Sequence record: PZ386951.1
Source: a phage
DNA: 64,000 bases
Direction: 5' to 3' (one strand)
Shown here: positions 1-64,000 of the stretch, in pieces
How positions within the stretch are numbered: position 1 is the first letter of the stretch
Layout of the letters: every line of letters begins with the position of its first letter
Notes under the pieces: generated by a model
What the model was told of the DNA's origin: nothing
Databases searched by the model: none
The model's input: the letters and a program-made list of their open reading frames with translations, nothing else
Translations under genes and position numbers: made by a program

Positions 1-32
1 AATATATTAAAGCATATTAAAGAGGATTAAAA

Positions 33-2012
33 ATGACTTTATTATCTCCGGGCATTGAGCTCAAAGAAACTACGGTTCAAAGCACCGTGGTTAATAACTC
101 TACTGGTACAGCAGCTTTGGCCGGTAAATTCCAGTGGGGTCCTGCTTTTCAGATTAAACAGGTTACAAATGAAGTAGATTTAGTTAATACTTTTGGTCAA
201 CCAACCGCTGAAACTGCTGACTATTTTATGTCTGCGATGAATTTCTTGCAGTACGGAAATGACTTACGAGTAGTTCGTGCTGTTGATAGAGATACCGCTA
301 AAAACTCATCTCCGATTGCTGGTAATATTGAATACACGATTTCTACCCCAGGTAGTAACTATGCAGTTGGAGATAAAATCACGGTCAAATATGTTTCAGA
401 TGATATTGAAACTGAAGGTAAAATTACTGAAGTAGACGCAGATGGAAAAATTAAGAAAATTAATATTCCTACTGCAAAAATTATCGCTAAAGCTAAAGAA
501 GTCGGTGAATATCCGGAATTAGGTTCTAACTGGACTGCGGAAATTTCTTCGTCTTCCTCTGGTTTAGCTGCAGTAATAACTCTTGGAAAAATTATTACTG
601 ATTCTGGTATTTTATTAGCTGAAATTGAAAATGCTGAAGCTGCTATGACAGCGGTTGACTTTCAAGCAAATCTCGAAAAATACGGAATTCCAGGAGTAGT
701 AGCTCTTTATCCAGGCGAATTAGGCGATAAAATTGAAATTGAAATCGTATCTAAAGCTGACTACGCAAAAGGAGCTTCTGCATTACTGCCAATTTATCCA
801 GGTGGTGGTACTCGTGCATCTACTGCCAAAGCGGTGTTTGGATATGGACCACAAACTGATTCGCAATACGCTATTATAGTTCGTCGTAATGATGCTATTG
901 TTCAAAGCGTTGTTCTTTCAACTAAGCGCGGTGAAAAAGATATTTACGATAGTAACATCTATATCGATGACTTTTTCGCAAAAGGTGGTTCAGAATATAT
1001 TTTTGCAACTGCACAAAACTGGCCAGAAGGCTTCTCTGGAATTTTAACTCTGTCTGGTGGATTATCATCAAATGCTGAAGTAACAGCAGGAGATTTGATG
1101 GAAGCTTGGGACTTCTTTGCTGACCGTGAATCTGTTGACGTTCAACTGTTTATTGCGGGTTCTTGTGCCGGTGAATCTTTAGAAACAGCATCTACTGTCC
1201 AAAAACACGTCGTTTCAATTGGGGATGCTCGCCAAGATTGCTTAGTATTATGCTCTCCTCCGCGTGAAACTGTAGTTGGAATTCCTGTAACTCGTGCAGT
1301 AGATAACTTAGTCAATTGGAGAACTGCGACAGGTTCATACACTGATAATAACTTTAATATCAGTTCAACCTATGCAGCAATTGATGGTAACTATAAGTAT
1401 CAGTATGACAAATATAATGATGTGAATCGTTGGGTTCCATTAGCAGCTGATATTGCTGGTTTATGCGCAAGAACTGATAACGTATCTCAGACTTGGATGT
1501 CTCCAGCTGGTTATAATCGTGGCCAGATTCTTAACGTTATTAAACTTGCTATTGAAACTCGCCAGGCTCAGCGTGACCGTTTATACCAAGAAGCTATCAA
1601 CCCAGTAACTGGTACAGGTGGTGATGGTTACGTATTGTATGGTGATAAAACAGCTACTTCTGTTCCTTCTCCATTTGATCGTATTAACGTTCGTCGTCTG
1701 TTTAATATGTTGAAAACGAATATCGGACGTAGTTCAAAATATCGTTTGTTCGAATTAAACAACGCGTTTACTCGTTCATCATTCCGCACAGAAACTGCCC
1801 AGTACTTACAGGGAATTAAAGCTCTCGGTGGAATTTATGAATATCGTGTAGTTTGCGATACAACAAATAACACTCCGTCAGTAATTGATAGAAATGAGTT
1901 TGTTGCAACATTCTACATCCAACCGGCTAGAAGCATTAACTACATTACCTTAAACTTCGTAGCAACTGCTACTGGTGCAGACTTCGATGAGTTAACTGGT
2001 CTTGCAGGTTAA
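33..2012 (+). CDS. 18: tail sheath protein gp18
   Basis: 659 aa; N-terminus MTLLSPGIELKETTVQS matches T4 gp18 as recalled; ATG at 33 preceded by AGAGGA. Confidence 0.95.
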   Translation: MTLLSPGIELKETTVQSTVVNNSTGTAALAGKFQWGPAFQIKQVTNEVDLVNTFGQPTAETADYFMSAMNFLQYGNDLRVVRAVDRDTAKNSSPIAGNIEYTISTPGSNYAVGDKITVKYVSDDIETEGKITEVDADGKIKKINIPTAKIIAKAKEVGEYPELGSNWTAEISSSSSGLAAVITLGKIITDSGILLAEIENAEAAMTAVDFQANLEKYGIPGVVALYPGELGDKIEIEIVSKADYAKGASALLPIYPGGGTRASTAKAVFGYGPQTDSQYAIIVRRNDAIVQSVVLSTKRGEKDIYDSNIYIDDFFAKGGSEYIFATAQNWPEGFSGILTLSGGLSSNAEVTAGDLMEAWDFFADRESVDVQLFIAGSCAGESLETASTVQKHVVSIGDARQDCLVLCSPPRETVVGIPVTRAVDNLVNWRTATGSYTDNNFNISSTYAAIDGNYKYQYDKYNDVNRWVPLAADIAGLCARTDNVSQTWMSPAGYNRGQILNVIKLAIETRQAQRDRLYQEAINPVTGTGGDGYVLYGDKTATSVPSPFDRINVRRLFNMLKTNIGRSSKYRLFELNNAFTRSSFRTETAQYLQGIKALGGIYEYRVVCDTTNNTPSVIDRNEFVATFYIQPARSINYITLNFVATATGADFDELTGLAG

Positions 2013-2047
2013 TACGGTGCATTCTAAAGGCCTGTTTCGGCAGGCCA

Positions 2048-2055
2048 TATAAATA
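2048..2055 (+). promoter_or_regulatory. T4-type late promoter TATAAATA
   Basis: exact TATAAATA octamer in the 18-19 intergenic region. Confidence 0.5.
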
Positions 2056-2106
2056 CACTATATCCTTAATTCTTTAATTCTATATGCCCTAGGTTAAACA
2101 TAGGGA

Positions 2107-2114
2107 TATAAATA
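2107..2114 (+). promoter_or_regulatory. T4-type late promoter TATAAATA upstream of gene 19
   Basis: exact TATAAATA 15 nt upstream of the gene 19 ATG. Confidence 0.6.
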
Positions 2115-2128
2115 CTACAGAGGCTAAT

Positions 2129-2620
2129 ATGTTTGTAGATGATGTAACACGAGCGTTTGAATCTGGTGATTTTGCTCGACCTAACTTATTCCAAGTAGAA
2201 ATTTCTTATCTTGGACAAAATTTTACGTTCCAATGTAAAGCTACTGCTCTACCAGCTGGTATTGTAGAAAAAATTCCAGTCGGATTTATGAACCGTAAAA
2301 TTAACGTAGCAGGCGATCGTACATTCGATGACTGGACTGTTACAGTAATGAACGATGAAGCTCATGATGCTCGCCAGAAGTTCGTTGATTGGCAAAGCAT
2401 TGCTGCGGGGCAAGGAAACGAAATTACTGGTGGAAAACCTGCAGAGTATAAAAAGAGCGCTATTGTTCGTCAATATGCTCGTGACGCTAAAACAGTAACA
2501 AAAGAAATTGAAATTAAAGGCTTGTGGCCTACTAACGTGGGTGAACTTCAATTAGATTGGGATTCAAACAATGAAATCCAAACCTTTGAAGTAACTCTTG
2601 CTCTCGATTATTGGGAATAA
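2129..2620 (+). CDS. 19: tail tube protein gp19
   Basis: 163 aa, same length as T4 gp19; follows sheath gene; late promoter upstream. Confidence 0.93.
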   Translation: MFVDDVTRAFESGDFARPNLFQVEISYLGQNFTFQCKATALPAGIVEKIPVGFMNRKINVAGDRTFDDWTVTVMNDEAHDARQKFVDWQSIAAGQGNEITGGKPAEYKKSAIVRQYARDAKTVTKEIEIKGLWPTNVGELQLDWDSNNEIQTFEVTLALDYWE

Positions 2621-2625
2621 AATGA

Positions 2626-4277
<1,652 letters not shown>

Positions 4278-4278
<1 letters not shown>

Positions 4279-4526
4279 TGGAAGGTTTAATTGAAGCTAT
4301 TAAATCAAACGACCTCGTAGCCGCTCGTAAATTATTTGCTGAAGCCATGGCTGCAAGAACGATTGATTTAATTAAAGAAGAAAAAATCGCTATCGCTCGT
4401 AATTTCTTAATCGAAGGTGAAGAACCTGAAGACGAGGATGATGACGAAGACGAAGATGGTGATGATAAAGACGATAAAAAAGACAAAGACTCTGACGAAG
4501 ATGACGAAGACGAGGATGATGAATAA
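4278..4526 (+). CDS. 67: prohead core protein gp67, with poly-Asp/Glu C-terminus
   Basis: 82 aa; position between 20 and 68; acidic tail [16 protein letters not shown]; start overlaps gene 20 stop. Confidence 0.85.
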
Positions 4527-4951
4527 TGCTTCTGATCCCTGAAACTCATGAATTAGTTCTCGAGAATGTCGAAGCACTTATTCCTGAAGCACAGGGTCGC
4601 TTTGACGAATTGTCTTCTGCTTTAAATAAAGACGATATAAATACAATTGTCGAGAATATGCTTGATGATGAAACTGATTTAGCGGTTGCATTAGCTTCTA
4701 TTAATGAAAATATGCCGTTAAATGAATTCATCGTTAAACATGTTTCCGCCCGTGGTGAAATTACTCGCACTAAAGATCGCAAAACCCGCGAACGAAATGC
4801 ATTTCAAACCACTGGGTTGTCTAAAGCAAAACGTAGACAAATTGCTCGTAAAGCTACCAAAACGAAGATTGCCAATCCAGCAGGTCAATCTCGTGCTCAG
4901 CGTAAGCGTAAAAAAGCTCTTAAACGCCGTAAAGCATTAGGATTAAGCTAA
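4526..4951 (+). CDS. 68: prohead core protein gp68
   Basis: 141 aa, same length and position as T4 gp68; basic C-terminus. Confidence 0.85.
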
Positions 4952-5589
4952 TGAATGAACCCCAATTACTAATTGAAACTTGGGGTCAACCTGGCGAAAT
5001 TATTGATGGCGTGCCAATGCTTGAATCTCATGATGGAAAAGACTTAGGTTTAAAACCGGGTTTATACATCGAAGGAATATTCATGCAAGCGGAAGTCGTC
5101 AATAGAAATAAACGTCTTTATCCAAAACGTATATTAGAAAAAGCGGTAAAAGACTATATTAATGAGCAAGTTTTAACTAAACAAGCTCTCGGAGAATTAA
5201 ATCATCCTCCACGCGCTAATGTTGACCCGATGCAAGCCGCTATCATTATAGAAGATATGTGGTGGAAAGGAAATGACGTATACGGACGAGCTCGTGTTAT
5301 TGAAGGTGACCATGGTCCTGGAGATAAATTAGCAGCTAATATTCGTGCCGGATGGATTCCAGGAGTTTCTTCTCGTGGATTAGGTTCATTGACTGACACA
5401 AATAAAGGTTATCGTATCGTAAACGAAGGATTCAAATTAACTGTAGGTGTTGATGCAGTATGGGGTCCAAGTGCTCCAGATGCATGGGTAACTCCTAAGG
5501 AAATTACCGAATCACAGACGGCGGAAGCCGATACAAGTGCCGATGACGCCTATATGGCTCTCGCAGAGGCCATGAAAAAAGCGTTATAA
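4951..5589 (+). CDS. 21: prohead core scaffold and protease gp21
   Basis: 212 aa, same length and position as T4 gp21. Confidence 0.93.
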   Translation: MNEPQLLIETWGQPGEIIDGVPMLESHDGKDLGLKPGLYIEGIFMQAEVVNRNKRLYPKRILEKAVKDYINEQVLTKQALGELNHPPRANVDPMQAAIIIEDMWWKGNDVYGRARVIEGDHGPGDKLAANIRAGWIPGVSSRGLGSLTDTNKGYRIVNEGFKLTVGVDAVWGPSAPDAWVTPKEITESQTAEADTSADDAYMALAEAMKKAL

Positions 5590-5592
5590 ATA
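5585..5592 (+). promoter_or_regulatory. T4-type late promoter TATAAATA upstream of gene 22
   Basis: exact TATAAATA overlapping the gene 21 stop. Confidence 0.55.
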
Positions 5593-5619
5593 TTATTATC
5601 TAAACAACAGGACTACAAA

Positions 5620-6429
5620 ATGCTTAAAGAACAACTGATTGCCGAAGCGCAGAAAATTGATGCTTCCGTTGCTCTTGATAGTATTTTCGAATCAGTTAAT
5701 ATTTCTCCGGAAGCAAAAGAAACTTTCGGCACTGTATTCGAAGCTACCGTCAAGCAGCACGCCGTTAAATTAGCTGAATCTCATATCGCTAAAATTGCTG
5801 AAAAAGCAGAAGAAGAAGTAGAAAAAAATAAAGAAGAAGCCGAAGAAAAAGCTGAGAAGAAAATCGCTGAGCAAGCTTCTAAATTCATCGACCATCTTGC
5901 GAAAGAATGGCTCGCTGAAAATAAATTAGCAGTTGATAAAGGCATCAAAGCCGAACTGTTTGAATCCATGCTTGGTGGATTAAAAGAGCTCTTTGTTGAA
6001 CACAACGTTGTTGTTCCAGAAGAATCAGTTGATGTTGTAGCTGAAATGGAAGAAGAGCTGCAAGAACATAAAGAAGAATCAGCTCGTCTGTTCGAAGAAC
6101 TCAATATGCGCGACGCATATATCAATTATGTGCAGCGTGAAGTGGCATTGAGCGAAAGTACTAAAGATCTGACTGAGTCTCAAAAAGAAAAAGTCTCTGC
6201 TCTGGTCGAAGGTATGGATTATTCAGATGCATTCTCAAGTAAATTGAGTGCAATCGTAGAAATGGTGAAGAAATCTAATAAAGATGAAAGCACTATTACT
6301 GAGAGTATAAATACTCCTGATACTGAAGCAGCCGGACTGAATTTCGTCGCTGAAGCTGTAGAAGATAAAGCTGCACAGGGTGCAGAAGATATTGTAAGTG
6401 TATATGCGAAAGTCGCATCTCGTTTCTAA
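5620..6429 (+). CDS. 22: prohead core scaffold protein gp22
   Basis: 269 aa, coiled-coil and acidic composition; T4 gp22 position. Confidence 0.9.
   Translation: MLKEQLIAEAQKIDASVALDSIFESVNISPEAKETFGTVFEATVKQHAVKLAESHIAKIAEKAEEEVEKNKEEAEEKAEKKIAEQASKFIDHLAKEWLAENKLAVDKGIKAELFESMLGGLKELFVEHNVVVPEESVDVVAEMEEELQEHKEESARLFEELNMRDAYINYVQREVALSESTKDLTESQKEKVSALVEGMDYSDAFSSKLSAIVEMVKKSNKDESTITESINTPDTEAAGLNFVAEAVEDKAAQGAEDIVSVYAKVASRF
6306..6313 (+). promoter_or_regulatory. T4-type late promoter TATAAATA inside gene 22, upstream of gene 23
   Basis: exact TATAAATA about 135 nt upstream of the gene 23 ATG. Confidence 0.45.
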
Positions 6430-6447
6430 TTTTAAAGGTTAACACAA

Positions 6448-8013
6448 ATGACTATCAAAACTAAAGCTGAACTTTTGAACAAATGGAAGCCATTACTGGA
6501 AGGTGAAGGTTTACCGGAAATTGCTAATAGCAAACAAGCGATTATCGCTAAAATCTTTGAAAACCAGGAAAAAGATTTCCAGACAGCTCCGGAATATAAA
6601 GACGAAAAAATTGCTCAGGCATTCGGTTCTTTCTTAACAGAAGCTGAAATCGGTGGTGACCACGGTTACAACGCTACTAACATCGCTGCAGGTCAGACTT
6701 CTGGCGCAGTAACTCAGATTGGCCCAGCTGTTATGGGTATGGTACGTCGTGCTATTCCTAACCTGATTGCTTTCGATATTTGCGGTGTTCAGCCGATGAA
6801 CAGCCCAACCGGTCAGGTATTCGCACTCCGCGCAGTATATGGTAAAGACCCAATCGCTGCCGATGCTAAAGAAGCATTCCACCCAATGTATGGTCCAGAT
6901 GCAATGTTCTCTGGTCAGGGTGCTGCTAAGAAATTCACTGCTTTAACCGCTGGCACCACTACTGTCAAAGGTGATATCTATACTTACTTCTTCCAGGAAA
7001 CCGGTACTGTATATCTGCAAGCTTCCGCTGTAGTAACAATTAGTTCAAGCGCCGATGACGCAGCTAAATTAGACGCCGAAGTTAAAAAACAAATGGAAGC
7101 TGGTGCACTGGTAGAAATCGCTGAAGGTATGGCTACTTCTATCGCTGAACTTCAGGAAGGTTTTAACGGTTCTACTGATAACCCATGGAATGAAATGGGC
7201 TTCCGTATCGATAAACAAGTTATCGAAGCTAAATCTCGCCAGCTGAAAGCTGCTTACTCTATCGAATTAGCACAAGACCTCCGCGCTGTTCATGGTATGG
7301 ATGCTGACGCTGAACTGTCCGGTATTCTGGCTACCGAAATCATGCTGGAAATCAACCGCGAAGTTGTTGATTGGATTAACTACTCAGCGCAGGTTGGTAA
7401 ATCTGGTATGACCCTGACTCCGGGTTCTAAAGCTGGTGTATTTGACTTCCAGGATCCGATTGATATTCGTGGTGCTCGCTGGGCAGGTGAATCCTTTAAA
7501 GCTCTGTTGTTCCAGATTGACAAAGAAGCAGTTGAAATTGCTCGTCAGACTGGTCGCGGTGAAGGTAACTTCATTATCGCTTCCCGTAACGTAGTTAACG
7601 TTCTGGCTTCAGTTGATACCGGCATTTCTTATGCTGCACAGGGTCTGGCTACCGGCTTTAACACTGATACTACCAAGTCAGTATTTGCTGGTGTTCTGGG
7701 TGGTAAATACCGTGTATATATTGACCAGTATGCTAAACAGGATTATTTCACTGTAGGTTATAAAGGTCCGAACGAAATGGATGCTGGTATTTACTATGCT
7801 CCATATGTAGCTCTGACTCCGCTGCGTGGTTCCGATCCGAAGAACTTCCAACCAGTAATGGGATTCAAAACTCGTTACGGTATCGGTATTAACCCATTTG
7901 CAGAATCCGCTGCTCAGGCTCCGGCTTCTCGCATTCAGAGCGGTATGCCTTCTATCCTGAACAGCCTTGGTAAAAACGCTTACTTTAGACGTGTATATGT
8001 TAAAGGTATCTAA
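6448..8013 (+). CDS. 23: major capsid protein gp23
   Basis: 521 aa; MTIKTKAELLNKWKPLLEGEGLPEIANSKQAIIAKIFENQ matches T4 gp23 as recalled; elevated GC from codon bias. Confidence 0.97.
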   Translation: MTIKTKAELLNKWKPLLEGEGLPEIANSKQAIIAKIFENQEKDFQTAPEYKDEKIAQAFGSFLTEAEIGGDHGYNATNIAAGQTSGAVTQIGPAVMGMVRRAIPNLIAFDICGVQPMNSPTGQVFALRAVYGKDPIAADAKEAFHPMYGPDAMFSGQGAAKKFTALTAGTTTVKGDIYTYFFQETGTVYLQASAVVTISSSADDAAKLDAEVKKQMEAGALVEIAEGMATSIAELQEGFNGSTDNPWNEMGFRIDKQVIEAKSRQLKAAYSIELAQDLRAVHGMDADAELSGILATEIMLEINREVVDWINYSAQVGKSGMTLTPGSKAGVFDFQDPIDIRGARWAGESFKALLFQIDKEAVEIARQTGRGEGNFIIASRNVVNVLASVDTGISYAAQGLATGFNTDTTKSVFAGVLGGKYRVYIDQYAKQDYFTVGYKGPNEMDAGIYYAPYVALTPLRGSDPKNFQPVMGFKTRYGIGINPFAESAAQAPASRIQSGMPSILNSLGKNAYFRRVYVKGI

Positions 8014-8039
8014 TCTCTAACGATAGAAACACAATTTTA

Positions 8040-8057
8040 GGGAACCTTCGGGTTCCC
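8040..8057. terminator. GC-rich hairpin with TTCG loop, followed by a T tract
   Basis: GGGAACC-TTCG-GGTTCCC then TTTTTC; lies between convergent genes 23 and the seg-like gene. Confidence 0.6.
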
Positions 8058-8062
8058 TTTTT

Positions 8063-8725
8063 CTATTTTATACGATAGCAATCAGGCATATCATCCGCAT
8101 TTATCCAATTGCGAATAGTTTTAGGACTAACTTTAAAATGCTCCGCTGCGTAATCAGGATTATCAAATTTAACGCCCTTTATACATATTGGAATAAATTT
8201 TTTAATACCACCAAGTTTTTCAGAAATAGCTTTACGATGTGAAATCGATATAGGTTTATTTTTTCGTGGATGAACATGTGTTTTATAATATTCATTGCGC
8301 CCTTTAACTCGCTTCGCAATAGTTTCATCAGATTGCTTAACGCCTGTTTTTGCCTTTGATATTTTTCGTTTAGCTTCCACAGTCATTCCTTCTTTTGTTC
8401 GTATTGATAACATATTACGATATGAAGGATCTTGCAAATGAACTATAACTGGATTTCCTCTGCCACCAATAGCAGCATTATAGGTATCAGTTCTCATAAC
8501 GAATTCCTCATTGACTAGTAAAGCTTCCATTTTATACATCTCCTCAGATGAGGAGAAAGAATAAAGAATTTCTTTTTTAAAGTTATGAATACCATATTTT
8601 TTGATGGATTTTTTGATGTTTACGCCAGAACCCATATAACCATCGTTTTCGTCAAGAGTAGCATGAGCTCCGATGTAAATTTTTCCATTGATGATATTAG
8701 TAATTTGATATATTAAATATTTCAT
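8063..8725 (-). CDS. segD: GIY-YIG homing endonuclease, Seg family (segD-like)
   Basis: N-terminal YLIYQITNIINGKIYIGA GIY-YIG motif; free-standing between genes 23 and 24; start taken at the ATG with GGAG 11 nt upstream (track starts at 8764). Confidence 0.7.
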   Translation of the reverse strand: MKYLIYQITNIINGKIYIGAHATLDENDGYMGSGVNIKKSIKKYGIHNFKKEILYSFSSSEEMYKMEALLVNEEFVMRTDTYNAAIGGRGNPVIVHLQDPSYRNMLSIRTKEGMTVEAKRKISKAKTGVKQSDETIAKRVKGRNEYYKTHVHPRKNKPISISHRKAISEKLGGIKKFIPICIKGVKFDNPDYAAEHFKVSPKTIRNWINADDMPDCYRIK

Positions 8726-8789
8726 TTTAAACATCGCTCCGTTTGTATATGAATATAATATCATATTACTTTGGTCTTGTAAATAACTT

Positions 8790-8797
8790 TATAAATA
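8790..8797 (+). promoter_or_regulatory. T4-type late promoter TATAAATA upstream of gene 24
   Basis: exact TATAAATA 28 nt upstream of ATG 8825. Confidence 0.6.
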
Positions 8798-8824
8798 GTA
8801 TTATATTTCAACAAGGAAAATACA

Positions 8825-10108
8825 ATGGCTAAAATCAACGAACTTCTGCGCGAATCAACCACAACGAATAGCAACTCAATCGGTCGCCCAAATCTCGTTG
8901 CTTTGACTCGCGCTACCACTAAATTAATATATTCTGACATTGTAGCAACGCAAAGAACTAATCAACCTGTTGCTGCTTTTTATGGTATCAAATACCTTAA
9001 CCCAGACAATGAATTTACATTTAAAACTGGTGCTACTTACGCTGGCGAAGCTGGATATGTAGACCGAGAACAAATCACAGAATTAACAGAAGAGTCTAAA
9101 TTAACTCTCAATAAAGGCGATTTATTCAAATATAATAACATCGTTTATAAAGTATTAGAAGATACACCATTTGCTGATATTGAAGAAAGCGATTTAGAAT
9201 TAGCTCTTCAGATTGCAATTGTTCTTTTAAAGGTTCGTCTATTTTCTGACGCAGCGTCAACGAGCAAATTTGAAAGCTCTGATAGCGAAATTGCTGATGC
9301 TAGATTCCAGATTAATAAATGGCAAACCGCCGTTAAATCTCGTAAACTTAAAACTGGCATTACAGTTGAATTAGCACAAGATTTAGAAGCAAACGGATTC
9401 GACGCTCCTAATTTCCTGGAAGATTTGCTTGCAACCGAAATGGCGGATGAAATCAACAAAGATATTTTACAATCTTTGATTACCGTATCAAAACGCTATA
9501 AAGTTACAGGAATTACTGATACTGGATTCATCGATTTGAGTTATGCATCTGCTCCTGAAGCAGGTCGTTCATTATACCGAATGGTATGTGAAATGGTTTC
9601 GCATATCCAAAAAGAATCAACTTATACAGCAACGTTCTGTGTTGCTTCTGCTCGTGCCGCTGCGATTCTTGCTGCATCAGGTTGGTTAAAACATAAACCA
9701 GAAGATGACAAATATCTTTCACAAAATGCCTACGGGTTCTTAGCTAATGGTTTACCGCTTTATTGCGATACTAACAGCCCATTAGATTATGTAATCGTTG
9801 GTGTAGTAGAAAATATCGGTGAAAAAGAAATTGTTGGATCAATTTTCTATGCTCCGTATACAGAAGGTCTCGACTTAGATGACCCTGAACATGTAGGTGC
9901 ATTTAAAGTTGTTGTTGATCCAGAAAGCTTACAACCATCTATCGGTTTATTAGTTAGATATGCTTTATCAGCAAATCCTTATACCGTAGCAAAAGATGAA
10001 AAAGAAGCAAGAATAATCGACGGTGGAGACATGGATAAAATGGCGGGTCGTTCAGATTTGTCTGTTTTATTAGGTGTTAAATTACCCAAAATTATTATCG
10101 ATGAATAA
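8825..10108 (+). CDS. 24: head vertex protein gp24
   Basis: 427 aa, gp23-like fold; same length and position as T4 gp24. Confidence 0.93.
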   Translation: MAKINELLRESTTTNSNSIGRPNLVALTRATTKLIYSDIVATQRTNQPVAAFYGIKYLNPDNEFTFKTGATYAGEAGYVDREQITELTEESKLTLNKGDLFKYNNIVYKVLEDTPFADIEESDLELALQIAIVLLKVRLFSDAASTSKFESSDSEIADARFQINKWQTAVKSRKLKTGITVELAQDLEANGFDAPNFLEDLLATEMADEINKDILQSLITVSKRYKVTGITDTGFIDLSYASAPEAGRSLYRMVCEMVSHIQKESTYTATFCVASARAAAILAASGWLKHKPEDDKYLSQNAYGFLANGLPLYCDTNSPLDYVIVGVVENIGEKEIVGSIFYAPYTEGLDLDDPEHVGAFKVVVDPESLQPSIGLLVRYALSANPYTVAKDEKEARIIDGGDMDKMAGRSDLSVLLGVKLPKIIIDE

Positions 10109-10114
10109 AACAAA

Positions 10115-10130
10115 GGGACCTTTCGGTCCC
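10115..10130. terminator. GC-rich hairpin GGGACC-TTTCG-GTCCC with T tract
   Basis: inverted repeat followed by TTTTTATTT between convergent 24 and rnlB. Confidence 0.6.
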
Positions 10131-10137
10131 TTTTTAT

Positions 10138-11142
10138 TTAGCTCACCAACTCAATCCAAGCTGGACGAAGTACATCTTGCACCATTTTAACTAATTCCTT
10201 TTTAATCAAAGAAGGATTATCCGCTTGAGTTAGAGTAATACCTTCACGAGAAGTTTCTTCCAAAATATCTTGGACAGTTAGCCCCATCACCTTTCCAAAA
10301 TCCTTTGGACCAATTTCACCAATTTTAGAAATAACGTTATTTACTCGGTTCAGTGTAACGTAACAAGCTAAAATCCCCACCAATTTGTTATCAGCTTCTG
10401 ACAGTTCAACTTTAGCTTTAATAGGCTTATCAGACTTTTTCTTTTCACTAAATTTAGAGTTCTTGCATTTAATTGCTACACGATTGCCATTAGGCATCCA
10501 AGAAGGATAACAAGGTTTCAATACATATCCTTCAGCGGTAAATACTTCGCCTTTGGCTTCGGCATTCCAAACGCATTTATTTGCATCAACTAATCCAGCA
10601 TGGTCTACTGTAAAATTATAATCTTGGACGACAGAATCTAAATCATTTGGCAATTTAATAAGCTCTTCAAATTTACCGCGACCTAAAAGTGGAGCCATTT
10701 TAAATTTAAATGTATTACAGAATGATTCCATCATATAATCATCGACATAAGTCACATCACCACTTTCTGTAGTGACAATAATGTCAAATACATAAAAATC
10801 TTTATCGCCATAATCGACATTCTTCTGAATGCCAGGTCCAGCGAATTCGCCAAAAACTTGATAAGATACAACTGCTGAAGTTTCCATAATATCTTGTACT
10901 GCTTTAATGGAATCAGCGTAATTCTTTAGAATAATTTCATACCCAAAGAAATCTTCAGCAGGAAGAATAGGACCAGTACGTTTAGCACAAGTTACTTTAT
11001 CACGCTCAATAATCAATGAAAAGTTTGTACCATGAATCTTTTCACGAGCTACCCATTCGCCGCCAGTCAATCCCAAGCTATAAAGTTTTTCAATAAATTT
11101 AGAGTTGTAATGATTTTCAAGACTGCTATACTTTTTAAACAT
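10138..11142 (-). CDS. rnlB: RNA ligase 2
   Basis: 334 aa; [42 protein letters not shown] with lysine nucleotidyltransferase KxHGxN motif; matches T4 Rnl2. Confidence 0.95.
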
Positions 11143-11151
11143 AATTAATCC

Positions 11152-11430
11152 TCAAAATGTAATTTCTAACCAATCACCATCACGCTGATCACTATTGACT
11201 TTAAAATTAAATCCTTCTTTTCTCAGCCAATCACCAATTTCTTCAGTAATCAATTTATCGCGAGCAGTACAATAATAACTAAAATATGTTTTACCTTGTT
11301 CAGCTGCTTTATTAGCAAGTTCCGAAAAATCTTTAATAAAACACTCTAGTTTAAACTGTTTACTTTTAAGTGCTTTTTCGCGCAATTGATTAGCAAAAGA
11401 TTCATTTTCATAAAGATCATACTGTTCCAT
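11152..11430 (-). CDS. hypothetical protein (T4 24.2 position)
   Basis: 92 aa ORF with ATG start, tightly packed after rnlB. Confidence 0.55.
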   Translation of the reverse strand: MEQYDLYENESFANQLREKALKSKQFKLECFIKDFSELANKAAEQGKTYFSYYCTARDKLITEEIGDWLRKEGFNFKVNSDQRDGDWLEITF

Positions 11431-11632
11431 TTTTCACCTTTTTATTGATATGTCTTTTTCTATAGACAACTTTTTCTCGAGTTTCAAATTTATTCTTAGC
11501 AGTCATAGCTCGAGCCCATAATACAGCCAATTCTTTTGCCTGTAAGTTTAATTCACGAGCAATTTCAATGAATGACTTTCCAGACTCATGAAGAGTAAAC
11601 ACCACAACCTCAGTTCTCATAATCAATCTCAT
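11417..11632 (-). CDS. hypothetical small protein, possible helix-turn-helix (T4 24.3 position)
   Basis: 71 aa; segment GKSFIEIARELNLQAKELAVLWARA resembles an HTH. Confidence 0.5.
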   Translation of the reverse strand: MRLIMRTEVVVFTLHESGKSFIEIARELNLQAKELAVLWARAMTAKNKFETREKVVYRKRHINKKVKNGTV

Positions 11633-11700
11633 GTTATCGAGTTGGTGCCATTATATACATCATTTTCTGAGCGTGTTTTGAGTGCTTTCAAAATGAAGAA

Positions 11701-11716
11701 AGGGGCCGAAGCCCCT
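11701..11716. terminator. GC-rich hairpin AGGGGCC-GAAG-CCCCT
   Basis: inverted repeat immediately downstream of the hoc stop. Confidence 0.5.
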
Positions 11717-11727
11717 TATGATTATGA

Positions 11728-13425
11728 TTATGGATAGGTATAGATGATACCAGTTTCTAAAGCAGTTTTATGAATGATGTATCCATTACGTGATTCTTGA
11801 ACATCAACTTCTGGATAGTCTTTCATCATCTTCTGAAGGGTGTAACGATGCAGGTAGTATTTACTATCTGGATCGTCAATTTTCCAATCTTTACCTTCTT
11901 CGGTCATTTTTTGTATTTCATCCATAACCCACCAACCGCACCAGATATAAGCTGAAGTACGATGTGGAAGAGGATGAACATAAGGCAATTCACCTTTAGG
12001 AGCAGGAGCTACTTTAGCCGTGACTGTTACATTACCAGTTTTGGTAACGGTTACAGGGTTATAATCTGCAGCAGATACAACAACAGAAACGCCAATCACT
12101 TGGGACCCTATATCAGACGTGTCAATCGCTAAAGTGCTAGTAGAACCTTCTACAGGAGAACCATCTTTGGTCCAAGAATAAACCCCAGTTGCACCTCCCG
12201 GAGCACCGATAACGTTGGCTTTAAAAGATGCCTCAGAACCTTGTTCAGTCATAATAGACTCAGGAGTCAGAGTAACTGAAACTCCGCTCATAGTCTTTTT
12301 GGTAATAGTTACATTACCGGTTTTAGTAACTGTAACCGACTTATAATCTGGGGCAGAAACAACAGCCGAAACCTCAATTACCTGTGACCCGATAGTAGAT
12401 GTATCAACTTCTAGAGTATTTGTTGAGCCATCAACAGGAGACCCGTCTTTGGTCCATGAATAAGCTACAGATGCTCCTGCCGGCGCTCCAGTAACATCGG
12501 CTTTAAAAGATGCTTCTGCTCCTTTTTCAGCGGTAATTGAACTAGGCGTTAGAGTAACAGAAACGGCTCCCATAGTCTTTTTAGTAAAAACAACCTCAAT
12601 ACCGTTAGTCGCAGTAGCTGGGTTATAATTTAATGCAGAAACCGTTACTTCACAATTCAGTGTGTAGCTGGTTTCCGTCGATTCAGTCAAGGTAATTGTT
12701 TTAGCAGTCTGACCTTCAATAACGGCATTATCACGTTTCCAGACATAAGCGATACTTGCACCTTCTGGAGCACCAACAACGTTAGCTGTAACTACCTGAG
12801 ACTGCCCAATCTCTTTGGAAACAGAAGTCGGGCTCAAAGTAACTGAAACACCGCTCATGGTCTTTTTAATAAAAGCAACAGCAATGCCTTTAGTTGCAGT
12901 TCCATTATTATATTCTGGAGCAGAAACCGTTACTTCACAATTCAGTGTGTAGCTGGTTTCCGTCGATTCAGTCAAGGTAATTGTTTTACTAGTTTGACCG
13001 GAAATAACAGAAGAGCCACGTTTCCAAACATAAGCAATGCTTGCTCCTGACGGTGCGCCAGTAACATCAGCTGTGACTACCTGAGATTGACCAACTTCCT
13101 TAGAAACAGAAGTCGGGCTCAAGGTTAAAGTAATTGCAGGCATAGTTTTGTTCTGAACGGTCAGAGTGGTTTCTGCCTCAGCAGTTTCTGCCACACCCTC
13201 TGCTGGGGTAACAGTAGCAACTACTTTAACAGTCTTACTACCTGCAGGTCCTGTAGCAACGTAATTCATAGCTGCGGTGACAGAAGATTGTTTTACGCCG
13301 TTTACTGTCCACACAAACGTTTCTGTGCCTTCAGCTGCGGCACCAGAAGTTGTTGCAGTAAAATTGGTTGTTGCTCCAATGACTGCCGAAGCAGCCAAAG
13401 GAGCAATAGATACGCTATAAGCCAT
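11728..13425 (-). CDS. hoc: Hoc outer capsid decoration protein with five Ig-like repeats
   Basis: 565 aa; five roughly 95 aa Ig-like repeats plus a C-terminal capsid-binding domain (YIWCGWWVMDEIQK); T4 position between 24.3 and inh. Confidence 0.85.
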   Translation of the reverse strand: MAYSVSIAPLAASAVIGATTNFTATTSGAAAEGTETFVWTVNGVKQSSVTAAMNYVATGPAGSKTVKVVATVTPAEGVAETAEAETTLTVQNKTMPAITLTLSPTSVSKEVGQSQVVTADVTGAPSGASIAYVWKRGSSVISGQTSKTITLTESTETSYTLNCEVTVSAPEYNNGTATKGIAVAFIKKTMSGVSVTLSPTSVSKEIGQSQVVTANVVGAPEGASIAYVWKRDNAVIEGQTAKTITLTESTETSYTLNCEVTVSALNYNPATATNGIEVVFTKKTMGAVSVTLTPSSITAEKGAEASFKADVTGAPAGASVAYSWTKDGSPVDGSTNTLEVDTSTIGSQVIEVSAVVSAPDYKSVTVTKTGNVTITKKTMSGVSVTLTPESIMTEQGSEASFKANVIGAPGGATGVYSWTKDGSPVEGSTSTLAIDTSDIGSQVIGVSVVVSAADYNPVTVTKTGNVTVTAKVAPAPKGELPYVHPLPHRTSAYIWCGWWVMDEIQKMTEEGKDWKIDDPDSKYYLHRYTLQKMMKDYPEVDVQESRNGYIIHKTALETGIIYTYP

Positions 13426-13434
13426 AGGTGTTCC

Positions 13435-14115
13435 TTATTTTAATGTTACGAAAGAAGAATTGCGTGTTTCACGAATTAGAACTGATCCATCACGATTAAT
13501 GTAATAAATTAAGCTAAATAATGTTTGGTGCGCTGACGCGTGTTCAAAACTAGTTGGGTGAGATTTCCAATCCGGAGTTTCAGCAATCCACTGGTAAATC
13601 CACCAAGGAACAGTACAGAATCCTGGATTTTTCCCAATCAGCTGAAGATTCGGACTAAAGTTTTCTGGAAGAGTAAATACAGACGGCTTTTCAGATTCAA
13701 TAATCTCAGCTACAGCCTGTTCGAATTTTTCTTCAACAAAAGGAGTATCTTCAATCAAAACTGAGGTATTTTCAGGAATTTTATCCGTTTCTACTACTTC
13801 AATTTTAATGTCAGATTTAACCGGAGAATCAATCAGAAGTGCTGCTTCTGGATTGACTTCTTCATCGTCATATTTTAATCCCTCTGCAGCATCAGCAGCA
13901 TCAATTAAGTCTTTAATAGATAACCCATCAGTCTCTGGCATAGGTTCACTAGCGAGCTTCTGGAGGGCTTCTTCAATATCAACAACGATATTATCAAAAG
14001 ATTTATTCTTTTTGACCTTTATACCAAACTGTTCAGCATATTCAGCTAATTTAGCTTTAGCTTCTTTGTTATCATCAAGAGCCTTAAGCTCTGCAATATA
14101 ATCTTTATCTATCAT
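13435..14115 (-). CDS. inh: Inh, inhibitor of prohead protease
   Basis: 226 aa, same length and position as T4 Inh. Confidence 0.8.
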   Translation of the reverse strand: MIDKDYIAELKALDDNKEAKAKLAEYAEQFGIKVKKNKSFDNIVVDIEEALQKLASEPMPETDGLSIKDLIDAADAAEGLKYDDEEVNPEAALLIDSPVKSDIKIEVVETDKIPENTSVLIEDTPFVEEKFEQAVAEIIESEKPSVFTLPENFSPNLQLIGKNPGFCTVPWWIYQWIAETPDWKSHPTSFEHASAHQTLFSLIYYINRDGSVLIRETRNSSFVTLK

Positions 14116-14128
14116 AATATTTCCTCAG

Positions 14129-14136
14129 TATAAATA
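14129..14136 (+). promoter_or_regulatory. T4-type late promoter TATAAATA upstream of uvsW
   Basis: exact TATAAATA 30 nt upstream of ATG 14166. Confidence 0.5.
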
Positions 14137-14165
14137 TAGATATATTTATTACATGGTATTTAGAC

Positions 14166-15677
14166 ATGACTGACATTAAAGTACATTTTTATGATTTTAG
14201 TCACGTGAGAATTGATTGTGAAGAAAGTACATTTCATGAACTCCGTGATTTCTTCAGCTTTGAAGCTGATGGGTATCGTTTTAATCCGAAATACAAATAT
14301 GGCCACTGGGATGGACGAATCCGTCTTTTAGATTATAATCGTCTTCTTCCATTCGGCTTAGTCGGGCAAATTAAAAAGTTCTGTGATAACTTTGGCTATA
14401 AAGCCTGGATTGACCCACAAATTAACGAAAAAGAAGAATTATCAAGAAAAGATTTTGATGAATGGCTTTCTAAATTAGAAATCTATTCAGGAAATAAAAG
14501 AATTGAACCACATTGGTATCAAAAAGATGCAGTGTTCGAAGGATTAGTTAATCGTCGTAGAATTCTTAATCTTCCAACATCTGCAGGTAAATCTTTAATT
14601 CAAGCTTTGCTTGCGCGATATTATTTGGAAAATTATGAAGGTAAAATTCTTATCATTGTTCCAACAACTGCTCTGACAACTCAGATGGCTGATGACTTCG
14701 TTGACTATCGTTTATTCAGTCATGCAATGATAAAGAAAATTGGTGGCGGAGCATCAAAAGATGATAAATATAAAAATGATGCACCAGTCGTTGTTGGTAC
14801 ATGGCAAACTGTAGTAAAACAGCCAAAAGAATGGTTCTCACAGTTTGGAATGATGATGAATGATGAATGCCATCTTGCTACAGGAAAAAGTATTTCATCT
14901 ATCATATCAGGTTTAAATAACTGCATGTTCAAATTTGGTCTATCTGGTTCATTACGTGATGGCAAAGCCAATATCATGCAGTATGTTGGAATGTTTGGTG
15001 AAATATTTAAGCCAGTAACGACTTCTAAGTTAATGGAAGATGGACAAGTAACTGAGCTAAAAATTAATAGTATTTTTCTTCGCTATCCCGATGAGTTCAC
15101 TACTAAATTAAAGGGAAAAACTTATCAAGAAGAAATAAAAATTATTACTGGGCTTAGTAAAAGAAATAAATGGATCGCTAAATTAGCTATTAAGCTTGCG
15201 CAAAAAGATGAAAACGCTTTTGTCATGTTTAAACATGTATCGCACGGTAAAGCTATTTTCGATTTAATTAAAAATGAATACGATAAAGTTTATTACGTAT
15301 CAGGGGAAGTTGATACCGAAACCCGCAATATAATGAAAACCTTAGCTGAAAATGGTAAAGGAATAATTATAGTAGCGAGTTATGGTGTATTTTCTACTGG
15401 TATTTCAGTTAAAAATCTGCATCACGTTGTTTTAGCGCACGGTGTTAAATCAAAAATCATTGTATTACAAACAATCGGTCGTGTATTACGTAAGCACGGT
15501 TCTAAGACAATAGCAACAGTCTGGGACCTCATAGATGATTGTGGTGTTAAGCCAAAATCTGCTAATACGAAAAAGAAATATGTTCATTTGAACTATCTTT
15601 TAAAACACGGCATTGATCGTATTCAGCGCTACGCAGATGAAAAATTTAATTACGTAATGAAAACAGTTAATTTATAA
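14166..15677 (+). CDS. uvsW: UvsW DNA/RNA helicase (SF2)
   Basis: 503 aa; Walker A LPTSAGKS and DECH box; matches T4 UvsW as recalled. Confidence 0.95.
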   Translation: MTDIKVHFYDFSHVRIDCEESTFHELRDFFSFEADGYRFNPKYKYGHWDGRIRLLDYNRLLPFGLVGQIKKFCDNFGYKAWIDPQINEKEELSRKDFDEWLSKLEIYSGNKRIEPHWYQKDAVFEGLVNRRRILNLPTSAGKSLIQALLARYYLENYEGKILIIVPTTALTTQMADDFVDYRLFSHAMIKKIGGGASKDDKYKNDAPVVVGTWQTVVKQPKEWFSQFGMMMNDECHLATGKSISSIISGLNNCMFKFGLSGSLRDGKANIMQYVGMFGEIFKPVTTSKLMEDGQVTELKINSIFLRYPDEFTTKLKGKTYQEEIKIITGLSKRNKWIAKLAIKLAQKDENAFVMFKHVSHGKAIFDLIKNEYDKVYYVSGEVDTETRNIMKTLAENGKGIIIVASYGVFSTGISVKNLHHVVLAHGVKSKIIVLQTIGRVLRKHGSKTIATVWDLIDDCGVKPKSANTKKKYVHLNYLLKHGIDRIQRYADEKFNYVMKTVNL

Positions 15678-15690
15678 GGGCTTCGGCCCT
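15677..15690. terminator. hairpin AGGGC-TTCG-GCCCT
   Basis: inverted repeat overlapping the uvsW stop. Confidence 0.45.
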
Positions 15691-15702
15691 TTGGAGAAAA
15701 AG

Positions 15703-15933
15703 ATGTTACTAGAATTTAAACAATTTCTTTATGAAGCTTCTATTGATGAATTTATGGGTAAAATTGCCTCTTGTCAAACATTAGAAGGTTTAGAAGAACT
15801 TGAAGCTTATTATAAGAAAAGAGTTAAAGAAACTGAATTAAAAGATACTGATGACATCTCTGTGAGAGATGCTTTGGCAGGAAAAAGAGCTGAATTAGAA
15901 GATTCAGACGATGAAGTAGAAGAAAGCTTTTAA
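15703..15933 (+). CDS. uvsW.1: UvsW.1 small acidic protein
   Basis: 76 aa from the ATG with GGAG 6 nt upstream (track starts at a TTG at 15691); immediately downstream of uvsW. Confidence 0.7.
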   Translation: MLLEFKQFLYEASIDEFMGKIASCQTLEGLEELEAYYKKRVKETELKDTDDISVRDALAGKRAELEDSDDEVEESF

Positions 15934-15988
15934 ATTAAAAAAGGCCCAACCAAAAAGGAAGGGCCAAAACTATAGACTAAAGGTCACA

Positions 15989-16156
15989 CTATAGCAAAAG
16001 TTGTGTTTCATTTAATTGTTCTTCCGAACTTTCTGAAACTGGTAGTTCTTTAATGTAATTATAACAAGGCCCAGGATGTACAGGACCTTTGTCTGTTTCA
16101 ACAACCAATGCAGAATCGATTGGAGTTTTACAGACAACACAAATCTTATCTGACAT
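15989..16156 (-). CDS. small Cys-rich protein, possible zinc ribbon (uvsY.-2 position)
   Basis: 55 aa ORF absent from the track (under 60 aa): MSDKICVVCKTPIDSALVVETDKGPVHPGPCYNY with a CxxC pair; translated by hand from the minus strand. Confidence 0.45.
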   Translation of the reverse strand: MSDKICVVCKTPIDSALVVETDKGPVHPGPCYNYIKELPVSESSEEQLNETQLLL

Positions 16157-16184
16157 GATTGTCTCCTCTGAATTATATATCTAT

Positions 16185-16409
16185 TTATACAACTCTCATA
16201 TGCATATCAATGCCCATATCTTTAGAATAAAAATATTCATCAAGATATCCGGCAAATTTTCCTTTAATATAAAGGACATCTTCACCGCATGGGTGATCGG
16301 CCAGGATACGAATATCCTGACGCTTAAGATTATGCTTTTTCATTAAGAATTGAATTTCCGTTTCAAATTCTTCTTCATAATTAAAAGCATCATTAATATT
16401 ATATCTCAT
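16185..16409 (-). CDS. hypothetical protein (uvsY.-1 position)
   Basis: 74 aa with ATG start; abuts the uvsY stop. Confidence 0.6.
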   Translation of the reverse strand: MRYNINDAFNYEEEFETEIQFLMKKHNLKRQDIRILADHPCGEDVLYIKGKFAGYLDEYFYSKDMGIDMHMRVV

Positions 16410-16822
16410 TATTTTCCAGCCTCAAATGCCCGCATGTCTTGAATATGCTTAATAGCAAATCCTCGTGATTTGATAGCATCAAGAGCTCCACTGCAGAAAT
16501 CTAATAAAATCCCCCAATACTGCAGCGAGGTGTCAACCTTTAAAACATCCTTATCAGCTGATAGAACTGTCTTCATTTCTGATTTCTCGTAACGATCCAT
16601 ACTAAATTCATCACCATCTCCTCGTCCCGAGTAGTAGTCTAATTTAGCTTTAAGAGCAACTTTTTTCTGTGCATCAATTCTAAGCATTTCCTTTTTAATA
16701 CTTGAATGCTTATTAAGCCATTTACTATATAACATCACATTATTAGCTGCTTCATACTGTAATTTAGTCGAATCTATAAACACATCTTTCTTCAATTCTT
16801 CTTGAAGATCTTCTAATTTCAT
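16409..16822 (-). CDS. uvsY: UvsY recombination mediator
   Basis: 137 aa; MKLEDLQEELKKDVFIDSTKLQYEAANNVM matches T4 UvsY. Confidence 0.95.
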   Translation of the reverse strand: MKLEDLQEELKKDVFIDSTKLQYEAANNVMLYSKWLNKHSSIKKEMLRIDAQKKVALKAKLDYYSGRGDGDEFSMDRYEKSEMKTVLSADKDVLKVDTSLQYWGILLDFCSGALDAIKSRGFAIKHIQDMRAFEAGK

Positions 16823-16888
16823 GTTGTTCTCTATTCAATTGTTATTGGATGGACTTAGATTCATTATACCACGTTTATACGTGAAGCA

Positions 16889-17287
16889 TTATACTCTATT
16901 ACTGGAAGCCAGTTGCAGTTTTATCTGCTCAATATCATCAGGATTATCGATGACCGAAAAGCGTATTTCTACTATTAGAGTATAATCATCATAAACTGGT
17001 ATCACATTAACTGCTAATTTATCAATACGTGGCTCATAATTTCTTACTGCGCTTTCGATGTTACGCTCAACTGTGTCAGCAGTAAGAGGAGTCATATTTT
17101 CAAAAAGCTGGTCTGATAAATCACATCCAAATTCAGGGTCAAACGGTCTTGAACCTTTTCTTGTTGTAATAATTCCTAAAAGACTATTTTTAATTGACCT
17201 TAATCCAAGAGATCTGGAAACGTCTTTGTCCCAGTCCATTTTCATTTCTGGGTCGATGTCAGAATAAAGCTTATTAATATTTGCCAT
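16889..17287 (-). CDS. 25: baseplate wedge protein gp25
   Basis: 132 aa, gp25/GPW family; T4 position. Confidence 0.93.
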   Translation of the reverse strand: MANINKLYSDIDPEMKMDWDKDVSRSLGLRSIKNSLLGIITTRKGSRPFDPEFGCDLSDQLFENMTPLTADTVERNIESAVRNYEPRIDKLAVNVIPVYDDYTLIVEIRFSVIDNPDDIEQIKLQLASSNRV

Positions 17288-17913
17288 TATAGTAACTCAA
17301 AGAACTCTTTGAGGCCTCTTATTACATGAGCATGGGTTTTTCCACACTCTGGACACTTAATTGGAACAGCCAAATAAACGGTAGGCTTTAAAAGCATATC
17401 TTTTATAGCTACAATATCTGACTCTGTGATGATAGAATATAAATCTTCTAGTTCCTTTTCATTTAAGTCTTCAACTGGAATGCTTTCCCCGTTAGCATGA
17501 ATCGTTTCTATGCATGATACTATCATGTGGGCTATATTTTTATCATCAAAAATTTTAGGGTATCGGAATTTAATTTTAATGTCACCCAGTGTATACCAGA
17601 GGTCTTCTGGTGCATCTATTTGTGTGTGTAATAGATTTATATGGGTTGGTATTTCAGTTCCACAGGTGCACTTCCAGGAGTTTTCGTGATTAACTTCACC
17701 GAGAGAATGTGCCCATAAATGAATCAATAATAGTTCTGATTCTTGGCGGTTTAAATCTTTTGCATTTGTGCAGTCTTTGATTAGCTTTTTAACAATTACT
17801 TCTACAGAACCATTATTTTTGGCAGTAATAAGTTCTAGATATTCTTTAAGAGTAAATGCGCGACAGTTGATTATTTTAGAACCAACTCTCACATCAAATT
17901 TGTATTCATACAT
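17287..17913 (-). CDS. 26: baseplate hub protein gp26
   Basis: 208 aa, same length and position as T4 gp26. Confidence 0.88.
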
Positions 17914-17934
17914 ATTTAGCTCCTTTATTTATCA

Positions 17935-17946
17935 TATTTATAAATA
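17935..17946. promoter_or_regulatory. overlapping divergent late promoters (TATTTATAAATA)
   Basis: TATAAATA on the plus strand at 17939-17946 for gene 51 and on the minus strand at 17935-17942 for genes 26-25. Confidence 0.55.
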
Positions 17947-17963
17947 GAATAAAAGGAGCATCT

Positions 17964-18716
17964 ATGGCAAACATTATTCGTTGTAAATTACCAGATGGTG
18001 TTCATCGTTTTAAACCATTTACGGTAGAAGATTATCGAGATTTTTTGTTAGTTCGAAACGATATAGAACATCGGTCACCACAAGAACAAAAAGAAGTAAT
18101 TGCTGATTTAATTGCTGATTATTTTGGAGACTATCCAAAGACTTGGCAACCATTTATATTTTTGCAGGTATTTGTAGGGTCAATAGGTAAAACTAAAGTA
18201 CCAGTCACATTTGTATGTCCAAAATGTAAAAAAGAAAAGACAGTTCCATTTGAAATATACCAAAAAGAATTAAAGGAGCCTGTTTTTGATGTAGCTAATG
18301 TTAAAATTAAATTAAAGTTTCCTTCTGATTTTTATGAAAATAAAGCAAAGATGATTACTGAAAATATTCATTCTGTTCAAGTAGATGAAATTTGGTATGA
18401 TTGGAAGGAAATTAGTGAATCAAGCCAAATAGAACTTGTTGATGCCATCGAGATAGAAACATTAGAAAAAATTCTCGATGCAATGAATCCTATTAATTTA
18501 ACATTGCACATGTCGTGTTGTGATAAGTACATTAAAAAATACACTGATATAGTAGATGTGTTTAAGCTATTAGTTAACCCAGATGAAATATTTACTTTTT
18601 ATCAAATCAATCACACGCTTGTAAAAAGTAATTATAGCTTAAATTCAATAATGAAAATGATTCCTGCCGAGCGCGGATTCGTATTAAAACTGATTGAGAA
18701 GGATAAACATCAATGA
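17964..18716 (+). CDS. 51: baseplate hub assembly catalyst gp51
   Basis: 250 aa; T4 gp51 position and size. Confidence 0.88.
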
Positions 18717-19885
18717 GTATGTTACAACGTCCTGGATATCCAAATCTCAGCGTTAAATTATTTGAGAGTTATGACGCTTGGAGTAATAATAGATTTGTTG
18801 AATTAGCTGCTACTATTACCACATTAACTATGCGTGACTCTCTTTATGGTCGAAATGAAGGAATGCTACAATTTTATGATTCTAAAAACATTCATACAAA
18901 AATGGATGGAAATGAAATAATTCAGATTTCTGTAGCTAATGCAAACGATATTAATAATGTTAAAACACGAATTTATGGATGCAAGCATTTTTCCGTGTCA
19001 GTAGATTCAAAAGGCGATAACATCATTGCTATTGAATTAGGAACTATTCATTCTATAGAAAATCTTAAATTTGGTAGACCATTTTTCCCTGATGCCGGTG
19101 AATCTATAAAGGAAATGCTTGGCGTAATTTATCAAGATCGTACATTATTAACTCCAGCGATAAATGCTATTAATGCTTATGTTCCTGATATTCCATGGAC
19201 TAGCACATTTGAAAACTATTTGTCATATGTAAGAGAAGTTGCTCTAGCGGTAGGAAGCGATAAGTTCGTATTTGTATGGCAAGACATCATGGGAGTTAAC
19301 ATGATGGACTATGATATGATGATAAATCAAGAACCATATCCAATGATTGTAGGTGAGCCAACTTTAATAGGTCAATTCGTCCAAGAATTGAAATATCCAT
19401 TAGCATATGATTTTGTTTGGTTGACTAAATCAAACCCGCATAAACGTGATCCAATGAAAAATGCTACTATCTATGCTCATTCATTTTTAGATTCTTCATT
19501 ACCAATGATTACTACAGGAAAGGGTGAAAACTCTATTGTAGTGTCAAGGTCAGGTGCTTATTCTGAAATGACTTATAGAAATGGATATGAAGAAGCTATT
19601 CGTCTTCAGACTATGGCGCAGTATGATGGTTACGCTAAATGTTCTACTGTCGGTAATTTTAACTTGACTCCTGGCGTTAAAATTATTTTTAATGATAGTA
19701 AAAACCAATTTAAAACAGAATTTTACGTTGATGAAGTTATTCACGAATTATCAAATAATAATTCCGTAACTCATCTTTATATGTTCACTAATGCAACGAA
19801 ACTGGAAACAATAGACCCAGTTAAGGTTAAAAATGAATTTAAATCTGATACTACCACTGAAGAAAGTAGTTCTTCCAATAAGTAA
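18713..19885 (+). CDS. 27: baseplate hub protein gp27
   Basis: 390 aa; start overlaps the gene 51 stop. Confidence 0.9.
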
Positions 19886-20366
19886 TAAAGAAGTTTCTAT
19901 TCCTAAAATGGGTCTTAAACATTATAACATTTTAAAAGATGTTAAAGGTCCTGATGAAAATTTAAAACTTCTTATTGATTCTATTTGTCCGAATTTATCA
20001 CCGGCAGAAGTTGATTTCGTTTCTATTCATTTGCTAGAATTTAATGGAAAGATTAAATCTCGTAAAGAAATAGATGGTTATACTTATGATATTAATGACG
20101 TTTATGTATGTCAAAGATTGGAATTTCAATACCAAGGAAATACATTTTATTTTAGACCTCCTGGAAAATTTGAACAATTTTTAACTGTAAGCGATATGTT
20201 ATCTAAATGCTTGCTTAAGGTCAATGATGAAGTTAAAGAAATTAATTTTCTTGAGATGCCAGCATTCGTTTTAAAATGGGCAAATGATATTTTTACAACT
20301 TTAGCAATTCCTGGCCCTAATGGTCCAATAACCGGAATTGGCAATATTATTGGATTATTTGAATGA
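19833..20366 (+). CDS. 28: baseplate hub distal subunit gp28
   Basis: 177 aa, same length as T4 gp28; overlaps the gene 27 3-prime end. Confidence 0.85.
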
Positions 20367-22135
20367 AAAAGCCACAAGAAATGCAAACGATGCGTAGAAA
20401 AGTTATTTCAGATAATAAACCAACACAGGAAGCGGCTAAATCCGCTTCTAATACTTTATCTGGTCTTAATGACATTTCTACAAAATTAGATGATGCTCAA
20501 GCTGCCTCTGAATTAATAGCTCAGACTGTTGAAGAAAAATCAAATGAAATAGTTGGAGCAATTGATAACGTTGAAAGCGCAGTAAGTGATACTACTGCCG
20601 GTTCTGAGTTAATTGCTGAAACTGTTGAAATTGGAAACAATATTAATAAAGAAATCGGTGAATCGCTCGGAAGCAAATTAGATAAATTAACAAGTTTACT
20701 GGAACAAAAAATTCAGACAGCTGGAATTCAGCAAACTGGAACGAGTTTAGCAGTAGTCGAAAATGCTATTCCTGTTAAAGTCGTCGAGGATGATACAGCT
20801 GAATCTGTGGGTCCTTTATTACCGGCTCCTGAAGCAGTTAATAATGATCCTGATGCTGATTTTTTCCCTACTCCTCAGCCAATTGAACCAAAACAAGAGT
20901 CTCCAGAAGAGAAGCAAAAAAGAGACGCATTTAACTTAAAAATATCTAATGCATTAGATAAATTAACAAAGACAGTTGATTTCGGATTTAAGAAATCTAT
21001 TTCAATTACTGATAAAATATCTAGCATGCTATTTAAGTATACCGTCAGTGCTGCTATTGAAGCTGCTAAAATGGTTGCATTGATAATGGCTGTTGTTATT
21101 GGAATAGACCTGCTGATGGTTCATTTTAAATACTGGTCAGATAAATTTTCAAAAGCCTGGGATTTATTTAGCACTGATTTTAAAACTTTCTCAAGCGAAA
21201 CAGGAACTTGGGGCCCTTTATTACAAAGCATCTTTGAATCTATTGATGAAATTAAAAAGTTCTGGGAAGCCGGAGATTGGGGCGGATTAACAGTAGCTAT
21301 TGTTGAAGGGCTTGGAAGTGTTCTTTATAATTTAGGAGAGCTTATTCAATTAGGTATGGCTAAATTATCTGCAGCAATTCTTCGAGCCATTCCTGGCATG
21401 AAGGATACTGCTGATGAAGTAGAAGGAAGAGCATTAGAAAATTTCCAAAATTCTACTGGAGCATCTCTTAATAAAGAAGACCAAGAAAAAGTAGCAAATT
21501 ATCAAGATAAACGAATGAATGATGATCTTGGCCCAATAGCAAAAGGATTAGACAAAATTGCGAACTGGAAAACTCGTGCATCTAACTGGATTCGTGGTGT
21601 AGATAATAAAGAAGCATTGACTACTGACGAAGAACGTGCAGCAGAAGAAGAAAAATTAAAACAACTTTCACCGGAAGAAAGAAAAAATGCTTTAATGAAA
21701 GCTAATGAAGCTCGTGCTGCGATGATTCGTTTTGAAAAATACGCTGATTCAGCTGATATGGGCAAAGACTCGACAGTTAAATCAATTGAAGCTGCTCATG
21801 AAGACCTTAAAAAACGAATGAATGATCCGGATTTAAATAATTCACCAGCAGTTAAAAAAGAACTTGCTTCTAGATTTGCTAAAATTGATGCCACTTATCA
21901 AGAGCTCAAGAAAAATCAGCCTGAAGCAAAACCTGAAACTTCTGCTAAATCGCCAGAAGCAAAACAAGTTCAGGTAATAGAAAAGAACAAAGCACAGCAA
22001 GCTCCTGTTCAACAAGCATCTCCTTCGATCAATAATACTAATAATGTTATTAAGAAAAATACTGTCGTTCATAATATGACACCTGTCACAAGCACAACTG
22101 CTCCTGGTGTATTTGGTGCGACGGGAGTTAATTAA
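20363..22135 (+). CDS. 29: baseplate hub / tail length determinator gp29
   Basis: 590 aa, same length as T4 gp29; extended helical, Ala/Glu/Lys-rich. Confidence 0.9.
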   Translation: MKKPQEMQTMRRKVISDNKPTQEAAKSASNTLSGLNDISTKLDDAQAASELIAQTVEEKSNEIVGAIDNVESAVSDTTAGSELIAETVEIGNNINKEIGESLGSKLDKLTSLLEQKIQTAGIQQTGTSLAVVENAIPVKVVEDDTAESVGPLLPAPEAVNNDPDADFFPTPQPIEPKQESPEEKQKRDAFNLKISNALDKLTKTVDFGFKKSISITDKISSMLFKYTVSAAIEAAKMVALIMAVVIGIDLLMVHFKYWSDKFSKAWDLFSTDFKTFSSETGTWGPLLQSIFESIDEIKKFWEAGDWGGLTVAIVEGLGSVLYNLGELIQLGMAKLSAAILRAIPGMKDTADEVEGRALENFQNSTGASLNKEDQEKVANYQDKRMNDDLGPIAKGLDKIANWKTRASNWIRGVDNKEALTTDEERAAEEEKLKQLSPEERKNALMKANEARAAMIRFEKYADSADMGKDSTVKSIEAAHEDLKKRMNDPDLNNSPAVKKELASRFAKIDATYQELKKNQPEAKPETSAKSPEAKQVQVIEKNKAQQAPVQQASPSINNTNNVIKKNTVVHNMTPVTSTTAPGVFGATGVN

Positions 22136-22143
22136 GGAATAAT

Positions 22144-23238
22144 ATGGCAATTGTTAAAGAAATAACTGCTGATTTAATTAAAAAGTCCGGTGAAACAATT
22201 TCAGCCGGACAGAGTACTAAATCAGAAGTAGGAACTAAAACATACACAGCCCAGTTTCCAACTGGGCGTGCTAGTGGTAATGACACTACAGGGGACTTCC
22301 AGGTAACAGATCTATATAAGAATGGATTATTATTTACTGCATACAATATGTCATCTAGGGATTCTGGAAGTCTTAGAACGATGAGATCTAACTACTCTTC
22401 TTCATCTTCGAGTATTTTACGTACAGCCAGAAACACTATCAGTAATACAGTATCAAAACTATCAAATGGACTAATATCAGATAATAATTCAGGAACAATA
22501 AGTAAAGTTCCTGTTGCAAATATTCTTTTACCTAGATCTAAATCTGACGTCGATACGTCATCACATAGATTTAATGATGTTCAAGATAGTCTTATTACAA
22601 AAGGCGGAGGAACTGCTACGGGCGTATTAAGTAATATGGCTTCAACTGCAGTATTTGGCGCGCTTGAAAGTATAACACAAGGAATAATGGCTGATAATAA
22701 TGAACAGATCTATACAACAGCTAGAAGTATGTATGGCGGTGCTGAAAATAGAACAAAAGTGTTCACCTGGGATTTGACTCCACGCTCAACAGAAGATTTA
22801 ATGGCTATTATTAATATCTATCAGTATTTTAACTATTTTTCTTACGGTGAAACTGGTAAATCTCAATATGCTGCTGAAATAAAAGGATATTTAGATGAGT
22901 GGTATCGTTCTACATTTATTGAACCATTAACGCCAGAAGACGCGATTAAAAACAAGACGTTATTTGAAAAAATGACATCGAGTTTAACGAACGTTCTTGT
23001 AGTTTCAAACCCGACAATTTGGATGGTGAAAAACTTTGGTGCAACTTCTAAATTTGATGGAAAGACTGAAGTATTCGGTCCATGCCAAATACAGAGTATT
23101 AGATTTGATAAAACACCAAATGGTAACTTTAATGGATTAGCTATTGCTCCTAACCTTCCAAGTTCTTTTACACTCGAGATTACTATGAGAGAGATTATTA
23201 CGTTAAACCGTGCTTCTTTATATACGGGGACTTTCTAA
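22144..23238 (+). CDS. 48: baseplate tail-tube cap gp48
   Basis: 364 aa, same length and position as T4 gp48. Confidence 0.9.
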   Translation: MAIVKEITADLIKKSGETISAGQSTKSEVGTKTYTAQFPTGRASGNDTTGDFQVTDLYKNGLLFTAYNMSSRDSGSLRTMRSNYSSSSSSILRTARNTISNTVSKLSNGLISDNNSGTISKVPVANILLPRSKSDVDTSSHRFNDVQDSLITKGGGTATGVLSNMASTAVFGALESITQGIMADNNEQIYTTARSMYGGAENRTKVFTWDLTPRSTEDLMAIINIYQYFNYFSYGETGKSQYAAEIKGYLDEWYRSTFIEPLTPEDAIKNKTLFEKMTSSLTNVLVVSNPTIWMVKNFGATSKFDGKTEVFGPCQIQSIRFDKTPNGNFNGLAIAPNLPSSFTLEITMREIITLNRASLYTGTF

Positions 23239-24203
23239 TGTATTCTTTAGAGGAATTTAATAATCAAGCAATAAACGCAGACTTCCAACGTAATAATATG
23301 TTCAGCTGTGTTTTTGCTACAACTCCATCAACTAAAAGCTCTTCGTTGATAAGCTCAATTAGTAACTTTGCTTATAATAACTTGGGTCTAAATTCAGATT
23401 GGTTAGGATTAACTCAAGGTGATATTAATCAGGGAATTACCACGCTAATTACAGCTGGCACACAAAAACTAATAAGAAAATCGGGAGTCAGTAAATATCT
23501 TATTGGCGCTATGAGTCAGCGTACTGTCCAGAGTTTATTAGGCTCATTTACAGTTGGTACATATTTAATTGACTTCTTTAACATGGCATATAACTCATCT
23601 GGATTGATGATATATTCTGTAAAAATGCCAGAAAATAGATTATCTTATGAAACTGACTGGAACTATAACTCTCCTAATATTCGTATAACTGGAAGAGAAT
23701 TAGACCCTTTGGTTATTTCATTCAGAATGGATTCAGAAGCTTGTAACTATCGTGCAATGCAAGACTGGGTTAACGCTGTTCAAGACCCAGTAACTGGATT
23801 GCGTGCTTTGCCACAAGATGTCGAGGCAGATATTCAGGTTAATCTTCATTCTCGTAATGGATTGCCTCATACTGCGGTGATGTTCACCGGATGCATTCCA
23901 GTGTCAGTGAGCGCTCCTGAGTTATCATATGATGGAGATAACCAAATAACTACATTTGATGTTACTTTTGCGTATAGAGTGATGCAGGCTGGAGCAGTTG
24001 ATAGACAAGCTGCGCTTGAATGGCTTGAATCTGCTGCTATAAATGGTATTCAAAGCGTTCTCGGAAATAGTGGAGGTGTTACTGGACTATCTAATTCGCT
24101 TTCACGACTCAGTAGATTAGGGGGAACTGCTGGAAGCATTTCAAACATTAATACCATGACAGGAATTGTTAATTCGCAAAGTAAAATATTAGGAGCAATA
24201 TAA
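23238..24203 (+). CDS. 54: baseplate tail-tube initiator gp54
   Basis: 321 aa; T4 gp54 position; start overlaps the gene 48 stop. Confidence 0.9.
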   Translation: MYSLEEFNNQAINADFQRNNMFSCVFATTPSTKSSSLISSISNFAYNNLGLNSDWLGLTQGDINQGITTLITAGTQKLIRKSGVSKYLIGAMSQRTVQSLLGSFTVGTYLIDFFNMAYNSSGLMIYSVKMPENRLSYETDWNYNSPNIRITGRELDPLVISFRMDSEACNYRAMQDWVNAVQDPVTGLRALPQDVEADIQVNLHSRNGLPHTAVMFTGCIPVSVSAPELSYDGDNQITTFDVTFAYRVMQAGAVDRQAALEWLESAAINGIQSVLGNSGGVTGLSNSLSRLSRLGGTAGSISNINTMTGIVNSQSKILGAI

Positions 24204-24207
24204 TAAT

Positions 24208-24225
24208 GGGGACCTTTCGGTCCCC
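24208..24225. terminator. GC-rich hairpin GGGGACC-TTTCG-GTCCCC with T tract
   Basis: inverted repeat then ATATTTTTATTT; between convergent gene 54 and the alt-region genes. Confidence 0.6.
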
Positions 24226-24231
24226 ATATTT

Positions 24232-24522
24232 TTATTTACGGAATGAAATGAAAGCAGCAACTGAAGCAACTAAACTGTCTTCAATATAAACTTCAATTTT
24301 TACCGGAGCTTCTGACTCAAATTTACCTGTTACTACACCCTGAAAAATACTTTCAGTCTGTTCTGGCTTTGAAAAATTTTCAGAAGGAAAAATTCCGAAC
24401 TTTTTATCTGTTCCAAAAATTTTAATAAATTCATCGTAAACTGCTTCATTAAAAGCATTATCAGCAGGAATAACGCCTTCAACTACAAGTTCTTGACCTA
24501 AAAAGCGCAAAGAAGATTTCAT
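24232..24522 (-). CDS. hypothetical protein (alt.-3 position)
   Basis: 96 aa with ATG start; GAGG Shine-Dalgarno; has its own upstream promoter cassette. Confidence 0.6.
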   Translation of the reverse strand: MKSSLRFLGQELVVEGVIPADNAFNEAVYDEFIKIFGTDKKFGIFPSENFSKPEQTESIFQGVVTGKFESEAPVKIEVYIEDSLVASVAAFISFRK

Positions 24523-24530
24523 TTTGTGTT

Positions 24531-24583
24531 CCTCATGTTATGTCAGTAAGACTACTATAACACAACACGAGGGGCTTGTAAAC
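24531..24583 (-). promoter_or_regulatory. early promoter plus stem-loop cassette (PeSL-like), copy 1
   Basis: minus-strand GTTTAC, 17 nt spacer, TATAGT; inverted repeat CCTCATGTT/AACACGAGG encloses the -10; 51 of 53 nt identical to 39508-39559. Confidence 0.55.
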
Positions 24584-26640
24584 TACATTTTGAACTTTTT
24601 AGACATTCCGTTAATGTTAACCAAAGAAGCTAAGATTTGAGAAACTTCGTTTTCCTCTTCTTTTGATTCTTCTACAAGGAATTGATTAAATCCAGTCATT
24701 GGACGAACTTCACCAGTTTCCATTAGATGGTCGCCATCATATACTGATTCCTCTAATTGTTCAGAAGGAGGAACGATTGTACCTTCGATTAGATACTTGT
24801 TATAAGCAGTTTCTTTCATAAAGTACGTACTTACTTTATTAATCTTCAGTAAAATTCCACGCGGTAGAATAACTTCAGCTTCTGATGGAAATCCTGATAA
24901 ATGACCTGGAACAATAACTTTGATTCGCTCAGCTCCTTTAATTACCATACCCACGCTAGTTTCAGCATCTTCATTAGCATATGTAGAATGACTACCCATA
25001 TGCATCAAATCTTCTGCATCAACGGAACCTTCTACTTCGCCAGAAAACGCTGCACCGGAATCATCTAGAGCCATATAGTTTTTACCATGCTCACCGAAGA
25101 TATTTGGTTTAAGCGATGTGGATACGAAGTTCTTGAAATAGAACATTTTGTTTTCAATGTTATGACGCAAAGTTTTAAATGTAACTTCTTGTCCACGGTA
25201 AAGTGTAGTTCCTGGAGGAAGAACTGAACCTTTAGCGAATGCAGAATCAAGCGTCTCAATATGTTTAATAGCTCGTTCCATATATTCTTCACGGGTAGAA
25301 TCTGGTTTACCCAAAAGGAACGAGTTCATTTCAACATATGAATCTGCACAATAATCTTCAATTACATCAGATTCAGCTTGAGTTAATCCTTTTGGAGTTA
25401 CTTCGGTGCTTGCGTATTCATATGCCTGGGCAGCAGATTCATTAATCAATTTATAAATGCCATTCATGACAAATTGAATAATAGCTGTCTTTTCATCTGG
25501 CGTGGCTTTAGAACCTTTAACTAAATCATTAATAATTTTCTTAATAACATCAAAGCTATTAGAAATATTAATGTCAGCAAGATCGCTTAAAATTTTATCA
25601 GTTTTATAATCAAAGAATTCTTTATTCTTTAAATATTCTTGAGAACCTTGATATGTTATATCGCTCTGCAACTTGATAGATGGATCACGTAAACGCGCAT
25701 GGGCTAATGCAATATGATTTCGGAAGTTTTCTAGTTCATAATCGCTAGATTTAAAACGAGAAGCACTCCTCATACCACCGATAGCTCCTTTGCTGAAGTT
25801 TGAACCAATCTGGATAACGCCAGAGTTCATCGGACCTTCTGCTTTATATACCGGAACTTTAGATTCAAACTCTTGATATTTCTTAGCAGCGAAGCTATCA
25901 CCCTGAAGTGAAGCATCAACAGTAGAATATTGAGCTTGTGCTGCTAATCGACGACTAATTTTAGTTTTCTGAATAACAGCTTGATCCGTACGCTTATCAT
26001 TTTCTTGTGCAATAGAAGCAGCAACAGCAACAGCTTTAGGAACAGCATTACCTGTTTTAACGTCTACATAAACATCACCAACCTTTGATTCAACTTTTGT
26101 GAATAACTCAGTTGAAATAGGAGGTACACCTGGAATGTCTTCTAAATTGGCATTTTTACGGTAAACCATAATATATGCATACTTTTTATCATAGTCCCAG
26201 ATTTCCTTTAAAAGAACATATCGACCTGCTCCTTTAGTACGTACTAAACGGTCAGCAATAACTTGCATTTGACGAGCAGCGCCATTTGTTTTACTTTTTA
26301 GTACGCGGAATAAGCATGCATCAATTTTATACTGCTTCATTGTTTGAAGAGCAGTATCAAAAACAGCATTAATGACGCCAATTGGATTTCCACCCAAGTT
26401 TCTAAGCTTAACCAGCGATAATTTCTCGTTGACACCTATCATTACGATATGCATCATTTTGTCGCCCGGCTTAACGTTTTTATTTGTATCACCGCCAGAG
26501 GTGTATGTACAAAATCTAAATCCAGGAAGAACGATTTCTTCACCGGCTTGAATAGCAAAAATTTGTGGTATTTTATGCTTAGGATTTAAGTTAACAACCG
26601 GCGCCGAAGCGCCGTCAAATAATTCTGTAATAAGTTCCAT
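24583..26640 (-). CDS. Alt-like ADP-ribosyltransferase paralog
   Basis: 685 aa; N-terminus MELITELFD and C-terminal ART motifs YRGQ, FVSTSL, SEAEVILPRG shared with the adjacent alt; central region divergent. Confidence 0.8.
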   Translation of the reverse strand: MELITELFDGASAPVVNLNPKHKIPQIFAIQAGEEIVLPGFRFCTYTSGGDTNKNVKPGDKMMHIVMIGVNEKLSLVKLRNLGGNPIGVINAVFDTALQTMKQYKIDACLFRVLKSKTNGAARQMQVIADRLVRTKGAGRYVLLKEIWDYDKKYAYIMVYRKNANLEDIPGVPPISTELFTKVESKVGDVYVDVKTGNAVPKAVAVAASIAQENDKRTDQAVIQKTKISRRLAAQAQYSTVDASLQGDSFAAKKYQEFESKVPVYKAEGPMNSGVIQIGSNFSKGAIGGMRSASRFKSSDYELENFRNHIALAHARLRDPSIKLQSDITYQGSQEYLKNKEFFDYKTDKILSDLADINISNSFDVIKKIINDLVKGSKATPDEKTAIIQFVMNGIYKLINESAAQAYEYASTEVTPKGLTQAESDVIEDYCADSYVEMNSFLLGKPDSTREEYMERAIKHIETLDSAFAKGSVLPPGTTLYRGQEVTFKTLRHNIENKMFYFKNFVSTSLKPNIFGEHGKNYMALDDSGAAFSGEVEGSVDAEDLMHMGSHSTYANEDAETSVGMVIKGAERIKVIVPGHLSGFPSEAEVILPRGILLKINKVSTYFMKETAYNKYLIEGTIVPPSEQLEESVYDGDHLMETGEVRPMTGFNQFLVEESKEEENEVSQILASLVNINGMSKKFKM

Positions 26641-26643
26641 GAT

Positions 26644-28740
26644 TTATCCTTGAACGAACTTGTAAGGCATGTTTGTAATATCTATGCAAGACGCAATAAT
26701 TCCGAGAGATGATTCTACTTTCTGTTTAACATTTGATGAAACAAATGATGCAAAGTCAACTCTGTCTTCTATTTCAATATCACCTGTCATTGCAACTACT
26801 TCGCCGGTTTCCATTAAATGGTCTCCGTCATAGATTACCGATTCGGTGAGCTCTTCCGTGGTCATAACTTCAGCTTGAATGAGTTTTGTATTATTAGACG
26901 TGGTTCCGTCATTATTAGAAGCATCAGTTATTTTATTAACTTTGACCATCAATCCACGCGGTAGAATAACTTCAGCTTCTGTTGCTATTCCGAGACTTCC
27001 TGGATATACAACATTAACTTTATGAGCTCCATCAATTGCCCATCCTATTTGAACTTTAACGTATTCAGGATTTTCTTTATACGCTCTTATTTCGTTTGGA
27101 TTAATAGTTATTCCTTCTTCATTTTTATCAACTGTTAATTCATTGCGAGCTTCTGGTTCTAAAAGACCAATACCAGCATGTGTGATTCCAAAACGTCCAA
27201 AAATGATAGGAGTTAAAGAAGTAGATACAAAATTTCTGAAGTAGAACACTTTATTTTTAACTAACGCTTCATATATAGGAGCAGTCATACTTTGAGCACG
27301 ATAAACTGTAATGCCTTCTGGTATACGGTCACCATTTTCAAAAGCTGAATCTAAGTTATTTATAGCAGATTCAATTTCTTTTTCACTCATTACATCGTAT
27401 CGTTCTGGATTGTAACGACCTAAAAGAAGATTATTAATGTCTGTATATCCTGAACCGCAATATTCTCTAATGCCACGCTTTTGTGATGGAGTATATTTAG
27501 AACCATCGCGGGCAATAGTAATATCAATCATTGGACCGGCACCAATTCCAGAAAAACTGTAAATCATTCGTTTGAGGAATTTAGTTTTTGCTGCGTTCCA
27601 GGAATTTTTAGTTATTTCTTCCCAGACTTCGTCTGGTTGCCCTTTACGAGTTTTATTATGTTTATCAAGCCAATTATCTTTATATTCTTCAAAGAATTTA
27701 TTAACAGCTGCTGCGTATTTCTCTAAACATTTTATTGAAGTAGTTGGTTCATTTTTGATTGCGTTAAAAATTACATCTTTAATTTTTTCTGAAACTTCAT
27801 CAACCTCACTTTTTGAAAAGAATTTATAGTCATAGTGAAGTTCATTCGCAGTTCCTTCGGCAATAATTTTTGCTGCCTTAGTTTTAGAAGCTAATGAATT
27901 AATTCCAAGCTTCATTTCTTCTGCTTCGGGAATTAAAGGAGCGTCAGCAGGTTTATTTAATTCTGCTGCTGAAGCCTCAAATTTTTGAAATATCGGCGTT
28001 TCAAATCTAGAAGATTCCAACGACTGACTTTGTGCAATTGCTCTACGGGAAATTTTAACTTTAACGATTACCGCTTGGTCAGAACGTTTATCATTTTCTT
28101 GCGCAATAGATGCTGCAATTGCCTCATTTTTAGTTACTTGGGCTCCAGTATCTTTATTGATATAAACATCACCGACCTTCGATTCAACTTTAGCAAAGAG
28201 CTCGGTACTAATTTCCGGAACTCCTGGAATGTCTTCTAGTGATACATTTTTGCGATGTATAAGAATATATGCATACTTTTTGTCGTAATCCCAGAGTTCC
28301 TTGAGAAGGACGTATCTGCCACCTGAACGACTACGGATAAGTCTATCAGCAATAACTTGAATTTGTCGAGCTTGGCCAGCAGTTTTAGACTTAAGAATAC
28401 GAAGCATACAAGCATCAATTTTATACTGACGCATCGTTTGCATTGCAACAGTAAAAACTGAATTGATATAATTAATTGGGCTTGGACCAAGACCTTTTAA
28501 TTTAGCAATTGAACCTTTAGCAGTTAATGTAAAAGGAACAATATGCATCATTTTATCGCCCATCTTTAAATCGCGATTAGTATCACCTCCAGATGTATAG
28601 GTACATAAACGAAAGCCTGGTTGTTCAATTGCGTCATCAACATGAACTGAAAAAATTTGTGGTATTTTCTTCTTTGGATTTAAGTTTGTAATCGGAAGAG
28701 TAGTATCTTCGTCAAATAATTCTGTAATGAGTTCCATCAT
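26644..28740 (-). CDS. alt: Alt ADP-ribosyltransferase (packaged, injected with DNA)
   Basis: 698 aa; MMELITELFDEDTTLPITNL matches T4 Alt as recalled; R-S-EXE motifs YRAQ, FVSTSL, TEAEVILPRG. Confidence 0.88.
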   Translation of the reverse strand: MMELITELFDEDTTLPITNLNPKKKIPQIFSVHVDDAIEQPGFRLCTYTSGGDTNRDLKMGDKMMHIVPFTLTAKGSIAKLKGLGPSPINYINSVFTVAMQTMRQYKIDACMLRILKSKTAGQARQIQVIADRLIRSRSGGRYVLLKELWDYDKKYAYILIHRKNVSLEDIPGVPEISTELFAKVESKVGDVYINKDTGAQVTKNEAIAASIAQENDKRSDQAVIVKVKISRRAIAQSQSLESSRFETPIFQKFEASAAELNKPADAPLIPEAEEMKLGINSLASKTKAAKIIAEGTANELHYDYKFFSKSEVDEVSEKIKDVIFNAIKNEPTTSIKCLEKYAAAVNKFFEEYKDNWLDKHNKTRKGQPDEVWEEITKNSWNAAKTKFLKRMIYSFSGIGAGPMIDITIARDGSKYTPSQKRGIREYCGSGYTDINNLLLGRYNPERYDVMSEKEIESAINNLDSAFENGDRIPEGITVYRAQSMTAPIYEALVKNKVFYFRNFVSTSLTPIIFGRFGITHAGIGLLEPEARNELTVDKNEEGITINPNEIRAYKENPEYVKVQIGWAIDGAHKVNVVYPGSLGIATEAEVILPRGLMVKVNKITDASNNDGTTSNNTKLIQAEVMTTEELTESVIYDGDHLMETGEVVAMTGDIEIEDRVDFASFVSSNVKQKVESSLGIIASCIDITNMPYKFVQG

Positions 28741-28773
28741 ATCCTCTCTAGTGTTTATTCTATTTATAAAATT

Positions 28774-28791
28774 AAAGGCCCGAAGGCCTTT
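28774..28791. terminator. hairpin AAAGGCC-CGAA-GGCCTTT
   Basis: perfect inverted repeat between the small ORF and alt. Confidence 0.5.
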
Positions 28792-28978
28792 AATAATCTA
28801 TTGGTAAGAGAGTACGATATATTTCAAACTTTGGACCTTTTTCATAAGCATCAAAAGTTTCTGTGAATTTATTATAAGCATATGCATCTACAAATTCGAG
28901 AATGACTTGTGATACAGAAGTAGAAACATCTCCACCTTCTTTTTGAGCAATGACAATTGTTTCTAAGTAAGCTTTCAT
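28790..28978 (-). CDS. hypothetical small protein
   Basis: 62 aa with ATG start; start overlaps the gene 30 stop. Confidence 0.45.
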   Translation of the reverse strand: MKAYLETIVIAQKEGGDVSTSVSQVILEFVDAYAYNKFTETFDAYEKGPKFEIYRTLLPIDY

Positions 28979-30438
28979 AAACCAGTTACCTCATGAAAAT
29001 CGCCAAATACATCTTCGAACGTATTAGCTTTAGTTTTATCTTCACGTAAACGAATCGCAATCGGAAGAAATAATTTAACGTAATCAGTGCGGCCATCAGA
29101 TTTTAACCAACCGTTGCATTCGCACTCTAGAATTTTTCCAATATAATAATTTTGGTTTTCCATAATGCGAGTACGGTCAAGTTCATGTGATTTTACGCCG
29201 GCTTTATCTTTTAAGCCTGAACCAGCATTTACTTTAATTTTTCCACACTCTGACTCAAGAATAAATCCACCTGCTTTAGTAGGGTCTTTACGGTGAGGAT
29301 AAATTCCTACAATTTTTAAATCAACATCAATTACTTCTTTAAATTTATAAAGATTTTTTGAACGAGCATTTTCCCATAATCCATCGATATTTTTGAGAAT
29401 AATACCTTCAAGACCTTGGTCAATATACTTTTTATAAATTACCTTAGCTTCATCTAGGTTATTTACTACTTGGTTTTCAATTAAAATTACTTTATCATAG
29501 CCTGATGTCATTTGTTCTAGTTTAGAAAAACGTACATCATATTTTAAACGAAATGCAGGAAGACCGTATATTTCTACCAACGGGACATAATCCCAGACCT
29601 GAAACTTCATGCATTGAGCTTCTTTTTCAGAAATGGTTCCCTTTAAAGATTTATTGGCGATGCCATTAGATGCAGTACGTGATTCAGCTACTTCGGCGAA
29701 TTCTTTATCTTTACTAATTTCAGGATAAGCATCAAAAAGAAAATCTAGGCCTTCTGGCTCCTTTTTAACTTGCTCATGGTATACCAATTCGCCATCAATT
29801 AACACACCTTCTGGATGAATCTGGCGGGCTTCGGCGGTCATTTTAATTAACTCTTCCTTAAGAAGATCTAATCCTAGATATTCATTACCAGCTCGTGATA
29901 AAAGACGAACATCATCTAATTCATCACCTCTAACTTCAGCAAAACACCGAGCCCCATCAGCTTTTAACTGGGCAAAGGCTGGAAATTTGATATTCTTATT
30001 AATGCCTTTTTCATCATAAGAACTTGCAAGCATTTGAGGTTGTTCAGGAATTAAACCTGGCCAAACTTTGTTTGCAATAGATATTGAAGCACCGCATTCA
30101 AGGTCTCGCATCATCACTCGACGCAAAACTTCAACATCATCTTTTTTACCATCAGTAATATATCCAGTTAATTCCTCAATTGCCGCATTTCCAGTCAATT
30201 TCCGAGTAGCTAACGTGAATTCAATGAAGTCAAGCATATCGGTAAGAGTCAACATTCCAAAACTCTGGGTAGCAATACCCGGTTTAGGCCATTTCTTGAT
30301 ATAATACTGTAACCCACGAGAATAAGTCAGACGATATACTCGTTTAAGCAATTCATTATCTTTATTCTTTTCAAGAATTGCTTGCTTCTGCTTAGTTGAA
30401 CCAATAGATGCTATTTCGTTCAGAATTTTAAGAATCAT
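28975..30438 (-). CDS. 30: ATP-dependent DNA ligase gp30
   Basis: 487 aa; MILKILNEIASIGSTKQKQAILEKNKDNELLKRVYRLTYS and KADGAR adenylation motif; matches T4 DNA ligase. Confidence 0.96.
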   Translation of the reverse strand: MILKILNEIASIGSTKQKQAILEKNKDNELLKRVYRLTYSRGLQYYIKKWPKPGIATQSFGMLTLTDMLDFIEFTLATRKLTGNAAIEELTGYITDGKKDDVEVLRRVMMRDLECGASISIANKVWPGLIPEQPQMLASSYDEKGINKNIKFPAFAQLKADGARCFAEVRGDELDDVRLLSRAGNEYLGLDLLKEELIKMTAEARQIHPEGVLIDGELVYHEQVKKEPEGLDFLFDAYPEISKDKEFAEVAESRTASNGIANKSLKGTISEKEAQCMKFQVWDYVPLVEIYGLPAFRLKYDVRFSKLEQMTSGYDKVILIENQVVNNLDEAKVIYKKYIDQGLEGIILKNIDGLWENARSKNLYKFKEVIDVDLKIVGIYPHRKDPTKAGGFILESECGKIKVNAGSGLKDKAGVKSHELDRTRIMENQNYYIGKILECECNGWLKSDGRTDYVKLFLPIAIRLREDKTKANTFEDVFGDFHEVTGL

Positions 30439-30704
30439 TGTTCATCCTTTAGAGTTTGGTTTACAGCTCTATTATAAATCAATTCATCATTAAGCTCAGG
30501 CAAAGACCTATGATATGTAGTTCTAACTTTATTTCCTTGCATCCAGTGCTTGACGTAAATGAAACCTTGTTCTACGCATTTTTTAAAAATTCGTTCGTCT
30601 TTTTGAGCTCGGAATTCTGGATTGCATCTAAAAAATTGATTTACGTGACCGTAATCACGTGTAGTATTACCTTCATTTTCATAAATAGTGTGAACAACAA
30701 ACAT
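30435..30704 (-). CDS. hypothetical protein (30.1 position)
   Basis: 89 aa with ATG start; operon packing. Confidence 0.55.
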   Translation of the reverse strand: MFVVHTIYENEGNTTRDYGHVNQFFRCNPEFRAQKDERIFKKCVEQGFIYVKHWMQGNKVRTTYHRSLPELNDELIYNRAVNQTLKDEQ

Positions 30705-31564
30705 TAGAATGCTCCTTGGAAAATATTATCACCACTACCACTAGTAAGTCTATTAAAATACCCTGAGTCGCCAGGCTTAATATAACTCCACGTATGGAAT
30801 GGATGGAATGGATTCTGATATGAGTGTGTATAATATGGATGATATGGATTATAAGGATTAAATCCAGGAGTTCTCCAAGTAGTGTTCCAACGAAAAGAAT
30901 CGTTTTTAATCATCTTTTCAATTACATCTTTTATAGCTTTTTCACTATCAAAACTTTCTTTATTTTCCTTCGATGGAAAAAGCTTATTCTCTACATCATT
31001 CCATGTATAAACTCGCTGTGCAGTTTTTGGAATACTGTCACGCTCTCCTCGAGCCATCCAATAAACAGGAACATTTAATATTTCACTCGCGTGATCGCAG
31101 TGGTGAGCGAGATCGTCAATATAACAAATTACGTTATATTTTTCTTTTGCCTTTTTGAACAGCTCTTCTTTTGAAGAATCATGACCACACATCAGTACTT
31201 CTGAGAAGGCACCAGGAAAAAGAGCATTCAAATTAAATTGACGATTCAGCAGAGCGTCAATAGAATCACCCAATGCTGTAACAGCTACAAAATTATAATC
31301 TTCTTTTAATTTGTTAATTACACACAGGGCATCTTTATATGGAGACAAATAACGAATAAAATCTGAACGATTATACTTTTCGATTAATTTAACACCAAGT
31401 TCTTCATCACAGTTAAAGAGTTTACCAGGAGAAATAAATTTTTCGTCCTGAATCATTTTTAAAATATGTTCTAATGGAAGATTATATTTCTGAGCAAAAT
31501 AAGGAAGGCCTGATTGCCAGCTTAAACATACTCCATCAATATCAGTTAAAATAGTAGGCTTCAT
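30704..31564 (-). CDS. HAD-like hydrolase with Pro/Tyr/His-rich C-terminal tail (30.2 position)
   Basis: 286 aa; N-terminal ILTDIDGVCL resembles HAD motif I; C-terminal NPYNPYHPYYTHSYQNPFHPFHTW low-complexity tail. Confidence 0.6.
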   Translation of the reverse strand: MKPTILTDIDGVCLSWQSGLPYFAQKYNLPLEHILKMIQDEKFISPGKLFNCDEELGVKLIEKYNRSDFIRYLSPYKDALCVINKLKEDYNFVAVTALGDSIDALLNRQFNLNALFPGAFSEVLMCGHDSSKEELFKKAKEKYNVICYIDDLAHHCDHASEILNVPVYWMARGERDSIPKTAQRVYTWNDVENKLFPSKENKESFDSEKAIKDVIEKMIKNDSFRWNTTWRTPGFNPYNPYHPYYTHSYQNPFHPFHTWSYIKPGDSGYFNRLTSGSGDNIFQGAF

Positions 31565-32019
31565 AGAGAGTCTCTTAATAGGTTTAACACATCAATAAAT
31601 TCAGCTTCGGTTAGTATTGTATCATCTTTTGTTAGACCACTAGCCATGCTGTGCTTCAAAACTTTTCCTTTTGAGGCTTGTAAGGCATCACGAAACCCCT
31701 TGTTTTGAATCGCTGCTTCAAAATATGCATTTGTGTATAATTCTTTCCACGCTGTGGAGTATCTTGAAAACGGAACTCCAAGCCAGAAGAGGGTCCCACG
31801 GTCCTGAGCTCTAGCATAAGACCTTCCAGCTTGTTGGGCGGCAAGCCCGGATAACCCAAATACACGACGTTGTTGTTCAACATTTTTCACCTTGCATCCT
31901 TGGAGGAATCCTTCAAGACCTCCAAATTGAATACCATCCATGACGAAAGGCCATTGGGCAAAATTACTTAATGCGCATGATGGCCATCTAAAATTGCTTC
32001 TAATCTCTAACTCAGACAT
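31561..32019 (-). CDS. NADAR / YbiA-like (DUF1768) protein (30.3 position)
   Basis: 152 aa from ATG 32019 (track starts at a TTG at 32025); motif LSNFAQWPF matches the FSNFA-WP signature of YbiA/NADAR proteins. Confidence 0.7.
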   Translation of the reverse strand: MSELEIRSNFRWPSCALSNFAQWPFVMDGIQFGGLEGFLQGCKVKNVEQQRRVFGLSGLAAQQAGRSYARAQDRGTLFWLGVPFSRYSTAWKELYTNAYFEAAIQNKGFRDALQASKGKVLKHSMASGLTKDDTILTEAEFIDVLNLLRDSL

Positions 32020-32218
32020 TTTCAATACTTATAATTTCAACATCAGCCCAATGACCATAGCAAGGAAGACGAAATTCAACTGGCCAGTTAGGGTCCTTTT
32101 CTAATATAATAGACTTAACTTGTGGTTCTTCATGTTCATCAGTATATGGATTTTTATCTGTTACTTTATATGTGACCTTAATGTACTGAATTCCAAAAAT
32201 CTTATTAATTATATTCAT
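32012..32218 (-). CDS. hypothetical protein
   Basis: 68 aa with ATG start. Confidence 0.5.
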   Translation of the reverse strand: MNIINKIFGIQYIKVTYKVTDKNPYTDEHEEPQVKSIILEKDPNWPVEFRLPCYGHWADVEIISIENV

Positions 32219-32412
32219 ACTAATTCCTTTAATCCGTAAATAGGAGATAATTCATCACCCATACGAAGGTCTTCATTTCCATCTACCCAGGAAACAATAT
32301 AAGCCTCTTTTATTTGAATACCACTCCATTTAAATGGAGGTAGAACCTTAGAAATTAATCCAGGTATACCAACTCCCTTTAATTCAACAGTTTGACCTAA
32401 AAAGAATTTCAT
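32215..32412 (-). CDS. hypothetical protein
   Basis: 65 aa with ATG start, overlapping stop-start packing. Confidence 0.5.
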   Translation of the reverse strand: MKFFLGQTVELKGVGIPGLISKVLPPFKWSGIQIKEAYIVSWVDGNEDLRMGDELSPIYGLKELV

Positions 32413-32699
32413 TAAAACCTCATCTGAAAACCGTGCGATTTAACATTACCGCCGCCAATATCAGAAATATTAATTTCACGCGCAATTGAAGGGTCAATGT
32501 CAATTTCACGATTGAGTTTAGTGATAGCTAAAGTATCGCGCCCATTTACAGTACGGAACTCTAAAGGACATACTACATTAACGTAGTTTTTAATCGATTC
32601 GCTGGTAGGTTGCAAATGAGCAGGAAGGTCTTTAGGCGCCTTAGAGAAAACCACTTCACAGAAATTTTTGCGGGTGTCAAAATAAGTAGTCATAAACAT
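32412..32699 (-). CDS. hypothetical protein
   Basis: 95 aa with ATG start. Confidence 0.55.
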   Translation of the reverse strand: MFMTTYFDTRKNFCEVVFSKAPKDLPAHLQPTSESIKNYVNVVCPLEFRTVNGRDTLAITKLNREIDIDPSIAREINISDIGGGNVKSHGFQMRF

Positions 32700-32740
32700 A
32701 GTATTTTCCTCAGTAAGGGGCCGAAGCCCCTCATTTTATT

Positions 32741-33106
32741 TTAAATATCAAATTCATTAAGAACTACATCAAAGATCGCTTCAAGATGCTCAGGTTTAGC
32801 TCTGTTACTCAGAATATGACGAATCCAAGTTTTAACCAGAAGCTTGCGATTAACGCCATTCCAGCAAGGATGAGTCCCTAAATCGCGTTGACGAAAATCA
32901 TCATCCAAAGCAATTTTGAAGTTGGAACCTTCCATTGTGATTGAAACCGTGATGCCATTTTCAAATCGCATATAAACGTAGTTAGGAGTCATATACTGTT
33001 CAATTTCGCATACTGATCCATTTTGATGTTTCCAAAGGCAGATAGTATCAATAGAACCTGCAATACCATTAGAAACATATTTACGTTCAAAGTTGATGTA
33101 GTTCAT
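32741..33106 (-). CDS. hypothetical protein (30.7 position)
   Basis: 121 aa from ATG 33106 with GGAGA upstream (track starts at a TTG at 33118). Confidence 0.55.
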   Translation of the reverse strand: MNYINFERKYVSNGIAGSIDTICLWKHQNGSVCEIEQYMTPNYVYMRFENGITVSITMEGSNFKIALDDDFRQRDLGTHPCWNGVNRKLLVKTWIRHILSNRAKPEHLEAIFDVVLNEFDI

Positions 33107-33131
33107 TTTATTCTCCAAGATGTTTAATTGC

Positions 33132-33171
33132 GGTACAGGTATATAATATCATATCCTGTACCAAAGTAAAC
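33132..33171 (-). promoter_or_regulatory. early promoter with -10 inside a stem-loop
   Basis: minus-strand GTTTAC, 17 nt spacer, TATTAT; inverted repeat GGTACAGG/CCTGTACC flanks the -10. Confidence 0.45.
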
Positions 33172-33173
33172 AA

Positions 33174-33506
33174 TTATTTTACTACTTTCCAGTGCTGCAT
33201 GTCAAGTTTACCAACTTTTTTCATCTTCTCAATTAAGCGTTCGGCACGTTGGCGAGCTGTAACATAATACCATTCACCCAATTCATTTTGTTCAATTTTT
33301 CCAACGATTACCGTATTCAATTCATAAATCCAACCAGTAAAGAAATTATGAACTTGAATTGTAAAGGTGAAATCTGTTCCCATGCCTTCTGTTGTTTCTA
33401 CTTCAATAATATCACCTTCAACTGCCATTAAGAACCACATAGTTTCATCATATTTACCATTGAAGCATTTAGTTTTAACTGCAGCGTTCAGATTAATCGT
33501 TTTCAT
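33174..33506 (-). CDS. hypothetical protein (30.8 position)
   Basis: 110 aa with ATG start. Confidence 0.55.
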   Translation of the reverse strand: MKTINLNAAVKTKCFNGKYDETMWFLMAVEGDIIEVETTEGMGTDFTFTIQVHNFFTGWIYELNTVIVGKIEQNELGEWYYVTARQRAERLIEKMKKVGKLDMQHWKVVK

Positions 33507-33512
33507 TTTATT

Positions 33513-33563
33513 CTCCTTTGTTTGTGTAAAATAATACTATCACAAAGGAGCTATACTGTAAAC
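33513..33563 (-). promoter_or_regulatory. early promoter with stem-loop whose arm contains the Shine-Dalgarno
   Basis: minus-strand GTTTAC -35; inverted repeat CTCCTTTGT/ACAAAGGAG; the gene-proximal arm encodes AAGGAG for the ORF starting at 33506. Confidence 0.45.
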
Positions 33564-33592
33564 AACTTTATGCAATCTTTGGAAAATAAAAA

Positions 33593-33612
33593 AGGACTCC
33601 CGAAGGAGTCCT
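33593..33612. terminator. hairpin AGGACTCC-CGAA-GGAGTCCT
   Basis: perfect 8 bp inverted repeat just downstream of the small basic ORF stop. Confidence 0.5.
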
Positions 33613-33616
33613 CAAC

Positions 33617-33793
33617 TTATGCTTTCTGCTTACCAAAACGAGAAGCATCATCTCGAAGAACCGCACGTGCTCGGCGCATGATCTTCTCAACAGTTTGATT
33701 GATACGAGAGTTCGACCCACGCTTGTAGCCAGCGCGTTTAGAATCACCAACTTTCTTTTCAACTGCTTTCTTTGCTTTAGCTTGTTTTGCCAT
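33617..33793 (-). CDS. small basic protein (30.9 position)
   Basis: 58 aa from MAKQAKAKKAVEKK with an SD-like AAGAG; the track's longer version starts at an ATG at 33835 that has no SD. Confidence 0.45.
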   Translation of the reverse strand: MAKQAKAKKAVEKKVGDSKRAGYKRGSNSRINQTVEKIMRRARAVLRDDASRFGKQKA

Positions 33794-34039
33794 TATAAAT
33801 TCTCTTTTAAATGAAAATACAGGACTTATTGGCATTGCCTGCGCAAGCCCTCAAGGGGAACATAGGTTTTTGGATATTTAACGACCAGGATAACCATAAA
33901 CCCGTCATCATTCACATTCAAGAGGTACACCATAAAACTGCCGGGGATCTTAAAACTATAATGATTCGCAAATCATTAATCAGACAGTTCGATGGCTCCT
34001 CGATTTTAGCTCACACTAAGGCAGTGAATCTCCAATAAA

Positions 34040-34288
34040 TTACTTCAATGTTACCACAAAGTGACGAACTGCTTTTCGTGCAGCAGAAGCCAAAGGCTTA
34101 GCATATTTAAGTTCATCTTTTTCCTGAAGCTCGGCAGCTAATGCAGTTTGAGCAGGATTCAGATGTTTGAAATAACGCAGGATTTCAAGAGCTTCGGCTT
34201 CAACATCAATAGATGCGCCATAGTTTTCGTGACCATTATTCCATGCGTTTCGTTGCAGTTCAAGAGCGTGTTGTAATTGTTTAATCAT
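34040..34288 (-). CDS. rIII: RIII lysis inhibition accessory protein
   Basis: 82 aa, same length and position as T4 RIII. Confidence 0.88.
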   Translation of the reverse strand: MIKQLQHALELQRNAWNNGHENYGASIDVEAEALEILRYFKHLNPAQTALAAELQEKDELKYAKPLASAARKAVRHFVVTLK

Positions 34289-34427
34289 TTAAAAATTCTC
34301 GTTAGAGATTAAAACTCGGTAGTCACGTTCTTCTGAATTTCATCTTCTTTCGACAGATCTCTCAGTTGTAGACTACCACATAGAATTGTTCGGTTAACTT
34401 ATTATTCCGACACCCAATTCATATTAT

Positions 34428-34435
34428 TATTTATA
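34428..34435 (-). promoter_or_regulatory. T4-type late promoter on the minus strand upstream of rIII
   Basis: plus-strand TATTTATA is TATAAATA on the minus strand, about 140 nt upstream of rIII. Confidence 0.45.
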
Positions 34436-34771
34436 TCACTTATAAAGACACGGAATAGCTTTATAGTGACAAGTAACGAATTTTTGTTTAATTTCTTTTG
34501 GCTGCTTAAGACCCAGAGCTACAAAAGGATGCGGAACATTTCGAATTTGACCAACTGGAAGAGAAGTCAAATCACCAACTTCACAGAAACCTTCAGGAAC
34601 ATCAGGACCAACAGAGTGAACTACACACAGTTCAGGAACTTCACCTTGAACACGTTTACCGATAATAAGTCCTGATTCTGTAACTTCTTCATCACCGGCT
34701 TGTGCAGGTTCAGAAACTAAAATAACATATTCACCGACAGCACGAATTGGTAGCTGTTGTACTTCAGACAT
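34436..34771 (-). CDS. 31: gp31 co-chaperonin (GroES analogue)
   Basis: 111 aa; [19 protein letters not shown] matches T4 gp31. Confidence 0.95.
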
Positions 34772-34827
34772 CGTTTTTCCTTTTTGTTAACAGATGAATT
34801 AATAATAACAAATAATTCTTAAAGCAT

Positions 34828-35136
34828 TTATTTACCAATAAATTGAAGCAAATGCTCAACTTTCATACCATTAACAGAAATCAATTTGTCAATAGAAAAA
34901 CCTCGCCAAGCGCCAAGTTCAACATCAAATACTGGAATCATATCCGTAGATTCTTTCCGAGTAGATTCAGTCAATTTACCGGTTTGCATGGTTGGCATAA
35001 AGTCTGCATCACGAGTACCTTTCATAGTACGAATAGTACCATCAGACTTTTCAAAAACTACGTTTGAAATACCCATGGACAATTTAGTTTTCAAAATTTC
35101 ACGAATTGCTACTTTCTGTTCAGTTGTCAGTTTCAT
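34828..35136 (-). CDS. hypothetical protein (31.1 position)
   Basis: 102 aa with ATG start. Confidence 0.55.
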   Translation of the reverse strand: MKLTTEQKVAIREILKTKLSMGISNVVFEKSDGTIRTMKGTRDADFMPTMQTGKLTESTRKESTDMIPVFDVELGAWRGFSIDKLISVNGMKVEHLLQFIGK

Positions 35137-35373
35137 TTATTTACCTATTACAGTTTTATGATAAATTGTTCCACGTTCTTTAAGAGTGGAAAGTAATTTT
35201 TGATATTTTTCTAAATCAGATTTCCAACTATGCGGTCTATCAATACAAACCCAGTTTGATTTATAATACTGTTTCCACCTAGAGAAAAAATATTTCTTAT
35301 ACTCTACAGCAAATGAAATGTTCTCGGTAGAATAAGAACTAATTGCTGTGAGCTGTACCAAACGAAATTTCAT
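35137..35373 (-). CDS. hypothetical protein (31.2 position)
   Basis: 78 aa with ATG start. Confidence 0.5.
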   Translation of the reverse strand: MKFRLVQLTAISSYSTENISFAVEYKKYFFSRWKQYYKSNWVCIDRPHSWKSDLEKYQKLLSTLKERGTIYHKTVIGK

Positions 35374-35954
35374 TATTCACCACAGAATTCGTTGATATTT
35401 TCCCAGTTTAACTTATTCAAGTTTTTCTTAGGAACATTAAACACTTCAATACCTGCATTTCGCAGAATATCATCCCAGCCAGGTTTATTTTTATCGTATG
35501 TTTCGCAATAAACCAGCTTTTTAATTCCAGATTGAGCTATTGCTTTTGCACAATCTGGGCAAGGAGAAAGTGTTACATACATAGTAGCACCTTCAATAGA
35601 AGAACCATTTCGTGCAGCAAACAAAATTGCATTTAGCTCAGCATGAATTTCATTTTTAGACGACCATTCAGAGTGAGCGCTACGGTGTTCTTTCGCCAAG
35701 ACAAAGCGATCAGTTGAACCAAATGATACGCATTCAGGCTTATGGCCTTGAATGATAGTGTGTTTAGGCTTATTCAACAACCATCCTTGCTCAGCAGCAT
35801 AATCACAACAGTTCACACCCCCTGCGGGTGAACCATTATACCCAGTAGAAATAATACGTCCATTCTTTTCAATTACTGCTCCTACCTTCCAGGAGCAACA
35901 TTTTGATTCCTGCGATACTAAATATGCAATTTGAAGTACTGTACTCGCTTTCAT
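35373..35954 (-). CDS. cd: dCMP deaminase
   Basis: 193 aa; zinc-binding HAELNAI and PCPDC motifs of cytidine/dCMP deaminases. Confidence 0.95.
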   Translation of the reverse strand: MKASTVLQIAYLVSQESKCCSWKVGAVIEKNGRIISTGYNGSPAGGVNCCDYAAEQGWLLNKPKHTIIQGHKPECVSFGSTDRFVLAKEHRSAHSEWSSKNEIHAELNAILFAARNGSSIEGATMYVTLSPCPDCAKAIAQSGIKKLVYCETYDKNKPGWDDILRNAGIEVFNVPKKNLNKLNWENINEFCGE

Positions 35955-36289
35955 TTCATAATCACCAGATAAGCAGATTTAGCAGTTTCAACACGATAAA
36001 TTTCGTGACGAAGTTTAGTTATACTTTTAATAACAGAACTAATTATATTCTGTCCATCTTTAAAGCGGTTTTTCTTATCAATAAAAACTGCGCCAGTCAT
36101 CTTTTTGTGAAGCTCAACTGGATACTTCGTCACAATAATAGCATCATACACAGAAGGATGAATACTATTCACCAGAGTATCATTCATTAAAGTTATTCTA
36201 ATGAACTTTGCTGTTTCAGAGTCAAGCGCTCTATGATCGCCAGTATCATTTTCAAGACAATTATCAATTATATCAGTTAAATTCATCAT
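35951..36289 (-). CDS. hypothetical protein
   Basis: 112 aa with ATG start, overlapping stop-start. Confidence 0.55.
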   Translation of the reverse strand: MMNLTDIIDNCLENDTGDHRALDSETAKFIRITLMNDTLVNSIHPSVYDAIIVTKYPVELHKKMTGAVFIDKKNRFKDGQNIISSVIKSITKLRHEIYRVETAKSAYLVIMK

Positions 36290-36525
36290 AGTACGCCATA
36301 CACCCTTTGTGCTTCAACTAATCCATCAAAATCCAGTTTAAGATGCGATATTTGATCGCCATCACCTGGATTCACAATTACTAATACTGAACGAGGAGTT
36401 TCGGTAATAACACGAACCGATGTTTCAGGAAATCGTTCAGAAACCTTATTTACTAATTCCTGTGCAAATAGTTTAACTTTTTCTTGGAATTCTTTAACAG
36501 TAATCGGTTTTTCACTTAGCAGCAT
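36286..36525 (-). CDS. hypothetical protein
   Basis: 79 aa with ATG start and GAGGA SD. Confidence 0.55.
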   Translation of the reverse strand: MLLSEKPITVKEFQEKVKLFAQELVNKVSERFPETSVRVITETPRSVLVIVNPGDGDQISHLKLDFDGLVEAQRVYGVL

Positions 36526-36545
36526 TTTGTTTTCCTCATTTGTTT

Positions 36546-36584
36546 GGTAGAGTTATAATATCACAACTCTACCGTAAAGTAAAC
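36546..36584 (-). promoter_or_regulatory. early promoter with -10 inside a perfect 9 bp stem-loop
   Basis: inverted repeat GGTAGAGTT/AACTCTACC flanks the TATTAT -10; GTTTAC -35 on the minus strand. Confidence 0.45.
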
Positions 36585-36586
36585 TA

Positions 36587-36862
36587 TTAAATTGCTTTGA
36601 ATTCTGCTGTCTGCGATTCAAAACGAATATCGCCTTTGATAACTAGCTCAGCATCAAGACCGAATACAACAATGATATGCGCGGAACCTGGATACAGCGT
36701 AATGGCAACAGAATCCACCTGGTCTGGAAGCAAAGTATTCAATACATGAGTCACTTGAGCATGAATTCGAAGTTCAGCTGCATTATCAAGTTTTTCAAAC
36801 ATATTATTAGCGATAATTTGGCTAAACACTACTTCTACGATTTTAGAGTAAGTCGGAAACAT
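36587..36862 (-). CDS. hypothetical protein
   Basis: 91 aa from ATG 36862 with GAGG SD (track starts at a TTG at 36892). Confidence 0.5.
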   Translation of the reverse strand: MFPTYSKIVEVVFSQIIANNMFEKLDNAAELRIHAQVTHVLNTLLPDQVDSVAITLYPGSAHIIVVFGLDAELVIKGDIRFESQTAEFKAI

Positions 36863-36926
36863 ATTTACCTCACATAATTTTCTTCGAGCCAATTAATAAT
36901 AGTCCAAGTTTCATGGTGCCAAGCCA

Positions 36927-38127
<1,201 letters not shown>

Positions 38128-38131
<4 letters not shown>

Positions 38132-38358
38132 TTATTTTTCTCAACCAATGATTGAATATAATCATGCAGGTCTTTAGATGCTTTGCCCCACTTATTTTGA
38201 TATTCATTTTTGAGATTAGCACGTGATTGAGCTAACAAAACATCATTAGTCGGAGGTAAAGATTCTAACCGCTGAATCTGGCGTCCATAAATCATTGCAG
38301 CCATCTCGGATTCATAAATCAATTCTTTGAGATGTTCAAATTGATGCCATGAAATCAT
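38128..38358 (-). CDS. hypothetical protein
   Basis: 76 aa with ATG start. Confidence 0.5.
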
Positions 38359-38654
38359 TTACATTTATCCTCTTTTAACTCTTGACGATAATAACATATC
38401 ATAGTTTTCTGGTCATGTAAATATCGTTTTACATCATTAAGCCAAATACGAAATTCCTGGGAATCTTCAAATGGCATACCTACCCAAGCTTTACCATCGA
38501 TAACTTTAACTTGCCAAGATAGTTTAGCTTCATCATATGACTTTATCTGCACAGGCCAATTAGGATGAACTGTTTCTTTCTTTACTTCTAGAGGCTTTGT
38601 CGAACAACCAACTAGAAGACCAATAGATAATATTACTGCTGATAGTTTAATCAT
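38355..38654 (-). CDS. outer-membrane spanin (lipoprotein)
   Basis: 99 aa; signal peptide with lipobox LLVGC; sits immediately downstream of the i-spanin-like gene. Confidence 0.7.
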   Translation of the reverse strand: MIKLSAVILSIGLLVGCSTKPLEVKKETVHPNWPVQIKSYDEAKLSWQVKVIDGKAWVGMPFEDSQEFRIWLNDVKRYLHDQKTMICYYRQELKEDKCK

Positions 38655-39004
38655 TTAGAAAGGTCCTGGATGTCTTCTGCGAACTTGTTGAAGGAGTTGT
38701 TGATTTGTTTTTCAACCAATCCTGGCTTATGAGCCACCACATCCGCCTTCTTTGCGTCTTTGCGTAGTTTTTCATTTTCACGCTCAATAGCAGCAATTGC
38801 CTCACGATTTTTATTATTCATCGCATCAATATAATTATACTGAATTCGCAAATTATCTAATGCTAAAGCGTTTTCATTGGCCGTTTTTGTAATTTCTACA
38901 ACAGACGTTTCTAATCTTTCAATTTTATTTTTTAAAATTAAAGAAGTTCCGCCCAATGCAATTACAATTAATAACAAGCCTGCTGTCGTATTACTTAATT
39001 GCAT
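38651..39004 (-). CDS. inner-membrane spanin
   Basis: 117 aa; N-terminal TM helix AGLLLIVIALGGTSLIL followed by a coiled-coil periplasmic domain. Confidence 0.7.
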   Translation of the reverse strand: MQLSNTTAGLLLIVIALGGTSLILKNKIERLETSVVEITKTANENALALDNLRIQYNYIDAMNNKNREAIAAIERENEKLRKDAKKADVVAHKPGLVEKQINNSFNKFAEDIQDLSK

Positions 39005-39501
39005 AAAGTTTTAATAACCTCTATAATATCGTCTTGAGAAAGACCGTTAATTAAAATATGATGTTCAGCCGGAGATTTAGAAATTTTAAAGCATGCCTCA
39101 ACATCTTCTGCCATATCCGATGCACTACGATTTGGATTACTAATTCCAAGACGATGCTTTCCGGTCAAAGGATTAACGATGATATAGCATTTACAGCTAT
39201 TGATATGAACATTAGGCTGAGTCTGATTAATGAATACTTCACAATCATACTTAGCGAGTTGATTTTCTAAAAAGACTTTCATCTCCTCAACCGCATCAGG
39301 AAGCATATCACGGGCTTGCTCAAGACGACGATTTCGATATTCTTTAATGGTCGTTTTCCGCTTGACTTGCTTAGCTAAATCTTTCTTAAGATCGGTGATA
39401 TATCCAACTCGACGATTTCCTTTGAATACAGAAATCCCATCTGTAGTATCACCGTATGCTTCAACGACCATTTCAGTAGTAATAAGTTGTAAATCCATCA
39501 T
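38995..39501 (-). CDS. alc: Alc, inhibitor of host transcription on cytosine-containing DNA
   Basis: 168 aa; T4 Alc position between the pseT region and rnlA. Confidence 0.75.
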   Translation of the reverse strand: MMDLQLITTEMVVEAYGDTTDGISVFKGNRRVGYITDLKKDLAKQVKRKTTIKEYRNRRLEQARDMLPDAVEEMKVFLENQLAKYDCEVFINQTQPNVHINSCKCYIIVNPLTGKHRLGISNPNRSASDMAEDVEACFKISKSPAEHHILINGLSQDDIIEVIKTLCN

Positions 39502-39507
39502 AAAGTC

Positions 39508-39559
39508 CTCATGTTATGTCAGTAAGACTACTGTAACACAACACGAGGGACTTGTAAAC
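39508..39559 (-). promoter_or_regulatory. early promoter plus stem-loop cassette (PeSL-like), copy 2
   Basis: 51 of 53 nt identical to 24531-24583; minus-strand GTTTAC -35; immediately upstream of alc. Confidence 0.55.
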
Positions 39560-39562
39560 AGC

Positions 39563-41150
<1,588 letters not shown>

Positions 41151-41158
41151 AATAAAAT

Positions 41159-41172
41159 GGGCCTTGCGGCCC
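41159..41172. terminator. hairpin GGGCC-TTGC-GGCCC downstream of nrdB
   Basis: inverted repeat between the nrdB stop and the denA start. Confidence 0.45.
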
Positions 41173-41177
41173 ACTCC

Positions 41178-42356
41178 TTAAAAATATTTTTTAAAACTCA
41201 TCATAACTTTATCATCAACATCATTATCAATCTGTGCAACAAGGTAAGATGACAGTTCTACTTCTTGCGGTGCAGATTGAACATTATCAGAATTAAGATA
41301 TTCACGAATCCAAGGATATGGATGTTTAACCGGAGCATCGGTAATTGGGCATGGAAGACCACACTGTTTCATACGAGATACAGTTAAGTAATCAATAAAG
41401 CTCCACATGCTATTTGTATTTAATCCAGGAACATCGCCATCTTTAAATAAATGAACTGCCCAATCTTTTTCTTGGCGGTTAACTTCCATGAAAATATCAA
41501 CTGCTTCTTGTTCACACTCTTTGGCAATTTTAACCCATTCATCACCATCAGTGCCAAGTTGAAGTTGACGAATAATATATTGGGTGCCTTTAAGGTGAAG
41601 CTGTTCATCACGTGCAATGAACTTCATAATCTTGGCATTACCTTCCATGATTTCCATGTTCTTATGGAAGTTAAAGGTACATGCGAAAGATACATAAAAA
41701 CGAATAGCTTCCAATGCGTTGATTACATGCAAACAGAGGTAAAGAGATTTCATTAGCTCACGCTTCCAATATGTCTCATGCTCAATAGCATCTTCAATAA
41801 CGTCTTCGTCTGCATTAATTTCTTTTTGGTATTCGATATCAGCTTTAGCGTTTTCCCAATAACGAGTTTTAATCAGAACATCATCATAATAGCGACCGAT
41901 AGATTCAGCGCGTTTCATAATAGCTTCATCTAATACAATCTCATCAAATACCTTTGACGGATCAGTATAAAGATTTCGCATGATATGAGTATATGAACGA
42001 CTGTGAATAGTTTCACTAAAAGTCCATGTAGCAACCCATGTATCAAGACTTGGGTCTGAAATTAATGACATAAGTACAGCAGATGGCGCACGACCCTGAA
42101 TGCTATCTAAAAGTGATTGATACTTCAAGTTATTAGTAAAAATATTCTGCTGATACTGAGGAAGTTTATTAAACTGTGCAGCATCCATCATTAAGTTTAC
42201 TTCTTCAGGACGCCAGAAAAATGATAATTGCTTTTCGGTCAAATCTTCAAATACTCGATGCCGTTGAATATCATAACGCGCAATACCAAGACCTGAACCA
42301 AAAAACATAGGTTCTTTTAAAACATCAACTGGGTTTGTATTAAAAACTGTGCTCAT
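41178..42356 (-). CDS. nrdB: ribonucleotide reductase small subunit, uninterrupted
   Basis: 392 aa continuous ORF; di-iron RNR small-subunit family. Confidence 0.95.
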   Translation of the reverse strand: MSTVFNTNPVDVLKEPMFFGSGLGIARYDIQRHRVFEDLTEKQLSFFWRPEEVNLMMDAAQFNKLPQYQQNIFTNNLKYQSLLDSIQGRAPSAVLMSLISDPSLDTWVATWTFSETIHSRSYTHIMRNLYTDPSKVFDEIVLDEAIMKRAESIGRYYDDVLIKTRYWENAKADIEYQKEINADEDVIEDAIEHETYWKRELMKSLYLCLHVINALEAIRFYVSFACTFNFHKNMEIMEGNAKIMKFIARDEQLHLKGTQYIIRQLQLGTDGDEWVKIAKECEQEAVDIFMEVNRQEKDWAVHLFKDGDVPGLNTNSMWSFIDYLTVSRMKQCGLPCPITDAPVKHPYPWIREYLNSDNVQSAPQEVELSSYLVAQIDNDVDDKVMMSFKKYF

Positions 42357-42407
42357 AAATTTTCCGCTTAGTTAATAGTTGGTGACTCGTCCATGAGTCA
42401 AATTATA

Positions 42408-44672
42408 TCATAATTTACAGGATGAACAATCTTCAGCTTTAGGAGTTTCTATTTCATAATCATCAGTACCAGAACCATCACGGGTATTATGATAATAGAA
42501 ATTTTTTCCGCCAAAATACCAGAAATACAAAAGGTCATCAATCATTATTGACATTGGAACCTTTCCTTTTGGAAAAATCTGCGGGTCATAATATGTATTC
42601 GCTGAAGCTGATTGACATACCCATTTCAGCATAATAGCTACCTGCGTAAGATAAGGTTTATTACCTTTCTTAGCTAATTTCCACGTATAATCATATAGGT
42701 CTATGTTATGTTCAATATTGGGCACGACTTGATTAAAGGAACCCTCTTTTGATTCTTTAACAGAGACTGGTCCACGTGGAGGCTCGATACCGTTTGTACT
42801 GTTAGAAACTTGGGAAGATGACTCACACGGCATAAGTGCTGATAATGTGCTATTACGGATGCCAAAGAGCTTAAGGTCTTCCCGCAGCGACGACCAGTCA
42901 CAAACGTATTTTGGAGCTGCGATTTGGTCAATCTTTTTATTGTACCAGTCGATAGGTAATTCGCCTCGAGACCAACGAGTGTCTGAATAATATTCGCAAG
43001 GTCCTTTTTCTTTGGCGAGTTTAATGGATGCTTTAATGAGTCCATACTGTAATCTCTCAAATAGTTCATGTGTTAAATCATTAGCATCTTCATAAGAAGC
43101 AAAGTTACTTGCCAGCCAAGCTGCATAGTTGGTAACACCTACACCGAGGTTACGACGCTTTTTAGCTTTTTCTGCTTCAGGAACTGGATATCCTTGGTAA
43201 TCCAATAGATTATCAAGAGCACGAACTTGAACTTCTGCCAATTCATTAATTTTATCTTGGTCTTGCCAATCGAAGCTATCCAACACAAATGCAGATAACG
43301 TACACAATCCAATTTCAGCATCAGGACTATTCACATCATTTGTTGGAATAGCAATTTCACAGCACAAGTTACTCTGACGGATAGGTGCCTTTTCACGAAT
43401 AAACGGAGTGTAGTTATTCGTATTATCAATGAACTGCACATAAATCCTTGCTGTTCCTGAGCGTTCAGTCATGAGCAATTCAAATAGTTCACGGGCTTTA
43501 ATACGCTTTTTACGAATATTAGGGTCTTTTTCTGCTGCTTCGTATAATTCACGGAAACGGTCTTGGTCTTTAAAATAAGAATAATAAAGCTCGCCACCCA
43601 TTTCATGGGGACTAAATAACGTAATGTAATCGTTCTTTCCGAATCGTTCCATCATCAAATCATTCAGTTGAACACCATAATCCATATGACGAATGCGGTT
43701 TTCTTCTACACCTTTGTTATTTTTCAAAACGAGAAGATTTTCAACTTCCAAATGCCAAATAGGATAATAAGCAGTAGCAGCGCCGCCACGAATTCCACCC
43801 TGTGAGCATGATTTAACTGCAGTCTGAAAATGTTTCCAAAAAGGAATAACACCAGTATGGCGTACTTCGCCCATGCCAATCTTAGAACCTTCGGCACGAA
43901 TCATACCAACGTTAATACCAATTCCAGCGCGTTTAGAGATATATTCAACAATTGAAGCGGAAGCCTTATTGATAGACTTTAATGAATCACCTGCCTCAAT
44001 AACAACGCATGAACTAAACTGCCGAGTTGGAGTACGGCAACCAGCCATAATAGGAGTTGGCAATGAAATCTGTCGAGTAGATACTGCTTCATAAAAACGA
44101 ATAACATGTTTTAATCTATCAACAGGTTCATCTTGATGCAATGCCATTCCAATAGTCATAAATGCAAACTGTGGAGTTTCATAAATTTGACCAGTGGTTT
44201 TATCTTTAACTAGATATTTTTCTTTTAATTGCATCGCCCCGGAATAAGTAAATTCCATATCCCGCTCGTGCTTAATTTTTGATTCTAAAAATGTAATTTC
44301 TTCTGCTGAATATTTTGACAATAATTCAGGGTCATATTTACCTTCATTTACACAGTAAGAAATATGGTCAATAAATGAACGCGGTTCATACTGCCCATAA
44401 ACATGCTTACGAAGAGCAAACATTAAACAGCGTGCAGCTACATATTGATAATCAGGTTCTTCAACCGAAATAGAATTCGCAGCGGCCTTAATGACAATAG
44501 TCTGAATATCATCAGTTGTCATTCCATCACGGAGATAAGATTTAATATTTTCATATAATTCATAAGGATCTACTGATGTTCCCTCAGCTGCCCAAGATAA
44601 AACTTTAATAATTTTTTGTGGGTCAAAGCTCTGAGAAACACCACTACTTTTGATAACATTAATTAATTGCAT
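42408..44672 (-). CDS. nrdA: ribonucleotide reductase large subunit
   Basis: 754 aa; N-terminal ATP cone and class I RNR catalytic cysteines. Confidence 0.96.
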   Translation of the reverse strand: MQLINVIKSSGVSQSFDPQKIIKVLSWAAEGTSVDPYELYENIKSYLRDGMTTDDIQTIVIKAAANSISVEEPDYQYVAARCLMFALRKHVYGQYEPRSFIDHISYCVNEGKYDPELLSKYSAEEITFLESKIKHERDMEFTYSGAMQLKEKYLVKDKTTGQIYETPQFAFMTIGMALHQDEPVDRLKHVIRFYEAVSTRQISLPTPIMAGCRTPTRQFSSCVVIEAGDSLKSINKASASIVEYISKRAGIGINVGMIRAEGSKIGMGEVRHTGVIPFWKHFQTAVKSCSQGGIRGGAATAYYPIWHLEVENLLVLKNNKGVEENRIRHMDYGVQLNDLMMERFGKNDYITLFSPHEMGGELYYSYFKDQDRFRELYEAAEKDPNIRKKRIKARELFELLMTERSGTARIYVQFIDNTNNYTPFIREKAPIRQSNLCCEIAIPTNDVNSPDAEIGLCTLSAFVLDSFDWQDQDKINELAEVQVRALDNLLDYQGYPVPEAEKAKKRRNLGVGVTNYAAWLASNFASYEDANDLTHELFERLQYGLIKASIKLAKEKGPCEYYSDTRWSRGELPIDWYNKKIDQIAAPKYVCDWSSLREDLKLFGIRNSTLSALMPCESSSQVSNSTNGIEPPRGPVSVKESKEGSFNQVVPNIEHNIDLYDYTWKLAKKGNKPYLTQVAIMLKWVCQSASANTYYDPQIFPKGKVPMSIMIDDLLYFWYFGGKNFYYHNTRDGSGTDDYEIETPKAEDCSSCKL

Positions 44673-44989
44673 AAGTCCTCAACTTGAAAATCGTCTTTAA
44701 ACAATCGGTTAACTATATGAGCTATTATATCACCATGACACGGCTTTGGTTTACATGTGCATCCTAGCCTCATTCCACGTAAAGGCTCTAAATGTGCTTT
44801 AGTTATTTCTCCGGATTTAATTCGACGTATAAAATCTTTTTTGAATAATTCAATGGCAGCCTCCCGGCTGCCAGCATCTTTACCGACGTAATTTCCCCAA
44901 AATGTACCGCGGTGAATATTAACATCAAAGTCGGATTTATATTTATTCACTACCCGGCATAAACGGCCCGCGCGGTTGTAGGTGTTCAT
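44663..44989 (-). CDS. hypothetical protein (nrdA.1 position)
   Basis: 108 aa with ATG start. Confidence 0.55.
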
Positions 44990-45206
44990 ATTGTTCTTCC
45001 GTTAAAACAGTAATATCGTAGTAACAGTCAGAAGAAGTTTTAACTGTGGAAATTTTATTGTCAAAATACTCACGAGTCATTTTATAAGTATAATATTTTT
45101 TACCATAAATGGTAATAGGCTGTTCTGGTCCTGGAACTTCTAACTCGCTTGGGTTAGGAAGTGTAAAAAGAACAACGCCAGAAGTATCTTTAAATCGTAA
45201 AATCAT
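44943..45206 (-). CDS. hypothetical protein (nrdA.2 position)
   Basis: 87 aa with ATG start. Confidence 0.5.
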
Positions 45207-46063
45207 ATTGCCATTTTCCCTTTAATTGCTGAATGCGATTCATAATTTTCAAGGATAAAATCTTTCGGTTTCATGTATTCAGTTAACCAGTAAAGCTGTG
45301 TTTCGGTGTCACAATTTCCAAACTCTATAGGCCAATCAATTTTAAGTTCACATAGTTCTTTAGGCTCACGACGTAAAATTTCTTTACATTGCTCAGTATG
45401 ATTCATATAGATGTGAGTATTACCACCAGAAAATATCAAATCTCCTGGGATAAGATTACACATCTTAGCCACAATATGTGTCAAGGCAGCGTACGAGGCA
45501 ATGTTGAATGGCAATCCCAAGAAAACATCTACACTTCTTTGGTACCATTGTAAATCAAGATAACCATTACGCACATTAAACTGATAGAACATATGACAGG
45601 GCGGTAATGCCATTTGATTGATTTCAGCTGGATTCCATGCTGAAACGATTTGACGTCGATCAGTTGGTAATTTTTTAATACGATCAATAGTTTCAACTAA
45701 TTGATCCACACCACCGAAATCACGCCATTGTTTACCGTATATAGGACCAAGTTCACCGCTATGATATCCTAGGTCTTTAGCCTGGTTTTCATAGTTATCG
45801 TCCCAAATAGTTTTACCTTGAATAAGACTACCATGAGTGCGAAGACGTAAATCATTAACATTGGTAGAACCGGAAATAAACCATAGAAGCTCAGCAATAC
45901 ATGCGTTCCAGGCGAGCTTTTTAGTTGTTACTGCAGGAAAGCCTTTAGTTAAATCCCAACGCAATTTAGTACCGAACAAAGCGATTGTTCCTGTGCCTGT
46001 ACGATCATCGGTTTCATAACCATTTTCAAAAATGTCTTTAATTAAATCTTGGTATTGTTTCAT
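45203..46063 (-). CDS. td: thymidylate synthase, uninterrupted
   Basis: 286 aa continuous ORF; [26 protein letters not shown] and active-site PPCH matching T4 Td. Confidence 0.96.
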
Positions 46064-46078
46064 TTAACACCTATATAA

Positions 46079-47271
<1,193 letters not shown>

Positions 47272-47275
<4 letters not shown>

Positions 47276-47631
47276 ATCACCTCCCACTGAAATGGACCAG
47301 AAGCAAATCCGCTATCTTTAATCATTTTAACTAAAGTTACCATTCCTCTGTTAACTGCTTGTGCGATTTCATCAAAAACTTCATCACTATCACCATAAAG
47401 ATCGCTAAAAAGTTCTAACACGTTCTTCTGAACTTTTAATTTACAGCCAACAAATTCGCCTACAGTAAATTCGTTTCCGCCAACTCCAGCGTAAAACGTA
47501 ATTACACCAGTTAATGGTCTTTCACTAGAACATAGGTCGTGTGATAAATTAATATAAGCCGTCCCGGGTGCAGTTTTAAGTTGGCAACGAATACTTACTC
47601 GAGCAATTCCAGCTACACGAATGTCAGACAT
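47272..47631 (-). CDS. hypothetical protein (frd.2 position)
   Basis: 119 aa with ATG start. Confidence 0.55.
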
Positions 47632-47641
47632 ATTATTTTCC

Positions 47642-47884
47642 TCAAACAGACTTTTTCACAATTTTCCAATCAGCTTTAAACTGCTCGACGTCAGAATGGT
47701 AAATCCAGAATCCTGCGCTTTCTCCATCCTTATAAAGAGGGCATCCATCGCATTCATCTTCCCATCCCATATCACGTAAAAGATGTTCAGCTTTTTCAAC
47801 GAGCTCAGAATCTTTACCGATGATATTAAAATACCATTTACCTCTAACTTCTGAATCTTTGATGCTCTGGCGTTGTAATCTCAT
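47642..47884 (-). CDS. hypothetical protein (frd.3 position)
   Basis: 80 aa with ATG start and GAGGAG SD; preceded by an early promoter hairpin at 47897-47942. Confidence 0.55.
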   Translation of the reverse strand: MRLQRQSIKDSEVRGKWYFNIIGKDSELVEKAEHLLRDMGWEDECDGCPLYKDGESAGFWIYHSDVEQFKADWKIVKKSV

Positions 47885-47941
47885 TTTATTCTCCTCAGTA
47901 GTTGATAGAGTAATAGTATCACACTACTACCCTGTTGTAAA

Positions 47942-48307
47942 CTACTTTTTGAAAGTTTTTCGCAAAAGTTCAATGATTTCATCTACATTGTTTTCGTCAA
48001 CAATGCAGTGAATTTTTGTTACGCCAGAAACCTCGTCTTCGATTTCATCTTCTTCAGAAGTCTGTTCTTTATACTCACGAAAACAATGAAATTCATCTTC
48101 ACAAATGTTAAAGTAAAAATGTTTTCCATTTGCGCATTCAATGTGTTTTATTGCTCTAAATCCATCAACAAAGAAAGCTTCTTTAACTTCAAACCATCCG
48201 CCATTTTCTTGAATAATTTTAACTATTGCTGAATTAGAACGTGGGCGATAATTAATAAATGTATCAATAAGTCTTGGAACAAGTTCATACTTTTTACCGG
48301 TATACAT
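47942..48307 (-). CDS. hypothetical protein
   Basis: 121 aa with ATG start. Confidence 0.55.
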   Translation of the reverse strand: MYTGKKYELVPRLIDTFINYRPRSNSAIVKIIQENGGWFEVKEAFFVDGFRAIKHIECANGKHFYFNICEDEFHCFREYKEQTSEEDEIEDEVSGVTKIHCIVDENNVDEIIELLRKTFKK

Positions 48308-48327
48308 TGCGTTTTCCTCATTTTAAT

Positions 48328-48345
48328 AGGGGCTTGATAGCCCCT
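48328..48345. terminator. hairpin AGGGGC-TTGATA-GCCCCT
   Basis: inverted repeat in the intergenic gap. Confidence 0.45.
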
Positions 48346-48351
48346 TGATAA

Positions 48352-48579
48352 TTATTGTTCAATCAGTCCCATGTAAAATTCTGCGTCTTCGGCATCCATG
48401 CCATCACAATATTCATTAGCCATAAAGCGGGTGAGGTCTTCAAGAGGACCTTCAATAACGATTTGAATACTCCAAAACTTAGAATCTTGCACGCTTGTGA
48501 TACTAAGTTCAGGATAACGATTACGAATAATCTCTTCAATATATTCAAAATCAATGATGTCAATATCAACTTTAGCCAT
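48352..48579 (-). CDS. hypothetical acidic protein
   Basis: 75 aa with ATG start. Confidence 0.5.
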
Positions 48580-48684
48580 ATTATTTTTCCCCTTTAATTA
48601 TCAGCAGTATTGCCGATAGTTGTATAATACCATGGAACGACAAGGATGTAAACAGTTTTGTGAAAAAATTTTTAAAATAAAAAA

Positions 48685-48703
48685 GGGGACCTCTAGGGTC
48701 CCC
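48685..48703. terminator. hairpin GGGGACC-TCTA-GGGTCCCC downstream of gene 32
   Basis: GC-rich inverted repeat flanked by A/T tracts. Confidence 0.55.
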
Positions 48704-48725
48704 GATTAATTAGTAATATAATCTA

Positions 48726-49634
48726 TTAAAGGTCATTCAAAAGGTCATCCAGGTCCGTGTCATCAGCACTAGATGAACTGCCAGAGCTTGAGCTCATAAA
48801 ATCATCTTCAGTTTTTGTTTTGAAGTCATCAACATTGAATGCATCCAAATCATCAGCAACTTTATCAGCTTTCTTAGCGGCAGTTGCTGCGGCACCACCC
48901 ATAGCAGCAGTTCCCATAACTTGACTGAACTTAGTGCTCAGTTCTTCAAACGATTTGAATTTATCTTTAGAAGTCATTTCAGAAAGGTCAACCATTTGTT
49001 CGAACAGTTCTTTCTGGAAAGATTCATCGTCAATGTTTGGAATCGCAGATTGATTCAGGAATTTAGATTCGTCGTAGTTACTAAAACCAGAAACTTGTTT
49101 AACTTTCAGTACAAAGTTAGCACCTTCCCACGGACAAGTTACATCAACTGGAGTTTCACCCATTTCAACATCAACTGCAATCATTGCATTGATTTTATCC
49201 CAGATTTTCTTACCGAAACGGTATTTAAATACTTTGCCTTCATTTTCTGGAGCAGCTGGGTCTTTTACTACAAGAATGTTAGCCCAGTAAGAAGTTTTAC
49301 GTTTAACAAGACCGTACTCTTTATTGTCAGTGTTGTACAAATCATTTTTACTGATGTACTGACATACTGGGCAAGAATCGTAATCACCGTGGGTAGATGA
49401 ACAGTTTTCAATATACCATTTACCATTTTTCTTGAAACCGTGATTTACAAGAATTGCAAATGGTGCTTGTTCATCATTTTTAGACGGAAGAAAACGAATT
49501 ACTGCTTGACCGTTACCCGCATTGTCGAGTTTCAGTTTCCACTCGCCTTTGTCTTCAGAAGAAAAACCACCTTTATTTCCAGCCAGTTTAGCCATTTGCG
49601 CAGCGAGTTCAGCAGTAGATTTACGTTTAAACAT
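48726..49634 (-). CDS. 32: single-stranded DNA binding protein gp32
   Basis: 302 aa; [50 protein letters not shown] and acidic C-terminus; matches T4 gp32. Confidence 0.97.
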
Positions 49635-49717
49635 TTTTATTTCCTTTTTAATTTAATTAACAGTTGGTGCTATGACGATGTATGACCTCATAGCTGGTCA
49701 GTGAGATAATTATAATC

Positions 49718-49725
49718 TATTTATA
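49718..49725 (-). promoter_or_regulatory. T4-type late promoter on the minus strand upstream of gene 32
   Basis: plus-strand TATTTATA is TATAAATA on the minus strand. Confidence 0.45.
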
Positions 49726-49733
49726 ATAAGCAA

Positions 49734-50387
49734 TTAATACTTGCAAGATTTCACAGTTTCAATAAAAACTTTTTTAGCTTCCTGTGAATCGATATTTAAA
49801 ATTTTTCTATAAGCCTTTAACTTTATAGAATAATTATTCCAGACTAAATTATCAGTCTGTTCATCATGTTTATCAATTATATTTAAAAACGAATCAAGCA
49901 AGATAAACGTCTCAAACGAAATTATATTCGATTGAAGTAGTTTAAAAATATAACTTGATTGAACTTTTGGATTATACTCAAAGATTTCTTTAAAAGCAGA
50001 AACTTCAACTTTTTTACTAAAATAATAAATGTTGCGAATATCTTCTTCAAACTTAAATTTAATTTGCTTTAAGCGTCCGATATATTCACGATAAAACACA
50101 AGTGCATCAGCGTCAGAGATGTCACCAATCCAAGCATCTTGGTTAGCAACCAAATTGCTTATAAAGATTAAAGCAAGTTCCTTTAATTTATATTTTTCTG
50201 ATAACTTCTGGAAAAAATACTTATCCCTTCGCTTTTGATAAGCGGCATCAGACACCCGCATGCACCAATTATACTTAATAACATCATACTTTCCATTCAT
50301 ATGTTGTTTTATCATTAAGTATAATTTATAAACTGATTTACCATCAATGTATCTTTCACCACCAGCAGGCATGCGGAGTTTAATCAT
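49734..50387 (-). CDS. 59: helicase loader gp59
   Basis: 217 aa, same length as T4 gp59; MIKLRMPAGGERYIDGKSVYKLYLMIKQHMNGKYD. Confidence 0.95.
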   Translation of the reverse strand: MIKLRMPAGGERYIDGKSVYKLYLMIKQHMNGKYDVIKYNWCMRVSDAAYQKRRDKYFFQKLSEKYKLKELALIFISNLVANQDAWIGDISDADALVFYREYIGRLKQIKFKFEEDIRNIYYFSKKVEVSAFKEIFEYNPKVQSSYIFKLLQSNIISFETFILLDSFLNIIDKHDEQTDNLVWNNYSIKLKAYRKILNIDSQEAKKVFIETVKSCKY

Positions 50388-50722
50388 AGTAGAAAATCTA
50401 ACGTATTCGTTTTTTCACATCTAACAACAGAAGGACGTAAAAGATTTTCGTCAATAGCTTCTGACTGAATTTTTTCAATTATACCCGAAGGAATAAATTT
50501 AGCAAATTGAGTTTCAGGAATAGAGTTTTCTTCCAAGAATGCTGTCGTAGCTTCAAGATAACTCATTCCAAACTCTTCTACCATTTTTTCAATAATAAAT
50601 CCATTTTCTTGACGATCAAGAAGCTTTGCAATTTCATCCTTTTCTTTCTTAATTGAAAGTTCTTTTTCTGAAAGACCGGTCTCATCGACCGGACGAATAT
50701 CATTTAGAGAAAACTGTGTCAT
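50384..50722 (-). CDS. 33: late transcription co-activator gp33
   Basis: 112 aa from MTQFSLND (track starts at a TTG at 50731); T4 gp33 position and size. Confidence 0.88.
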   Translation of the reverse strand: MTQFSLNDIRPVDETGLSEKELSIKKEKDEIAKLLDRQENGFIIEKMVEEFGMSYLEATTAFLEENSIPETQFAKFIPSGIIEKIQSEAIDENLLRPSVVRCEKTNTLDFLL

Positions 50723-50969
50723 AAAGTTCAACTACCTCTTCAGTTTCAGCTTCAAACACATCACGGTTATCTTTATGATACAAAGCTAATAGACGATTAA
50801 ACATCTTACCATCAACACCGAGTTCATCTTTAGCACGAATTCGAATATCTTTAATCAGTTCATTATAACCGGAAATTTTCAGTTTATGATCAGATGCTTC
50901 TTTAATAAATTTAGCCAAGTCTTCGCCATGGATAGCTTCATCAAATTCAACCATTTCTTTTTTAGCCAT
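50700..50969 (-). CDS. dsbA: double-stranded DNA binding protein DsbA
   Basis: 89 aa, same length and position as T4 DsbA. Confidence 0.85.
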   Translation of the reverse strand: MAKKEMVEFDEAIHGEDLAKFIKEASDHKLKISGYNELIKDIRIRAKDELGVDGKMFNRLLALYHKDNRDVFEAETEEVVELYDTVFSK

Positions 50970-50977
50970 TATTCACC

Positions 50978-51895
50978 TCAAAATTCATTAATGCTATTAG
51001 TTAATTTAGAAAGACCCGCTTTTACAAAATATGAATAAATTTTGCCACGCGGTGGTAATTTATATGAATTATAGTAATTCACAATGTTTGAAGCAATATT
51101 ATCAGGAATATAATCAAAATCAATTAAAACTAAATTTTCTTTATAACGATTATATTCAGATTCTGTGAGAAGCACCTTAGCTTGCTCACGGTCATTAGCA
51201 ATAGCTTCAACGATTGAAGTTTTCATTGAAGGAGTTCGTTCACCTTCAACTCTGGTAAACCAAAAGTCAGACCGTACTTTAACTGAAGCAACGTTATCCT
51301 TTTTGTCGCCTTTAAGGATTTTAGTCATACAGTCAATTTCAGCAGAACCGCTTTTAATTTTAACCCATTTCTTATGCATCGGTGACCATTGCTTAACATT
51401 TGGGTATTTGTGAAGTTGAGTAAAGTCACCATCCGATGAAATGATTAAAATCTTGTGTCCTTCTAAAGAGAACTTTTTAACAAGAACAGCAATGTGGTCA
51501 TCTGCTTCATACTTATCAATATCCATAACAATGTATGGCATATAAGCTTTCAATTCATCTATAACTTTATGGCTGGATTCAAAATAACCTTCCCAGTCCC
51601 AAGTAGATTCTTCTCGTGCTTTTCCACGGTTTTTCTTGTAATAATACGCGAAATCACGACGCCAGTATCCAGATTTCGCGTTATCAATACACAGTACAAT
51701 TTTAGTGTATCCAAGCGTTTTTGCTTTTTTGACATTAAACTTAATTGAGTTCAATATCAAATGACGAACCATTGATAAATTAATTTTTTCTTTATCTGGG
51801 AAGTTTACCAGAGCAGTTGAAAGCGCAATTTGACTAAAGTCAATAAAGCAAATTCCTTCTTTGTAGTCTTCATCCAGCATCATTTCTAAATCCAT
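50978..51895 (-). CDS. rnh: RNase H (5-prime to 3-prime exonuclease, FEN-1 family)
   Basis: 305 aa from MDLEMMLDEDYKEG (track starts at a TTG at 51910); matches T4 RNase H. Confidence 0.94.
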   Translation of the reverse strand: MDLEMMLDEDYKEGICFIDFSQIALSTALVNFPDKEKINLSMVRHLILNSIKFNVKKAKTLGYTKIVLCIDNAKSGYWRRDFAYYYKKNRGKAREESTWDWEGYFESSHKVIDELKAYMPYIVMDIDKYEADDHIAVLVKKFSLEGHKILIISSDGDFTQLHKYPNVKQWSPMHKKWVKIKSGSAEIDCMTKILKGDKKDNVASVKVRSDFWFTRVEGERTPSMKTSIVEAIANDREQAKVLLTESEYNRYKENLVLIDFDYIPDNIASNIVNYYNSYKLPPRGKIYSYFVKAGLSKLTNSINEF

Positions 51896-51957
51896 ATGAA
51901 CCTCGTTCAATTAGTGAGATTTCTATTATATACCATCCAAATCTTAAAGTAAACAAG

Positions 51958-51965
51958 TATAAATA
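51958..51965 (+). promoter_or_regulatory. T4-type late promoter TATAAATA upstream of gene 34
   Basis: exact TATAAATA 35 nt upstream of ATG 52000. Confidence 0.6.
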
Positions 51966-51999
51966 CTTATTATTGAAAACACAATAGGAGCCCGGGAGA

Positions 52000-54900
52000 A
52001 TGGCCGAGATTAAAAGAAAGTTCAGAGCAGAAGATGGTCTGGACGCAGGTGGTGATAAAATAATCAACGTAGCTTTAGCTGATCGTACCGTAGGAACTGA
52101 CGGTGTTAACGTTGATTACTTAATTCAAGAAAACACAGTTCAACAATACGATCCAACTCGTGGATATTTAAAAGATTTTGTAATCATTTATGATAACCGC
52201 TTTTGGGCTGCTATAAATGATATTCCAAAACCAGCAGGAGCTTTTAATAGCGGACGCTGGAGAGCATTACGTACCGATGCAAACTGGATTACGGTTTCAT
52301 CTGGTTCATATCAATTAAAATCTGGTGAAGCAATTTCAGTTAACACCGCAGCTGGAAATGACATCACGTTTACTTTACCATCTTCTCCAATTGATGGTGA
52401 TACTATCGTTCTCCAAGATATTGGAGGAAAACCTGGAGTTAACCAAGTTTTAATTGTAGCTCCAGTACAAAGTATTGTAAACTTCAGAGGTCAACAAGTA
52501 CGTTCAGTACTAATGACTCATCCAAAGTCACAGCTAGTTTTAATTTTTAGTAATCGTCTGTGGCAAATGTATGTAGCTGATTATAGTAGAGAAGCTGTAG
52601 TTGTAACACCAGCGAATACTTATCAAGCACAATCAAACGATTTTATCGTACGTAGATTTACTTCTGCTGCATCGATAAATATTAAGCTTCCAAGATTTGC
52701 TAATCATGGCGATATTATTAATTTCGTCGATTTAGATAAACTGAATCCACTTTATCATACAATTGTTACTACATACGATGAAACTACTTCAATACAAGAA
52801 GATGGAACTCATTCTATTGAAGGCCGTACATCGATTGACGGTTTCTTGATGTTTGATGATAATGAGAAATTGTGGAGATTGTTTGACGGGGACAGTAAAG
52901 CACGTTTACGTATTATAACAACTAATTCAAATATTCGTCCAAATGAAGAAGTCATGGTATTTGGAGCGAATAACGGAATAGCGCAAACAATTGAACTCCA
53001 GCTTCCAACTAATATTTCTGTTGGTGATACTGTTAAAATTTCCATGAATTACATGAGAAAAGGACAAACAGTTAAAATCAAAGCTGCCGGTGAAGATAAA
53101 ATTGCTTCTTCAGTTCAATTGCTACAATTCCCAAAACGTTCAGAATATCCACCTGAAGCTGAATGGGTGACTGTACAGGAATTAGTTTTTAACGGTGAAA
53201 CTAATTATGTTCCAGTTTTACAACTTGCTTATATAGAAGATTCTGACGGAAAATACTGGGTAGTACAGCAAAACGTTCCAACTGTAGAAAGAGTTGATTC
53301 TTTAAATGATTCTACTAGAGCAAGATTAGGCGTAATTGCTTTAGCTACACAAGCTCAAGCTAACGTCGATTTAGAAAATTCTCCACAAAAAGAATTAGCA
53401 ATTACTCCAGAAACGTTAGCTAATCGTACTGCTACTGAAACTCGCAGAGGTATTGCAAGAATAGCAACTACTGCTCAAGTGAATCAGAACACCACATTCT
53501 CTTTTGCTGATGATGTTATCATCACTCCTAAAAAGCTGAATGAAAGAACGGCTACTGAAACTCGCAGAGGTGTTGCTGAAATTGCTACGCAGCAAGAAAC
53601 TAATGCAGGTACTGATGATACTACAATCATTACTCCTAAAAAGCTTCAAGCTCGTCAAGGTTCTGAATCATTATCTGGTATTGTAACTTTTGTATCTACT
53701 GCAGGTGCTACTCCAGCTTCTAGCCGTGAATTAAATGGTACGAATGTTTATAATAAAAACACTAATAATTTAGTTGTTTCACCTAAAGCTTTGGATCAGT
53801 ATAAAGCTACTCCAACGCAGCAAGGTGCAGTAATTTTAGCAGTTGAAAGTGAAGTAATTGCTGGACAAAGTCAGCAAGGATGGGCAAATGCTGTTGTAAC
53901 GCCAGAAACGTTACATAAAAAGACATCAACTGATGGAAGAATTGGTTTAATTGAAATTGCTACGCAAAGTGAAGTTAATACAGGAACTGATTATACTCGT
54001 GCAGTCACTCCTAAAACTTTAAATGACCGTAAAGCAACTGAAAGTTTAAGTGGTATAGCTGAAATTGCTACACAAGTTGAATTCGACGCAGGCGTCGACG
54101 ATACTCGTATCTCTACACCATTAAAAATTAAAACTAGATTTAATAGTACTGATCGTACTTCTGTTGTTGCTCTATCTGGATTAGTTGAATCAGGAACTCT
54201 CTGGGACCATTATACCCTTAATATTCTTGAAGCAAATGAGACGCAACGTGGTACACTTCGTGTAGCTACACAGGTTGAAGCTGCTGCAGGAAAATTAGAT
54301 AATGTTTTAATAACTCCTAAAAAGCTTTTAGGTACTAAATCTACCGAATCGCAAGAGGGTGTTATTAAAGTTGCAACTCAATCTGAAGTTGTGGCTGGAA
54401 CGTCAGCGAATACTGCTGTATCTCCAAAAAATTTAAAATGGATTGTGCAGAGTGAACCTTCTTGGAGAGCAACTACTGCGGTAAGAGGGTTTGTTAAAAC
54501 TTCGTCTGGTTCAATTACATTCGTTGGTAATGATACAGTCGGTTCTACCCAAGATTTAGAACTTTATGAGAAAAATAATTATGCGGTATCACCATATGAA
54601 TTAAACCGTGTACTTGCTAATTATTTACCATTGAAAGCTAAAGCTGCTGATACAAATTTATTGGATGGTCTAGATTCATCTCAGTTCATTCGTAGGGATA
54701 TTGCGCAGACGGTTAATGGTTCACTAACCTTAACCCAACAAACGAATCTGAGTGCCCCTCTTGTATCATCTAGTACTGCTACGTTCAGTGGTTCAGTTTC
54801 GGTAAATACATTAACTATTTCTAAAACTGGAACAGCAGCTCGTCTGATTTTTGAGAAAGGACCTCAAACTGAAACTAACCCAGCGCAGACGGTGACTATC

Positions 54901-55866
54901 AAAGTTTGGGGAAATCAGTTTAGTGGCAGACCAGATTCAACACGTTCTACTGTATTTGAAGTTGGTGACGAAACATCTCATCACTTTTATTCTCAGCGCA
55001 ATACAGCTGGAAATATAATGTTTAATATCAATGGTACTGTAATGCCGATAAATGTAAATGCTTCGGGCTCATTGAATGCAAACGGCGTTGCAACATTTGG
55101 TAATTCAGTTACTGCTAATGGAGAATTTACCAGTAAATCACCAAATGCTTTTAGAGCAATAAATGGAAATTACGGATTCTTTATTCGTAATGCTGGTAAT
55201 GACACCTATTTTATGCTCACTGCAGCCGGTGATCAGAGCGGTGGATTTAATGGATTACGTCCATTATCAATTAATAATCAATCCGGTCAGGTTACGATTG
55301 GTGAAAGCTTAATTGTTGCCAAAGGTGTTACTATAAATTCAGGTGGTTTAACTGTTAACTCGAGAATTCGTTCTCAGGGTTCTAAAACATCTGATTTATA
55401 TACCCGTGTACCGACATCTGATACGGTAGGATTCTGGTCAATCGATATTAATGATTCAGCCACTTATAACCAGTTCCCGGGTTATTTTAAAATGGTCGAA
55501 AAAACTAATGAGGTGACTGGACTTCCATACTTAGAGCGTGGAGAAGAAGTTAAATCTCCTGGTACATTGACTCAGTTTGGTAACACGCTTGATTCGCTTT
55601 ACCAAGATTGGATTACTTATCCAACGACACCAGAAGCGCGCACCACTCGCTGGACACGTACCTGGCAGAAAACCAAAAACTCTTGGTCAAGTTTTGTTCA
55701 GGTGTTTGACGGAGGTAATCCTCCTCAACCGTCTGATATTGGTGCTTTACCATCTGATAATGCTACAATGGGAAATCTTACTATTCGTGATTTCTTGCGA
55801 ATTGGTAATGTTCGCATTGTTCCTGACCCAGTGAATAAATCTGTTAAATTTGAATGGGTTGAATAA
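52000..55866 (+). CDS. 34: long tail fiber proximal subunit gp34
   Basis: 1288 aa; T4 gp34 is 1289 aa; repeated beta-rich segments. Confidence 0.95.
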   Translation: MAEIKRKFRAEDGLDAGGDKIINVALADRTVGTDGVNVDYLIQENTVQQYDPTRGYLKDFVIIYDNRFWAAINDIPKPAGAFNSGRWRALRTDANWITVSSGSYQLKSGEAISVNTAAGNDITFTLPSSPIDGDTIVLQDIGGKPGVNQVLIVAPVQSIVNFRGQQVRSVLMTHPKSQLVLIFSNRLWQMYVADYSREAVVVTPANTYQAQSNDFIVRRFTSAASINIKLPRFANHGDIINFVDLDKLNPLYHTIVTTYDETTSIQEDGTHSIEGRTSIDGFLMFDDNEKLWRLFDGDSKARLRIITTNSNIRPNEEVMVFGANNGIAQTIELQLPTNISVGDTVKISMNYMRKGQTVKIKAAGEDKIASSVQLLQFPKRSEYPPEAEWVTVQELVFNGETNYVPVLQLAYIEDSDGKYWVVQQNVPTVERVDSLNDSTRARLGVIALATQAQANVDLENSPQKELAITPETLANRTATETRRGIARIATTAQVNQNTTFSFADDVIITPKKLNERTATETRRGVAEIATQQETNAGTDDTTIITPKKLQARQGSESLSGIVTFVSTAGATPASSRELNGTNVYNKNTNNLVVSPKALDQYKATPTQQGAVILAVESEVIAGQSQQGWANAVVTPETLHKKTSTDGRIGLIEIATQSEVNTGTDYTRAVTPKTLNDRKATESLSGIAEIATQVEFDAGVDDTRISTPLKIKTRFNSTDRTSVVALSGLVESGTLWDHYTLNILEANETQRGTLRVATQVEAAAGKLDNVLITPKKLLGTKSTESQEGVIKVATQSEVVAGTSANTAVSPKNLKWIVQSEPSWRATTAVRGFVKTSSGSITFVGNDTVGSTQDLELYEKNNYAVSPYELNRVLANYLPLKAKAADTNLLDGLDSSQFIRRDIAQTVNGSLTLTQQTNLSAPLVSSSTATFSGSVSVNTLTISKTGTAARLIFEKGPQTETNPAQTVTIKVWGNQFSGRPDSTRSTVFEVGDETSHHFYSQRNTAGNIMFNINGTVMPINVNASGSLNANGVATFGNSVTANGEFTSKSPNAFRAINGNYGFFIRNAGNDTYFMLTAAGDQSGGFNGLRPLSINNQSGQVTIGESLIVAKGVTINSGGLTVNSRIRSQGSKTSDLYTRVPTSDTVGFWSIDINDSATYNQFPGYFKMVEKTNEVTGLPYLERGEEVKSPGTLTQFGNTLDSLYQDWITYPTTPEARTTRWTRTWQKTKNSWSSFVQVFDGGNPPQPSDIGALPSDNATMGNLTIRDFLRIGNVRIVPDPVNKSVKFEWVE

Positions 55867-55874
55867 GAGGTATT

Positions 55875-56990
55875 ATGGAAAAATTTATGGCAGAGTTTGG
55901 ACAAGGATATGTCCAAACGCCATTTTTATCGGAAAGTAATTCAGTAAGATATAAAATAAGTATAGCGGGTTCTTGCCCGCTTTCTACTGCAGGACCATAC
56001 GTTAAATTTCAGGATAATCCTGTCGGAAGTCAAACATTTAGCGCAGGCCTTCATTTAAGAGTTTTTGACCCTTCCACCGGAGCATTAGTTGATAGTAAGT
56101 CATATGCTTTTTCGACTTCAAATGATACTACATCAGCTGCTTTTGTTAGTTTCATGAATTCTTTGACGAATAATCGAATTGTTGCTATGTTAACTAACGG
56201 AAAGGTTAATTTTCCTCCTGAAGTAGCATCTTGGTTAAGAACCGCCGGAACGTCTGCTTTTCCATCTGACTCTGTATTGTCAAGATTCGACGTATCATAT
56301 GCTGCTTTTTATACTTCTTCTAAAAGAGCTATCGCATTAGAGCATGTTAAACTGAGTAATAGAAAAAGCACAGATGATTATCAAACTATTTTAGATGTTG
56401 TATTTGACAGTTTAGAAGATGTTGGAGCTACCGGGTTTCCAAGAAGAACGTATGAAAGCGTTGAGCAATTTATGTCGGCAGTCGGTGGAACTAATAACGA
56501 AATTGCGCGTCTACCAACTTCAGCTGCTATAAGTAAATTATCTGATTATAATTTAATTCCTGGTGATGTTCTTTATCTTAAAGCTCAGTTATATGCTGAT
56601 GCTGATTTACTTGCTCTTGGAACTACAAATATATCTATCCGTTTTTATAATGCATCTAACGGATATATTTCTTCAACACAAGCTGAATTTACTGGACAAG
56701 CTGGTGTTTGGGAATTAAAAGAAGATTATGTAGTTGTTCCAGAAAATGCAGTAGGATTTACGATATATGCACAAAGAACTGCACAAGCTGGTCAAGGTGG
56801 AATGAGGAACTTAAGCTTTTCTGAGGTATCAAGAAATGGTAGTATTTCGAAACCCGCTGAATTTGGTGTCAATGGTATTCGAGTTAATTATGTCTGTGAA
56901 TCCGCTTCACCTCCGGATATAATGGTACTTCCTACACAAGCATCGTCTAAAACTGGTAAAGTGTTTGGGCAAGAATTTAGAGAAGTTTAA
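55875..56990 (+). CDS. 35: long tail fiber hinge connector gp35
   Basis: 371 aa; T4 gp35 position and size. Confidence 0.9.
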   Translation: MEKFMAEFGQGYVQTPFLSESNSVRYKISIAGSCPLSTAGPYVKFQDNPVGSQTFSAGLHLRVFDPSTGALVDSKSYAFSTSNDTTSAAFVSFMNSLTNNRIVAMLTNGKVNFPPEVASWLRTAGTSAFPSDSVLSRFDVSYAAFYTSSKRAIALEHVKLSNRKSTDDYQTILDVVFDSLEDVGATGFPRRTYESVEQFMSAVGGTNNEIARLPTSAAISKLSDYNLIPGDVLYLKAQLYADADLLALGTTNISIRFYNASNGYISSTQAEFTGQAGVWELKEDYVVVPENAVGFTIYAQRTAQAGQGGMRNLSFSEVSRNGSISKPAEFGVNGIRVNYVCESASPPDIMVLPTQASSKTGKVFGQEFREV

Positions 56991-56995
56991 ATTGA

Positions 56996-57013
56996 GGGAG
57001 CCTTCGGGTTCCC
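56996..57013. terminator. hairpin GGGAGCC-TTCG-GGTTCCC with T tract
   Basis: inverted repeat followed by TTTTTTC, downstream of gene 35. Confidence 0.6.
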
Positions 57014-57022
57014 TTTTTTCTT

Positions 57023-57030
57023 TATAAATA
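57023..57030 (+). promoter_or_regulatory. T4-type late promoter TATAAATA upstream of gene 36
   Basis: exact TATAAATA 24 nt upstream of ATG 57054. Confidence 0.6.
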
Positions 57031-57053
57031 CTATTAAAATAAAGGGGCATACA

Positions 57054-57719
57054 ATGGCTGATTTAAAAGTAGGTTCAACAACTGGAGGCTCTGTCATTTG
57101 GCATCAAGGAAATTTTCCATTGAATCCAGCCGGTGACGATATACTCTATAAATCATTTAAAATATATTCAGAATATAATAAACCACAAGCTGCTGATAAC
57201 GATTTCGTTTCTAAAGCTAATGGTGGTACTTATGCATCAAAGGTAACATTTAACGGCGGTGTCCAAGTCCCGTATGCTGCAAACATCATGAGCCCATGCG
57301 GTATTTATGGGGGTAACGGTGATGCAGCTACTTTTGATACAGCAAATATCGATATTGTTTCATGGTATGGCGTAGGATTTAAATCGTCATTTGGTACAAC
57401 AGGCCGAACTGTTGTAATTAATACACGCAATGGTGATATTAACACAAAAGGTGTTGTGTCGGCAGCTGGTCAAGTAAGAAGTGGTGCGGCTGCTCCTATA
57501 GCAGCGAATGATCTTACTAGAAAGGACTATGTTGATGGAGCAATAAATAATGTTACAGCAAATGCGAACTCTAGAGTGTTGCGTTCTGGCGACACTATGA
57601 CAGGTAATTTAACGGCGCCAAACTTTTTCTCACAGAATCCTGCATCTCAACCTTCACATGTTCCACGATTTGACCAAATCGTAATTAAGGATTCTGTTCA
57701 AGATTTCGGCTATTATTAA
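57054..57719 (+). CDS. 36: long tail fiber distal connector gp36
   Basis: 221 aa, same length as T4 gp36. Confidence 0.9.
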
Positions 57720-57727
57720 GAGGACTT

Positions 57728-60700
57728 ATGGCTACTTTAAAACAAATACAATTTAAAAGAAGCAAAACCGCAGGTGCACGTCCTGCTGCTTCAGTATTAG
57801 CCGAAGGTGAATTGGCTATAAACTTAAAAGATAGAACAATTTTTACTAAAGATGATTCAGGAAATATCATTGATCTAGGTATTGCTAAAGGCGGCCAGGT
57901 TGATGGTGATGTAACTATCAACGGTAAATTAACATTAAATGGCGCGTATGTTCAGACGCTGGCTGGTATTAATACCACGGGTGGTATTAATTCTGGAGCC
58001 GCTATAAGTGCAACAACTTATTATGCTCGGTCTGGTTCTTTTTATGCTCGTGCTCCAGATGCCAATGCGAATACACATGTTTGGTTTGAAAATAACAATG
58101 GTATAGAACGTGGTGTGATTTGGGCTGTTCCGAACACTTCAGACCTAGGCTCGGTACGTATTCGAGCAAAAACCGCAGGTGGTGTTTTTGCCGGCGAGTA
58201 CAGTTTCCGCTCTGATGGCCGATTTGATGTTCCTGTAGCAGTTAAAATCGGCGGAGCAGCGATGCTAACCAAAGATGGCAACATTACCTCTGGTTCTATG
58301 TTTGGCGGTAACCTTAACAACTATTTGACTTCTATTAAAAATGACATTGTTGCTGGTGATAATAAGAAAGTAAGTAAAACCGGTGACACGATGTCCGGTA
58401 ACTTGACTATTAACGCTAACTTAAAAGTCGAAAACTCTAATGGAACGTTTGTTGATTTAGGTTCAGAGAACTCTGATAAGTATAGCAGATTAACTCTTGC
58501 TCGTAAAATTGGCGATGGCGCTGGTGTAGCAATGCTTAAAGTTACTCCTGAAGGAAACGTGCAATTTGGTTATCAACCTACAGTTGCTACTCCATCTCCT
58601 ACCAAGTATATTCTAATTAAATCTAATGGTCTTGAAGTAGAAGGGGATTTAGTTTTTAAGCAAACTTATCGTGGTACTGAAGAAGCAATTGATATTACTG
58701 ATCAGACTATTGACCTTAATAGTCTGATCATTAGACACTCAGATTTAGGCACTCGTAAGCTGTATAAATGCAGATCATCTGGCGGTGGTTCTAATATATT
58801 GAACAAACCTACATCTGACGGCAACTTTACTCTTGAAGTTCTGTCTTTACGCAAGGTTTCTGATACCGATTGGTCATGTAAACAGACCTTTACTACAAAG
58901 AACAACAATGTCGTAGGCGTATATGTTCGCTACGGGCAAGGTGGCTCATGGTCTGCATGGCAAGAAGTTGTATCTGGTGTTCAACCAATTAATTTAGGTG
59001 GTACTGGAGCAACTTCTGTAGCTGCTGCCCGTAATAACCTTGGTATTGGTGCAGGCCAAACTGTAACATTCGGTAATTTAGTTACCACCGATTTAACCGT
59101 AAATGGAAATGCTAGATTAGTCGGAAGACTGAACTTTGGTTCTAATTCTCAGTCGGCTGGTGTATTACGAGCCAACGAAGGTGGGGCTGTTGTTTTAAGT
59201 TCTGCAAGTGGTGCAAACATCCACATCAGAGCGGACGGCGATACTTCTACCGGTGAAACTCGCTTTGAGCCAAATGGCAACGTTGTAGTCGGTGGTGCTA
59301 TTACAGCATCTCAGCGTATTACAGTTAATGCTGCCACCGATGCTATTGTTGTTAACGCTCCAACTCAAGCATCATCCAACTATATTCAGGGTCGTAAAGC
59401 TGGTGTCGCTAAATGGTATGTCGGCATTGGCGATGATGGTGATGCAGTACGTCTACATAACAATGTATATTACCATGGTATTGGATTGAGCGCTGATACT
59501 GTCGATATTACCAAGCCTCTTAAAATAGGAAATGTTAAACTAGGAACTGACGGTAATATCACCGGTGGTTCTGGCAATTTTTCTAACTTGAACACAACAT
59601 TAAACCGCAAAGTTAATGTTGGCGTATGGTCAGGTGTTGATAAAGTAGTAGGATGGTACTGGTACAAATTCGCTACTGTAACAATGCCACAATCTACATC
59701 TACCGCGCGTTTCAAAATTATCGGCGGGAATGGTTATAATGCTAATTCTCCTGAACAAGCATCTGTAAGTGAAATTGTTCTTAGAACTGGTAATAATAAT
59801 CCTAAATCTATTAATGCGGTGCTGTGGTCTAGCACTAGTACCAGCCCGTCAAACATTGCTACAGTGAATACATCTGGCGATAATTATGATGTATATGTAT
59901 ACATGGGCTCTTTTGCCCAATCTTTATTAGTTGAATATGATGCTACAGTGAATATTAGCGATATTTCGGTAATCGGTCTTAATGGTGCATCTCAATCACC
60001 GGTAGAAGAATTACCTGCAGACCATGTGCTTGGACACGTGTATAAGATGTATTCCGATGCTCAGATACCTTATCCTGTTGGCGCTCCTATTCCATGGCCG
60101 AGAGATTCAATTCCAGATGGATTTGCTTTAATGGAAGGCCAGACCTTTGATAAGTCTGCATATCCAAAGCTAGCTATTGCGTATCCTAGTGGTGTTATTC
60201 CTGATATGCGAGGCCAGACTATTAAGGGTAAACCGAGCGGTCGCGCAGTGTTGAGTGCTGAAGCTGATGGTATTAAGTCCCATACCCATATTGCCTCAGC
60301 ATCCACTACTGCTTTGTCTGGTACTACAAGCGCTACTGATTTAGGGACTAAAACTGTTAGTACAACAGATCTAGGCCGTAAACATACCAATCTTGCTGGT
60401 ATGCATACTCATACAGTATCCGGTACAACGAGTACTGACGGTAGGCACGCACACACTGCTTCACTTGGTAACAACGCTAACGTTCAGTCCGGTAGATTTG
60501 CAGCATCCAATTCCGGTCAGACAGCAACGACATGGACAAACGAGGATGGTCTACACTCACACACGTGGTCAGGTACTACGTCAGTAGGTCCAGAACATAG
60601 TCACTATACTGATATCGGTACACATAACCATACAGTGGCTATAGGTTCACATACTCACACGTTTTCTATTGCTGCTCATGACCATACGATTACTGTAAAT

Positions 60701-60766
60701 AGTACAGGTAATACAGAAAATACAGTTAAAAACATTGCTTTTAACTATATCGTTCGTTTAGCGTAA
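57728..60766 (+). CDS. 37: long tail fiber distal subunit gp37 (receptor recognition)
   Basis: 1012 aa; C-terminal His-x-His repeat region typical of the T4 gp37 needle tip. Confidence 0.95.
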
Positions 60767-60770
60767 GGAG

Positions 60771-60786
60771 AGGGGCTTCGGCCCCT
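60771..60786. terminator. hairpin AGGGGC-TTCG-GCCCCT downstream of gene 37
   Basis: perfect inverted repeat. Confidence 0.6.
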
Positions 60787-60793
60787 TCTAAAT

Positions 60794-61345
60794 ATGAAAA
60801 TTTATCATTATTATTTTGACACGAAAGAATTTTACAAAGAAGAAAATTACAAACCGATTAAAGGCCTTGGTCTTCCTGCTCATTCAACAAATAAAAAACC
60901 TTTAGATCCTAAAGAAGGATACGCAGTTGTATTTGATGAACGTATTCAGGATTGGATTTATGAAGAAGACCATCGTGGTAAACGAGCATGGACTTTTAAT
61001 AAAGAAGAAATTTTTATAAGTGACATTGGAAGACCGGTTGGTATAACCTTTGATAAGCCCGGCGAATTTGATATATGGACTGATGATGGCTGGAAAGAAG
61101 ACGAAACATATAAACGTGTTTTAATTCGTAATAGAAAAATTGAAGAACTATATAGAGAGTTCCAAGTTTTAAATAATATGATTGAAGCTTCTGTCGCCAA
61201 TAAAAAGGAAAAATTCTATTATAAAAACCTTAAGCGGTTCTTTGCTCTTTTAGAAAAACATGAGCATTTAGGTGGTGAATTCCCTGCATGGCCTGAAAAA
61301 GAACAGAAGCCTTGGTATAAGCGTTTATTCAAGCATTACGTATAA
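60794..61345 (+). CDS. 38: tail fiber assembly chaperone gp38 (T4 type)
   Basis: 183 aa, same length as T4 gp38. Confidence 0.88.
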   Translation: MKIYHYYFDTKEFYKEENYKPIKGLGLPAHSTNKKPLDPKEGYAVVFDERIQDWIYEEDHRGKRAWTFNKEEIFISDIGRPVGITFDKPGEFDIWTDDGWKEDETYKRVLIRNRKIEELYREFQVLNNMIEASVANKKEKFYYKNLKRFFALLEKHEHLGGEFPAWPEKEQKPWYKRLFKHYV

Positions 61346-61348
61346 ATA
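61341..61348 (+). promoter_or_regulatory. T4-type late promoter TATAAATA upstream of t
   Basis: exact TATAAATA overlapping the gene 38 stop, 19 nt upstream of the t ATG. Confidence 0.55.
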
Positions 61349-61366
61349 TCTTAAAAAGGAGGGTCT

Positions 61367-62023
61367 ATGGCAGCACCTAGAATATCATTTTCGCCCTCTG
61401 ATATTCTGTTTGGTGTTCTAGATCGCTTGTTCAAAGATAACGCTACCGGGAAAGTTCTTGCTTCCCGGGTAGCTGTCGTAATTCTTTTGTTTATAATGGC
61501 GATTGTTTGGTATAGGGGAGATAGTTTCTTTGAGTACTACAAGCAATCAAAGTATGAAACATACAGTGAAATTATTGAAAAGGAAAGAAACGCACGCTTT
61601 GAATCTGTCGCCCTGGAACAACTCCAGATAGTTCATATATCATCTGAGGCAGACTTTAGTGCGGTGTATTCTTTCCGCCCTAAAAACTTAAACTATTTTG
61701 TTGATATTATAGCATACGAAGGAAGATTACCTTCAACAATAACCGAAAAATCACTTGGAGGATATCCTGTTGATAAAACTATGGATGAATATGCAGTTCA
61801 TTTAAATGGACGTCATTATTATTCCAGCTCAAAATTCGCTTTTTTGCCAACTAAAAAGCCTACTCCCGAAATAAACTACATGTACAGTTGTCCATATTTT
61901 AATTTGGATAATATCTATGCTGGAACGATAACCATGTACTGGTATAGAAATGATCATATAAGTAATGACCGCCTTGAATCAATATGTGCTCAGGCGGCCA
62001 GAATATTAGGAAGGGCTAAATAA
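61367..62023 (+). CDS. t: holin T
   Basis: 218 aa; single N-terminal TM helix (VAVVILLFIMAIVWY) and large periplasmic domain; matches T4 T. Confidence 0.95.
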   Translation: MAAPRISFSPSDILFGVLDRLFKDNATGKVLASRVAVVILLFIMAIVWYRGDSFFEYYKQSKYETYSEIIEKERNARFESVALEQLQIVHISSEADFSAVYSFRPKNLNYFVDIIAYEGRLPSTITEKSLGGYPVDKTMDEYAVHLNGRHYYSSSKFAFLPTKKPTPEINYMYSCPYFNLDNIYAGTITMYWYRNDHISNDRLESICAQAARILGRAK

Positions 62024-62296
62024 TTATTTGTTCGTATACATCTCTAGATATCGATATACACCCTCAAAACCCTCGTTGAATTCGTCGATGAGGGTTTTCT
62101 TATCTTCTTGAGTTAATTCAGAAACAATTTTACGGAATGAATTCTGATTTAATTTTCTACCTTCATGCGTTACTCCAATCTCATTCAGAAATGCAATAAA
62201 ATTAGCACGATTCTCAACAATATCTTCTCTGGAAAATTTAATCAAAATAGACGCAACAGTAATAATTTCACGAACTGTATCAATGTTTTTATTCAT
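62024..62296 (-). CDS. asiA: anti-sigma70 factor AsiA
   Basis: 90 aa; MNKNIDTVREIITVASILIKFSREDIVENRANFIAFLNEIG matches T4 AsiA. Confidence 0.95.
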   Translation of the reverse strand: MNKNIDTVREIITVASILIKFSREDIVENRANFIAFLNEIGVTHEGRKLNQNSFRKIVSELTQEDKKTLIDEFNEGFEGVYRYLEMYTNK

Positions 62297-62308
62297 TAAC
62301 TATACCAC

Positions 62309-62461
62309 TCAATTAGCTGACTTTGTTATAATATCATCAGACGCTTGATTTGTAAACTGGTCTGTGTTATTTTCTTCAAAAATTTTTTCTACGAATTCCT
62401 TGAACGACTCACGTTCCTGAGCTACATTATGCTCGATTACCATTTCAAGATTATGACTCAT
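62309..62461 (-). CDS. small hypothetical protein (asiA.1 position)
   Basis: 50 aa ORF absent from the track; hand-translated MSHNLEMVIEHNVAQERESFKEF; overlaps the arn stop by 4 nt. Confidence 0.4.
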   Translation of the reverse strand: MSHNLEMVIEHNVAQERESFKEFVEKIFEENNTDQFTNQASDDIITKSAN

Positions 62462-62736
62462 TCGAAATAATCTTCAATTTCATAATCATGGACATAAAAC
62501 ATTATAGTTTTTAATACATCATCAATACTTTTTCCTGGAGCTGGAATTACATAGAAATATCCTGCTTTTGAGAGGTCTTTATAAGTTCCAATCAAGAAAT
62601 CATTATTCTCGCGATGCAGTTCTTCAACTAATTCGTTAACAATTGAGTGGTATAAATTTGGTAGAAACTTATATAGCTTTTCTAGAATATCAATTTTGAT
62701 TGTGTATTGAACCACGGATTGAGAATCAATAATCAT
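62458..62736 (-). CDS. arn: Arn anti-restriction protein (acidic DNA mimic)
   Basis: 92 aa, highly acidic; T4 Arn position downstream of asiA. Confidence 0.75.
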   Translation of the reverse strand: MIIDSQSVVQYTIKIDILEKLYKFLPNLYHSIVNELVEELHRENNDFLIGTYKDLSKAGYFYVIPAPGKSIDDVLKTIMFYVHDYEIEDYFE

Positions 62737-62819
62737 AGACCTTCCCCTTATGTTTCTGTTTGCGATTAGATTCTTTAAACGCTTTCTTTTTATCTTTATG
62801 AACAGAAGCTTTATTAAAA

Positions 62820-63038
62820 TTATGTTTTGCGACTAAATTGTTCATAGTGCTGAATTACCTCTCTTAAACATTTGCATGTGAATGAAAACTTTTTAGCTAC
62901 ACCACATTCAAATATATGTTCTCTTAAATCACGTGTATCAGTATATCCCATCTCAACAATAAAATGCCTTATTAGATTTTTATCTTTATCATTGAGAGAA
63001 TTAAAATAATCAGATTTTGAATTAATTTCCCTGGCCAA
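62820..63038 (-). CDS. hypothetical protein with Cys pairs
   Basis: 72 aa; apparent TTG start with AAGGTGA SD; CGVAKKFSFTCKC Cys cluster; start uncertain. Confidence 0.4.
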   Translation of the reverse strand: MAREINSKSDYFNSLNDKDKNLIRHFIVEMGYTDTRDLREHIFECGVAKKFSFTCKCLREVIQHYEQFSRKT

Positions 63039-63318
63039 ATTGAATCACCTTCAGTTGACGTTTTAATTCTTTTATCATTTCTTCGTTCATCGCAATATAA
63101 AGATCGCGTAAAGCAGGTTTTAGCATTCCATTTACTGGAGAACTAAATGGGCACACATAATCTTTTCCTACGAGCTTTTTAGTGAATTCCATATTACAGA
63201 ACTGAAATGCCGGTTCATTGGCATAAATTCCCCATTTGGTTGACATCATTTTATTAGCATATTCCAGCGCCTGGATTTGATTCATAATTCCATCAATTTG
63301 AAACTGTTTAATATTCAT
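63022..63318 (-). CDS. hypothetical protein
   Basis: 98 aa with ATG start. Confidence 0.5.
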   Translation of the reverse strand: MNIKQFQIDGIMNQIQALEYANKMMSTKWGIYANEPAFQFCNMEFTKKLVGKDYVCPFSSPVNGMLKPALRDLYIAMNEEMIKELKRQLKVIQFGQGN

Positions 63319-63779
63319 TAGTAAAGGTCCTCAGAGTAAAGTTCTTTTTCACTACCACCACGTTCAATACGTACTTGTCCAGCGTAAGTTGCAATAATCA
63401 TTGCTTCTTCACGTGTCCAATAATTACTATATTGGTCAATAAACCCTTGGTCATCATCACAAACTTGCTGAGTAACTAATTGAGATTTAACTACATCTAA
63501 AACTTCTGCCATATCTTTAGAATAATGACGAGCACCTGGAATAATAAGAGTTCGTCCATCTTTTAATTTAAAACGGTTAGCTGCACAGACAATTCGTCGT
63601 TGATACTTTTGGTTTTCATCCCAGTATGCAGACTGCCAACAGATTTCAGGAACTTCATCTAAAACATTTTGTTCTGTATATTCACCGCCGTAAGAAGCTA
63701 ATTTAGCAGCCAGACTTTCCGGTGTCTCACGCGACAAAGCTTTATCTAACAGGGCTAAACGTTCTTTAAAAGTTTTCAT
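63318..63779 (-). CDS. hypothetical protein
   Basis: 153 aa with ATG start; stop overlaps the downstream start. Confidence 0.55.
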
Positions 63780-63982
63780 TTAAACCATCCTTTAATACGT
63801 TGCCACAAAGTTTTCTGTTGAGCTTTGTTAACACCAATTGAACGAATAACCGGTTGAGATTCCTGGAATTCTTTATAATCAGCAAGGTAAATTTCGTAAG
63901 CTGCATCTGTAAAGGAACTTATCGCTGCCATAAAATTATTGCGAATACCTACTGGAGCATCTTTACTTTCACGAATAATCAT
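63776..63982 (-). CDS. hypothetical protein, possibly longer at the N-terminus
   Basis: 68 aa from an ATG; the reading frame stays open upstream to the window edge at 64000. Confidence 0.4.
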
Positions 63983-64000
63983 GTATTTACCAGTCTTAAT

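Follow-up and report, generated by a model that had tools for sequence, protein, structure and literature searches.

The window analysed here (64,000 nucleotides of phage DNA; sequence record PZ386951.1) comes from a Tequatrovirus that is identical to no record, the closest being RB18 (97.9% identity over 94% of the first 25 kb). Between gene 23, for the major capsid protein, and gene 24, for the capsid vertex protein, it carries a minus-strand open reading frame that ends in a TAG stop (8065–8063). The ORF layout and the family matches confirm the original prediction of a free-standing GIY-YIG gene of the Seg type, lying on the opposite strand between genes 23 and 24. A comparison with SegD proteins, which had been proposed as a check, found the 223-residue translation identical to T4 SegD (NP_049788.2) at 223 of 223 positions; the gene is therefore already known, in a T4-like phage. 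The corresponding 1 kb of DNA is 99.2–99.7% identical to T4, T6, RB18, PST and others (99.2–99.3% for T4), relatives in which this position is annotated as 'segD homing endonuclease, GIY-YIG family', and the antisense layout between genes 23 and 24 is likewise annotated in T4, RB18, T6 and PST. The protein (223 residues), its position, its orientation and its context of terminator and late promoter are the same as in T4, whereas five nucleotides of the cassette differ and the genome around it is nearest to RB18, not T4. The gene, its family, its antisense position and its lack of homing are thus all already known, and the locus has little discovery value because the first three are textbook T4 biology and the last has been published; what may be added to the annotation is where segD translation starts and, against a review that found none, a likely early promoter. 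The comparison set was built from GenBank phage records. When every window ORF of 60 residues or more was searched with SegD by phmmer, no paralogue (a SegE-like or SegG-like protein, for example) appeared at E ≤ 1, and no SegD relatives in IMG/VR viral contigs were confirmed by tblastn.

Table 1. Features of the segD locus, in window coordinates
Feature	Position	Strand	Basis or description
Gene 23, major capsid protein, left neighbour	6448..8013	+	521-aa ORF; annotated so in T4, RB18 and other aligned records
segD cassette, whole 811-bp intergenic allele	8014..8824	.	Relatives without segD have an 83-bp spacer in its place
Gene 23 intrinsic terminator hairpin, GGGAACC-TTCG-GGTTCCC then TTTTT	8039..8058	+	Terminator scan and fold
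segD CDS from the conserved start, 220 aa, MKYLIYQ...	8063..8725	-	223/223 identity to T4 SegD; orthologue starts
Predicted C-terminal DNA-binding region, beta-beta and helix-turn-helix, I-TevI type	8072..8278	-	1I3J profile and Foldseek matches
GIY-YIG catalytic domain, N-terminal, about residues 4–91 (223-aa numbering)	8462..8725	-	Pfam/NCBIfam, 1MK0 profile match, Foldseek 1LN0, invariant columns
Shine-Dalgarno-like GGAG	8737..8740	-	Read from the sequence; 2 nt before ATG 8734, 11 nt before ATG 8725
Candidate segD promoter, T4 early (sigma-70) type	8755..8783	-	TTTACA, 17-nt spacer, TATTAT, TG two bases before the -10
Gene 24 late promoter TATAAATA	8790..8797	+	T4 late-promoter motif; 27 nt upstream of the gene 24 start codon
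Gene 24, capsid vertex protein, right neighbour	8825..10108	+	427-aa ORF; annotated so in T4 and RB18

Both of the signals that had been said to bracket the gene, the gene 23 terminator and the gene 24 late promoter, were found (Table 1). The hairpin folds at −13.8 kcal/mol on the plus strand and −13.4 kcal/mol on the minus strand, with a z score of about −4.4; it also stands 4 nt past the segD stop, its T-tract being poor on the minus strand. In the fPS-65 and SA79RD records, the counterpart of this gene 24 element carries a late-promoter annotation. From this layout it is plausible that the position of segD does not disturb late expression, as the original prediction had it. A second strong hairpin, with a perfect 9-bp stem, occupies positions 10112–10133 between gene 24 and rnlB and was called as a terminator in both orientations; any read-through towards segD from the rnlB side would meet a barrier there.

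Three in-frame ATG codons could open the segD reading frame, at 8725 (220 residues), 8734 (223 residues) and 8764 (233 residues, the longest ORF). The T4 reference annotation uses 8734, three codons earlier than 8725 (NP_049788.2). The Met aligned with ATG 8725 is the first residue in 19 of 20 orthologues, homologues from across the Tevenvirinae align, by tblastn, from residue 4 or 6 of the 223-residue query onwards, and in the BCPEco001 variant (98% identical) ATG 8734 is replaced by GTG and the gene is annotated from the equivalent of 8725. The spacing of only 2 nt between GGAG and the annotated segD ATG has already been questioned (PMC2988022). We infer from these comparisons that translation probably starts at ATG 8725, which is better supported than the reference start; the start codon originally chosen is thus the one that the orthologues favour over the T4 annotation. 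A possible 10-codon extension from a second ATG had also been suggested. Upstream ATGs do exist, but they lie 3 and 13 codons from 8725, and it is ATG 8734, not 8725, that ATG 8764 precedes by 10 codons. An RNA structure masking the segD start region was considered and rejected, the fold reaching only −1.8 kcal/mol and shuffled sequences doing equally well. A 59-residue minus-strand ORF (8761–8940) overlaps the start of gene 24.

Upstream of the start codon lies an early-type promoter candidate, which a consensus scan scored at 10 matches out of 12 plus the TG; its −35 is preceded by A, where G is the usual base. Where 0.11 exact matches to TTTACA-N17-TAnTAT would be expected, the window has five, every one of them on the minus strand, and two of the four matches elsewhere coincide with 'predicted early promoter' features of fPS-65; conversely, four of the eight early promoters annotated in the compared stretch of fPS-65 fit the pattern. 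The five minus-strand sites (8755–8783, 33534–33562, 47913–47941, 48624–48652 and 62328–62356), each with a TG two bases ahead of the −10, resemble early promoters of the T4 type as judged from their motifs. A general promoter scan of the AT-rich segD region gave no enrichment over shuffles. The −35 of the candidate is 6 nt from TATAAATA, and the two elements are divergent and back-to-back. In the Mosigvirus phages AV109 and SA79RD an early-type element precedes an 89-residue ORF and is as far from the gene 24 late promoter as the candidate is, with both hexamers and the spacer length conserved and the spacer sequence unrelated; in SA79RD it is annotated as a T4-type early promoter. An inferred transcript start near 8748 would exclude ATG 8764. 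Bioinformatic searches summarized in a 2010 review found no promoter specific to segD, and transcript levels were supposed to be vanishingly low (PMC2988022). On balance we lean towards segD having an early-type promoter of its own (8783–8755), back-to-back with the gene 24 late promoter at a distance of 6 nt, with translation from ATG 8725; the divergent layout would be conserved in Mosigvirus, where it would drive the 89-residue ORF with or without a SegD-like gene. The expression of segD may already have been covered by Sokolov et al. (2018).

The product matches PHROG 314 'homing endonuclease' (4.9e-57) and scores above the cut-off of the Pfam family SegE_GIY-YIG (PF19835; 27.8 bits, cut-off 25), below that of PF01541 (19.1 bits, cut-off 22.6) and 0.25 bits under that of TIGR01453 'group I intron endonuclease' (55.8 bits, cut-off 56.05). 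Searched against the PDB, a profile of 21 orthologues matched the DNA-binding domain of I-TevI (PDB code 1I3J; E = 1e-4) and its catalytic domain (PDB code 1MK0; E = 0.0044). The orthologue profile was needed for this result, the single sequence giving only a marginal match to 1I3J (E = 0.43). Weak Pfam matches to HTH_17 and NUMOD3 fall in the C-terminal region, and the secondary structure predicted for the N-terminal part consists of strands at residues 5–13 and 19–26, a helix at 38–47, a strand at 52–60 and a helix at 63–73. An AlphaFold model (mean pLDDT 75.7, about 80–90 in both domains and about 90 for residues 181–223) had 1LN0 (TM 0.60) and 1I3J as its best two Foldseek matches, with a probability of 1.00 each. 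As modelled, SegD is predicted to be an I-TevI-like two-domain enzyme, with a GIY-YIG nuclease head joined by a helical linker to a helix-turn-helix tail.

I-TevI, the enzyme of the T4 td intron (1LN0/1MK0 and 1I3J), shares this two-domain build with SegD, including aligned Tyr-Tyr and Tyr-Asn motifs and a C-terminal helix-turn-helix domain that gives a clear '...ISxxGVxFDxxxxAAxHFxxS' match. It differs in being encoded by an intron, whereas SegD is free-standing, and identity in the aligned parts is only about 23–30%; none of the zinc-finger cysteines of the I-TevI linker was seen in SegD in the single-sequence PDB alignment. Closer relatives are SegA, SegB, SegC, SegE, SegF and SegG of T4, which belong to the same family and have N-terminal domains about 50% identical to that of SegD by tblastn, segB of RB32 being an example. 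The Seg genes of T4 are all free-standing and occupy intergenic gaps beside essential genes; those for SegA, B, C, E, F and G are listed as mobile or active and are oriented as their neighbours are, segD being the sole antisense exception (PMC2988022).

Frameshifts and the loss of catalytic residues had been raised as possible signs against an endonuclease. The gene is intact, and its 20 orthologues (47–89% identity) are of full length and share 45 invariant residues distributed across the two domains (Y9, Y20, E70, Y85 and N86 among them), which indicates purifying selection. In the profile alignment, LIY (Y9) and IYIG (Y20) align exactly with Y6 and Y17 of I-TevI and N86 aligns exactly with N90, while the invariant E70 falls one position from E75. 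The R27 of I-TevI lies in a stretch inserted with respect to the SegD profile and has no SegD residue aligned to it. As R27 is without an alignable counterpart in the SegD clade, the active-site chemistry is not fully accounted for by sequence. Where I-TevI has the R27 helix, SegD residues 24–33 (8635–8665, minus strand) form an invariant H-x-T...D-x-Y-M-G-S-G block with no arginine aligned.

Among 501 Tequatrovirus records that match the region at 95–99% identity, 53 (about one tenth) carry segD. In T2, RB5 and fPS-65 the two capsid genes are separated by an 83-nt spacer with its own versions of the hairpin, of TATAAATA and of the ribosome site. It is the entire intergenic allele that differs between segD+ and segD− phages, not merely an insert, and the cassette comes with a terminator for gene 23 and a late promoter and ribosome-binding site for gene 24, each in a version of its own. 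The gene thus has the marks of a free-standing mobile cassette, being sporadic in close relatives that offer a clean empty site in the form of the 83-nt spacer.

A 6 kb alignment of 12 Tequatroviruses, seven of them segD+ and five segD−, contains 24 fixed differences between the two groups, all of which are intergenic (8017–8094 and 8812–8822); none lies inside gene 23 or gene 24. The 811-bp cassettes of the segD+ phages differ from that of the window at 0–9 positions (0 in RB18 and 5 in T4), whereas their flanks diverge by 2–7%, with 16–66 differences per flank segment of about 800 bp; the adjoining 813 bp of gene 23 show 16–26 differences from the window and the first 576 bp of gene 24 show 10–18. 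Flanks from segD− phages are as close to the window as those from segD+ phages, RB5, for example, differing from it at 6 positions within the initial 576 bp of gene 24. Since the cassette is far more uniform than its flanks, it has a much younger common ancestor than they do and has moved between phages as a unit. Its uniformity and its presence in about one in ten records together argue that it was spread or retained as one unit amid free recombination of the surrounding capsid genes. No capsid-gene haplotype travelling with the cassette was detectable in the 12-phage alignment. A nuclease cassette that spread in this way without dragging capsid-gene alleles along fits the description of a 'stranded' homing endonuclease.

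The same alignment contains two long invariant runs, the first 176 nt of gene 24 (8825–9000) and the first 143 nt of gene 23 (6448–6590), which are identical in all 12 phages and are the longest such runs in their genes, the remainder having about 8–10% polymorphic sites. The run at 8825–9000 was considered as a SegD target or co-conversion tract and rejected, being equally invariant in phages without segD and having a counterpart in the similar 143-nt 5' run of gene 23; its first 88 nt are, moreover, diverged in Mosigvirus. In PP01 (2664–3140 of the compared piece), segD has a 1-nt deletion in a T-run at the equivalent of window position 8573 and is annotated with a truncated 158-residue product; this could be either gene decay or a sequencing error.

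SegD is reportedly a site-specific endonuclease with a 16-bp site, is said to leave 3' overhangs and is said to be expressed from segD during infection; its cleavage site is reportedly identical in segD+ and segD− genomes. If the site is indeed the same in both, SegD would be unable to tell donor from recipient, which would explain the lack of drive. SegD is called an endonuclease, and segD is stated not to home, in the Sokolov et al. (2018) title that PMC10448857 and PMC9523250 cite, and the summary of that work in PMC9523250 adds that neither homing nor recombination was found at a SegD site placed in rII.

The original prediction held that enzymes of this kind cut the intron-less allele of related phages and bias the inheritance of flanking capsid-gene alleles. 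The wording of the first part is a misnomer, as SegD is free-standing and no intron is involved. The second part is contradicted, for this exact protein, by the published report of no homing in the form in which it is cited, and it finds no support in the seven segD+ and five segD− phages compared here, in which the flanks show no fixed differences and are no closer among carriers. Cutting the empty allele and biasing capsid-gene inheritance are the usual behaviour of the family and are not supported for SegD.

The reading that we prefer, with a probability of roughly 85%, is that segD is a known free-standing GIY-YIG gene in an RB18-like Tequatrovirus, that it most likely encodes an expressed site-specific nuclease and that its cassette was once mobile and is no longer an efficient drive here. 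Under this reading, segD would be transcribed early from its own sigma-70-type promoter (8783–8755), back-to-back with the gene 24 late promoter, and SegD translation would be initiated at ATG 8725. The early and late timing, together with the shared hairpin, would limit clashes with capsid-gene transcription. The cassette would have moved in the past, through break repair or ordinary recombination, and SegD would now be an expressed site-specific nuclease that has ceased to be an efficient gene drive here. Low diversity of the cassette is also what recent homing would be expected to leave; that segD is no longer a drive therefore rests on one laboratory study, as represented by its title and later summaries.

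The alternative of homing that is still active, with SegD cutting the 23–24 junction of segD-less relatives and repair copying the cassette along with adjoining capsid-gene sequence, draws on a mechanism that has been shown for other T4 Seg enzymes, six of which are listed as mobile (PMC2988022). It would also agree with the sporadic distribution (53 of about 500 records), with a cassette that is nearly identical in divergent backgrounds and with the presence of SegD-family genes at the equivalent gap in Mosigvirus and Slopekvirus. Against it stand the absence of homing and of recombination stimulation at the site, as Sokolov et al. (2018) is represented in PMC10448857 and PMC9523250. The alignment likewise shows no fixed differences in genes 23 and 24, segD+ flanks that are no closer and no co-conversion tract beyond the intergenic region. 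We regard active homing as unlikely.

SegD might instead be a re-purposed nuclease, kept because it cuts another target, be it a competing phage, a satellite or the host, or because it has a regulatory role resembling the autorepression of I-TevI. A nuclease that is called an endonuclease and yet does not home, to go by the Sokolov et al. (2018) title that PMC10448857 and PMC9523250 give, would suit such a role; the protein is conserved across genera, and there are precedents for defence genes derived from homing endonucleases (PMC10448857). This analysis gave no sign of another target, and segD is absent from about 90% of close relatives and therefore dispensable, which makes re-purposing quite improbable. 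Least probable by our estimate is a silent relic, an intact and essentially unexpressed segD tolerated as harmless between terminator and promoter: the early-type promoter is positionally conserved in two genera, the orthologues (47–89% identity) are full length with 45 invariant residues in both domains, and segD is, as noted, said to be expressed during infection, while the truncation of PP01 segD by a 1-nt deletion would fit such a relic. The same idea could appeal to the unsuccessful promoter searches, the poor spacing of the ribosome site, the antisense orientation and the vanishingly low transcript levels that have been proposed (PMC2988022).

Other phages also carry genes in the gap between genes 23 and 24. 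The SegD-like gene of Mosigvirus (AV109, JK45) encodes a protein 58% identical to SegD over the full length and that of Slopekvirus (VAC66, KLB1) one that is about 41% identical over the full length; both lie between the genes for the major capsid and vertex proteins. They differ from the arrangement in the window in that the Mosigvirus gene starts, in some members, 4 nt after the stop of the 89-residue ORF and that the Slopekvirus gene is on the strand of gene 23. Within Slopekvirus, a SegD-like gene is present in VAC66 and absent in VAC13 (PMC8778798). In the Mosigvirus gaps compared (AV109, 772–1701 of the piece, minus strand; SA79RD, 767–1036, minus strand), the 89-residue ORF (phrog_6003) lies behind the early-type promoter. 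In vB_EcoM-RPN226 the gap holds a 503-residue ORF (765–2276 of the piece, minus strand) of another family, which matches PHROG 3339 'homing endonuclease' (2e-142) and, weakly, Pfam REase_MTES_1575; it is oriented as segD is, the hairpin to its left being of the segD+ type and the junction to its right of the segD-less type. The gap between genes 23 and 24 has thus taken in cargo repeatedly, and of at least three kinds.

Variation elsewhere in the window is also uneven. In gene 23, a hypervariable patch of 174 nt (6912–7085) is polymorphic at 72 sites in the 12-phage set, a density far in excess of the gene's average. Beyond gene 24, the rnlB region (10400–11000) is unusually polymorphic, with 52–74 variable sites per 200 nt among segD+ phages, and over positions 10109–11400 PP01 and the segD-less phages differ from the window at 142–206 sites. 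A Hoc-like head-decoration gene (11728–13425, minus strand) encodes 565 residues, more than T4 Hoc has, and includes a 282-nt tandem duplication (12026–12587; 76% match), which suggests extra Ig-like repeats.

What the first reader, a model, noticed from the sequence alone, without database searches (positions are those of the whole stretch)
11990..13140. Hoc carries five Ig-like domains arranged as two nearly identical tandem pairs
Hoc here is 565 aa against 376 aa in T4 as I recall it. Domains 2 and 3 are nearly identical at protein and DNA level, and domains 4 and 5 form a second nearly identical pair; stretches of about 70 nt recur at a roughly 285 nt period (for example 12641-12710 and 12926-12995). 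This implies two recent independent domain duplications or ongoing gene conversion in the capsid display protein, which is thought to mediate adhesion to surfaces or mucus. The repeats are also a likely site of recombination and assembly error.
Basis: seen in the sequence. Interest (0 to 1): 0.55.

Follow-up and report, generated by a model that had tools for sequence, protein, structure and literature searches.

The report
Chimeric five-Ig-domain Hoc capsid fibre
This T4-type phage carries a longer-than-usual capsid decoration protein (Hoc) whose five antibody-like domains were imported as a block from Klebsiella-phage relatives and are reshuffled by recombination between the repeats; it is an interesting but ordinary member of a protein family already known to vary in domain number.

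Summary
The ORF at 11728-13425 (minus strand, 565 aa) is hoc, lying between inh and 24.3/rnlB in a Tequatrovirus backbone. [quoted passage not shown] Ig2/Ig3 are 77% identical in protein and 78% in DNA. Ig4/Ig5 are 72% identical in both. Synonymous divergence is about 1, so the duplications are old.

The same cassettes, in the same order, occur in Klebsiella Jiaodavirus phages (Clarke_MM3, 566 aa). Cassettes at the same position in different phages are more alike (84-94% nt) than the paired cassettes within one phage (69-80%).

The Ig array is Jiaodavirus-derived (up to 100% nt identity in 60-nt bins). It is grafted onto a T4-type anchor. The junctions lie at the inh stop/hoc RBS and in the last strand of Ig5. 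All related chimeric alleles examined share both junctions.

One exact 69-nt tract (12920-12988 = 12635-12703) is a gene-conversion patch copied from Ig2 into Ig3. Sister alleles with 4 or 3 Ig domains have different crossover points, one apparently inside this tract. This shows recurrent unequal recombination.

Variable Ig number in Hoc (1-10 domains) is already published. Verdict: a new member of a known kind, of modest interest.

The parts
11728..13425 (-). hoc CDS, 565 aa plus stop codon
   Evidence: ORF list. PHROG 1149 'Hoc-like head decoration', E=8e-142. T4 Hoc chains 5vf3/8t1x, E=7e-133. Lies between inh and 24.3/rnlB as in T4.
13144..13425 (-). Ig-like domain 1 (cassette A, aa 1-94)
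   Evidence: Domain split. 52% aa identity to T4 Ig1. 93-100% nt identity to Klebsiella phage ValerieMcCarty04. Beta-sandwich in the AF2 model, pLDDT 82-93.
12859..13143 (-). Ig-like domain 2 (cassette B, aa 95-189)
   Evidence: 94% nt identity to ValerieMcCarty04 Ig2 outside the tract. Pfam Ig_2 hit at aa 125-167.
12574..12858 (-). Ig-like domain 3 (cassette b, old paralogue of B, aa 190-284)
   Evidence: 92.6% nt identity to Clarke_MM3 Ig3 but 71.3% to the window's own Ig2 outside the tract.
12292..12573 (-). Ig-like domain 4 (cassette C, aa 285-378)
   Evidence: Pfam Ig_3 and I-set hits at aa 289-344. 87% nt identity to Clarke_MM3 Ig4 and 99.5% to SG1 Ig3.
12010..12291 (-). Ig-like domain 5 (cassette c, old paralogue of C, counterpart of T4 Ig3, aa 379-472)
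   Evidence: 65% aa identity to T4 Ig3. 81-88% nt identity to the last Ig cassette of Jiaodavirus Hoc genes over its first 210 nt. Its last ~70 nt are T4-type.
11731..12009 (-). C-terminal capsid-binding domain, T4 type (aa 473-565)
   Evidence: 95% aa identity to the T4 C-terminal domain, against 78-82% to the Jiaodavirus ones. 88-100% nt identity to T4. Alpha/beta secondary structure in the model.
12920..12988 (-). Donor copy of the 69-nt gene-conversion tract (in Ig2, domain positions 156-224)
   Evidence: Exactly identical to 12635-12703. Carries variants private to this lineage's Ig2 that are copied into Ig3.
12635..12703 (-). Recipient copy of the 69-nt gene-conversion tract (in Ig3)
   Evidence: Flanked on both sides by b-type sequence. 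The Ig3-type cassettes of SG1, Clarke_MM3, ValerieMcCarty04 and P0001 keep b-type sequence here. 0 of 200,000 permutations give a run of 69 or more.
13431..13444 (-). 5' recombination junction (T4-type inh to Jiaodavirus-type hoc), at the inh stop codon / hoc ribosome-binding site
   Evidence: Informative sites in a six-way alignment. Identical junction sequence in seven chimeric alleles.
12071..12085 (-). 3' recombination junction (Jiaodavirus-type to T4-type) in the last beta-strand region of Ig5
   Evidence: Identical in seven chimeric alleles. The linker just downstream (about 12010-12030) is itself mosaic: APAPKGEL here, APEPEGEL in P0001/P0002.

Best explanation
This is the hoc gene of a T4-type (Tequatrovirus) phage, encoding the non-essential fibre that sits at the centre of each capsid hexamer.

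The protein is a chimera. [quoted passage not shown] Its displayed part is a five-cassette Ig array, A-B-b-C-c. That array came as a block from the Hoc lineage of Klebsiella-infecting Jiaodavirus phages. It entered by homologous recombination at two short conserved stretches: the inh stop/hoc RBS, and the last strand of the final Ig domain.

The pairs B/b and C/c are old paralogues. They were not duplicated in this phage.

Because the cassettes keep 70-80% identity and short identical runs, recombination-driven T4 replication occasionally mispairs them. This has two outcomes.
- Gene-conversion patches. Here 69 nt of Ig2 were copied into Ig3.
- Unequal crossovers, which in sister phages delete whole cassettes and give 4-Ig and 3-Ig alleles.

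Functionally, by homology, the protein should form a monomeric fibre about one and a half times as long as T4's 18-nm Hoc. It would present more Ig surface for weak binding to glycans, mucus or cell surfaces.

Shown: the gene identity, domain count, chimerism, junctions, age of the paralogues, conversion tract and allelic series. Inferred: the direction of copy-number change, the fibre length and the adhesion function.
For: Identity as hoc:
- PHROG, Pfam and PDB matches, and T4-like gene order.

Five Ig folds:
- The AF2 model has a mean pLDDT of 85.7. Block-mean pLDDT is 82-94 across the five all-beta domains. The alpha/beta C-terminal domain is modelled at lower confidence (block means 52-76).
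- Foldseek matches strings of Ig/cadherin domains.

Backbone versus insert:
- Window 1-24000 is 96-98% identical to T4, RB18 and SG1, with about 6% uncovered in T4 and RB18.
- The hoc Ig part is only 38-66% identical to T4. It is 91-100% (Ig1-Ig3) and 78-91% (Ig5) identical to Jiaodavirus hoc.
- An Ig1-Ig2 query hits 176 phage records: 155 Klebsiella and no Escherichia or Shigella.

Junctions:
- Mapped. The same junction sequences occur in WIN, SG1, P0001, P0002, P0003, P0007 and P0086, which points to a single ancestral swap.

Old paralogues:
- dS is 0.94 and 1.2, and dN/dS is 0.15-0.28.
- Same-position cassettes are more alike than paired cassettes.
- The same A-B-b-C-c order occurs in Clarke_MM3 and P0004.

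Conversion tract.

Allelic series with distinct crossover points:
- SG1 crosses over at domain positions 22-41.
- P0007 has a clean loss of Ig3 and retains an Ig3-type patch.
- P0086 switches from Ig2-type to Ig3-type across the 69-nt tract and retains an Ig4-type patch in its last Ig.

Fibre length and function:
- T4 Hoc is a 180-A fibre of four domains, and homologues carry 1-10 Ig domains (PMC10385173).
- Mucin binding has been reported for related Hoc proteins (PMC11853027, PMC13435897).
Against: - No experimental data exist for this phage.
- The direction of change (five-Ig ancestral with later deletions, rather than stepwise gain in the T4-type lineage) rests on parsimony.
- The five-Ig state is rare in both lineages: 4 of about 13 T4-anchor cluster representatives and 1 of about 105 Jiaodavirus-anchor ones among the top 120.
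- The C-terminal domain is modelled with low confidence (pLDDT 52-76).
- The raised G+C of the Ig array (43.8% vs 36.4% for the window) is not diagnostic, because T4's own Ig array is 40.9%.
- The conversion tract is seen in one assembly only. The exact protein is absent from the 15-billion-protein collection.
Confidence: 0.85

Rival explanations
1. Two recent, independent tandem duplications occurred in this phage's own hoc.
For: Clear 285/282-nt periodicity, and two pairs that are more alike within than between pairs.
Against: - The pairs are only 72-78% identical, with dS of 0.94-1.2.
- Each cassette has a closer counterpart (84-94% nt) in other phages.
- The same five-cassette order exists in Jiaodavirus phages.
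- For contrast, a genuinely recent duplication looks like the 100%-identical 111-nt repeat in phage TNG87.
Confidence: 0.03
2. The five-Ig allele was built inside the T4-type lineage. An unequal crossover between two different four-Ig alleles (A-B-C-c and A-b-C-c) produced a cassette gain, rather than the array being inherited en bloc from a five-Ig Jiaodavirus donor.
For: Four-Ig alleles of both kinds exist on the T4-type anchor (P0007/P0009 = A-B-C-c; SG1 = A-b-C-c) and outnumber five-Ig alleles.
Against: - SG1's single B-family domain begins with B-type sequence (positions 1-21) and then switches to b-type. That is the signature of a B x b deletion crossover, not of an original b cassette.
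- P0007 and P0086 carry relic patches of the cassettes they lack.
- The window's Ig3 starts with the same b-type 5' end as Clarke_MM3 and ValerieMcCarty04.
- The A-B-b-C-c order is present in Jiaodavirus.
Confidence: 0.08
3. It is an assembly or polishing artefact: either an extra repeat unit, or the 69-nt identical tract created by mis-mapped reads during consensus polishing.
For: Repeats are classic sources of such errors. The tract is seen only in this sequence, and the exact protein is not in public collections.
Against: - The units are 22-28% divergent and the longest exact repeat is 69 nt, shorter than ordinary reads.
- The ORF is intact.
- Three other contigs carry colinear 565-aa alleles. 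For P0001 the DNA is 97.35% identical over 1698 nt without gaps.
- P0086, from a separate assembly, is Ig2-type up to the tract and Ig3-type immediately after it. It also carries the window-specific 'SALNYNP' variant. This is what a crossover within a pre-existing identical tract would give.
Confidence: 0.04

Closest known systems
Bacteriophage T4 Hoc (376 aa; PDB 5VF3, 8T1X, 8T9R, 9MKB, 9MOF)
   Same: Same locus between inh and 24.3. [quoted passage not shown] Same architecture of a string of Ig-like domains followed by an anchor.
   Different: T4 has three Ig domains. The window's Ig1 is 52% and its Ig5 65% identical to T4 Ig1 and Ig3. The window's Ig2 and Ig3 have no close T4 counterpart (29% to T4 Ig2).
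Salmonella phage SG1 Hoc (Tequatrovirus, 470 aa, MF001354)
   Same: Same chimeric type with identical 5' and 3' junctions. Ig1 is 96-100% and the last two Ig cassettes about 100% identical in nt to the window's Ig1, Ig4 and Ig5.
   Different: One cassette fewer. Its second domain is a B/b hybrid with the crossover at domain positions 22-41, and it lacks the conversion tract.
Klebsiella phage vB_KpnM_Clarke_MM3 Hoc (566 aa, PP738795) and metagenomic P0004 (563 aa)
   Same: Same five-cassette order A-B-b-C-c. 87-89% aa identity over the full length.
   Different: Jiaodavirus-type C-terminal anchor (78-82% aa identity to the window's) in a Jiaodavirus genome context with 50-70% nt identity in the flanks. 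Clarke_MM3 has its own 42-nt identical patch at the 3' ends of Ig2 and Ig3.
Four-Ig Jiaodavirus Hoc (Kpn6N, PMBT63; 468 aa) and three-Ig form (Kpn5N, KP179; 373-374 aa)
   Same: Cassettes A, B, C and c are shared. The length polymorphism and mucin retention are already described in print (PMC9960720, PMC13435897).
   Different: They lack cassette b (and C in the three-Ig form) and carry the Jiaodavirus anchor.
Very long Hoc homologues such as Serratia phage Muldoon Hoc (1174 aa, 10 Ig domains)
   Same: Shows that Ig number in Hoc is free to vary widely while the anchor is conserved (PMC10385173).
   Different: Distant sequence. No evidence there of a cross-genus swap or of a closely related allelic series.

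Membership tests
Hoc (highly immunogenic outer capsid protein) of T4-like phages | C-terminal capsid-binding domain homologous to T4 Hoc residues ~281-376 | tested here: met
   95% aa identity to the T4 C-terminal domain. phmmer against 5vf3_Z gives E=7e-133, with query 290-565 aligned to chain 99-376. PHROG 21694/1149.
Hoc (highly immunogenic outer capsid protein) of T4-like phages | N-terminal string of Ig-like beta-sandwich domains | tested here: met
   Pfam Ig_3, I-set and Ig_2 above their cut-offs. The AF2 model has five all-beta domains with block-mean pLDDT 82-94. Foldseek top hits are multi-Ig/cadherin strings.
Hoc (highly immunogenic outer capsid protein) of T4-like phages | Conserved genomic position: inh - hoc - 24.3 - 24.2 - rnlB next to the head genes | tested here: met
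   Window ORFs compared with the T4 and RB18 annotation. Flanks are 93-100% identical to T4.
Hoc (highly immunogenic outer capsid protein) of T4-like phages | One monomer bound at the centre of each gp23* hexamer; dispensable for growth | not testable with these tools
   Known for T4 (PMC10385173). Needs virion proteomics, cryo-EM or a knockout.
Mucus-adherence (BAM-type) Ig-domain phage adhesin | Measured binding of the Ig domains to mucin glycans | not testable with these tools
   Reported for T4, PNJ-6, PNJ-9 and PMBT63 Hoc. The residues named there were not checked for conservation here.
Recently expanded identical-repeat surface proteins (copy-number-variable tandem repeats) | Near-identical (>95%) tandem units at the DNA level | tested here: not met
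   Units are 72-78% identical. The only exact stretch is the 69-nt tract.

The most novel reading that the evidence does not exclude
The Hoc Ig array behaves as a horizontally mobile adhesion cassette whose copy number can change. The whole displayed array can be swapped between phage genera (Jiaodavirus to Tequatrovirus) while the capsid anchor stays native. Ectopic recombination among the cassettes then generates 3-, 4- and 5-domain fibre-length variants within a single lineage, on which selection in different mucosal or host-surface niches acts.
Probability: 0.25. Interest if true: 0.45.

Novelty: new member of a known kind. Interest (0 to 1): 0.28.

Why it matters
Hoc is the standard display scaffold of T4 and the best-studied candidate for phage adherence to mucus. 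A natural series of closely related phages (flanks 95.5-98% identical) carrying 3, 4 or 5 Ig domains on the same T4-type anchor would allow two tests. One is whether fibre length and domain content change mucus or cell binding and immunogenicity. The other is whether T4 capsids tolerate foreign, longer Ig arrays. The result also warns annotators that hoc length differences among near-identical phages are real recombination products, not sequencing errors. It does not change what is known about how Hoc works.

Tried and rejected
- Tandem Repeats Finder at default settings reported only the Ig4/Ig5 array. The Ig2/Ig3 pair needed repeat finder.
- G+C content as evidence of foreign origin was rejected. 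T4's own Ig array is also G+C-rich, 40.9% against 43.8% here.
- Gene conversion between Ig4 and Ig5 was tested and not found. The longest identical run is 15 nt, and 88,113 of 200,000 permutations reach it.
- An exact-sequence look-up of the protein found nothing.
- A search for a canonical T4 late promoter (TATAAATA) upstream of hoc/inh on the minus strand found none. The nearest minus-strand site is 16182-16189. I did not pursue hoc transcription.
- BLAST mapping of the short alleles onto the window was ambiguous because of the repeats. I replaced it with site-by-site painting at informative positions.
- Literature searches for hoc with Tequatrovirus, recombination and Ig-like terms returned nothing relevant. 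One multi-term search failed on a term that was too short.
- RB49 Hoc (the crystal structure cited in PMC10385173) did not appear among the top 60 PDB sequence hits, which were crowded with antibody light chains.
Full report
**What is there.** The finding lies inside a single intact ORF on the minus strand, 11728-13425, encoding 565 aa. No ORF of 60 aa or more lies on the opposite strand within it.

The neighbouring ORFs correspond, by position and length, to T4 genes:
- inh at 13435-14115, and uvsW from 14166;
- on the other side 24.3, 24.2 and rnlB, in the same order as in T4 and RB18.

The protein matches several libraries:
- PHROG 1149 'Hoc-like head decoration' at E=8e-142;
- Pfam Ig_3, I-set and Ig_2 above their cut-offs;
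- the T4 Hoc chains in PDB entries 5vf3, 8t1x, 8t9r, 9mkb and 9mof at E=7e-133.

It is hoc, and T4 Hoc is indeed 376 aa.

**Checking the observation.** The protein divides into five units of 94-95 aa, each starting with the recurring K-[KT]-M boundary motif, plus a 93-aa C-terminal domain. In window coordinates:

| Part | Coordinates |
|---|---|
| Ig1 | 13144-13425 |
| Ig2 | 12859-13143 |
| Ig3 | 12574-12858 |
| Ig4 | 12292-12573 |
| Ig5 | 12010-12291 |
| C-terminal domain | 11731-12009 |

An AlphaFold2 model built on 28 homologues has a mean pLDDT of 85.7. It shows five all-beta domains with block-mean pLDDT of 82-94, followed by an alpha/beta domain at lower confidence. Foldseek against the PDB returns strings of Ig/cadherin-type domains such as DSCAM, five-domain ICAM-1 and cadherin ectodomains.

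The periodicity is real. Direct repeats of 285 nt (78%) and about 282 nt (76%) are found. A lag scan peaks at 285 nt (80%) and 282 nt (76%), against a median of 29% for other lags, with weaker peaks at 567, 570 and 852 nt.

The pairs are not 'nearly identical':

| Pair | Protein identity | DNA identity |
|---|---|---|
| Ig2/Ig3 | 76.8% | 78.2% |
| Ig4/Ig5 | 72.3% | 72.3% |
| Cross-pairs | 36-44% | not the focus |

The exact repeat is 69 nt, 12635-12703 = 12920-12988.

**The paralogues are old.**
- Synonymous divergence is 0.94 for Ig2/Ig3 outside the 69-nt tract and 1.2 for Ig4/Ig5. dN/dS is 0.15-0.28.
- Each cassette has a closer relative at the same position in other phages. Ig2 is 94% nt identical to ValerieMcCarty04 Ig2. 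Ig3 is 92.6% identical to Clarke_MM3 Ig3. Ig4 is 87% identical to Clarke_MM3 Ig4. Ig5 is 81-88% identical to the last Ig cassette of Jiaodavirus Hoc genes.
- Within-phage paralogues are only 69-80% identical.
- Klebsiella phage Clarke_MM3 (566 aa) and the metagenomic protein P0004 (563 aa) have the same five cassettes in the same order.

So this phage did not make the duplications.

**The gene is a cross-genus chimera.**
- Window 1-24000 is 96-98% identical to T4, RB18 and Salmonella phage SG1, all Tequatrovirus. In T4 and RB18 about 6% of the query is uncovered.
- That gap is the Ig part of hoc. In 60-nt bins the window is 93-100% identical to T4 through inh, and 88-100% again from about 12090 downward. 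From Ig1 through most of Ig5 it is only 38-66% identical to T4.
- Over the same stretch it is 91-100% identical (Ig1-Ig3) and 78-91% identical (Ig5) to Klebsiella Jiaodavirus hoc. The Jiaodavirus flanks are only 35-76% identical to the window.
- An Ig1-Ig2 query hits 176 phage records: 155 Klebsiella, 11 Enterobacter, 4 Raoultella, 3 Salmonella, and no Escherichia or Shigella.
- Informative sites place the 5' junction at 13431-13444, at the inh stop codon and hoc ribosome-binding site. The 3' junction is at about 12071-12085, in the last strand of Ig5, and is followed by a small mosaic linker.
- The C-terminal domain is 95% identical in aa to T4's, against 78-82% to the Jiaodavirus ones.
- Seven chimeric alleles have the same junction sequences, which argues for one ancestral swap. 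They are the window, SG1, P0001, P0002, P0003, P0007 and P0086.
- A shared host is plausible. Salmonella phage PSE-D1 is a Jiaodavirus and SG1 is a Tequatrovirus. This last point is inference.

**Gene conversion and unequal recombination.** Ig2 and Ig3 differ at 62 of 285 positions. All 62 differences lie outside domain positions 156-224, which are identical over 69 nt. Outside the tract, identity is 71.3%. None of 200,000 permutations of the mismatch pattern gives a run that long.

The tract carries Ig2-type sequence, including variants private to this lineage's Ig2. It is flanked on both sides by Ig3-type sequence. The Ig3-type cassettes of SG1, Clarke_MM3, ValerieMcCarty04 and P0001 keep Ig3-type sequence there. 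This is a conversion patch from Ig2 into Ig3. Ig4/Ig5 show no such tract: their longest run is 15 nt, which 88,113 of 200,000 permutations reach.

Public collections hold sister alleles on the same T4-type anchor.
- Three are 565-aa five-Ig alleles, 96-97% identical in protein to the window's (P0001-P0003).
- Several are 469-470-aa alleles.
- One is a 376-aa allele (P0086).

Site-by-site painting shows different crossover points.
- SG1 switches from Ig2-type to Ig3-type between domain positions 22 and 41.
- P0007 has lost Ig3 cleanly but keeps a short Ig3-type patch in its Ig2.
- P0086 is Ig2-type up to the tract and Ig3-type immediately after it. It carries the window-specific 'SALNYNP' variant. 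Its last Ig keeps an Ig4-type patch.

Clarke_MM3 has an independent 42-nt identical patch at the 3' ends of its Ig2 and Ig3.

Among the top 120 cluster representatives the architectures are:

| Architecture | Anchor | Count |
|---|---|---|
| A-B-C-c | Jiaodavirus | about 70 |
| A-B-c | Jiaodavirus | about 32 |
| A-B-b-C-c | Jiaodavirus | 1 |
| A-B-b-C-c | T4 | 4 (including the window) |
| Four Ig | T4 | about 8 |
| Three Ig | T4 | 1 |

Five Ig domains is the rare, maximal state.

**Artefact check.**
- The longest exact repeat is 69 nt and the units are 22-28% divergent, so ordinary reads resolve them.
- Three further contigs from other samples carry colinear 565-aa alleles in the same inh-hoc-24.3 context. 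For P0001 the DNA is 97.35% identical over 1698 nt without gaps.
- The copy number is therefore credible.
- The conversion tract itself is seen only in this sequence. The P0086 crossover supports it indirectly.

**How it most likely works.** By homology, the C-terminal domain binds the centre of gp23* hexamers. The Ig array projects outward as a flexible monomeric fibre. T4's four-domain Hoc is a 180-A fibre (PMC10385173). A six-domain protein would reach roughly 270 A; this is my extrapolation.

Related Hoc proteins have been reported to bind mucin or fucosylated glycans through different Ig domains (PMC11853027, PMC13435897). Keeping the native anchor while swapping the display array fits the anchor's need to match the local capsid lattice. 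T4's recombination-dependent replication (established knowledge) provides the machinery for both the swap and the ectopic exchanges.

**Comparison with what is known, and novelty.**
- Variable Ig number in Hoc is already published. Homologues have from 1 to 10 Ig domains (PMC10385173).
- A two-Ig variant has been described in PNJ-9.
- Four-Ig PMBT63 has been described, and the Kpn5N/Kpn6N three- versus four-Ig polymorphism has been attributed to deletion or duplication (PMC9960720).
- A five-Ig Jiaodavirus Hoc (Clarke_MM3) and a chimeric Tequatrovirus Hoc (SG1) are already in GenBank.
- In the papers I searched I did not find three things described: the chimeric origin, the shared junctions, and the cassette-level allelic series with conversion tracts.

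These are expected behaviours of tandem Ig genes in a highly recombinogenic phage. I therefore rate this a new member of a known kind, with modest interest (0.28).

Noticed in passing
L014 903-1124 (Klebsiella phage TNG87, PV402692): Its hoc is 505 aa because of a perfect 111-nt x 2.0 tandem duplication (100% match) inside the third Ig cassette, out of register with the domain borders. It is either a genuinely recent duplication that should disrupt one Ig fold, or an assembly artefact.
   Followed up: partly
L009 and L010 (GCA_026249965.1 and GCA_013865575.1): 164-kb and 171-kb contigs deposited under Shigella sonnei and Shigella flexneri assemblies encode chimeric Hoc alleles in the T4 inh-hoc-24.3-rnlB context. 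The proteins are labelled 'hypothetical protein [Shigella ...]'. They look like complete T4-type phage genomes.
   Followed up: partly
window 14116-14165: inh (13435-14115) and uvsW (from 14166) are adjacent. The segE homing-endonuclease gene that T4 carries between them is absent, as in RB18. The P0001 and P0086 loci instead have a NUMOD3 endonuclease gene next to uvsW.
   Followed up: no
L002 (Clarke_MM3) hoc, last 42 nt of Ig2 and Ig3: An independent 42-nt exact match between the 3' ends of Ig2 and Ig3, where Ig3 carries Ig2-type sequence. This suggests a separate conversion event in a Jiaodavirus phage. ValerieMcCarty04 Ig3 has a tail that differs from both types (its protein ends ...VTITKKT, like the C-family cassettes).
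   Followed up: partly
window 11716-11732: A TTATGA x 2.8 micro-repeat overlaps the hoc stop codon. The downstream ORF corresponding to 24.3 is 71 aa here, against 67 aa in T4.
   Followed up: no
window, whole: The T4 late-promoter core TATAAATA occurs 19 times against 8.8 expected. None lies on the minus strand just upstream of hoc or inh; the nearest minus-strand site is 16182-16189.
   Followed up: no
literature (PMC13435897): [quoted passage not shown] In the sequences analysed here, including the 468-aa class, the capsid-binding domain is C-terminal.
   Followed up: no

Follow-up and report, generated by a model that had tools for sequence, protein, structure and literature searches.

In bacteriophage T4, overlapping divergent promoters of the base plate gene cluster were reportedly mapped by Scarlato, Storlazzi, Gargano and Cascino in a 1989 paper in Virology. 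This paper is said to carry the title 'Bacteriophage T4 late gene expression: overlapping promoters direct divergent transcription of the base plate gene cluster'. A full-text literature search for mapped transcripts of the gene 26/gene 51 junction (referred to as the 26/51 junction) or for overlapping late promoters, with the 1989 paper lying outside the searchable text, yielded no description of the promoters of this site, and no promoter features are annotated in the T4 records NC_000866 and AF158101. According to the title of another study (Gruidl et al., Virology 1991, PMID 1871975), the transcription units to which genes 25, 26 and uvsY belong overlap. Paired late promoters have been called at this junction in two relatives of T4, and both calls are computational predictions, as are those of the present analysis. 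In the genome of Yersinia phage fPS-90 (GenBank LR215723), both 8-mers of the site are annotated as predicted late promoters on opposite strands with a 4-nt offset; in its sister record, fPS-2, only the minus-strand late promoter is annotated. For RB69, Nolan et al. (2006) predicted late promoters Pl:118620(+) and Pl:118672(-), a pair that falls in the gap between genes 26 and 51, which start at 118622 and 118670, respectively; this gap contains TATTTATAAATA, the 12-bp sequence analysed here.

The general properties of T4 late promoters are well described. According to a review, such a promoter consists only of an 8-bp box without a -35 element and is accompanied by an A/T-rich segment that becomes melted. 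Published structures and biochemistry show that, once the DNA has melted, gp55 reads A-12, A-9 and A-8 of the non-template strand, that the transcription bubble extends from -12 to +2, that gp33 contacts the upstream duplex DNA and that the gp45 clamp encircles the DNA at the upstream end. Activation of late promoters by the sliding clamp is polar by the published rule. Not all of the 50 T4 late promoters listed in the review by Geiduschek and Kassavetis have been shown to be active in vivo.

The DNA analysed here is a stretch of 64,000 nucleotides from a phage (record PZ386951.1), which we call the window. It belongs to Tequatrovirus, and many genomes of this genus show 98-99% identity to it in the region of interest, the best match being Shigella phage ESh25. 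A 50-bp gap (17914-17963) separates a minus-strand ORF (17287-17913) from a plus-strand ORF (17964-18716). The intergenic sequence is identical, base for base, to that of T4 and is flanked by the same genes, with no difference at the site; therefore, the site is the T4 gene 26/gene 51 junction. Gene identities were assigned by PHROG profile searches, in which the plus-strand genes matched hub/assembly catalyst (gene 51), hub (gene 27), distal hub (gene 28), hub/tail length (gene 29), tube cap (gene 48) and tube (gene 54) families. The ORFs and the PHROG matches together bear out the gene order given in the initial annotation, in which the site was placed between 26-25-uvsY on the minus strand and 51-27-28-29-48-54 on the plus strand. 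The coordinates of the genes and of the other features discussed below are listed in Table 1.

Table 1. Features at and around the 26/51 junction, with positions numbered along the window
Feature	Position	Strand	Remarks
P51 box, TATAAATA, for gene 51	17939-17946	+	Exact match; placed at -13 to -6
P26 box, TATAAATA, for gene 26	17935-17942	-	Exact match; placed at -13 to -6
P51 start (predicted), A	17952	+	6 nt past the box by the -13 to -6 rule; 12-nt leader
P26 start (predicted), A on the minus strand	17929	-	By the -13 to -6 rule; 16-nt leader
Gene 51 Shine-Dalgarno region, AAAGGAGC	17952-17959	+	Sequence; arm of inverted repeat I8
Gene 26 Shine-Dalgarno region, AAAGGAGC	17919-17926	-	Sequence; arm of inverted repeat I8
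Imperfect 48-bp palindrome, 24-nt arms, 71% complementary	17917-17964		Almost the whole intergenic region; repeat I2
Gene 26, baseplate hub, gp51 paralog	17287-17913	-	phrog_150, E 7e-71; BLASTP versus gp51, E 1e-5
Gene 25, baseplate wedge subunit	16889-17287	-	phrog_261, E 2e-64; 1-nt overlap with the end of gene 26
uvsY	16409-16822	-	phrog_231; downstream of gene 25, same strand
Genes 51-27-28-29-48-54	17964-24203	+	Gaps of -4, -53, -4, 8 and -1 nt
G+C-rich hairpin, 9-bp stem, T runs on both strands	24206-24227		3 nt after the gene 54 stop

The sequence TATTTATAAATA occupies positions 17935-17946 and is a perfect 12-bp palindrome, the axis of which lies between 17940 and 17941. A motif scan of the window identified exact matches to the 8-bp T4 late-promoter consensus, TATAAATA, on both strands within the 12-mer, as had been pointed out in the initial annotation together with the 4-nt offset. 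The two boxes, designated P51 and P26 after the genes that they face, have 4 bp in common, namely the central TATA, and this is the largest overlap that leaves both 8-mers exact. The distance from the box to the ATG codon is 17 nt for gene 51 and 21 nt for gene 26. In the same scan, P51 was the sole exact-consensus late box upstream of or within the 51-54 cluster, and P26 was the sole one upstream of 26-25. A search for sigma-70-like promoters in the gap (17914-17963) found none. The pentamers downstream of the boxes are GAATA on the plus strand and TGATA on the minus strand, each of which contains four A/T positions out of five. P26 and P51 thus combine the box, the spacing, the A/T-rich downstream segment, the virion genes and the orthologous conservation expected of T4-type late promoters, and their two cores lie on opposite strands, have bases in common and point apart.

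The predicted transcription start positions are also well preserved: in the junction alignment described below, the A at 17952 and the plus-strand T at 17929 (-12 from the axis) are each 90% conserved. Both predicted leaders would begin at or just ahead of AAAGGAGC. In the T4 genome (NC_000866), the two predicted starts correspond to approximately 116467 (+) and 116444 (-). A further box with one mismatch, GATAAATA, is located on the minus strand at 17926-17933, 12 nt from the gene 26 ATG, and is also present in T4. It was considered as a second P26 and rejected as the main promoter, its predicted start lying inside the Shine-Dalgarno sequence of gene 26; its absence from the other genera examined also disfavours such a role.

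To judge these matches against chance, we compared their numbers with those expected in the window. The exact 12-mer was observed once, versus an expectation of 0.044 under a first-order Markov model. The 8-mer TATAAATA occurs at 19 sites, an approximately twofold excess over shuffled sequences (8.8 +/- 2.7), and none of the 100 shuffles reached 19. By a crude gene call, approximately 96% of the window is coding, and yet 14 of the 19 sites are intergenic or located at gene edges. Apart from the two boxes of the palindrome, there are 11 gene-proximal sites, each on the strand of the gene that it precedes and 14-34 nt from its start, a range that includes the 17 and 21 nt of P51 and P26. The 19 sites also provide a ready map of candidate late promoters for the window as a whole. 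When one mismatch was allowed, the 12-mer was found three times in the window versus 1.3 expected, which is not significant on its own; we therefore argue for function from position and conservation, not from this count.

Conservation was examined in junctions from 14 named genera and in 59 IMG/VR loci recovered by gp51 alignment. The exact 12-mer is present in 11 of the named genera, namely Tequatro-, Mosig-, Karam-, Jiaoda-, Gapriver-, Moon-, Dhaka-, Winkler-, Lazarus-, Muldoon- and Bragavirus, and in genera with the exact 12-mer the amino acid sequence identity of gp51 to that of the window is as low as 35-72%. It was also found in 44 of the 59 IMG/VR loci. When the divergent 26/51 junctions were pooled, 56 of 66 loci carried the exact 12-mer, corresponding to 31 distinct 72-nt sequences, although these and the following counts are not phylogenetically independent. 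In these 31 sequences, the 12-mer is flanked on each side by four positions that contain only 0.1-0.7 bits of information and are thus nearly random.

This information profile is pre-selected on the 12-mer, and conservation was therefore re-tested using the plus-strand box alone as the anchor. The exact plus-strand box was found in 35 of the 39 distinct divergent 26/51 junction sequences. In 31 of these 35, the box is preceded by TATT (17935-17938), the tetramer that completes the minus-strand box, and the remaining four have ATTT. The frequency of TATT at this position expected from the local composition is 0.017, and at the other TATAAATA sites in the window the tetramer was found upstream in 0 of 17 cases. 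The randomized flanks indicate that enough time has passed for the lineages to diverge, and the bases that are needed only by the leftward promoter are as constrained as the rightward box. Because TATT has been kept together with the plus-strand box, while the flanks are near-random and the tetramer is not seen at the other sites, these data argue that both promoters are under selection. Across many T4-like genera, few conserved non-coding elements at the 26/51 locus have limits as sharp as those of the 12-bp palindrome.

The presence of the palindromic feature is confirmed, and its reading as paired late promoters is supported by the correct spacing, the uniqueness of each box for its gene cluster, the joint conservation of the boxes and the same paired call made by others in fPS-90 and RB69. 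On these grounds, which are those of sequence comparison, we consider it likely, with a probability of roughly 0.88, that the 12-mer represents two bona fide gp55-dependent late promoters arranged back to back, with their first four bases (TATA) shared. The initial annotation had proposed a single site that could load the polymerase in either orientation. Of this proposal, the two orientations are retained, both boxes being exact and jointly conserved, whereas the idea of an orientation-neutral site is not: a more fitting description of the element is that of two promoters with 4 bp in common.

Junctions that deviate from the standard form are informative in this respect, and in the first two cases given here both putative promoters persist in a different arrangement. 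Five loci from Aeromonas phages (Tulane- and Biquartavirus types; L015, L016, L060, L062 and L065) contain a 10-bp palindrome, TATTTAAATA, which yields TTTAAATA on both strands with an offset of 2. Nolan et al. (2006) called no late promoter at the junction of phage 44RR, which carries this variant TTTAAATA. In a single IMG/VR locus (L058; IMGVR_UViG_2974770551_000001, positions ~940-1000), both exact boxes are present in a crossed, face-to-face layout, TATAAATAATACTAGTATTTATA. Such a layout would yield antisense leaders that overlap at their 5' ends, rather than back-to-back starts. In the co-directional Pseudotevenvirus and Slopekvirus clusters, no late box was found upstream of gene 51, and the gap contains a terminator hairpin.

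A further case is phage Aeh1, for which the reported late consensus is CTAAATA. At the divergent junction of its gene 4 with a tube-cap gene resembling gene 48, we found a 14-bp palindrome, TATTTAGCTAAATA, in which TATTTAG is directly followed by CTAAATA (L081, positions 900-925, corresponding to NC_005260 ~122799-122824). Nolan et al. (2006) predicted an overlapping plus/minus pair at this junction, and their list contains further overlapping pairs in RB69 (80613/80684), RB49 (144977/145030) and RB43 (32617/32662 and 165866/165930). Across these cases, the palindrome tracks the presence of a divergent late junction and the late-promoter specificity of each phage. This behaviour is expected if gp55 is the reader of the site and is unexpected for an unrelated dimeric operator.

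The last point bears directly on one alternative, in which the palindrome is conserved chiefly because a dimeric protein, for instance DsbA or some unknown regulator, binds there and controls both operons, and the resemblance to the late boxes is secondary. Perfect dyad symmetry is indeed typical of such operators, and low-affinity DsbA sites overlapping two late promoters are noted in a review, which does not specify the promoters. However, the invariant block coincides exactly with the span of the two 8-mers, and the Aeh1 palindrome, at another divergent junction, is composed of Aeh1's own late consensus, as gp55 would require. In addition, dsbA is non-essential, and the affinity of its product is micromolar according to the review. 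We therefore regard an operator as the main function of the palindrome as very unlikely, but a DNA-binding protein might still add a regulatory layer besides the promoters.

Even less probable is the alternative that P51 is the only functional promoter, with the minus-strand match being a by-product of A/T-richness and 26-25 being transcribed late from elsewhere. Because late promoters have no required upstream element, an A/T-rich tetramer upstream of P51 would not be impossible, and boxes with one mismatch are present inside gene 26. Moreover, the Krischvirus-type junctions (RB49-like; L013, positions ~865-883, and L061, L063 and L064) retain only the plus-strand box in exact form, and their minus strand contains only ACTAAATA, located ~5 bp to the left (TATTTAG TATTT TATAAATA). 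This ACTAAATA may itself function as a late promoter, in a variant form akin to CTAAATA. What speaks against a by-product is that TATT is maintained in 31 of the 35 junctions amid near-random adjacent bases and is absent from the other sites, that 26-25 has no alternative exact box upstream, that the minus-strand box is retained even in the crossed layout of L058, and that the overlapping transcription units named in the title of Gruidl et al. include genes 25 and 26.

The paired promoters are embedded in a larger symmetrical structure. The two ribosome-binding sites are mutually complementary and thereby generate the extended palindrome that spans almost the whole intergenic region (Table 1). 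RNAs reading through the junction are predicted to fold with energies of -14.7 kcal/mol (z -2.5) on one strand and -13.0 kcal/mol (z -3.3) on the other relative to shuffled sequences, and the predicted hairpin buries the Shine-Dalgarno sequence and the AUG codon on either strand. In contrast, RNAs beginning at the predicted late starts are unstructured in the folding analysis. Late mRNAs would therefore begin inside the hairpin and have free ribosome-binding sites, whereas those of longer, read-through RNAs would be buried. [quoted passage not shown] The least probable alternative of all is that selection acts mainly on this hairpin, with the 12-mer as its A/U-rich apex: the folding of both read-through RNAs and the reported sequestration agree with it, but the 12-mer is invariant while stem positions vary, an apex needs no fixed sequence, and complementarity between Shine-Dalgarno and anti-Shine-Dalgarno sequences follows automatically whenever two ribosome-binding sites are divergent. 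For the same reason, namely that an apex would need no invariant sequence, the hairpin is better viewed as a complement to the promoter function than as a rival to it.

If the 12-mer works as a pair of late promoters, P51 would fire rightward into 51-27-28-29-48-54, and P26 would drive leftward transcription of 26-25 that may continue into uvsY. We infer that the six plus-strand genes constitute one late operon transcribed from P51. The G+C-rich hairpin that follows gene 54 resembles a bidirectional terminator and is likely the end of this operon. On the other side, the 66-nt gap before uvsY (16823-16888, minus strand) contains a middle-promoter-like sequence (TGCTTCA...16 nt...TATAAT), and the homologous site in the fPS-90 record is annotated as a predicted middle promoter.

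The geometry of the site places constraints on how the two promoters could be used. The bubbles would span 17940-17953 for P51 and 17928-17941 for P26 and would thus overlap at the axis. The upstream duplex of each promoter, where gp33 and gp45 are expected to act, would be the melted and transcribed DNA of the other, so only one open complex could form at a time. Occupancy of P26 and P51 is therefore probably mutually exclusive, as deduced from the site geometry and the published structures. The initial annotation had suggested 'coupled or competing' late expression of the two hub gene sets. Competition on a single DNA molecule agrees with this geometry and with the structures, whereas nothing in our analysis supports positive coupling.

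Given the polarity of activation by the clamp, P26 and P51 should respond to clamps of opposite orientations, which speaks for different clamp populations serving the two directions rather than for joint loading, and we infer from these in vitro rules that the choice between the promoters follows the orientation of the clamp. The combination of the site geometry with the polarity rule leads to a more speculative proposal, that the palindrome acts as a clamp-orientation toggle, such that the P26:P51 firing ratio reports the ratio of clamp orientations and hence the recent direction of the replication fork. We consider this unlikely, but if it were true, the toggle would tie the relative dosage of gp26 and gp51 in hub assembly to the geometry of replication. 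The palindrome is located ~1.1 kb from the place homologous to the T4-annotated oriF/ori(uvsY), and a review places oriF where the transcribed strand switches. The site offers a clean natural substrate on which to study the choice between two probably mutually exclusive directions by a late transcription machinery that is polar and activated by the clamp.

The two genes that flank the site are themselves related. gp26 and gp51 are distant paralogs, both of which match phrog_150 and show 19% identity to each other (BLASTP E 1e-5). Where the N-terminal codons of gp26 and gp51 align, there is a 25-nt inverted repeat (17834-17858 and 18016-18040), the arms of which are 76% complementary. In Pseudotevenvirus (RB16 and HK6) and Slopekvirus (KP15), represented by loci L018, L019 and L020, the order 54-51-26-25 is found on one strand, and the divergent T4 layout differs from this layout by an inversion. 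We considered that the 26/51 paralogs may have arisen by an inverted duplication, with the palindrome marking its axis. However, a tandem duplication followed by a later inversion is equally possible, because 51-26-25 are co-directional in Pseudotevenvirus and Slopekvirus.

Compared with the known systems, P26 and P51 resemble the canonical gp55/gp33/gp45-dependent late promoter of T4, such as that of gene 23, in having the box at -13 to -6 and no -35 element, and also in the A/T richness of the melted segment and in the late structural gene that follows. They differ from this unidirectional promoter in that two boxes in opposite orientation have 4 bp in common. The paired late promoters at the 26/51 junction are already known in T4 and its relatives, and since T4 has the identical site and the pair has already been annotated or predicted in relatives, our analysis adds nothing new to T4 biology as such. 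What it adds is a quantified comparative picture and the finding that the same back-to-back design recurs in Aeh1 with that phage's own consensus. The Aeh1 site shares with the 26/51 site the back-to-back boxes, the divergent virion genes, the short gap and the symmetric ribosome-binding sites, but it serves another gene pair, and its CTAAATA boxes abut, with no bases in common.

Follow-up and report, generated by a model that had tools for sequence, protein, structure and literature searches.

An intact second alt gene in a T4-type phage: predicted injected ADP-ribosyltransferases with possibly different host targets

Phage T4 carries about 40 copies of the ADP-ribosyltransferase Alt in its mature capsid and injects them with its DNA; RNA polymerase alpha and other host proteins are its substrates. 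Two adjacent genes of this family lie in a 64,000-nucleotide stretch of phage DNA (record PZ386951.1; the whole stretch is called the window below), which raises the question of whether such phages inject a second enzyme and whether it would do the same work as the first. Both genes are on the minus strand, where the first-pass annotation had placed them: one open reading frame extends over positions 26644–28740 (698 aa, counted from the first ATG) and the other over 24583–26640 (685 aa). The former is alt, of the T2/T6/RB32 allele type. Its start is most likely the second ATG at 28737 (MELITE..., 697 aa; gene at 26644–28737), as in T4 and RB32, because the Shine-Dalgarno sequence GAGAGGA is too close to the first ATG. 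The latter is a full-length form of alt.-2 and encodes a second member of the Alt family.

The surroundings are those of T4 and RB32, with which the locus was compared: the pair sits between gene 30/alt.1 and alt.-3/gene 54. The upstream neighbour alt.1 (28790–28978, minus strand; 62 aa, Pfam 'Phage blade protein') is located between DNA ligase and alt. A single late promoter box of the T4 type, TATAAATA (28761–28768, minus strand), precedes alt just past the stem-loop terminator behind alt.1, and T4 alt is itself a late gene (PMC9697503). At the junction of the pair (26641–26652, minus strand) a 3-nt gap separates the TAA stop codon of alt from the ATG of alt.-2, whose ribosome-binding site, AAGGA, lies within the 3' end of alt; this gap is too small for a promoter of its own, therefore co-transcription is implied. 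Downstream, alt.-3 (24232–24522, minus strand; 96 aa, DUF5498, Pfam PF17602 at 1.4e–64) keeps its synteny with T4 and RB32. It is the final gene of the cluster ahead of a bidirectional stem-loop terminator (24206–24227) between gene 54 and alt.-3, and KAW1E185 has a terminator annotated at this same place.

The first-pass annotation had been unsure whether a full-length paralog was already annotated in T4 relatives, and the answer is that the second gene is well known: RB32 alt.-2 (YP_803136) has been annotated as 'similar to alt' since 2006 and appears in RefSeq as 'Alt-like RNA polymerase ADP-ribosyltransferase'. It was also noted in the literature, in 2006 and in 2026. The window protein is 98% identical to that of RB32, has the same length of 685 aa and occupies the same position, and about 400 phage records, T2 and T6 included, carry Alt.-2 at an identity of at least 90%. 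It had also been considered that the gene might be the ordinary T4 alt.-2 with a described function; alt.-2 it is, but the literature searched yielded no functional study of this enzyme.

By alignment, the 685-aa gene is evidently the intact form of what T4 retains as alt.-1 and alt.-2. The PHROG families of these two small T4 genes (23015 and 15247) match Alt.-2 at 3e–39 and 1e–37, versus 1e–21 and 2e–19 for Alt, and T4 alt.-1 (NP_049810) and alt.-2 (NP_049809), at the same locus, have their orthologous part in the first ∼116 codons of the 685-aa gene. T4 lacks 1,699 bp between two 9-bp direct repeats, and what is left of the gene there reads as two small ORFs. The repeat, ACTTTTTAG, is present in the window in both copies (distal, 24594–24602; proximal, 26293–26301), the T4 junction falls at it, and the DNA flanking the T4 deletion is 96% identical to the window. 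The T4 record presents alt.-1/alt.-2 as a duplicate of the beginning of alt, whereas our comparison shows them to be remains of a full-length paralog. A contiguous T4-like remnant was found in 91 of 502 matching records (∼18%), and among sequenced T4-type phages that match the region about 80%, T2 and T6 included, encode an intact second Alt. Since T4 and these ∼18% of records do without it, and ECML-134 and KAW1E185 keep one payload each, the second enzyme is not essential, at least on laboratory hosts.

Both proteins look like complete enzymes. PHROG 802, 'Alt-like RNA polymerase ADP-ribosyltransferase', matches them end to end (Alt, residues 1–696, 3e–271; Alt.-2, residues 1–685, 5e–257), and the Pfam family ADPrib_exo_Tox (PF03496), which comprises the C3/VIP2/iota-type R-S-E ADP-ribosyltransferases (ARTs), is hit with 128.9 bits (2e–37) by Alt and 72.4 bits (4.2e–20) by Alt.-2, the gathering cut-off being 23.4 bits; the ART fold was identified in both. 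Precomputed domains of cluster representatives 98% identical to the window proteins are PF26846 and PF03496. The claim that all three ART motifs are intact in both proteins was borne out: Alt has YRAQ, FVSTSL and EAEVILPRG, Alt.-2 has R482 (YRGQ), S507-T-S509 (FVSTSL) and E587-A-E589 (EAEVILPRG), and the alignment columns are invariant, those that pair the Alt.-2 ExE with the catalytic glutamates of Alt included. The catalytic residues of both proteins also line up with those of two solved toxins, C3cer (4xsg) and BECa (5gtt), at the Arg and at the Q/ExE. From these motifs and the fold we infer that Alt and Alt.-2 are NAD-dependent ADP-ribosyltransferases of host proteins.

Alt is composed of an alpha/beta N-domain (∼12–238), a helical centre (∼240–410), the ART domain (∼415–630) and a C-terminal propeptide (633–697). 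AlphaFold2 models built on thin alignments (15–17 sequences, pTM 0.56) have a mean pLDDT of 75.6 for Alt and 74.3 for Alt.-2, and both display an alpha/beta N-domain, a helical centre (pLDDT 75–90), an ART domain and a disordered tail. The two proteins are 42% identical over their full length (BLASTP, E = 3e–161), with identity distributed very unevenly: in sliding windows it amounts to 53–80% over residues 1–238, 3–23% over ∼240–415 and 30–57% in the ART core, and a hypervariable insert occupies ∼510–560 within the ART region. The N-terminus is thus shared, as the first-pass annotation had it, but 'near-identical' is too strong, as identity there is ∼65–70% and the first 9 residues alone are identical. 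Likewise, its unrelated centre stands, measuring ∼175 rather than ∼200 residues: profile-profile comparison of the two central regions detected no similarity (HHalign probability 0.3%, E = 0.19). Despite the dissimilar sequences, the two helical centres could share fold and role. The specificity loops beside the ExE differ as well; the one before it reads GFPSEAE in Alt.-2, while T4 Alt has APSNEME and the window Alt G-IATEAE. As the N-domains have diverged to a dS of ∼1.5 with a dN of 0.29, the duplication that gave rise to alt and alt.-2 is old.

Packaging is suggested by the processing sites. In T4 Alt the sites of the prohead protease gp21 were mapped by mass spectrometry to ITE-6 and LTE-619, with 63 aa lost at the C-terminus, and the I-x-E site noticed earlier in the shared N-terminus of the window proteins corresponds to this ITE-6 (PMC5694885). 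At the motif level the C-terminal site is kept too, with LTE-632 in Alt and LEE-631 in Alt.-2 aligned to T4 LTE-619. E6 is invariant across the alignment, and among the 17 family members aligned the P1 Glu of the C-terminal site is invariant, with L, I or M at P3. The predicted N-terminal propeptides, MELITE with a cut after E6, are encoded at 28720–28737 (Alt) and 26623–26640 (Alt.-2), both on the minus strand. The predicted C-terminal propeptide of Alt (26647–26841, minus strand) comprises the 65 aa after LTE-632, holds a conserved YDGDHLMETGEV motif and is partly disordered in the model (pLDDT ∼71–75 at 633–650 and <50 at 652–697), and that of Alt.-2 (24586–24747, minus strand), the 54 aa after LEE-631, is largely disordered, with pLDDT <50 at residues 629–670 and 677–685. 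The genes for gp21, gp22, gp23 and gp20 are found in the same window.

That Alt.-2 is not injected at all, and is either a structural or core protein devoid of catalytic activity or an enzyme made late and acting in the producing cell alone, would agree with our literature search, which turned up neither a virion proteome nor a biochemical study of Alt.-2 and no experimental sign of its packaging or activity. We nevertheless regard this as very improbable: the catalytic residues are all intact and invariant, conservation extends to the propeptides and both gp21 sites, alt.-2 shares the late promoter and the transcript of alt, and the protein matches the Alt family over its whole length. Because both gp21 sites are kept, one late promoter serves the pair and purifying selection is strong, it is very probable that Alt and Alt.-2 are late proteins that are packaged, trimmed and injected.

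The selection in question is seen in comparison with RB32, where dN/dS is 0.03 for alt.-2 (6 non-synonymous differences) and 0.09 for alt, so that both genes are under strong purifying selection; among Tequatroviruses Alt.-2 is 95–99% identical. This conservation bears on whether Alt.-2 is a redundant dose or backup, packaged and active, its main targets being those of Alt (RNA polymerase alpha and other Alt substrates), with the centre serving as a spacer or head packing element. Such redundancy would fit the architecture and catalytic motifs common to the two proteins, an N-domain that is conserved at 65–70% and could be the target-binding part, and the existence of single-payload phages of either type along with the viability of T4 without alt.-2. 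We hold it to be unlikely, however: a dN/dS of 0.03 and 95–99% identity across ∼400 genomes are not expected of a redundant copy, nor is it expected that the centre and the loops flanking the ExE would stay so unlike those of Alt. It is therefore plausible, from these sequence differences, that the two enzymes have distinct targets.

The alt locus as a whole is a recombining array of one, two or three copies. Single hybrid genes are present in ECML-134 and KAW1E185, three copies in Dhakavirus PSD9, and recombinant family proteins were seen (P0003, P0005 and P0006). The alt gene itself occurs as two allele types, that of T4 and that of T2/T6: the window Alt is 97–98% identical to Alt of T6 and T2 and 73% identical to T4 Alt overall, with ∼99% over residues 1–265, 13–40% in the centre and 57–80% in the ART domain. 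In this mosaicism the conserved ends serve as crossover points between which the centre and the catalytic "payload" are swapped. Going further, one may see in the locus a modular 'injected-effector array', in which the N-domain and the C-terminal propeptide would be packaging and ejection handles as well as recombination sites, while the helical centre and the ART domain would be exchangeable payloads with distinct host substrates; we offer this tentatively, as a serious possibility that falls somewhat short of even odds. The second gene is no discovery; what the present analysis adds is the recombining array, with crossovers at its conserved ends and exchange of the payload.

Shuffling, gain and loss of payload cassettes resemble an arms race, and a dedicated counter-defence role for Alt.-2 could be considered, in which the injected enzyme disarms, by ADP-ribosylation, a defence system or toxin of some strains only, as T4 Alt would with MazF, which it was reported to down-regulate (Alawneh et al. 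2016, as cited in PMC9697503). A target limited to some strains would let alt.-2 be lost without cost on laboratory hosts, and mutations in alt.-3, next door, can make it block the CmdTAC defence (PMC11618068). This special case of the reading that we prefer seems quite improbable to us, since rapid arms-race evolution predicts otherwise than the near invariance of Alt.-2 in Tequatroviruses, and the literature searched ties no defence system to Alt.-2.

The reading we prefer, to which we assign a probability of roughly 60%, is that the late operon (P-late, alt, alt.-2, alt.-3) carries two ancient paralogs of the mono-ADP-ribosyltransferase T4 Alt, both of which would be packaged, trimmed by gp21, injected and active, likely on different targets. 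The two share one four-part layout: a short N-terminal propeptide with the conserved alpha/beta N-domain, a variable all-helical centre, an R-S-ExE domain of the C3/iota/VIP2 type and a disordered C-terminal propeptide. Both precursors would enter the prohead core, where gp21 would cut each of them behind E6 and behind the C-terminal L-x-E, so that cores of ∼70 kDa (Alt) and ∼69 kDa (Alt.-2) remain. The trimmed proteins would then be injected along with the DNA and, consuming NAD+, would ADP-ribosylate arginines of host proteins within the first seconds of infection. Their substrate sets are most likely different, possibly overlapping, because the helical centres have no detectable similarity and the ExE-flanking loops differ. 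The conserved ends serve at the same time as recombination handles by which phages swap, fuse, lose or add payloads, and 1.7 kb of alt.-2 was lost in T4 itself.

The studies of injected ADP-ribosylation that we found were nearly all made in T4, in which the second gene is a remnant with 1.7 kb deleted. If Alt.-2 has substrates of its own, then for most of the T4-type phages that match this region, many of them phage therapy candidates, more host proteins are modified at the moment of infection than have been listed. Should the injected-effector reading be true, most T-even phages inject two different ADP-ribosyltransferases and some three, the T4-based view of the earliest host take-over is short of one whole enzyme, and that enzyme may hit a defence or process untouched by Alt.

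Among known systems, RB32 alt.-2 and its orthologs in T2, T6 and the ∼400 Tequatrovirus records are the same gene, with no difference of substance. T4 Alt (gpAlt, NP_049811; PHROG 802) shares with the window proteins the four-part architecture, the R/STS/ExE residues, both gp21 sites, the locus and the late promoter, and its N-domain is ∼99% identical to that of the window Alt and ∼65–70% to that of Alt.-2; however, the window alt is a T2/T6-type allele, and Alt.-2 has a centre without detectable similarity to either Alt and different ExE loops. T4 ModA and ModB are likewise phage ARTs of the R-S-E clade acting on host transcription and translation proteins (PMC5512222), but they are small, early and unpackaged and lack the Alt N-domain, centre and propeptides. 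The C3-like, iota/CDTa/VIP2-like and Vis toxins of PF03496, arginine- or asparagine-specific, have the same catalytic fold and motifs, while being bacterial exotoxins with other delivery modules, eukaryotic targets and an identity of 14–25%. Polymorphic toxins and effectors (Rhs, CDI, T6SS cargo), whose delivery part is conserved and whose toxic tip can be swapped, offer an analogy in organization and no more than that. No cognate immunity gene was found beside the payloads at the locus, where the genes abut and the small neighbours alt.1 and alt.-3 are constant whatever the payload. As in those systems, conserved ends enclose a variable, recombining payload in tandem arrays of varying copy number, whereas here the payload always stays within one enzyme family and would be delivered by capsid packaging and DNA ejection.

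The two adjacent minus-strand genes described in the first-pass annotation are indeed Alt-like paralogs: their products align over the full length with 42% identity (E = 3e–161), both exceed the cut-off of Pfam ADPrib_exo_Tox, and PHROG 802 ('Alt-like RNA polymerase ADP-ribosyltransferase') covers both end to end; no NCBIfam model matches either. Judged by sequence, the upstream gene is alt and the downstream one, a 685-aa ORF (24583–26640), is the full-length form of T4 alt.-1 plus alt.-2, referred to here as alt.-2. This assignment rests on the 98% identity of Alt.-2 to RB32 alt.-2 (labelled 'similar to alt' in the RB32 record), on the PHROG families of T4 alt.-1 and alt.-2, which fit Alt.-2 far better than Alt, and on T4 DNA, which aligns at 96% on either side of a gap corresponding to 24603–26292 of the window. 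A 9-bp direct repeat (ACTTTTTAG) stands at both ends of this gap (24594–24602 and 26293–26301) with the junction inside the repeat, so the T4 loss amounts to 1,699 bp. The T4 record calls alt.-1/alt.-2 'an old duplication of the first part of gene alt'; this note of a partial duplication appears to be mistaken, as the present comparison shows the T4 genes to be what is left of a complete paralog.

An intact alt.-2 is the common state. In BLAST summary counts over records, it is present at ≥90% identity in about 400 phage records, T2 and T6 among them; the T4 remnant has matches in 502 records, of which only 91 show it in the contiguous T4-like form. The whole 4.8-kb alt region shows 97% DNA identity to many T-even relatives (for example RB32, RB33, T6 and Shigella phage Phaginator), and 394 phage records span at least 80% of it in one match. 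The pair is thus a known and already annotated feature that has been read correctly: alt.-2 of RB32 has been annotated since 2006, and in many RefSeq genomes both genes are named 'Alt-like RNA polymerase ADP-ribosyltransferase'. [quoted passage not shown] The first-pass annotation would have been refuted by an ordinary T4 alt.-2 with a described function; the gene is instead the intact form of T4 alt.-1/alt.-2, and our literature searches gave no biochemical, proteomic, genetic or functional study of Alt.-2, just the descriptive mentions in these two papers.

The window belongs to a Tequatrovirus (T4-type) genome, and gene order around the pair is the same in T4 and RB32. On one side the plus-strand genes 29 (20363–22135), 48 (22144–23238) and 54 (23238–24203) run up to a bidirectional terminator (24206–24227), followed on the minus strand by alt.-3 (24232–24522; 96 aa, DUF5498) directly downstream of alt.-2; on the other side lie alt.1 (28790–28978, minus strand; 62 aa, Pfam PF24647 'Phage blade protein', 2e–29) and the DNA ligase gene 30 (28975–30438, minus strand). 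The 698-aa ORF called for alt (26644–28740) is present, but probably one residue over-long: two ATGs stand in succession at 28735–28740 on the minus strand, and we place the start at the second (28737, 697 aa), because the GAGAGGA ribosome-binding site is just 2 nt from the first and because a MELITE start is annotated in both T4 and RB32. A T4-type late promoter box (TATAAATA) precedes alt at 28761–28768 (minus strand), after the terminator that follows alt.1, and only 3 nt separate the alt stop from the ATG of alt.-2, which has its own AAGGA ribosome-binding site; with this box and gap, the two genes are almost certainly co-transcribed late. The terminator itself is a GC-rich stem-loop located immediately before the alt late promoter. 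A second perfect late box (TATAAATA) was noticed at 27357–27364 (minus strand), within alt near codon 460 and upstream of the catalytic core, and may be there by chance; the window holds 19 late boxes versus 8.8 expected. The 60-nt gap upstream of alt.-3 contains a match to a sigma-70-like promoter (TTTACA-17-TATAGT plus TG, 24582–24554). In T4, Alt.-3 mutants with a C-terminal extension block the degradation of CmdA and thereby evade CmdTAC defence (PMC11618068).

Similarity between Alt and Alt.-2 is distributed unevenly. The N-terminus, described earlier as near-identical, is in fact about 65–70% identical (53–80% in sliding windows over residues 1–238) and corresponds to the family PF26846 in precomputed domain annotation. 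The centre does lack similarity, as had been noted, although it extends over about 175 residues rather than about 200: sliding-window identity falls to 3–23% at residues ∼240–415, and profile–profile comparison of the two centres with their respective relatives (HHalign, 5 and 8 sequences) gave no relationship (probability 0.3%), which leaves room for a very remote kinship. We therefore call the centres unrelated in the sense of no detectable sequence relationship; both are helical. Further on, the catalytic core shows 30–57% identity with a hypervariable insert at ∼510–560, and a conserved block, YDGDHLMETGEV, lies near the C-terminus. All three motifs of the ADP-ribosyltransferase (ART) domain reported as intact, namely the catalytic Arg, S-T-S and E-x-E, are invariant columns in a 17-sequence family alignment, and the ExE of Alt.-2 occupies the same columns as the catalytic glutamates of Alt. 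A direct search of the Alt.-2 sequence against PDB chains returned no match; ART toxins in the PDB were reached only with the profile of the family alignment, which lines the motifs up with the catalytic Arg and Q/ExE in known structures of C3-like and iota-like toxins. In the AF2 model of Alt.-2 (mean pLDDT 74; AF2 models were built on 15–17 sequences, pTM 0.56) the catalytic domain has matches in Vis, C3, Certhrax, CDTa, iota and VIP2. Immediately ahead of ExE, the loop sequence is GFPSEAE in Alt.-2, G-IATEAE in Alt of the window and APSNEME in T4 Alt. This region, named 'ARTT', contributes to substrate choice in enzymes of the C3 and iota families.

Given these properties, we favor, with a probability of about 0.62, a reading in which both precursors would be packaged and then trimmed by the prohead protease gp21, the trimmed proteins would be injected, and both would ADP-ribosylate arginines of host proteins, with substrate sets that differ wholly or in part. 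Such specialisation is supported by the unrelated centres and by the differing loop before ExE. Mass spectrometry of T4 heads has shown that gp21 cuts Alt at ITE-6 (6 residues lost) and at LTE-619 (63 lost) (PMC5694885). The I-x-E site seen in the shared N-terminus is exactly this ITE-6, as both proteins start with MELITE, and at the aligned C-terminal position Alt has the L-x-E sequence LTE-632 and Alt.-2 has LEE-631. At both predicted sites, all of 17 family members have Glu at P1 and L, I or M at P3; cleavage at both would yield cores of 70.1 kDa (Alt) and 69.2 kDa (Alt.-2), and the tail past the C-terminal site is mostly disordered in the two AF2 models. Also encoded within the 64-kb window are gp21 and the scaffold, major capsid and portal proteins. 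Both alt genes are under strong purifying selection, with dN/dS versus RB32 of 0.09 for alt and 0.03 for alt.-2. That Alt.-2 is not injected or is inactive is thus very improbable, with its motifs intact, cleavage sites present and selection acting. Simple redundancy of the two enzymes is a better but still unlikely alternative, as it sits poorly with a very different Alt.-2 sequence kept under such tight conservation. Less likely again is a dedicated counter-defence role of Alt.-2, which has a precedent in the reported action of Alt on MazF and would be a special case of the reading we favor. The duplication is old: dS between alt and alt.-2 reaches ∼1.5 in the N-domain, which rules out recent gene conversion as the source of the N-terminal similarity in the window genome and attributes this likeness to constraint by purifying selection.

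Across phages, the alt locus is, to judge from these comparisons, modular and recombining. ECML-134 has one hybrid gene (3001–5061 of the compared locus) in which the Alt N-terminus, up to about residue 160, is fused with an Alt.-2 body, and KAW1E185 has another (3004–5061 of its locus) consisting of Alt to about residue 640 and the C-terminal tail of Alt.-2; both have the appearance of deletions via homologous recombination between tandem paralogs. Metagenomic proteins P0003, P0005 and P0006 provide further crossover points inside the N-domain. Dhakavirus PSD9 carries a tandem array of three Alt paralogs (631, 693 and 707 aa; 3100–9212 of the compared locus). For the first copy, our motif search gave no hit to the usual F/Y-V-S-x-S block; the middle copy is 92–97% identical to Alt of the window in the ART region but merely 40–50% in the N-domain, which suggests payload exchange between genera; and the third (ORF6) has an Alt.-2-type centre (40–55% centre identity). 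The same type of centre is found in the annotated Alt of phage JS10 and of Salmonella phage KM16, the KM16-like similarity being weak (20–24%). BFVD matches include genes annotated 'split RNA polymerase ADP-ribosylase' in Acinetobacter phages ZZ1 and Henu6 and two partial Alt ORFs in Citrobacter phage CF1, so the Alt family also occurs split into N-terminal and C-terminal genes.

Taken with the alleles of alt, the hybrids and PSD9 copies indicate that the conserved ends behave as handles flanking an exchangeable payload of centre and ART domain. A polymorphic-toxin system was rejected as a family assignment, there being no immunity gene, and is retained as an analogy. At least two alt alleles exist, and Alt of the window is of the T2/T6 type (97–98% identity). 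Along the gene, DNA identity to T4 alt passes from 96% through undetectable to 79%. Correspondingly, T4 Alt and Alt of the window are about 99% identical over residues 1–265 and likewise at the C-terminal end, whereas their centres share 13–40% and their ART domains 57–80% identity.

Follow-up and report, generated by a model that had tools for sequence, protein, structure and literature searches.

The window, by which we mean the whole 64,000-nucleotide stretch of DNA that was analyzed (record PZ386951.1), comes from a Tequatrovirus phage and carries two near-identical intergenic cassettes on its minus strand, one between alt.-2 and alt.-3 and the other between rnlA and alc. Each combines early promoter motifs, a hairpin, and the Shine-Dalgarno (SD) sequence of the downstream gene. 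The features are as follows.

24206 to 24227, either strand: bidirectional terminator-like stem-loop between alt.-3 and gene 54, at the end of the leftward transcription unit
24232 to 24522, minus strand: alt.-3, 96 amino acids (aa); in T4, early RNA, early protein, and non-essential
24531 to 24583, minus strand: cassette copy 1 (predicted promoter, hairpin, and SD), between alt.-2 and alt.-3
24531 to 24544, minus strand: hairpin 3' arm of copy 1, GACAUAACAUGAGG; the SD, GAGG, is at 24531 to 24534
24547, minus strand: predicted transcription start of copy 1, an A, 7 nt after the -10
24554 to 24559, minus strand: -10 hexamer of copy 1, TATAGT, preceded by TGn
24559 to 24572, minus strand: hairpin 5' arm of copy 1, CCUCGUGUUGUGUU, in the -35/-10 spacer plus the first base of the -10
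24577 to 24582, minus strand: -35 hexamer of copy 1, TTTACA; the GTTTAC motif starts at 24583
24583 to 26640, minus strand: alt.-2, a full-length Alt-like ADP-ribosyltransferase paralogue whose TAG stop overlaps the first G of the copy 1 GTTTAC
26644 to 28740, minus strand: alt, a late gene and putative source of read-through transcripts
28761 to 28768, minus strand: TATAAATA, a late-promoter motif located 21 nt ahead of the start codon of alt
38995 to 39501, minus strand: alc, 168 aa from the first ATG (39501); the second ATG, annotated as the start in T4, is here at 39498
39507 to 39559, minus strand: cassette copy 2, between rnlA and alc, with its hairpin at 39503 to 39553 (22 bp)
39507 to 39510, minus strand: SD of alc, GAGG, paired in the predicted hairpin
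39523, minus strand: predicted transcription start of copy 2, an A
39530 to 39535, minus strand: -10 hexamer of copy 2, TACAGT (TATAGT in T4), preceded by TGn
39553 to 39558, minus strand: -35 hexamer of copy 2, TTTACA
39563 to 40723, minus strand: rnlA (gene 63), open reading frame as listed, with its TAA stop 3 nt before copy 2
In T4 coordinates, the predicted starts fall near 123057 (alt.-3) and 136300 (alc)

The two copies are direct repeats 14,976 bp apart and are identical at 51 of 53 positions, with mismatches at position 10 (C/T) and position 27 (T/C). An earlier note on this DNA had pointed out their near-identity upstream of a 96-aa open reading frame and of alc, and this is confirmed: no chance match to the 53-nt cassette arose in 100 dinucleotide shuffles. 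Its coordinates hold for copy 1, and copy 2 starts at 39507 rather than 39508. A repeat search returned, for the window, a 54-nt family at 96% identity. Among the 741 pairs formed by 39 early-type promoter cassettes from T4 and the window, the alt.-3 and alc cassettes are the most similar, at 96.3% over 54 nt, compared with 90.7% for the next best pair and a median of 59.6%; nine of the 741 pairs are at least 80% identical. As 16 of the 17 spacer bases are common to both copies, promoter consensus cannot account for their identity. Separately, looser cassette families are found elsewhere in T4.

T4 and about 500 relatives (Tequatrovirus records) carry two copies per genome at the same two places, between rnlA and alc and between alt (or an alt-like gene) and alt.-3. 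All 29 copies whose context was read lie in one of these contexts. Exact-pattern scanning of contigs from viruses and metagenomes had added 13 copies, every one of them in the same two contexts, and among the copies read a third context did not turn up. Phage vB_EcoM-G28 has a third copy. An IMG/VR search with the Alc and Alt.-3 proteins yielded five to six contigs only, all of them Tequatrovirus. Each cassette differs between T4 and the window at one or two positions, the flanks being about 96% identical, and no locus-specific fixed differences separate the two copies. Concerted evolution was considered and rejected as a necessary explanation, since each variant is confined to one copy and the cassettes evolve about as fast as the sequences around them.

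Both copies contain GTTTAC (with TTTACA as the -35), a 17-nt spacer, TGn, and then TATAGT (alt.-3) or TACAGT (alc). The GAGG lies 8 nt before the alt.-3 ATG (24522) and 5 nt before the first alc ATG (39501). All the minus-strand motifs named in the earlier note are present. An upstream stop codon lies 0 to 3 nt from the cassette, and the GAGG and ATG follow downstream. An A occupies the predicted-start offset in all orthologous cassettes examined except three. The hairpin loop holds the -10, and the predicted +1 falls 3' of the entire 5' arm; this applies to the two copies and to the orthologues alike. T4 early promoters (Pe) have an extended consensus of UP element, -35, TGn, and -10 with further conserved positions (PMC2988021). 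A generic sigma-70 scan showed no enrichment over shuffles (65 sites versus 71.7), and a bare consensus match therefore carries no weight. Neither T4 GenBank record annotates a promoter feature at the two sites, and a literature search found neither measurements of transcription start, promoter activity, or translation for these sites nor a T4 primary-transcriptome paper.

When the minus-strand RNA is folded, the alt.-3 copy is predicted to form helices of 14 and 4 bp and the alc copy helices of 6, 11, and 5 bp, including three G.U pairs. The resulting hairpins span the -10, with 18 to 22 bp, -21 to -26 kcal/mol, and z of about -5. For the 53-mers themselves, the sense strand folds at -20.8 (alt.-3) and -22.1 (alc) kcal/mol (z of -4.7 and -4.8) and the opposite strand at -12.3 and -14.8 kcal/mol (z of -1.8 and -2.4); the sense-strand fold is favored because of the G.U pairs. 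Of the two arms, the 5' one occupies the -35/-10 spacer and the 3' one corresponds to the SD region, with the predicted start between them. The earlier note described an inverted repeat flanking the -10, with the SD in the gene-proximal arm; its length of 9 bp was an underestimate. No U-tract follows the hairpin (the tails are AACACAAAAUG and ACUUUAUG), and the terminator scan makes no call; the cassettes lack the G+C-rich stem followed directly by a U run that characterizes an intrinsic (Rho-independent) terminator. No Rfam covariance model matched either cassette at an E value of 1 or less.

This geometry predicts very different fates for the SD depending on where the transcript begins. In read-through RNA, the SD is predicted to be 0% unpaired, and opening the region from SD to AUG would cost 11.0 (alt.-3) and 12.8 (alc) kcal/mol, versus 2.2 and 2.8 kcal/mol in RNA beginning at the predicted +1, which is essentially unstructured (-2.2 and -1.8 kcal/mol). 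All of these energies are equilibrium predictions that ignore cotranscriptional folding and ribosomes on the upstream open reading frame. Masking was judged by opening energies rather than by the per-base unpaired probabilities of local transcripts, which give a false picture because, in an ensemble that is empty apart from it, a weak GAGGA/UCUUC pairing (about -2 kcal/mol) prevails. The proposal that the SD is hidden in read-through transcripts and open in locally initiated ones is thus supported computationally, both by this large gap in predicted opening cost and by the compensatory changes at alc described below. We consider SD masking, a reading based on computation only, to be well supported: each early promoter lies within a predicted hairpin, and probably only messages that start locally would expose the ribosome-binding site of alc or alt.-3.

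We favor, as somewhat more likely than not, the hypothesis that in each copy a T4-type early (sigma-70) promoter sits inside an RNA hairpin that senses transcript origin. The -35/-10 spacer would encode an anti-SD strand whose complement is the SD region of the downstream gene, with transcription starting between the two. RNA entering from upstream would carry both strands, so that the SD would be sequestered in an 18- to 22-bp helix and initiation blocked; locally started RNA, which would not have the 5' strand, would be freely translated. At alt.-3, the read-through RNA would consist of late and middle transcripts coming through alt and alt.-2, and at alc, of early and middle transcripts coming through nrdB, denA, and rnlA. 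As an outcome, Alc and Alt.-3 would be made only while the early promoters fire.

Read-through RNA across both cassettes is plausible. The late motif TATAAATA before alt is the nearest on this strand to the alt.-3 cassette, and a scan picked up no terminator-like site between alt and that cassette, nor any within the 1.9 kb or so covered on the upstream side of the alc copy. Mapped T4 middle promoters upstream include PnrdB, PI-TevIII, P30, and P30.2. The T4 omics tables list alt.-3 and alc as early RNA and early protein, alt as late, alt.-1 and alt.-2 as middle RNA, and rnlA as early RNA and late protein (PMC9697503). These tables provide indirect evidence that both downstream genes are expressed in the early class independently of the genes upstream of them.

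Comparative evidence comes from alc, a gene borne by roughly 1,100 Straboviridae genomes. The synteny of rnlA and alc and an intergenic cassette of about 60 nt are conserved across genera, and six other lineages (Gelderlandvirus, Karamvirus, Klebsiella phage phi1_146043, phage LQ5, Winklervirus, and Roskildevirus) share the layout of GTTTACA, spacer 5' arm, -10, and 3' arm on the SD with different arm sequences. Cognate stems at alc have 9 to 13 bp, and noncognate arm pairings in a cross-pairing control average 4.1 bp. When fixed 13-nt windows on the two arms are connected through an artificial A6 linker, 91.2% of arm cells are paired, versus 68.6% in shuffles, none of 500 of which reached the observed value. 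The covariation score is 0.722 versus 0.254, slid controls are 42 to 53% paired, and 9 of 13 helix pairs have changed on both sides, a count that leans toward structure because the arm alignment was anchored by hand on the promoter and SD. A plain MAFFT alignment of eight cassettes analyzed with RNAalifold recovered no structure because the arms were out of register. Within Tequatrovirus, four of six stem substitutions (G16A twice, C15T, and G40A) preserve pairing. As the architecture recurs with different arms, and with most helix pairs changed on both sides, we regard the alc hairpin as an RNA structure under selection. In the scenario favored here, alc had it from the ancestor onward.

The masking predicted at alc is widespread and yet not universal. 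The ddG between read-through and local RNA is 7.8 to 16.5 kcal/mol in the six other lineages; overall, seven alc lineages keep the helix, and in three it is absent or shifted. The hairpins of Tegunavirus and Kanagawavirus stop just before the SD (ddG of 2.0 and -1.6, respectively), and Mosigvirus alc is without the long hairpin (ddG of 3.6 to 3.8).

Two other functions are conceivable for the hairpin. It could be an mRNA processing or stability element, e.g., a putative 3'-end protector of the rnlA or alt message, an RNase III-type site, or a shield against RegB, with any translation control being incidental. At T4 early promoters, many hairpins across the -10 do not involve the SD, as is also seen at alc in Tegunavirus and Kanagawavirus, and hairpins of this sort must have some other role too. 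Furthermore, protection of GGAG sites from RegB by RNA secondary structure has been reported, and in several alc orthologues the helix encloses a GGAG SD. However, the outermost invariant pairs are exactly the SD:anti-SD pairs in 7 of 10 alc lineages, and the Tequatrovirus SD is GAGG rather than the GGAG that RegB cuts, and we consider a processing role decidedly unlikely as the main explanation. Alternatively, those same outermost pairs could be melted by a ribosome terminating at the upstream stop, which in most lineages precedes the first paired base by 6 to 11 nt, thereby tying alc and alt.-3 to upstream translation. Such coupling appears very unlikely to us: the stop and the stem are separated by as little as 6 and as much as 23 nt (Roskildevirus), the Tequatrovirus distance of 9 to 10 nt would hardly let a terminating ribosome touch the stem (on general knowledge of ribosome footprints), and the Alt.-3 protein is early although alt upstream is late.

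The gate proposed for alc and alt.-3 may have counterparts at other T4 promoters. A ddG of at least 7.5 was found for 8 of 36 early-type promoters of T4 and the window, compared with 6.9% of controls with swapped spacers (p of about 0.003) and 6.0% with shuffled spacers (p of about 0.001). The masking set includes the regB promoter, a typical early promoter according to the literature, and the carriers of a spacer anti-SD in the T4-plus-window scan are alc, alt.-3, regB, denV, modB, 30.8, nrdC.8, ndd.4, and e.8. We tentatively raise the possibility that spacer anti-SD strands constitute a general, uncatalogued layer of T4 temporal control, present in about one-fifth of early promoters. If so, each of these genes could be translated from no transcripts other than the immediate-early ones of its own promoter, which would help to explain the abrupt drop in early proteins despite continuing read-through transcription, and phages would rewire timing by swapping promoter interiors, with alc as the donor to alt.-3 in Tequatrovirus and perhaps the reverse in Mosigvirus. 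The same enrichment of spacer-SD pairing weighs against the simplest view of the repeat, namely, a recent promoter duplication carrying a functionless inverted repeat. The flank-like rate of change at both copies and their lack of locus-specific fixed differences would suit a duplication of this kind, but the compensatory evolution of the alc helix across lineages and the strand-specific G.U pairs also speak against it, making it extremely improbable.

At alt.-3, the history appears to be different. The alt.-3 promoters of six other genera have flanks homologous to those of Tequatrovirus and a different interior, with a 4-bp mini-hairpin in the spacer. Masking is low in four of these six genera (ddG of 0.8 to 3.2); values of 6.3 in Karamvirus CkP1 and 11.2 in Kanagawavirus PEi26 occur without a spacer arm. 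The alt.-3 copy therefore seems to be a Tequatrovirus-specific replacement of an older alt.-3 promoter interior. In the scenario that we infer, including its direction and mechanism, about 35 nt of the interior would have been swapped for the alc version in the Tequatrovirus ancestor, the exchange points falling within two motifs common to both cassettes, GTTTACA(A) and (A)ACATGAGGA, giving alt.-3 the same gate as alc. The Mosigvirus alc cassette is closest to alt.-3-type cassettes (75 to 78% identity). A partial Mosigvirus copy before ndd.1 was rejected as a third locus or a transfer because its similarity is confined to the -10, initial transcribed region, and leader, which are near-consensus for T4-type early cassettes.

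Such an exchange recalls the promoter-early-stem-loop (PeSL) modules to which the earlier note likened the cassettes, in which the stem-loop would terminate or attenuate upstream transcription and the sequence would act as a recombination site that shuffles early genes or excises DNA. Part of this comparison holds. At the sequence level, the cassettes have the anatomy of stop codon, sigma-70-like -35, stable stem-loop over the -10, SD, and start codon (Arbiol 2010), although the stem-loops of the PST/T4 PeSLs are described as lying upstream of the promoter. The recurrence of near-duplicate early cassettes before unrelated T4 genes (the 9 pairs noted above), one of them before ndd.4, a site of PeSL-mediated exchange proposed by Comeau (2014), also fits, as do the apparent replacement of the alt.-3 interior and the Mosigvirus similarity. 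Further, a 1.7-kb indel adjoins copy 1, but the T4 deletion concerned (24603 to 26292) ends 19 nt outside the cassette, upstream, at a junction with its own 9-nt microhomology. The comparison proposed to reveal changes in gene content found the same neighbors in constant order at both loci across more than 10 genera. Instead of many copies before ORFans in hyperplastic regions, there are two copies with conserved neighbors, and instead of breakpoints between close relatives, each of the 29 copies read shows one or the other of just two flank pairs. The interval between the copies holds genes 30, 31, cd, and pseT, and excision of these 15 kb should therefore be lethal. The covariation at alc reflects selection on an RNA helix that includes the SD, which a recombination site would not need. 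As the loci are syntenic, no U-tract follows the hairpin, and no third context was found, the shuffling reading is only partly supported, and we consider it unlikely that the cassettes are modules of this type.

Under the hypothesis that we favor, in which the hairpin senses transcript origin, the consequences would extend to how the phage takes control of its host. Alc shuts off host transcription, and Alt.-3 sits at a locus where T4 mutations escape the CmdTAC defense system; confinement of their synthesis to the first minutes of infection would be part of that takeover. If the hypothesis is correct, the hairpins would provide a protein-free stop to early-protein synthesis once the early promoters switch off, despite later transcripts. 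As early shut-off is not completely understood (2010 review), a hairpin gate is relevant to this point, and alc would be easy to test because natural compensatory mutations occur in several genera. The results also temper the idea that all repeated T4-like promoter cassettes are gene-shuffling sites, since here a regulatory interior appears to have moved and the genes stayed.

Each of the known systems resembles the cassettes in part. Like T4 Pe, both have GTTTAC(A), a 17-nt spacer, TGn, and a TAnnnT -10 directly before an early gene; unlike plain Pe, for which consensus gives about 60% identity between cassettes, they share nearly the whole spacer and have SD complementarity. PeSLs, known in RB49 and phi1 with analogues in PST/T4 and nt-1/KVP40 (PMC2839356, PMC4122927), likewise combine an early promoter with a stem-loop between an upstream stop codon and a downstream SD/start, are repeated before unrelated genes, and have conserved ends that are plausible exchange points. 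However, PeSL stem-loops are compact, being G(n)-loop-C(n) in RB49 and AGNA-loop-TCNT in PST, where they immediately precede the promoter, and they reportedly act as terminators; about 50 occur per genome, concentrated in hyperplastic regions at indel breakpoints. The cassettes here are two, syntenically fixed, with a 50-nt hairpin reaching the SD, and it is the regulatory interior rather than genes that seems to have moved. As far as described in PMC2839356, the IP-locus repeats of T-even phages (Repoila et al. 1994) have T4-type early promoters with AT-rich stem-loops of variable size, as here, but are tied to the highly polymorphic IP loci.

The closest relatives in mechanism are T4 e, soc, 49, and I-TevI, in which the SD or AUG is hidden in a hairpin of long transcripts and an internal promoter gives rise to translatable short transcripts (PMC3014915). 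As proposed for alc and alt.-3, the promoter DNA specifies the helix's 5' strand and the ribosome-binding site is the 3' strand, such that upstream transcripts would be masked and local ones open; similar structures are predicted in related phages. That review does not mention alc and does not list alt.-3 among its cases. The difference lies in the promoter. In e, soc, 49, and I-TevI, the internal promoter is late (gp55) and the gate is a late switch-on (PMC3014915), whereas no internal late promoter (gp55, TATAAATA) is present in the alc and alt.-3 cassettes, where a putative early sigma-70-type promoter carries the anti-SD in its spacer and the gate would limit expression to the early period. 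We thus see in the cassettes a further instance of a device familiar from T4 rather than a new kind of element.

Two near-identical elements lie on the minus strand of the window, both reading GTTTACAAG[C/T]CCCTCGTGTTGTGTTA[T/C]AGTAGTCTTACTGACATAACATGAGG:

24531-24583, minus strand: cassette copy 1, between the Alt-like paralogue alt.-2 (24583-26640) and alt.-3 (24232-24522)
39507-39559, minus strand: cassette copy 2, between rnlA (gene 63) and alc (38995-39501)

The copies are identical at 51/53 positions, with 0 matches among shuffles of the window, which bears out the duplicated 53-nt element described in the earlier note; its second copy begins at 39507, one base from the 39508 given there. 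In a repeat search of the window, the pair came out as one 54-nt family, and the two intergenic regions (~60 nt each) are nearly all cassette. The window is a Tequatrovirus with 97.6% identity to RB32/RB33-type phages. T4 also has both cassettes (mutually 52/53 identical), and among 589 matching records in the phage collection nearly every Tequatrovirus record has two places; Escherichia phage vB_EcoM-G28 (MG867727.1, hit H70) has three. Three records named for Staphylococcus or Pseudomonas phages (MG010123.1, PV654520.1, and OR584013.1) contain alt.-3 or alc sequence of the T4 type (96-100% identity) and are probably mislabelled or contaminated entries. Next to copy 1, alt and alt.-2 (24583-28740) are tandem full-length Alt-like paralogues, with repeat families spaced 2094 nt; 24603-26292 is missing in T4, where alt.-1 and alt.-2 remain as fragments and the deletion junction has a 9-nt overlap. 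The alt.-3 gene is dispensable in T4, and mutants in which it is extended C-terminally block the degradation of CmdA and in this way evade CmdTAC defence (PMC11618068).

A promoter scan identified in both cassettes a -35 TTTACA, a 17-nt spacer, TGn, and a -10 that is TATAGT in the alt.-3 copy and TACAGT in the window's alc copy. The GAGG Shine-Dalgarno (SD) lies 8 nt before the alt.-3 ATG and 5 and 8 nt before the first and second ATGs of alc, and the promoter and SD motifs noted earlier are present in both copies. The inverted repeat of nine pairs was an underestimate, as RNA pairing is far longer: on the minus strand, cassette positions 12-25 pair with 40-53 and 28-31 with 36-39, and the alc-copy helix spans positions 7-57. 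The promoter spacer contains the 5' arm, the loop holds the -10, and the 3' arm has the SD at its end. Folding energy is -20.8 and -22.1 kcal/mol (z, -4.7 and -4.8) for the sense 53-mers and only -12.3 and -14.8 kcal/mol for the opposite strands, since three G.U pairs turn into A.C mismatches there. This asymmetry points to RNA copied from the coding strand. An A located 7 nt past the -10, between the hairpin arms, is the likely transcription start. At window 39533 (alc-copy position 27), a T-to-C change turns TATAGT into TACAGT and gives the upper stem one more pair, C-G; phage G8 and a metagenome contig have this variant too.

RNA beginning at this predicted start is essentially without structure (-2.2 and -1.8 kcal/mol). 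The predicted cost of opening SD to AUG is 11.0 (alt.-3) and 12.8 (alc) kcal/mol in RNA starting 60 or 150 nt upstream, versus 2.2 and 2.8 kcal/mol in the local RNA. Structure prediction, together with covariation at alc, gives good computational support to the earlier proposal that the hairpin would hide the SD in read-through but not in local transcripts. A terminator scan of the window did not call the cassette hairpin, because no U-run follows the stem. The same scan found a bidirectional terminator-like stem-loop after alt.-3 (24206-24227) and no terminator-like site between alt.-3 and a late-promoter motif, TATAAATA (28761-28768), 21 nt upstream of the start codon of alt, a late gene in T4. 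The mapped middle promoters P30, P30.2, PnrdB, and PI-TevIII are also upstream of the two loci. In T4 omics tables, alt.-3 and alc are early as RNA and protein, alt.-1/alt.-2 are middle RNA, and rnlA is early RNA and late protein (PMC9697503); these classes fit, short of proof, a separate early promoter before alt.-3 and alc.

The gene order rnlA-alc-pseT.3-pseT.2 is kept in Gelderlandvirus, Karamvirus, Mosigvirus, Tegunavirus, Winklervirus, Roskildevirus, Kanagawavirus, and two unclassified phages. Gaprivervirus VR25 (locus L020, 1190-1500) and Acinetobacter phage DLP2 (L035) have an extra small ORF between rnlA and alc; in VR25, this ORF follows an AAGGGG-loop-CCCCTT stem-loop whose loop contains a -35-like TGTACA and which resembles the G/C-type stem-loops of promoter-early-stem-loop (PeSL) modules. 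In six lineages the region upstream of alc consists of GTTTACA, an arm, the -10, and a complementary arm ending in the SD, with arm sequences that vary from lineage to lineage:

Gelderlandvirus alc hairpin: 5' arm TCTCCGTTTAGTT, 3' arm AACTAAACGGAGA
Karamvirus alc hairpin: 5' arm TCTCCATTTGGTT, 3' arm AACCAAATGGAGA
Klebsiella phage phi1_146043 alc hairpin: 5' arm TCCTCATCAG, 3' arm CTGATGAGGA
Phage LQ5 alc hairpin: 5' arm TCTCCTCAT, 3' arm ATGAGGAGA
Winklervirus alc hairpin: 5' arm TCCTCATTTTGTT, 3' arm AACGAAATGAGGA
Roskildevirus alc hairpin: 5' arm TCTCCTCAG, 3' arm CTGAGGAGA

Arms of the same lineage make 9-13 contiguous pairs, versus a mean of 4.1 for arms of different lineages. In an arm-only alignment, biased toward structure because its windows were anchored by hand on the promoter and SD, 91.2% of cells are paired versus 68.6% in shuffles (0/500 reach the observed value), 9/13 pairs show two-sided change, and the covariation score is 0.722 versus 0.254; sliding the partner by 1-3 columns lowers pairing to 42-53%. 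A plain MAFFT alignment of the alc cassettes did not recover the hairpin. The predicted read-through penalty (ddG, the opening cost in read-through minus local RNA) is 7.8-16.5 kcal/mol in these six lineages. In Tegunavirus and Kanagawavirus the alc hairpin ends just before the SD, and predicted folds of Mosigvirus alc contain no long hairpin.

The order of alt, alt.-3, and the convergent gene 54 is likewise conserved across genera. In six other genera, the alt.-3 promoter has a different interior, with a 4-bp mini-hairpin within the spacer (e.g., CCAC-AAGGAT-GTGG). Predicted SD masking is small in 4/6 (ddG, 0.8-3.2) and higher in Karamvirus CkP1 (6.3 kcal/mol) and Kanagawavirus PEi26 (11.2 kcal/mol); in PEi26 (L031), SD opening is predicted to cost 15.1 kcal/mol in read-through RNA, and no spacer arm is visible. 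Such mini-hairpins occur at alt.-3 in other genera (L026-L031), at Mosigvirus alc (L022/L032), and at T4 2458, 50973, and 167086, often with an SD-like AAGGA loop and with compensatory stem changes (CCAC/GTGG, CACA/TGTG, GCAC/GTGC, CACC/GGTG, and ACGT/ACGT). The alt.-3 flanks of the other genera are homologous to those of Tequatrovirus (left, ...TTCAAAATGTAGTTTACAA; right, ACATGAGGA..ATGAAATC). On these comparisons, the simplest reading is that ~35 nt from the -35 to the SD of alt.-3 were swapped for the alc version in a Tequatrovirus ancestor, the alc hairpin being the older of the two. The Mosigvirus alc cassette is closest to alt.-3-type cassettes (75-78% versus a 68% background, a small margin), which hints at a swap in the reverse direction, from alt.-3 to alc. 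Within Tequatrovirus, one and the same 53-mer is the consensus at both loci, variants are private to single copies, and 4/6 stem substitutions retain pairing (G16A twice, C15T, and G40A). Gene conversion is not needed to explain the identity of the copies, because divergence between T4 and the window is similar for the cassettes and for their flanks, which are 96% identical. In Mosigvirus JS09 (L004, 2481-2543) and p000v (L005, 2500-2562), the ndd.1 promoter has the -10-to-ATG stretch of the Tequatrovirus alt.-3 cassette (TATAGTAGTCCTACTGA..AACATGAGGAACACAAAATG) and a spacer of its own; T4 ndd.1 is without such a promoter. This likeness could reflect an earlier exchange or convergence on an early-leader consensus.

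A scan of T4 (1-99 and 160-169 kb) and the window recovered about 40 GTTTAC-type promoters with an SD and ATG downstream. Nine, preceding alc, alt.-3, 30.8 (window 33563), nrdC.8, modB, regB, denV, e.8, and ndd.4, have a penalty of at least 7.5 kcal/mol and a 5' strand in or at the promoter. In the control set, 8/36 promoters (22%; alc and alt.-3 being non-independent cases) pass this threshold, versus 6.9% when promoters exchange spacers and 6.0% when each spacer is shuffled (p about 0.003 and 0.001). The promoter at 33563 (minus strand), before a 110-aa ORF (T4 30.8), is a separate, unrelated promoter of early type. Its spacer, CTCCTTTGT, base-pairs with the SD region, ACAAAGGAG, and the predicted penalty is 12.0 kcal/mol. 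At 33578-33661 (minus strand), which overlaps a terminator-like stem-loop (33592-33613), a match to the Rfam family Atu_C8 is weak and below threshold (31.4 bits; gathering score, 50) and probably due to chance. At many other early promoters, a hairpin spans the -10 without involving the SD (window 36584, 33171, and 47942, minus strand; T4 57990, 20612, 73939, and 65799), with z of -3.6 to -5.2 in the two tested; window 36584 is the counterpart of the annotated T4 early promoter Pe133295. Near-duplication is not confined to the alc/alt.-3 pair, as 9/741 cassette pairs are at least 80% identical, but this pair is the closest (96.3%). Other such promoter-leader families (80-91%; T4 27080, 70696, 53943, 166807, 163673, and 167086; T4 73572 with window 47942) precede unrelated genes and have TGGTACTATACAACTATCAACTAC in common. 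One near-duplicate cassette precedes ndd.4, a site of proposed PeSL-mediated exchange (PMC4122927).

The suggestion that the cassettes are PeSL shuffling modules is only partly supported. In the definition of Arbiol et al., a PeSL combines an early promoter with a stem-loop whose position varies and may overlap the -10; PeSLs are bounded by a stop codon and SD/ATG, are abundant in hyperplastic regions, act as terminators, and recombine (PMC2839356); in the T4/PST pair of Comeau et al., the stem-loops lie directly upstream of the promoter (PMC4122927). The cassettes share this loose anatomy but do not show the traits by which a PeSL would shuffle genes. Synteny is constant at each locus; every one of the 29 copies read, of which 13 come from scans of viral and metagenome contigs, occurs in the same two contexts; and the T4 1.7-kb alt.-2 deletion ends 19 nt outside the cassette with its own 9-nt microhomology. 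Genes 30 and 31 lie in the interval between the copies. What agrees with the PeSL papers, in a limited sense, is that the regulatory interior appears to have moved, its junctions falling in the -35 and SD motifs, which are conserved.

A closer parallel is found in T4 itself. Long transcripts of e, soc, 49, and I-TevI fold into a hairpin that covers the ribosome-binding site, and transcripts started at a promoter embedded in this structure are open (PMC3014915). No such arrangement at early promoters appears in the 2010 T4 transcription and post-transcriptional reviews, the latter of which does not include alc (PMC3014915); an earlier description, in the older primary literature or the 2003 genome review, is possible. 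The alc and alt.-3 cassettes are a further instance of this known T4 regulatory device, with SD masking predicted from RNA folding, and their mechanism would be that of e, soc, 49, and I-TevI. The difference lies in timing: those genes have a late promoter, and their gate opens late, whereas the cassettes have an early promoter, so that their gate would close once early promoters shut off.
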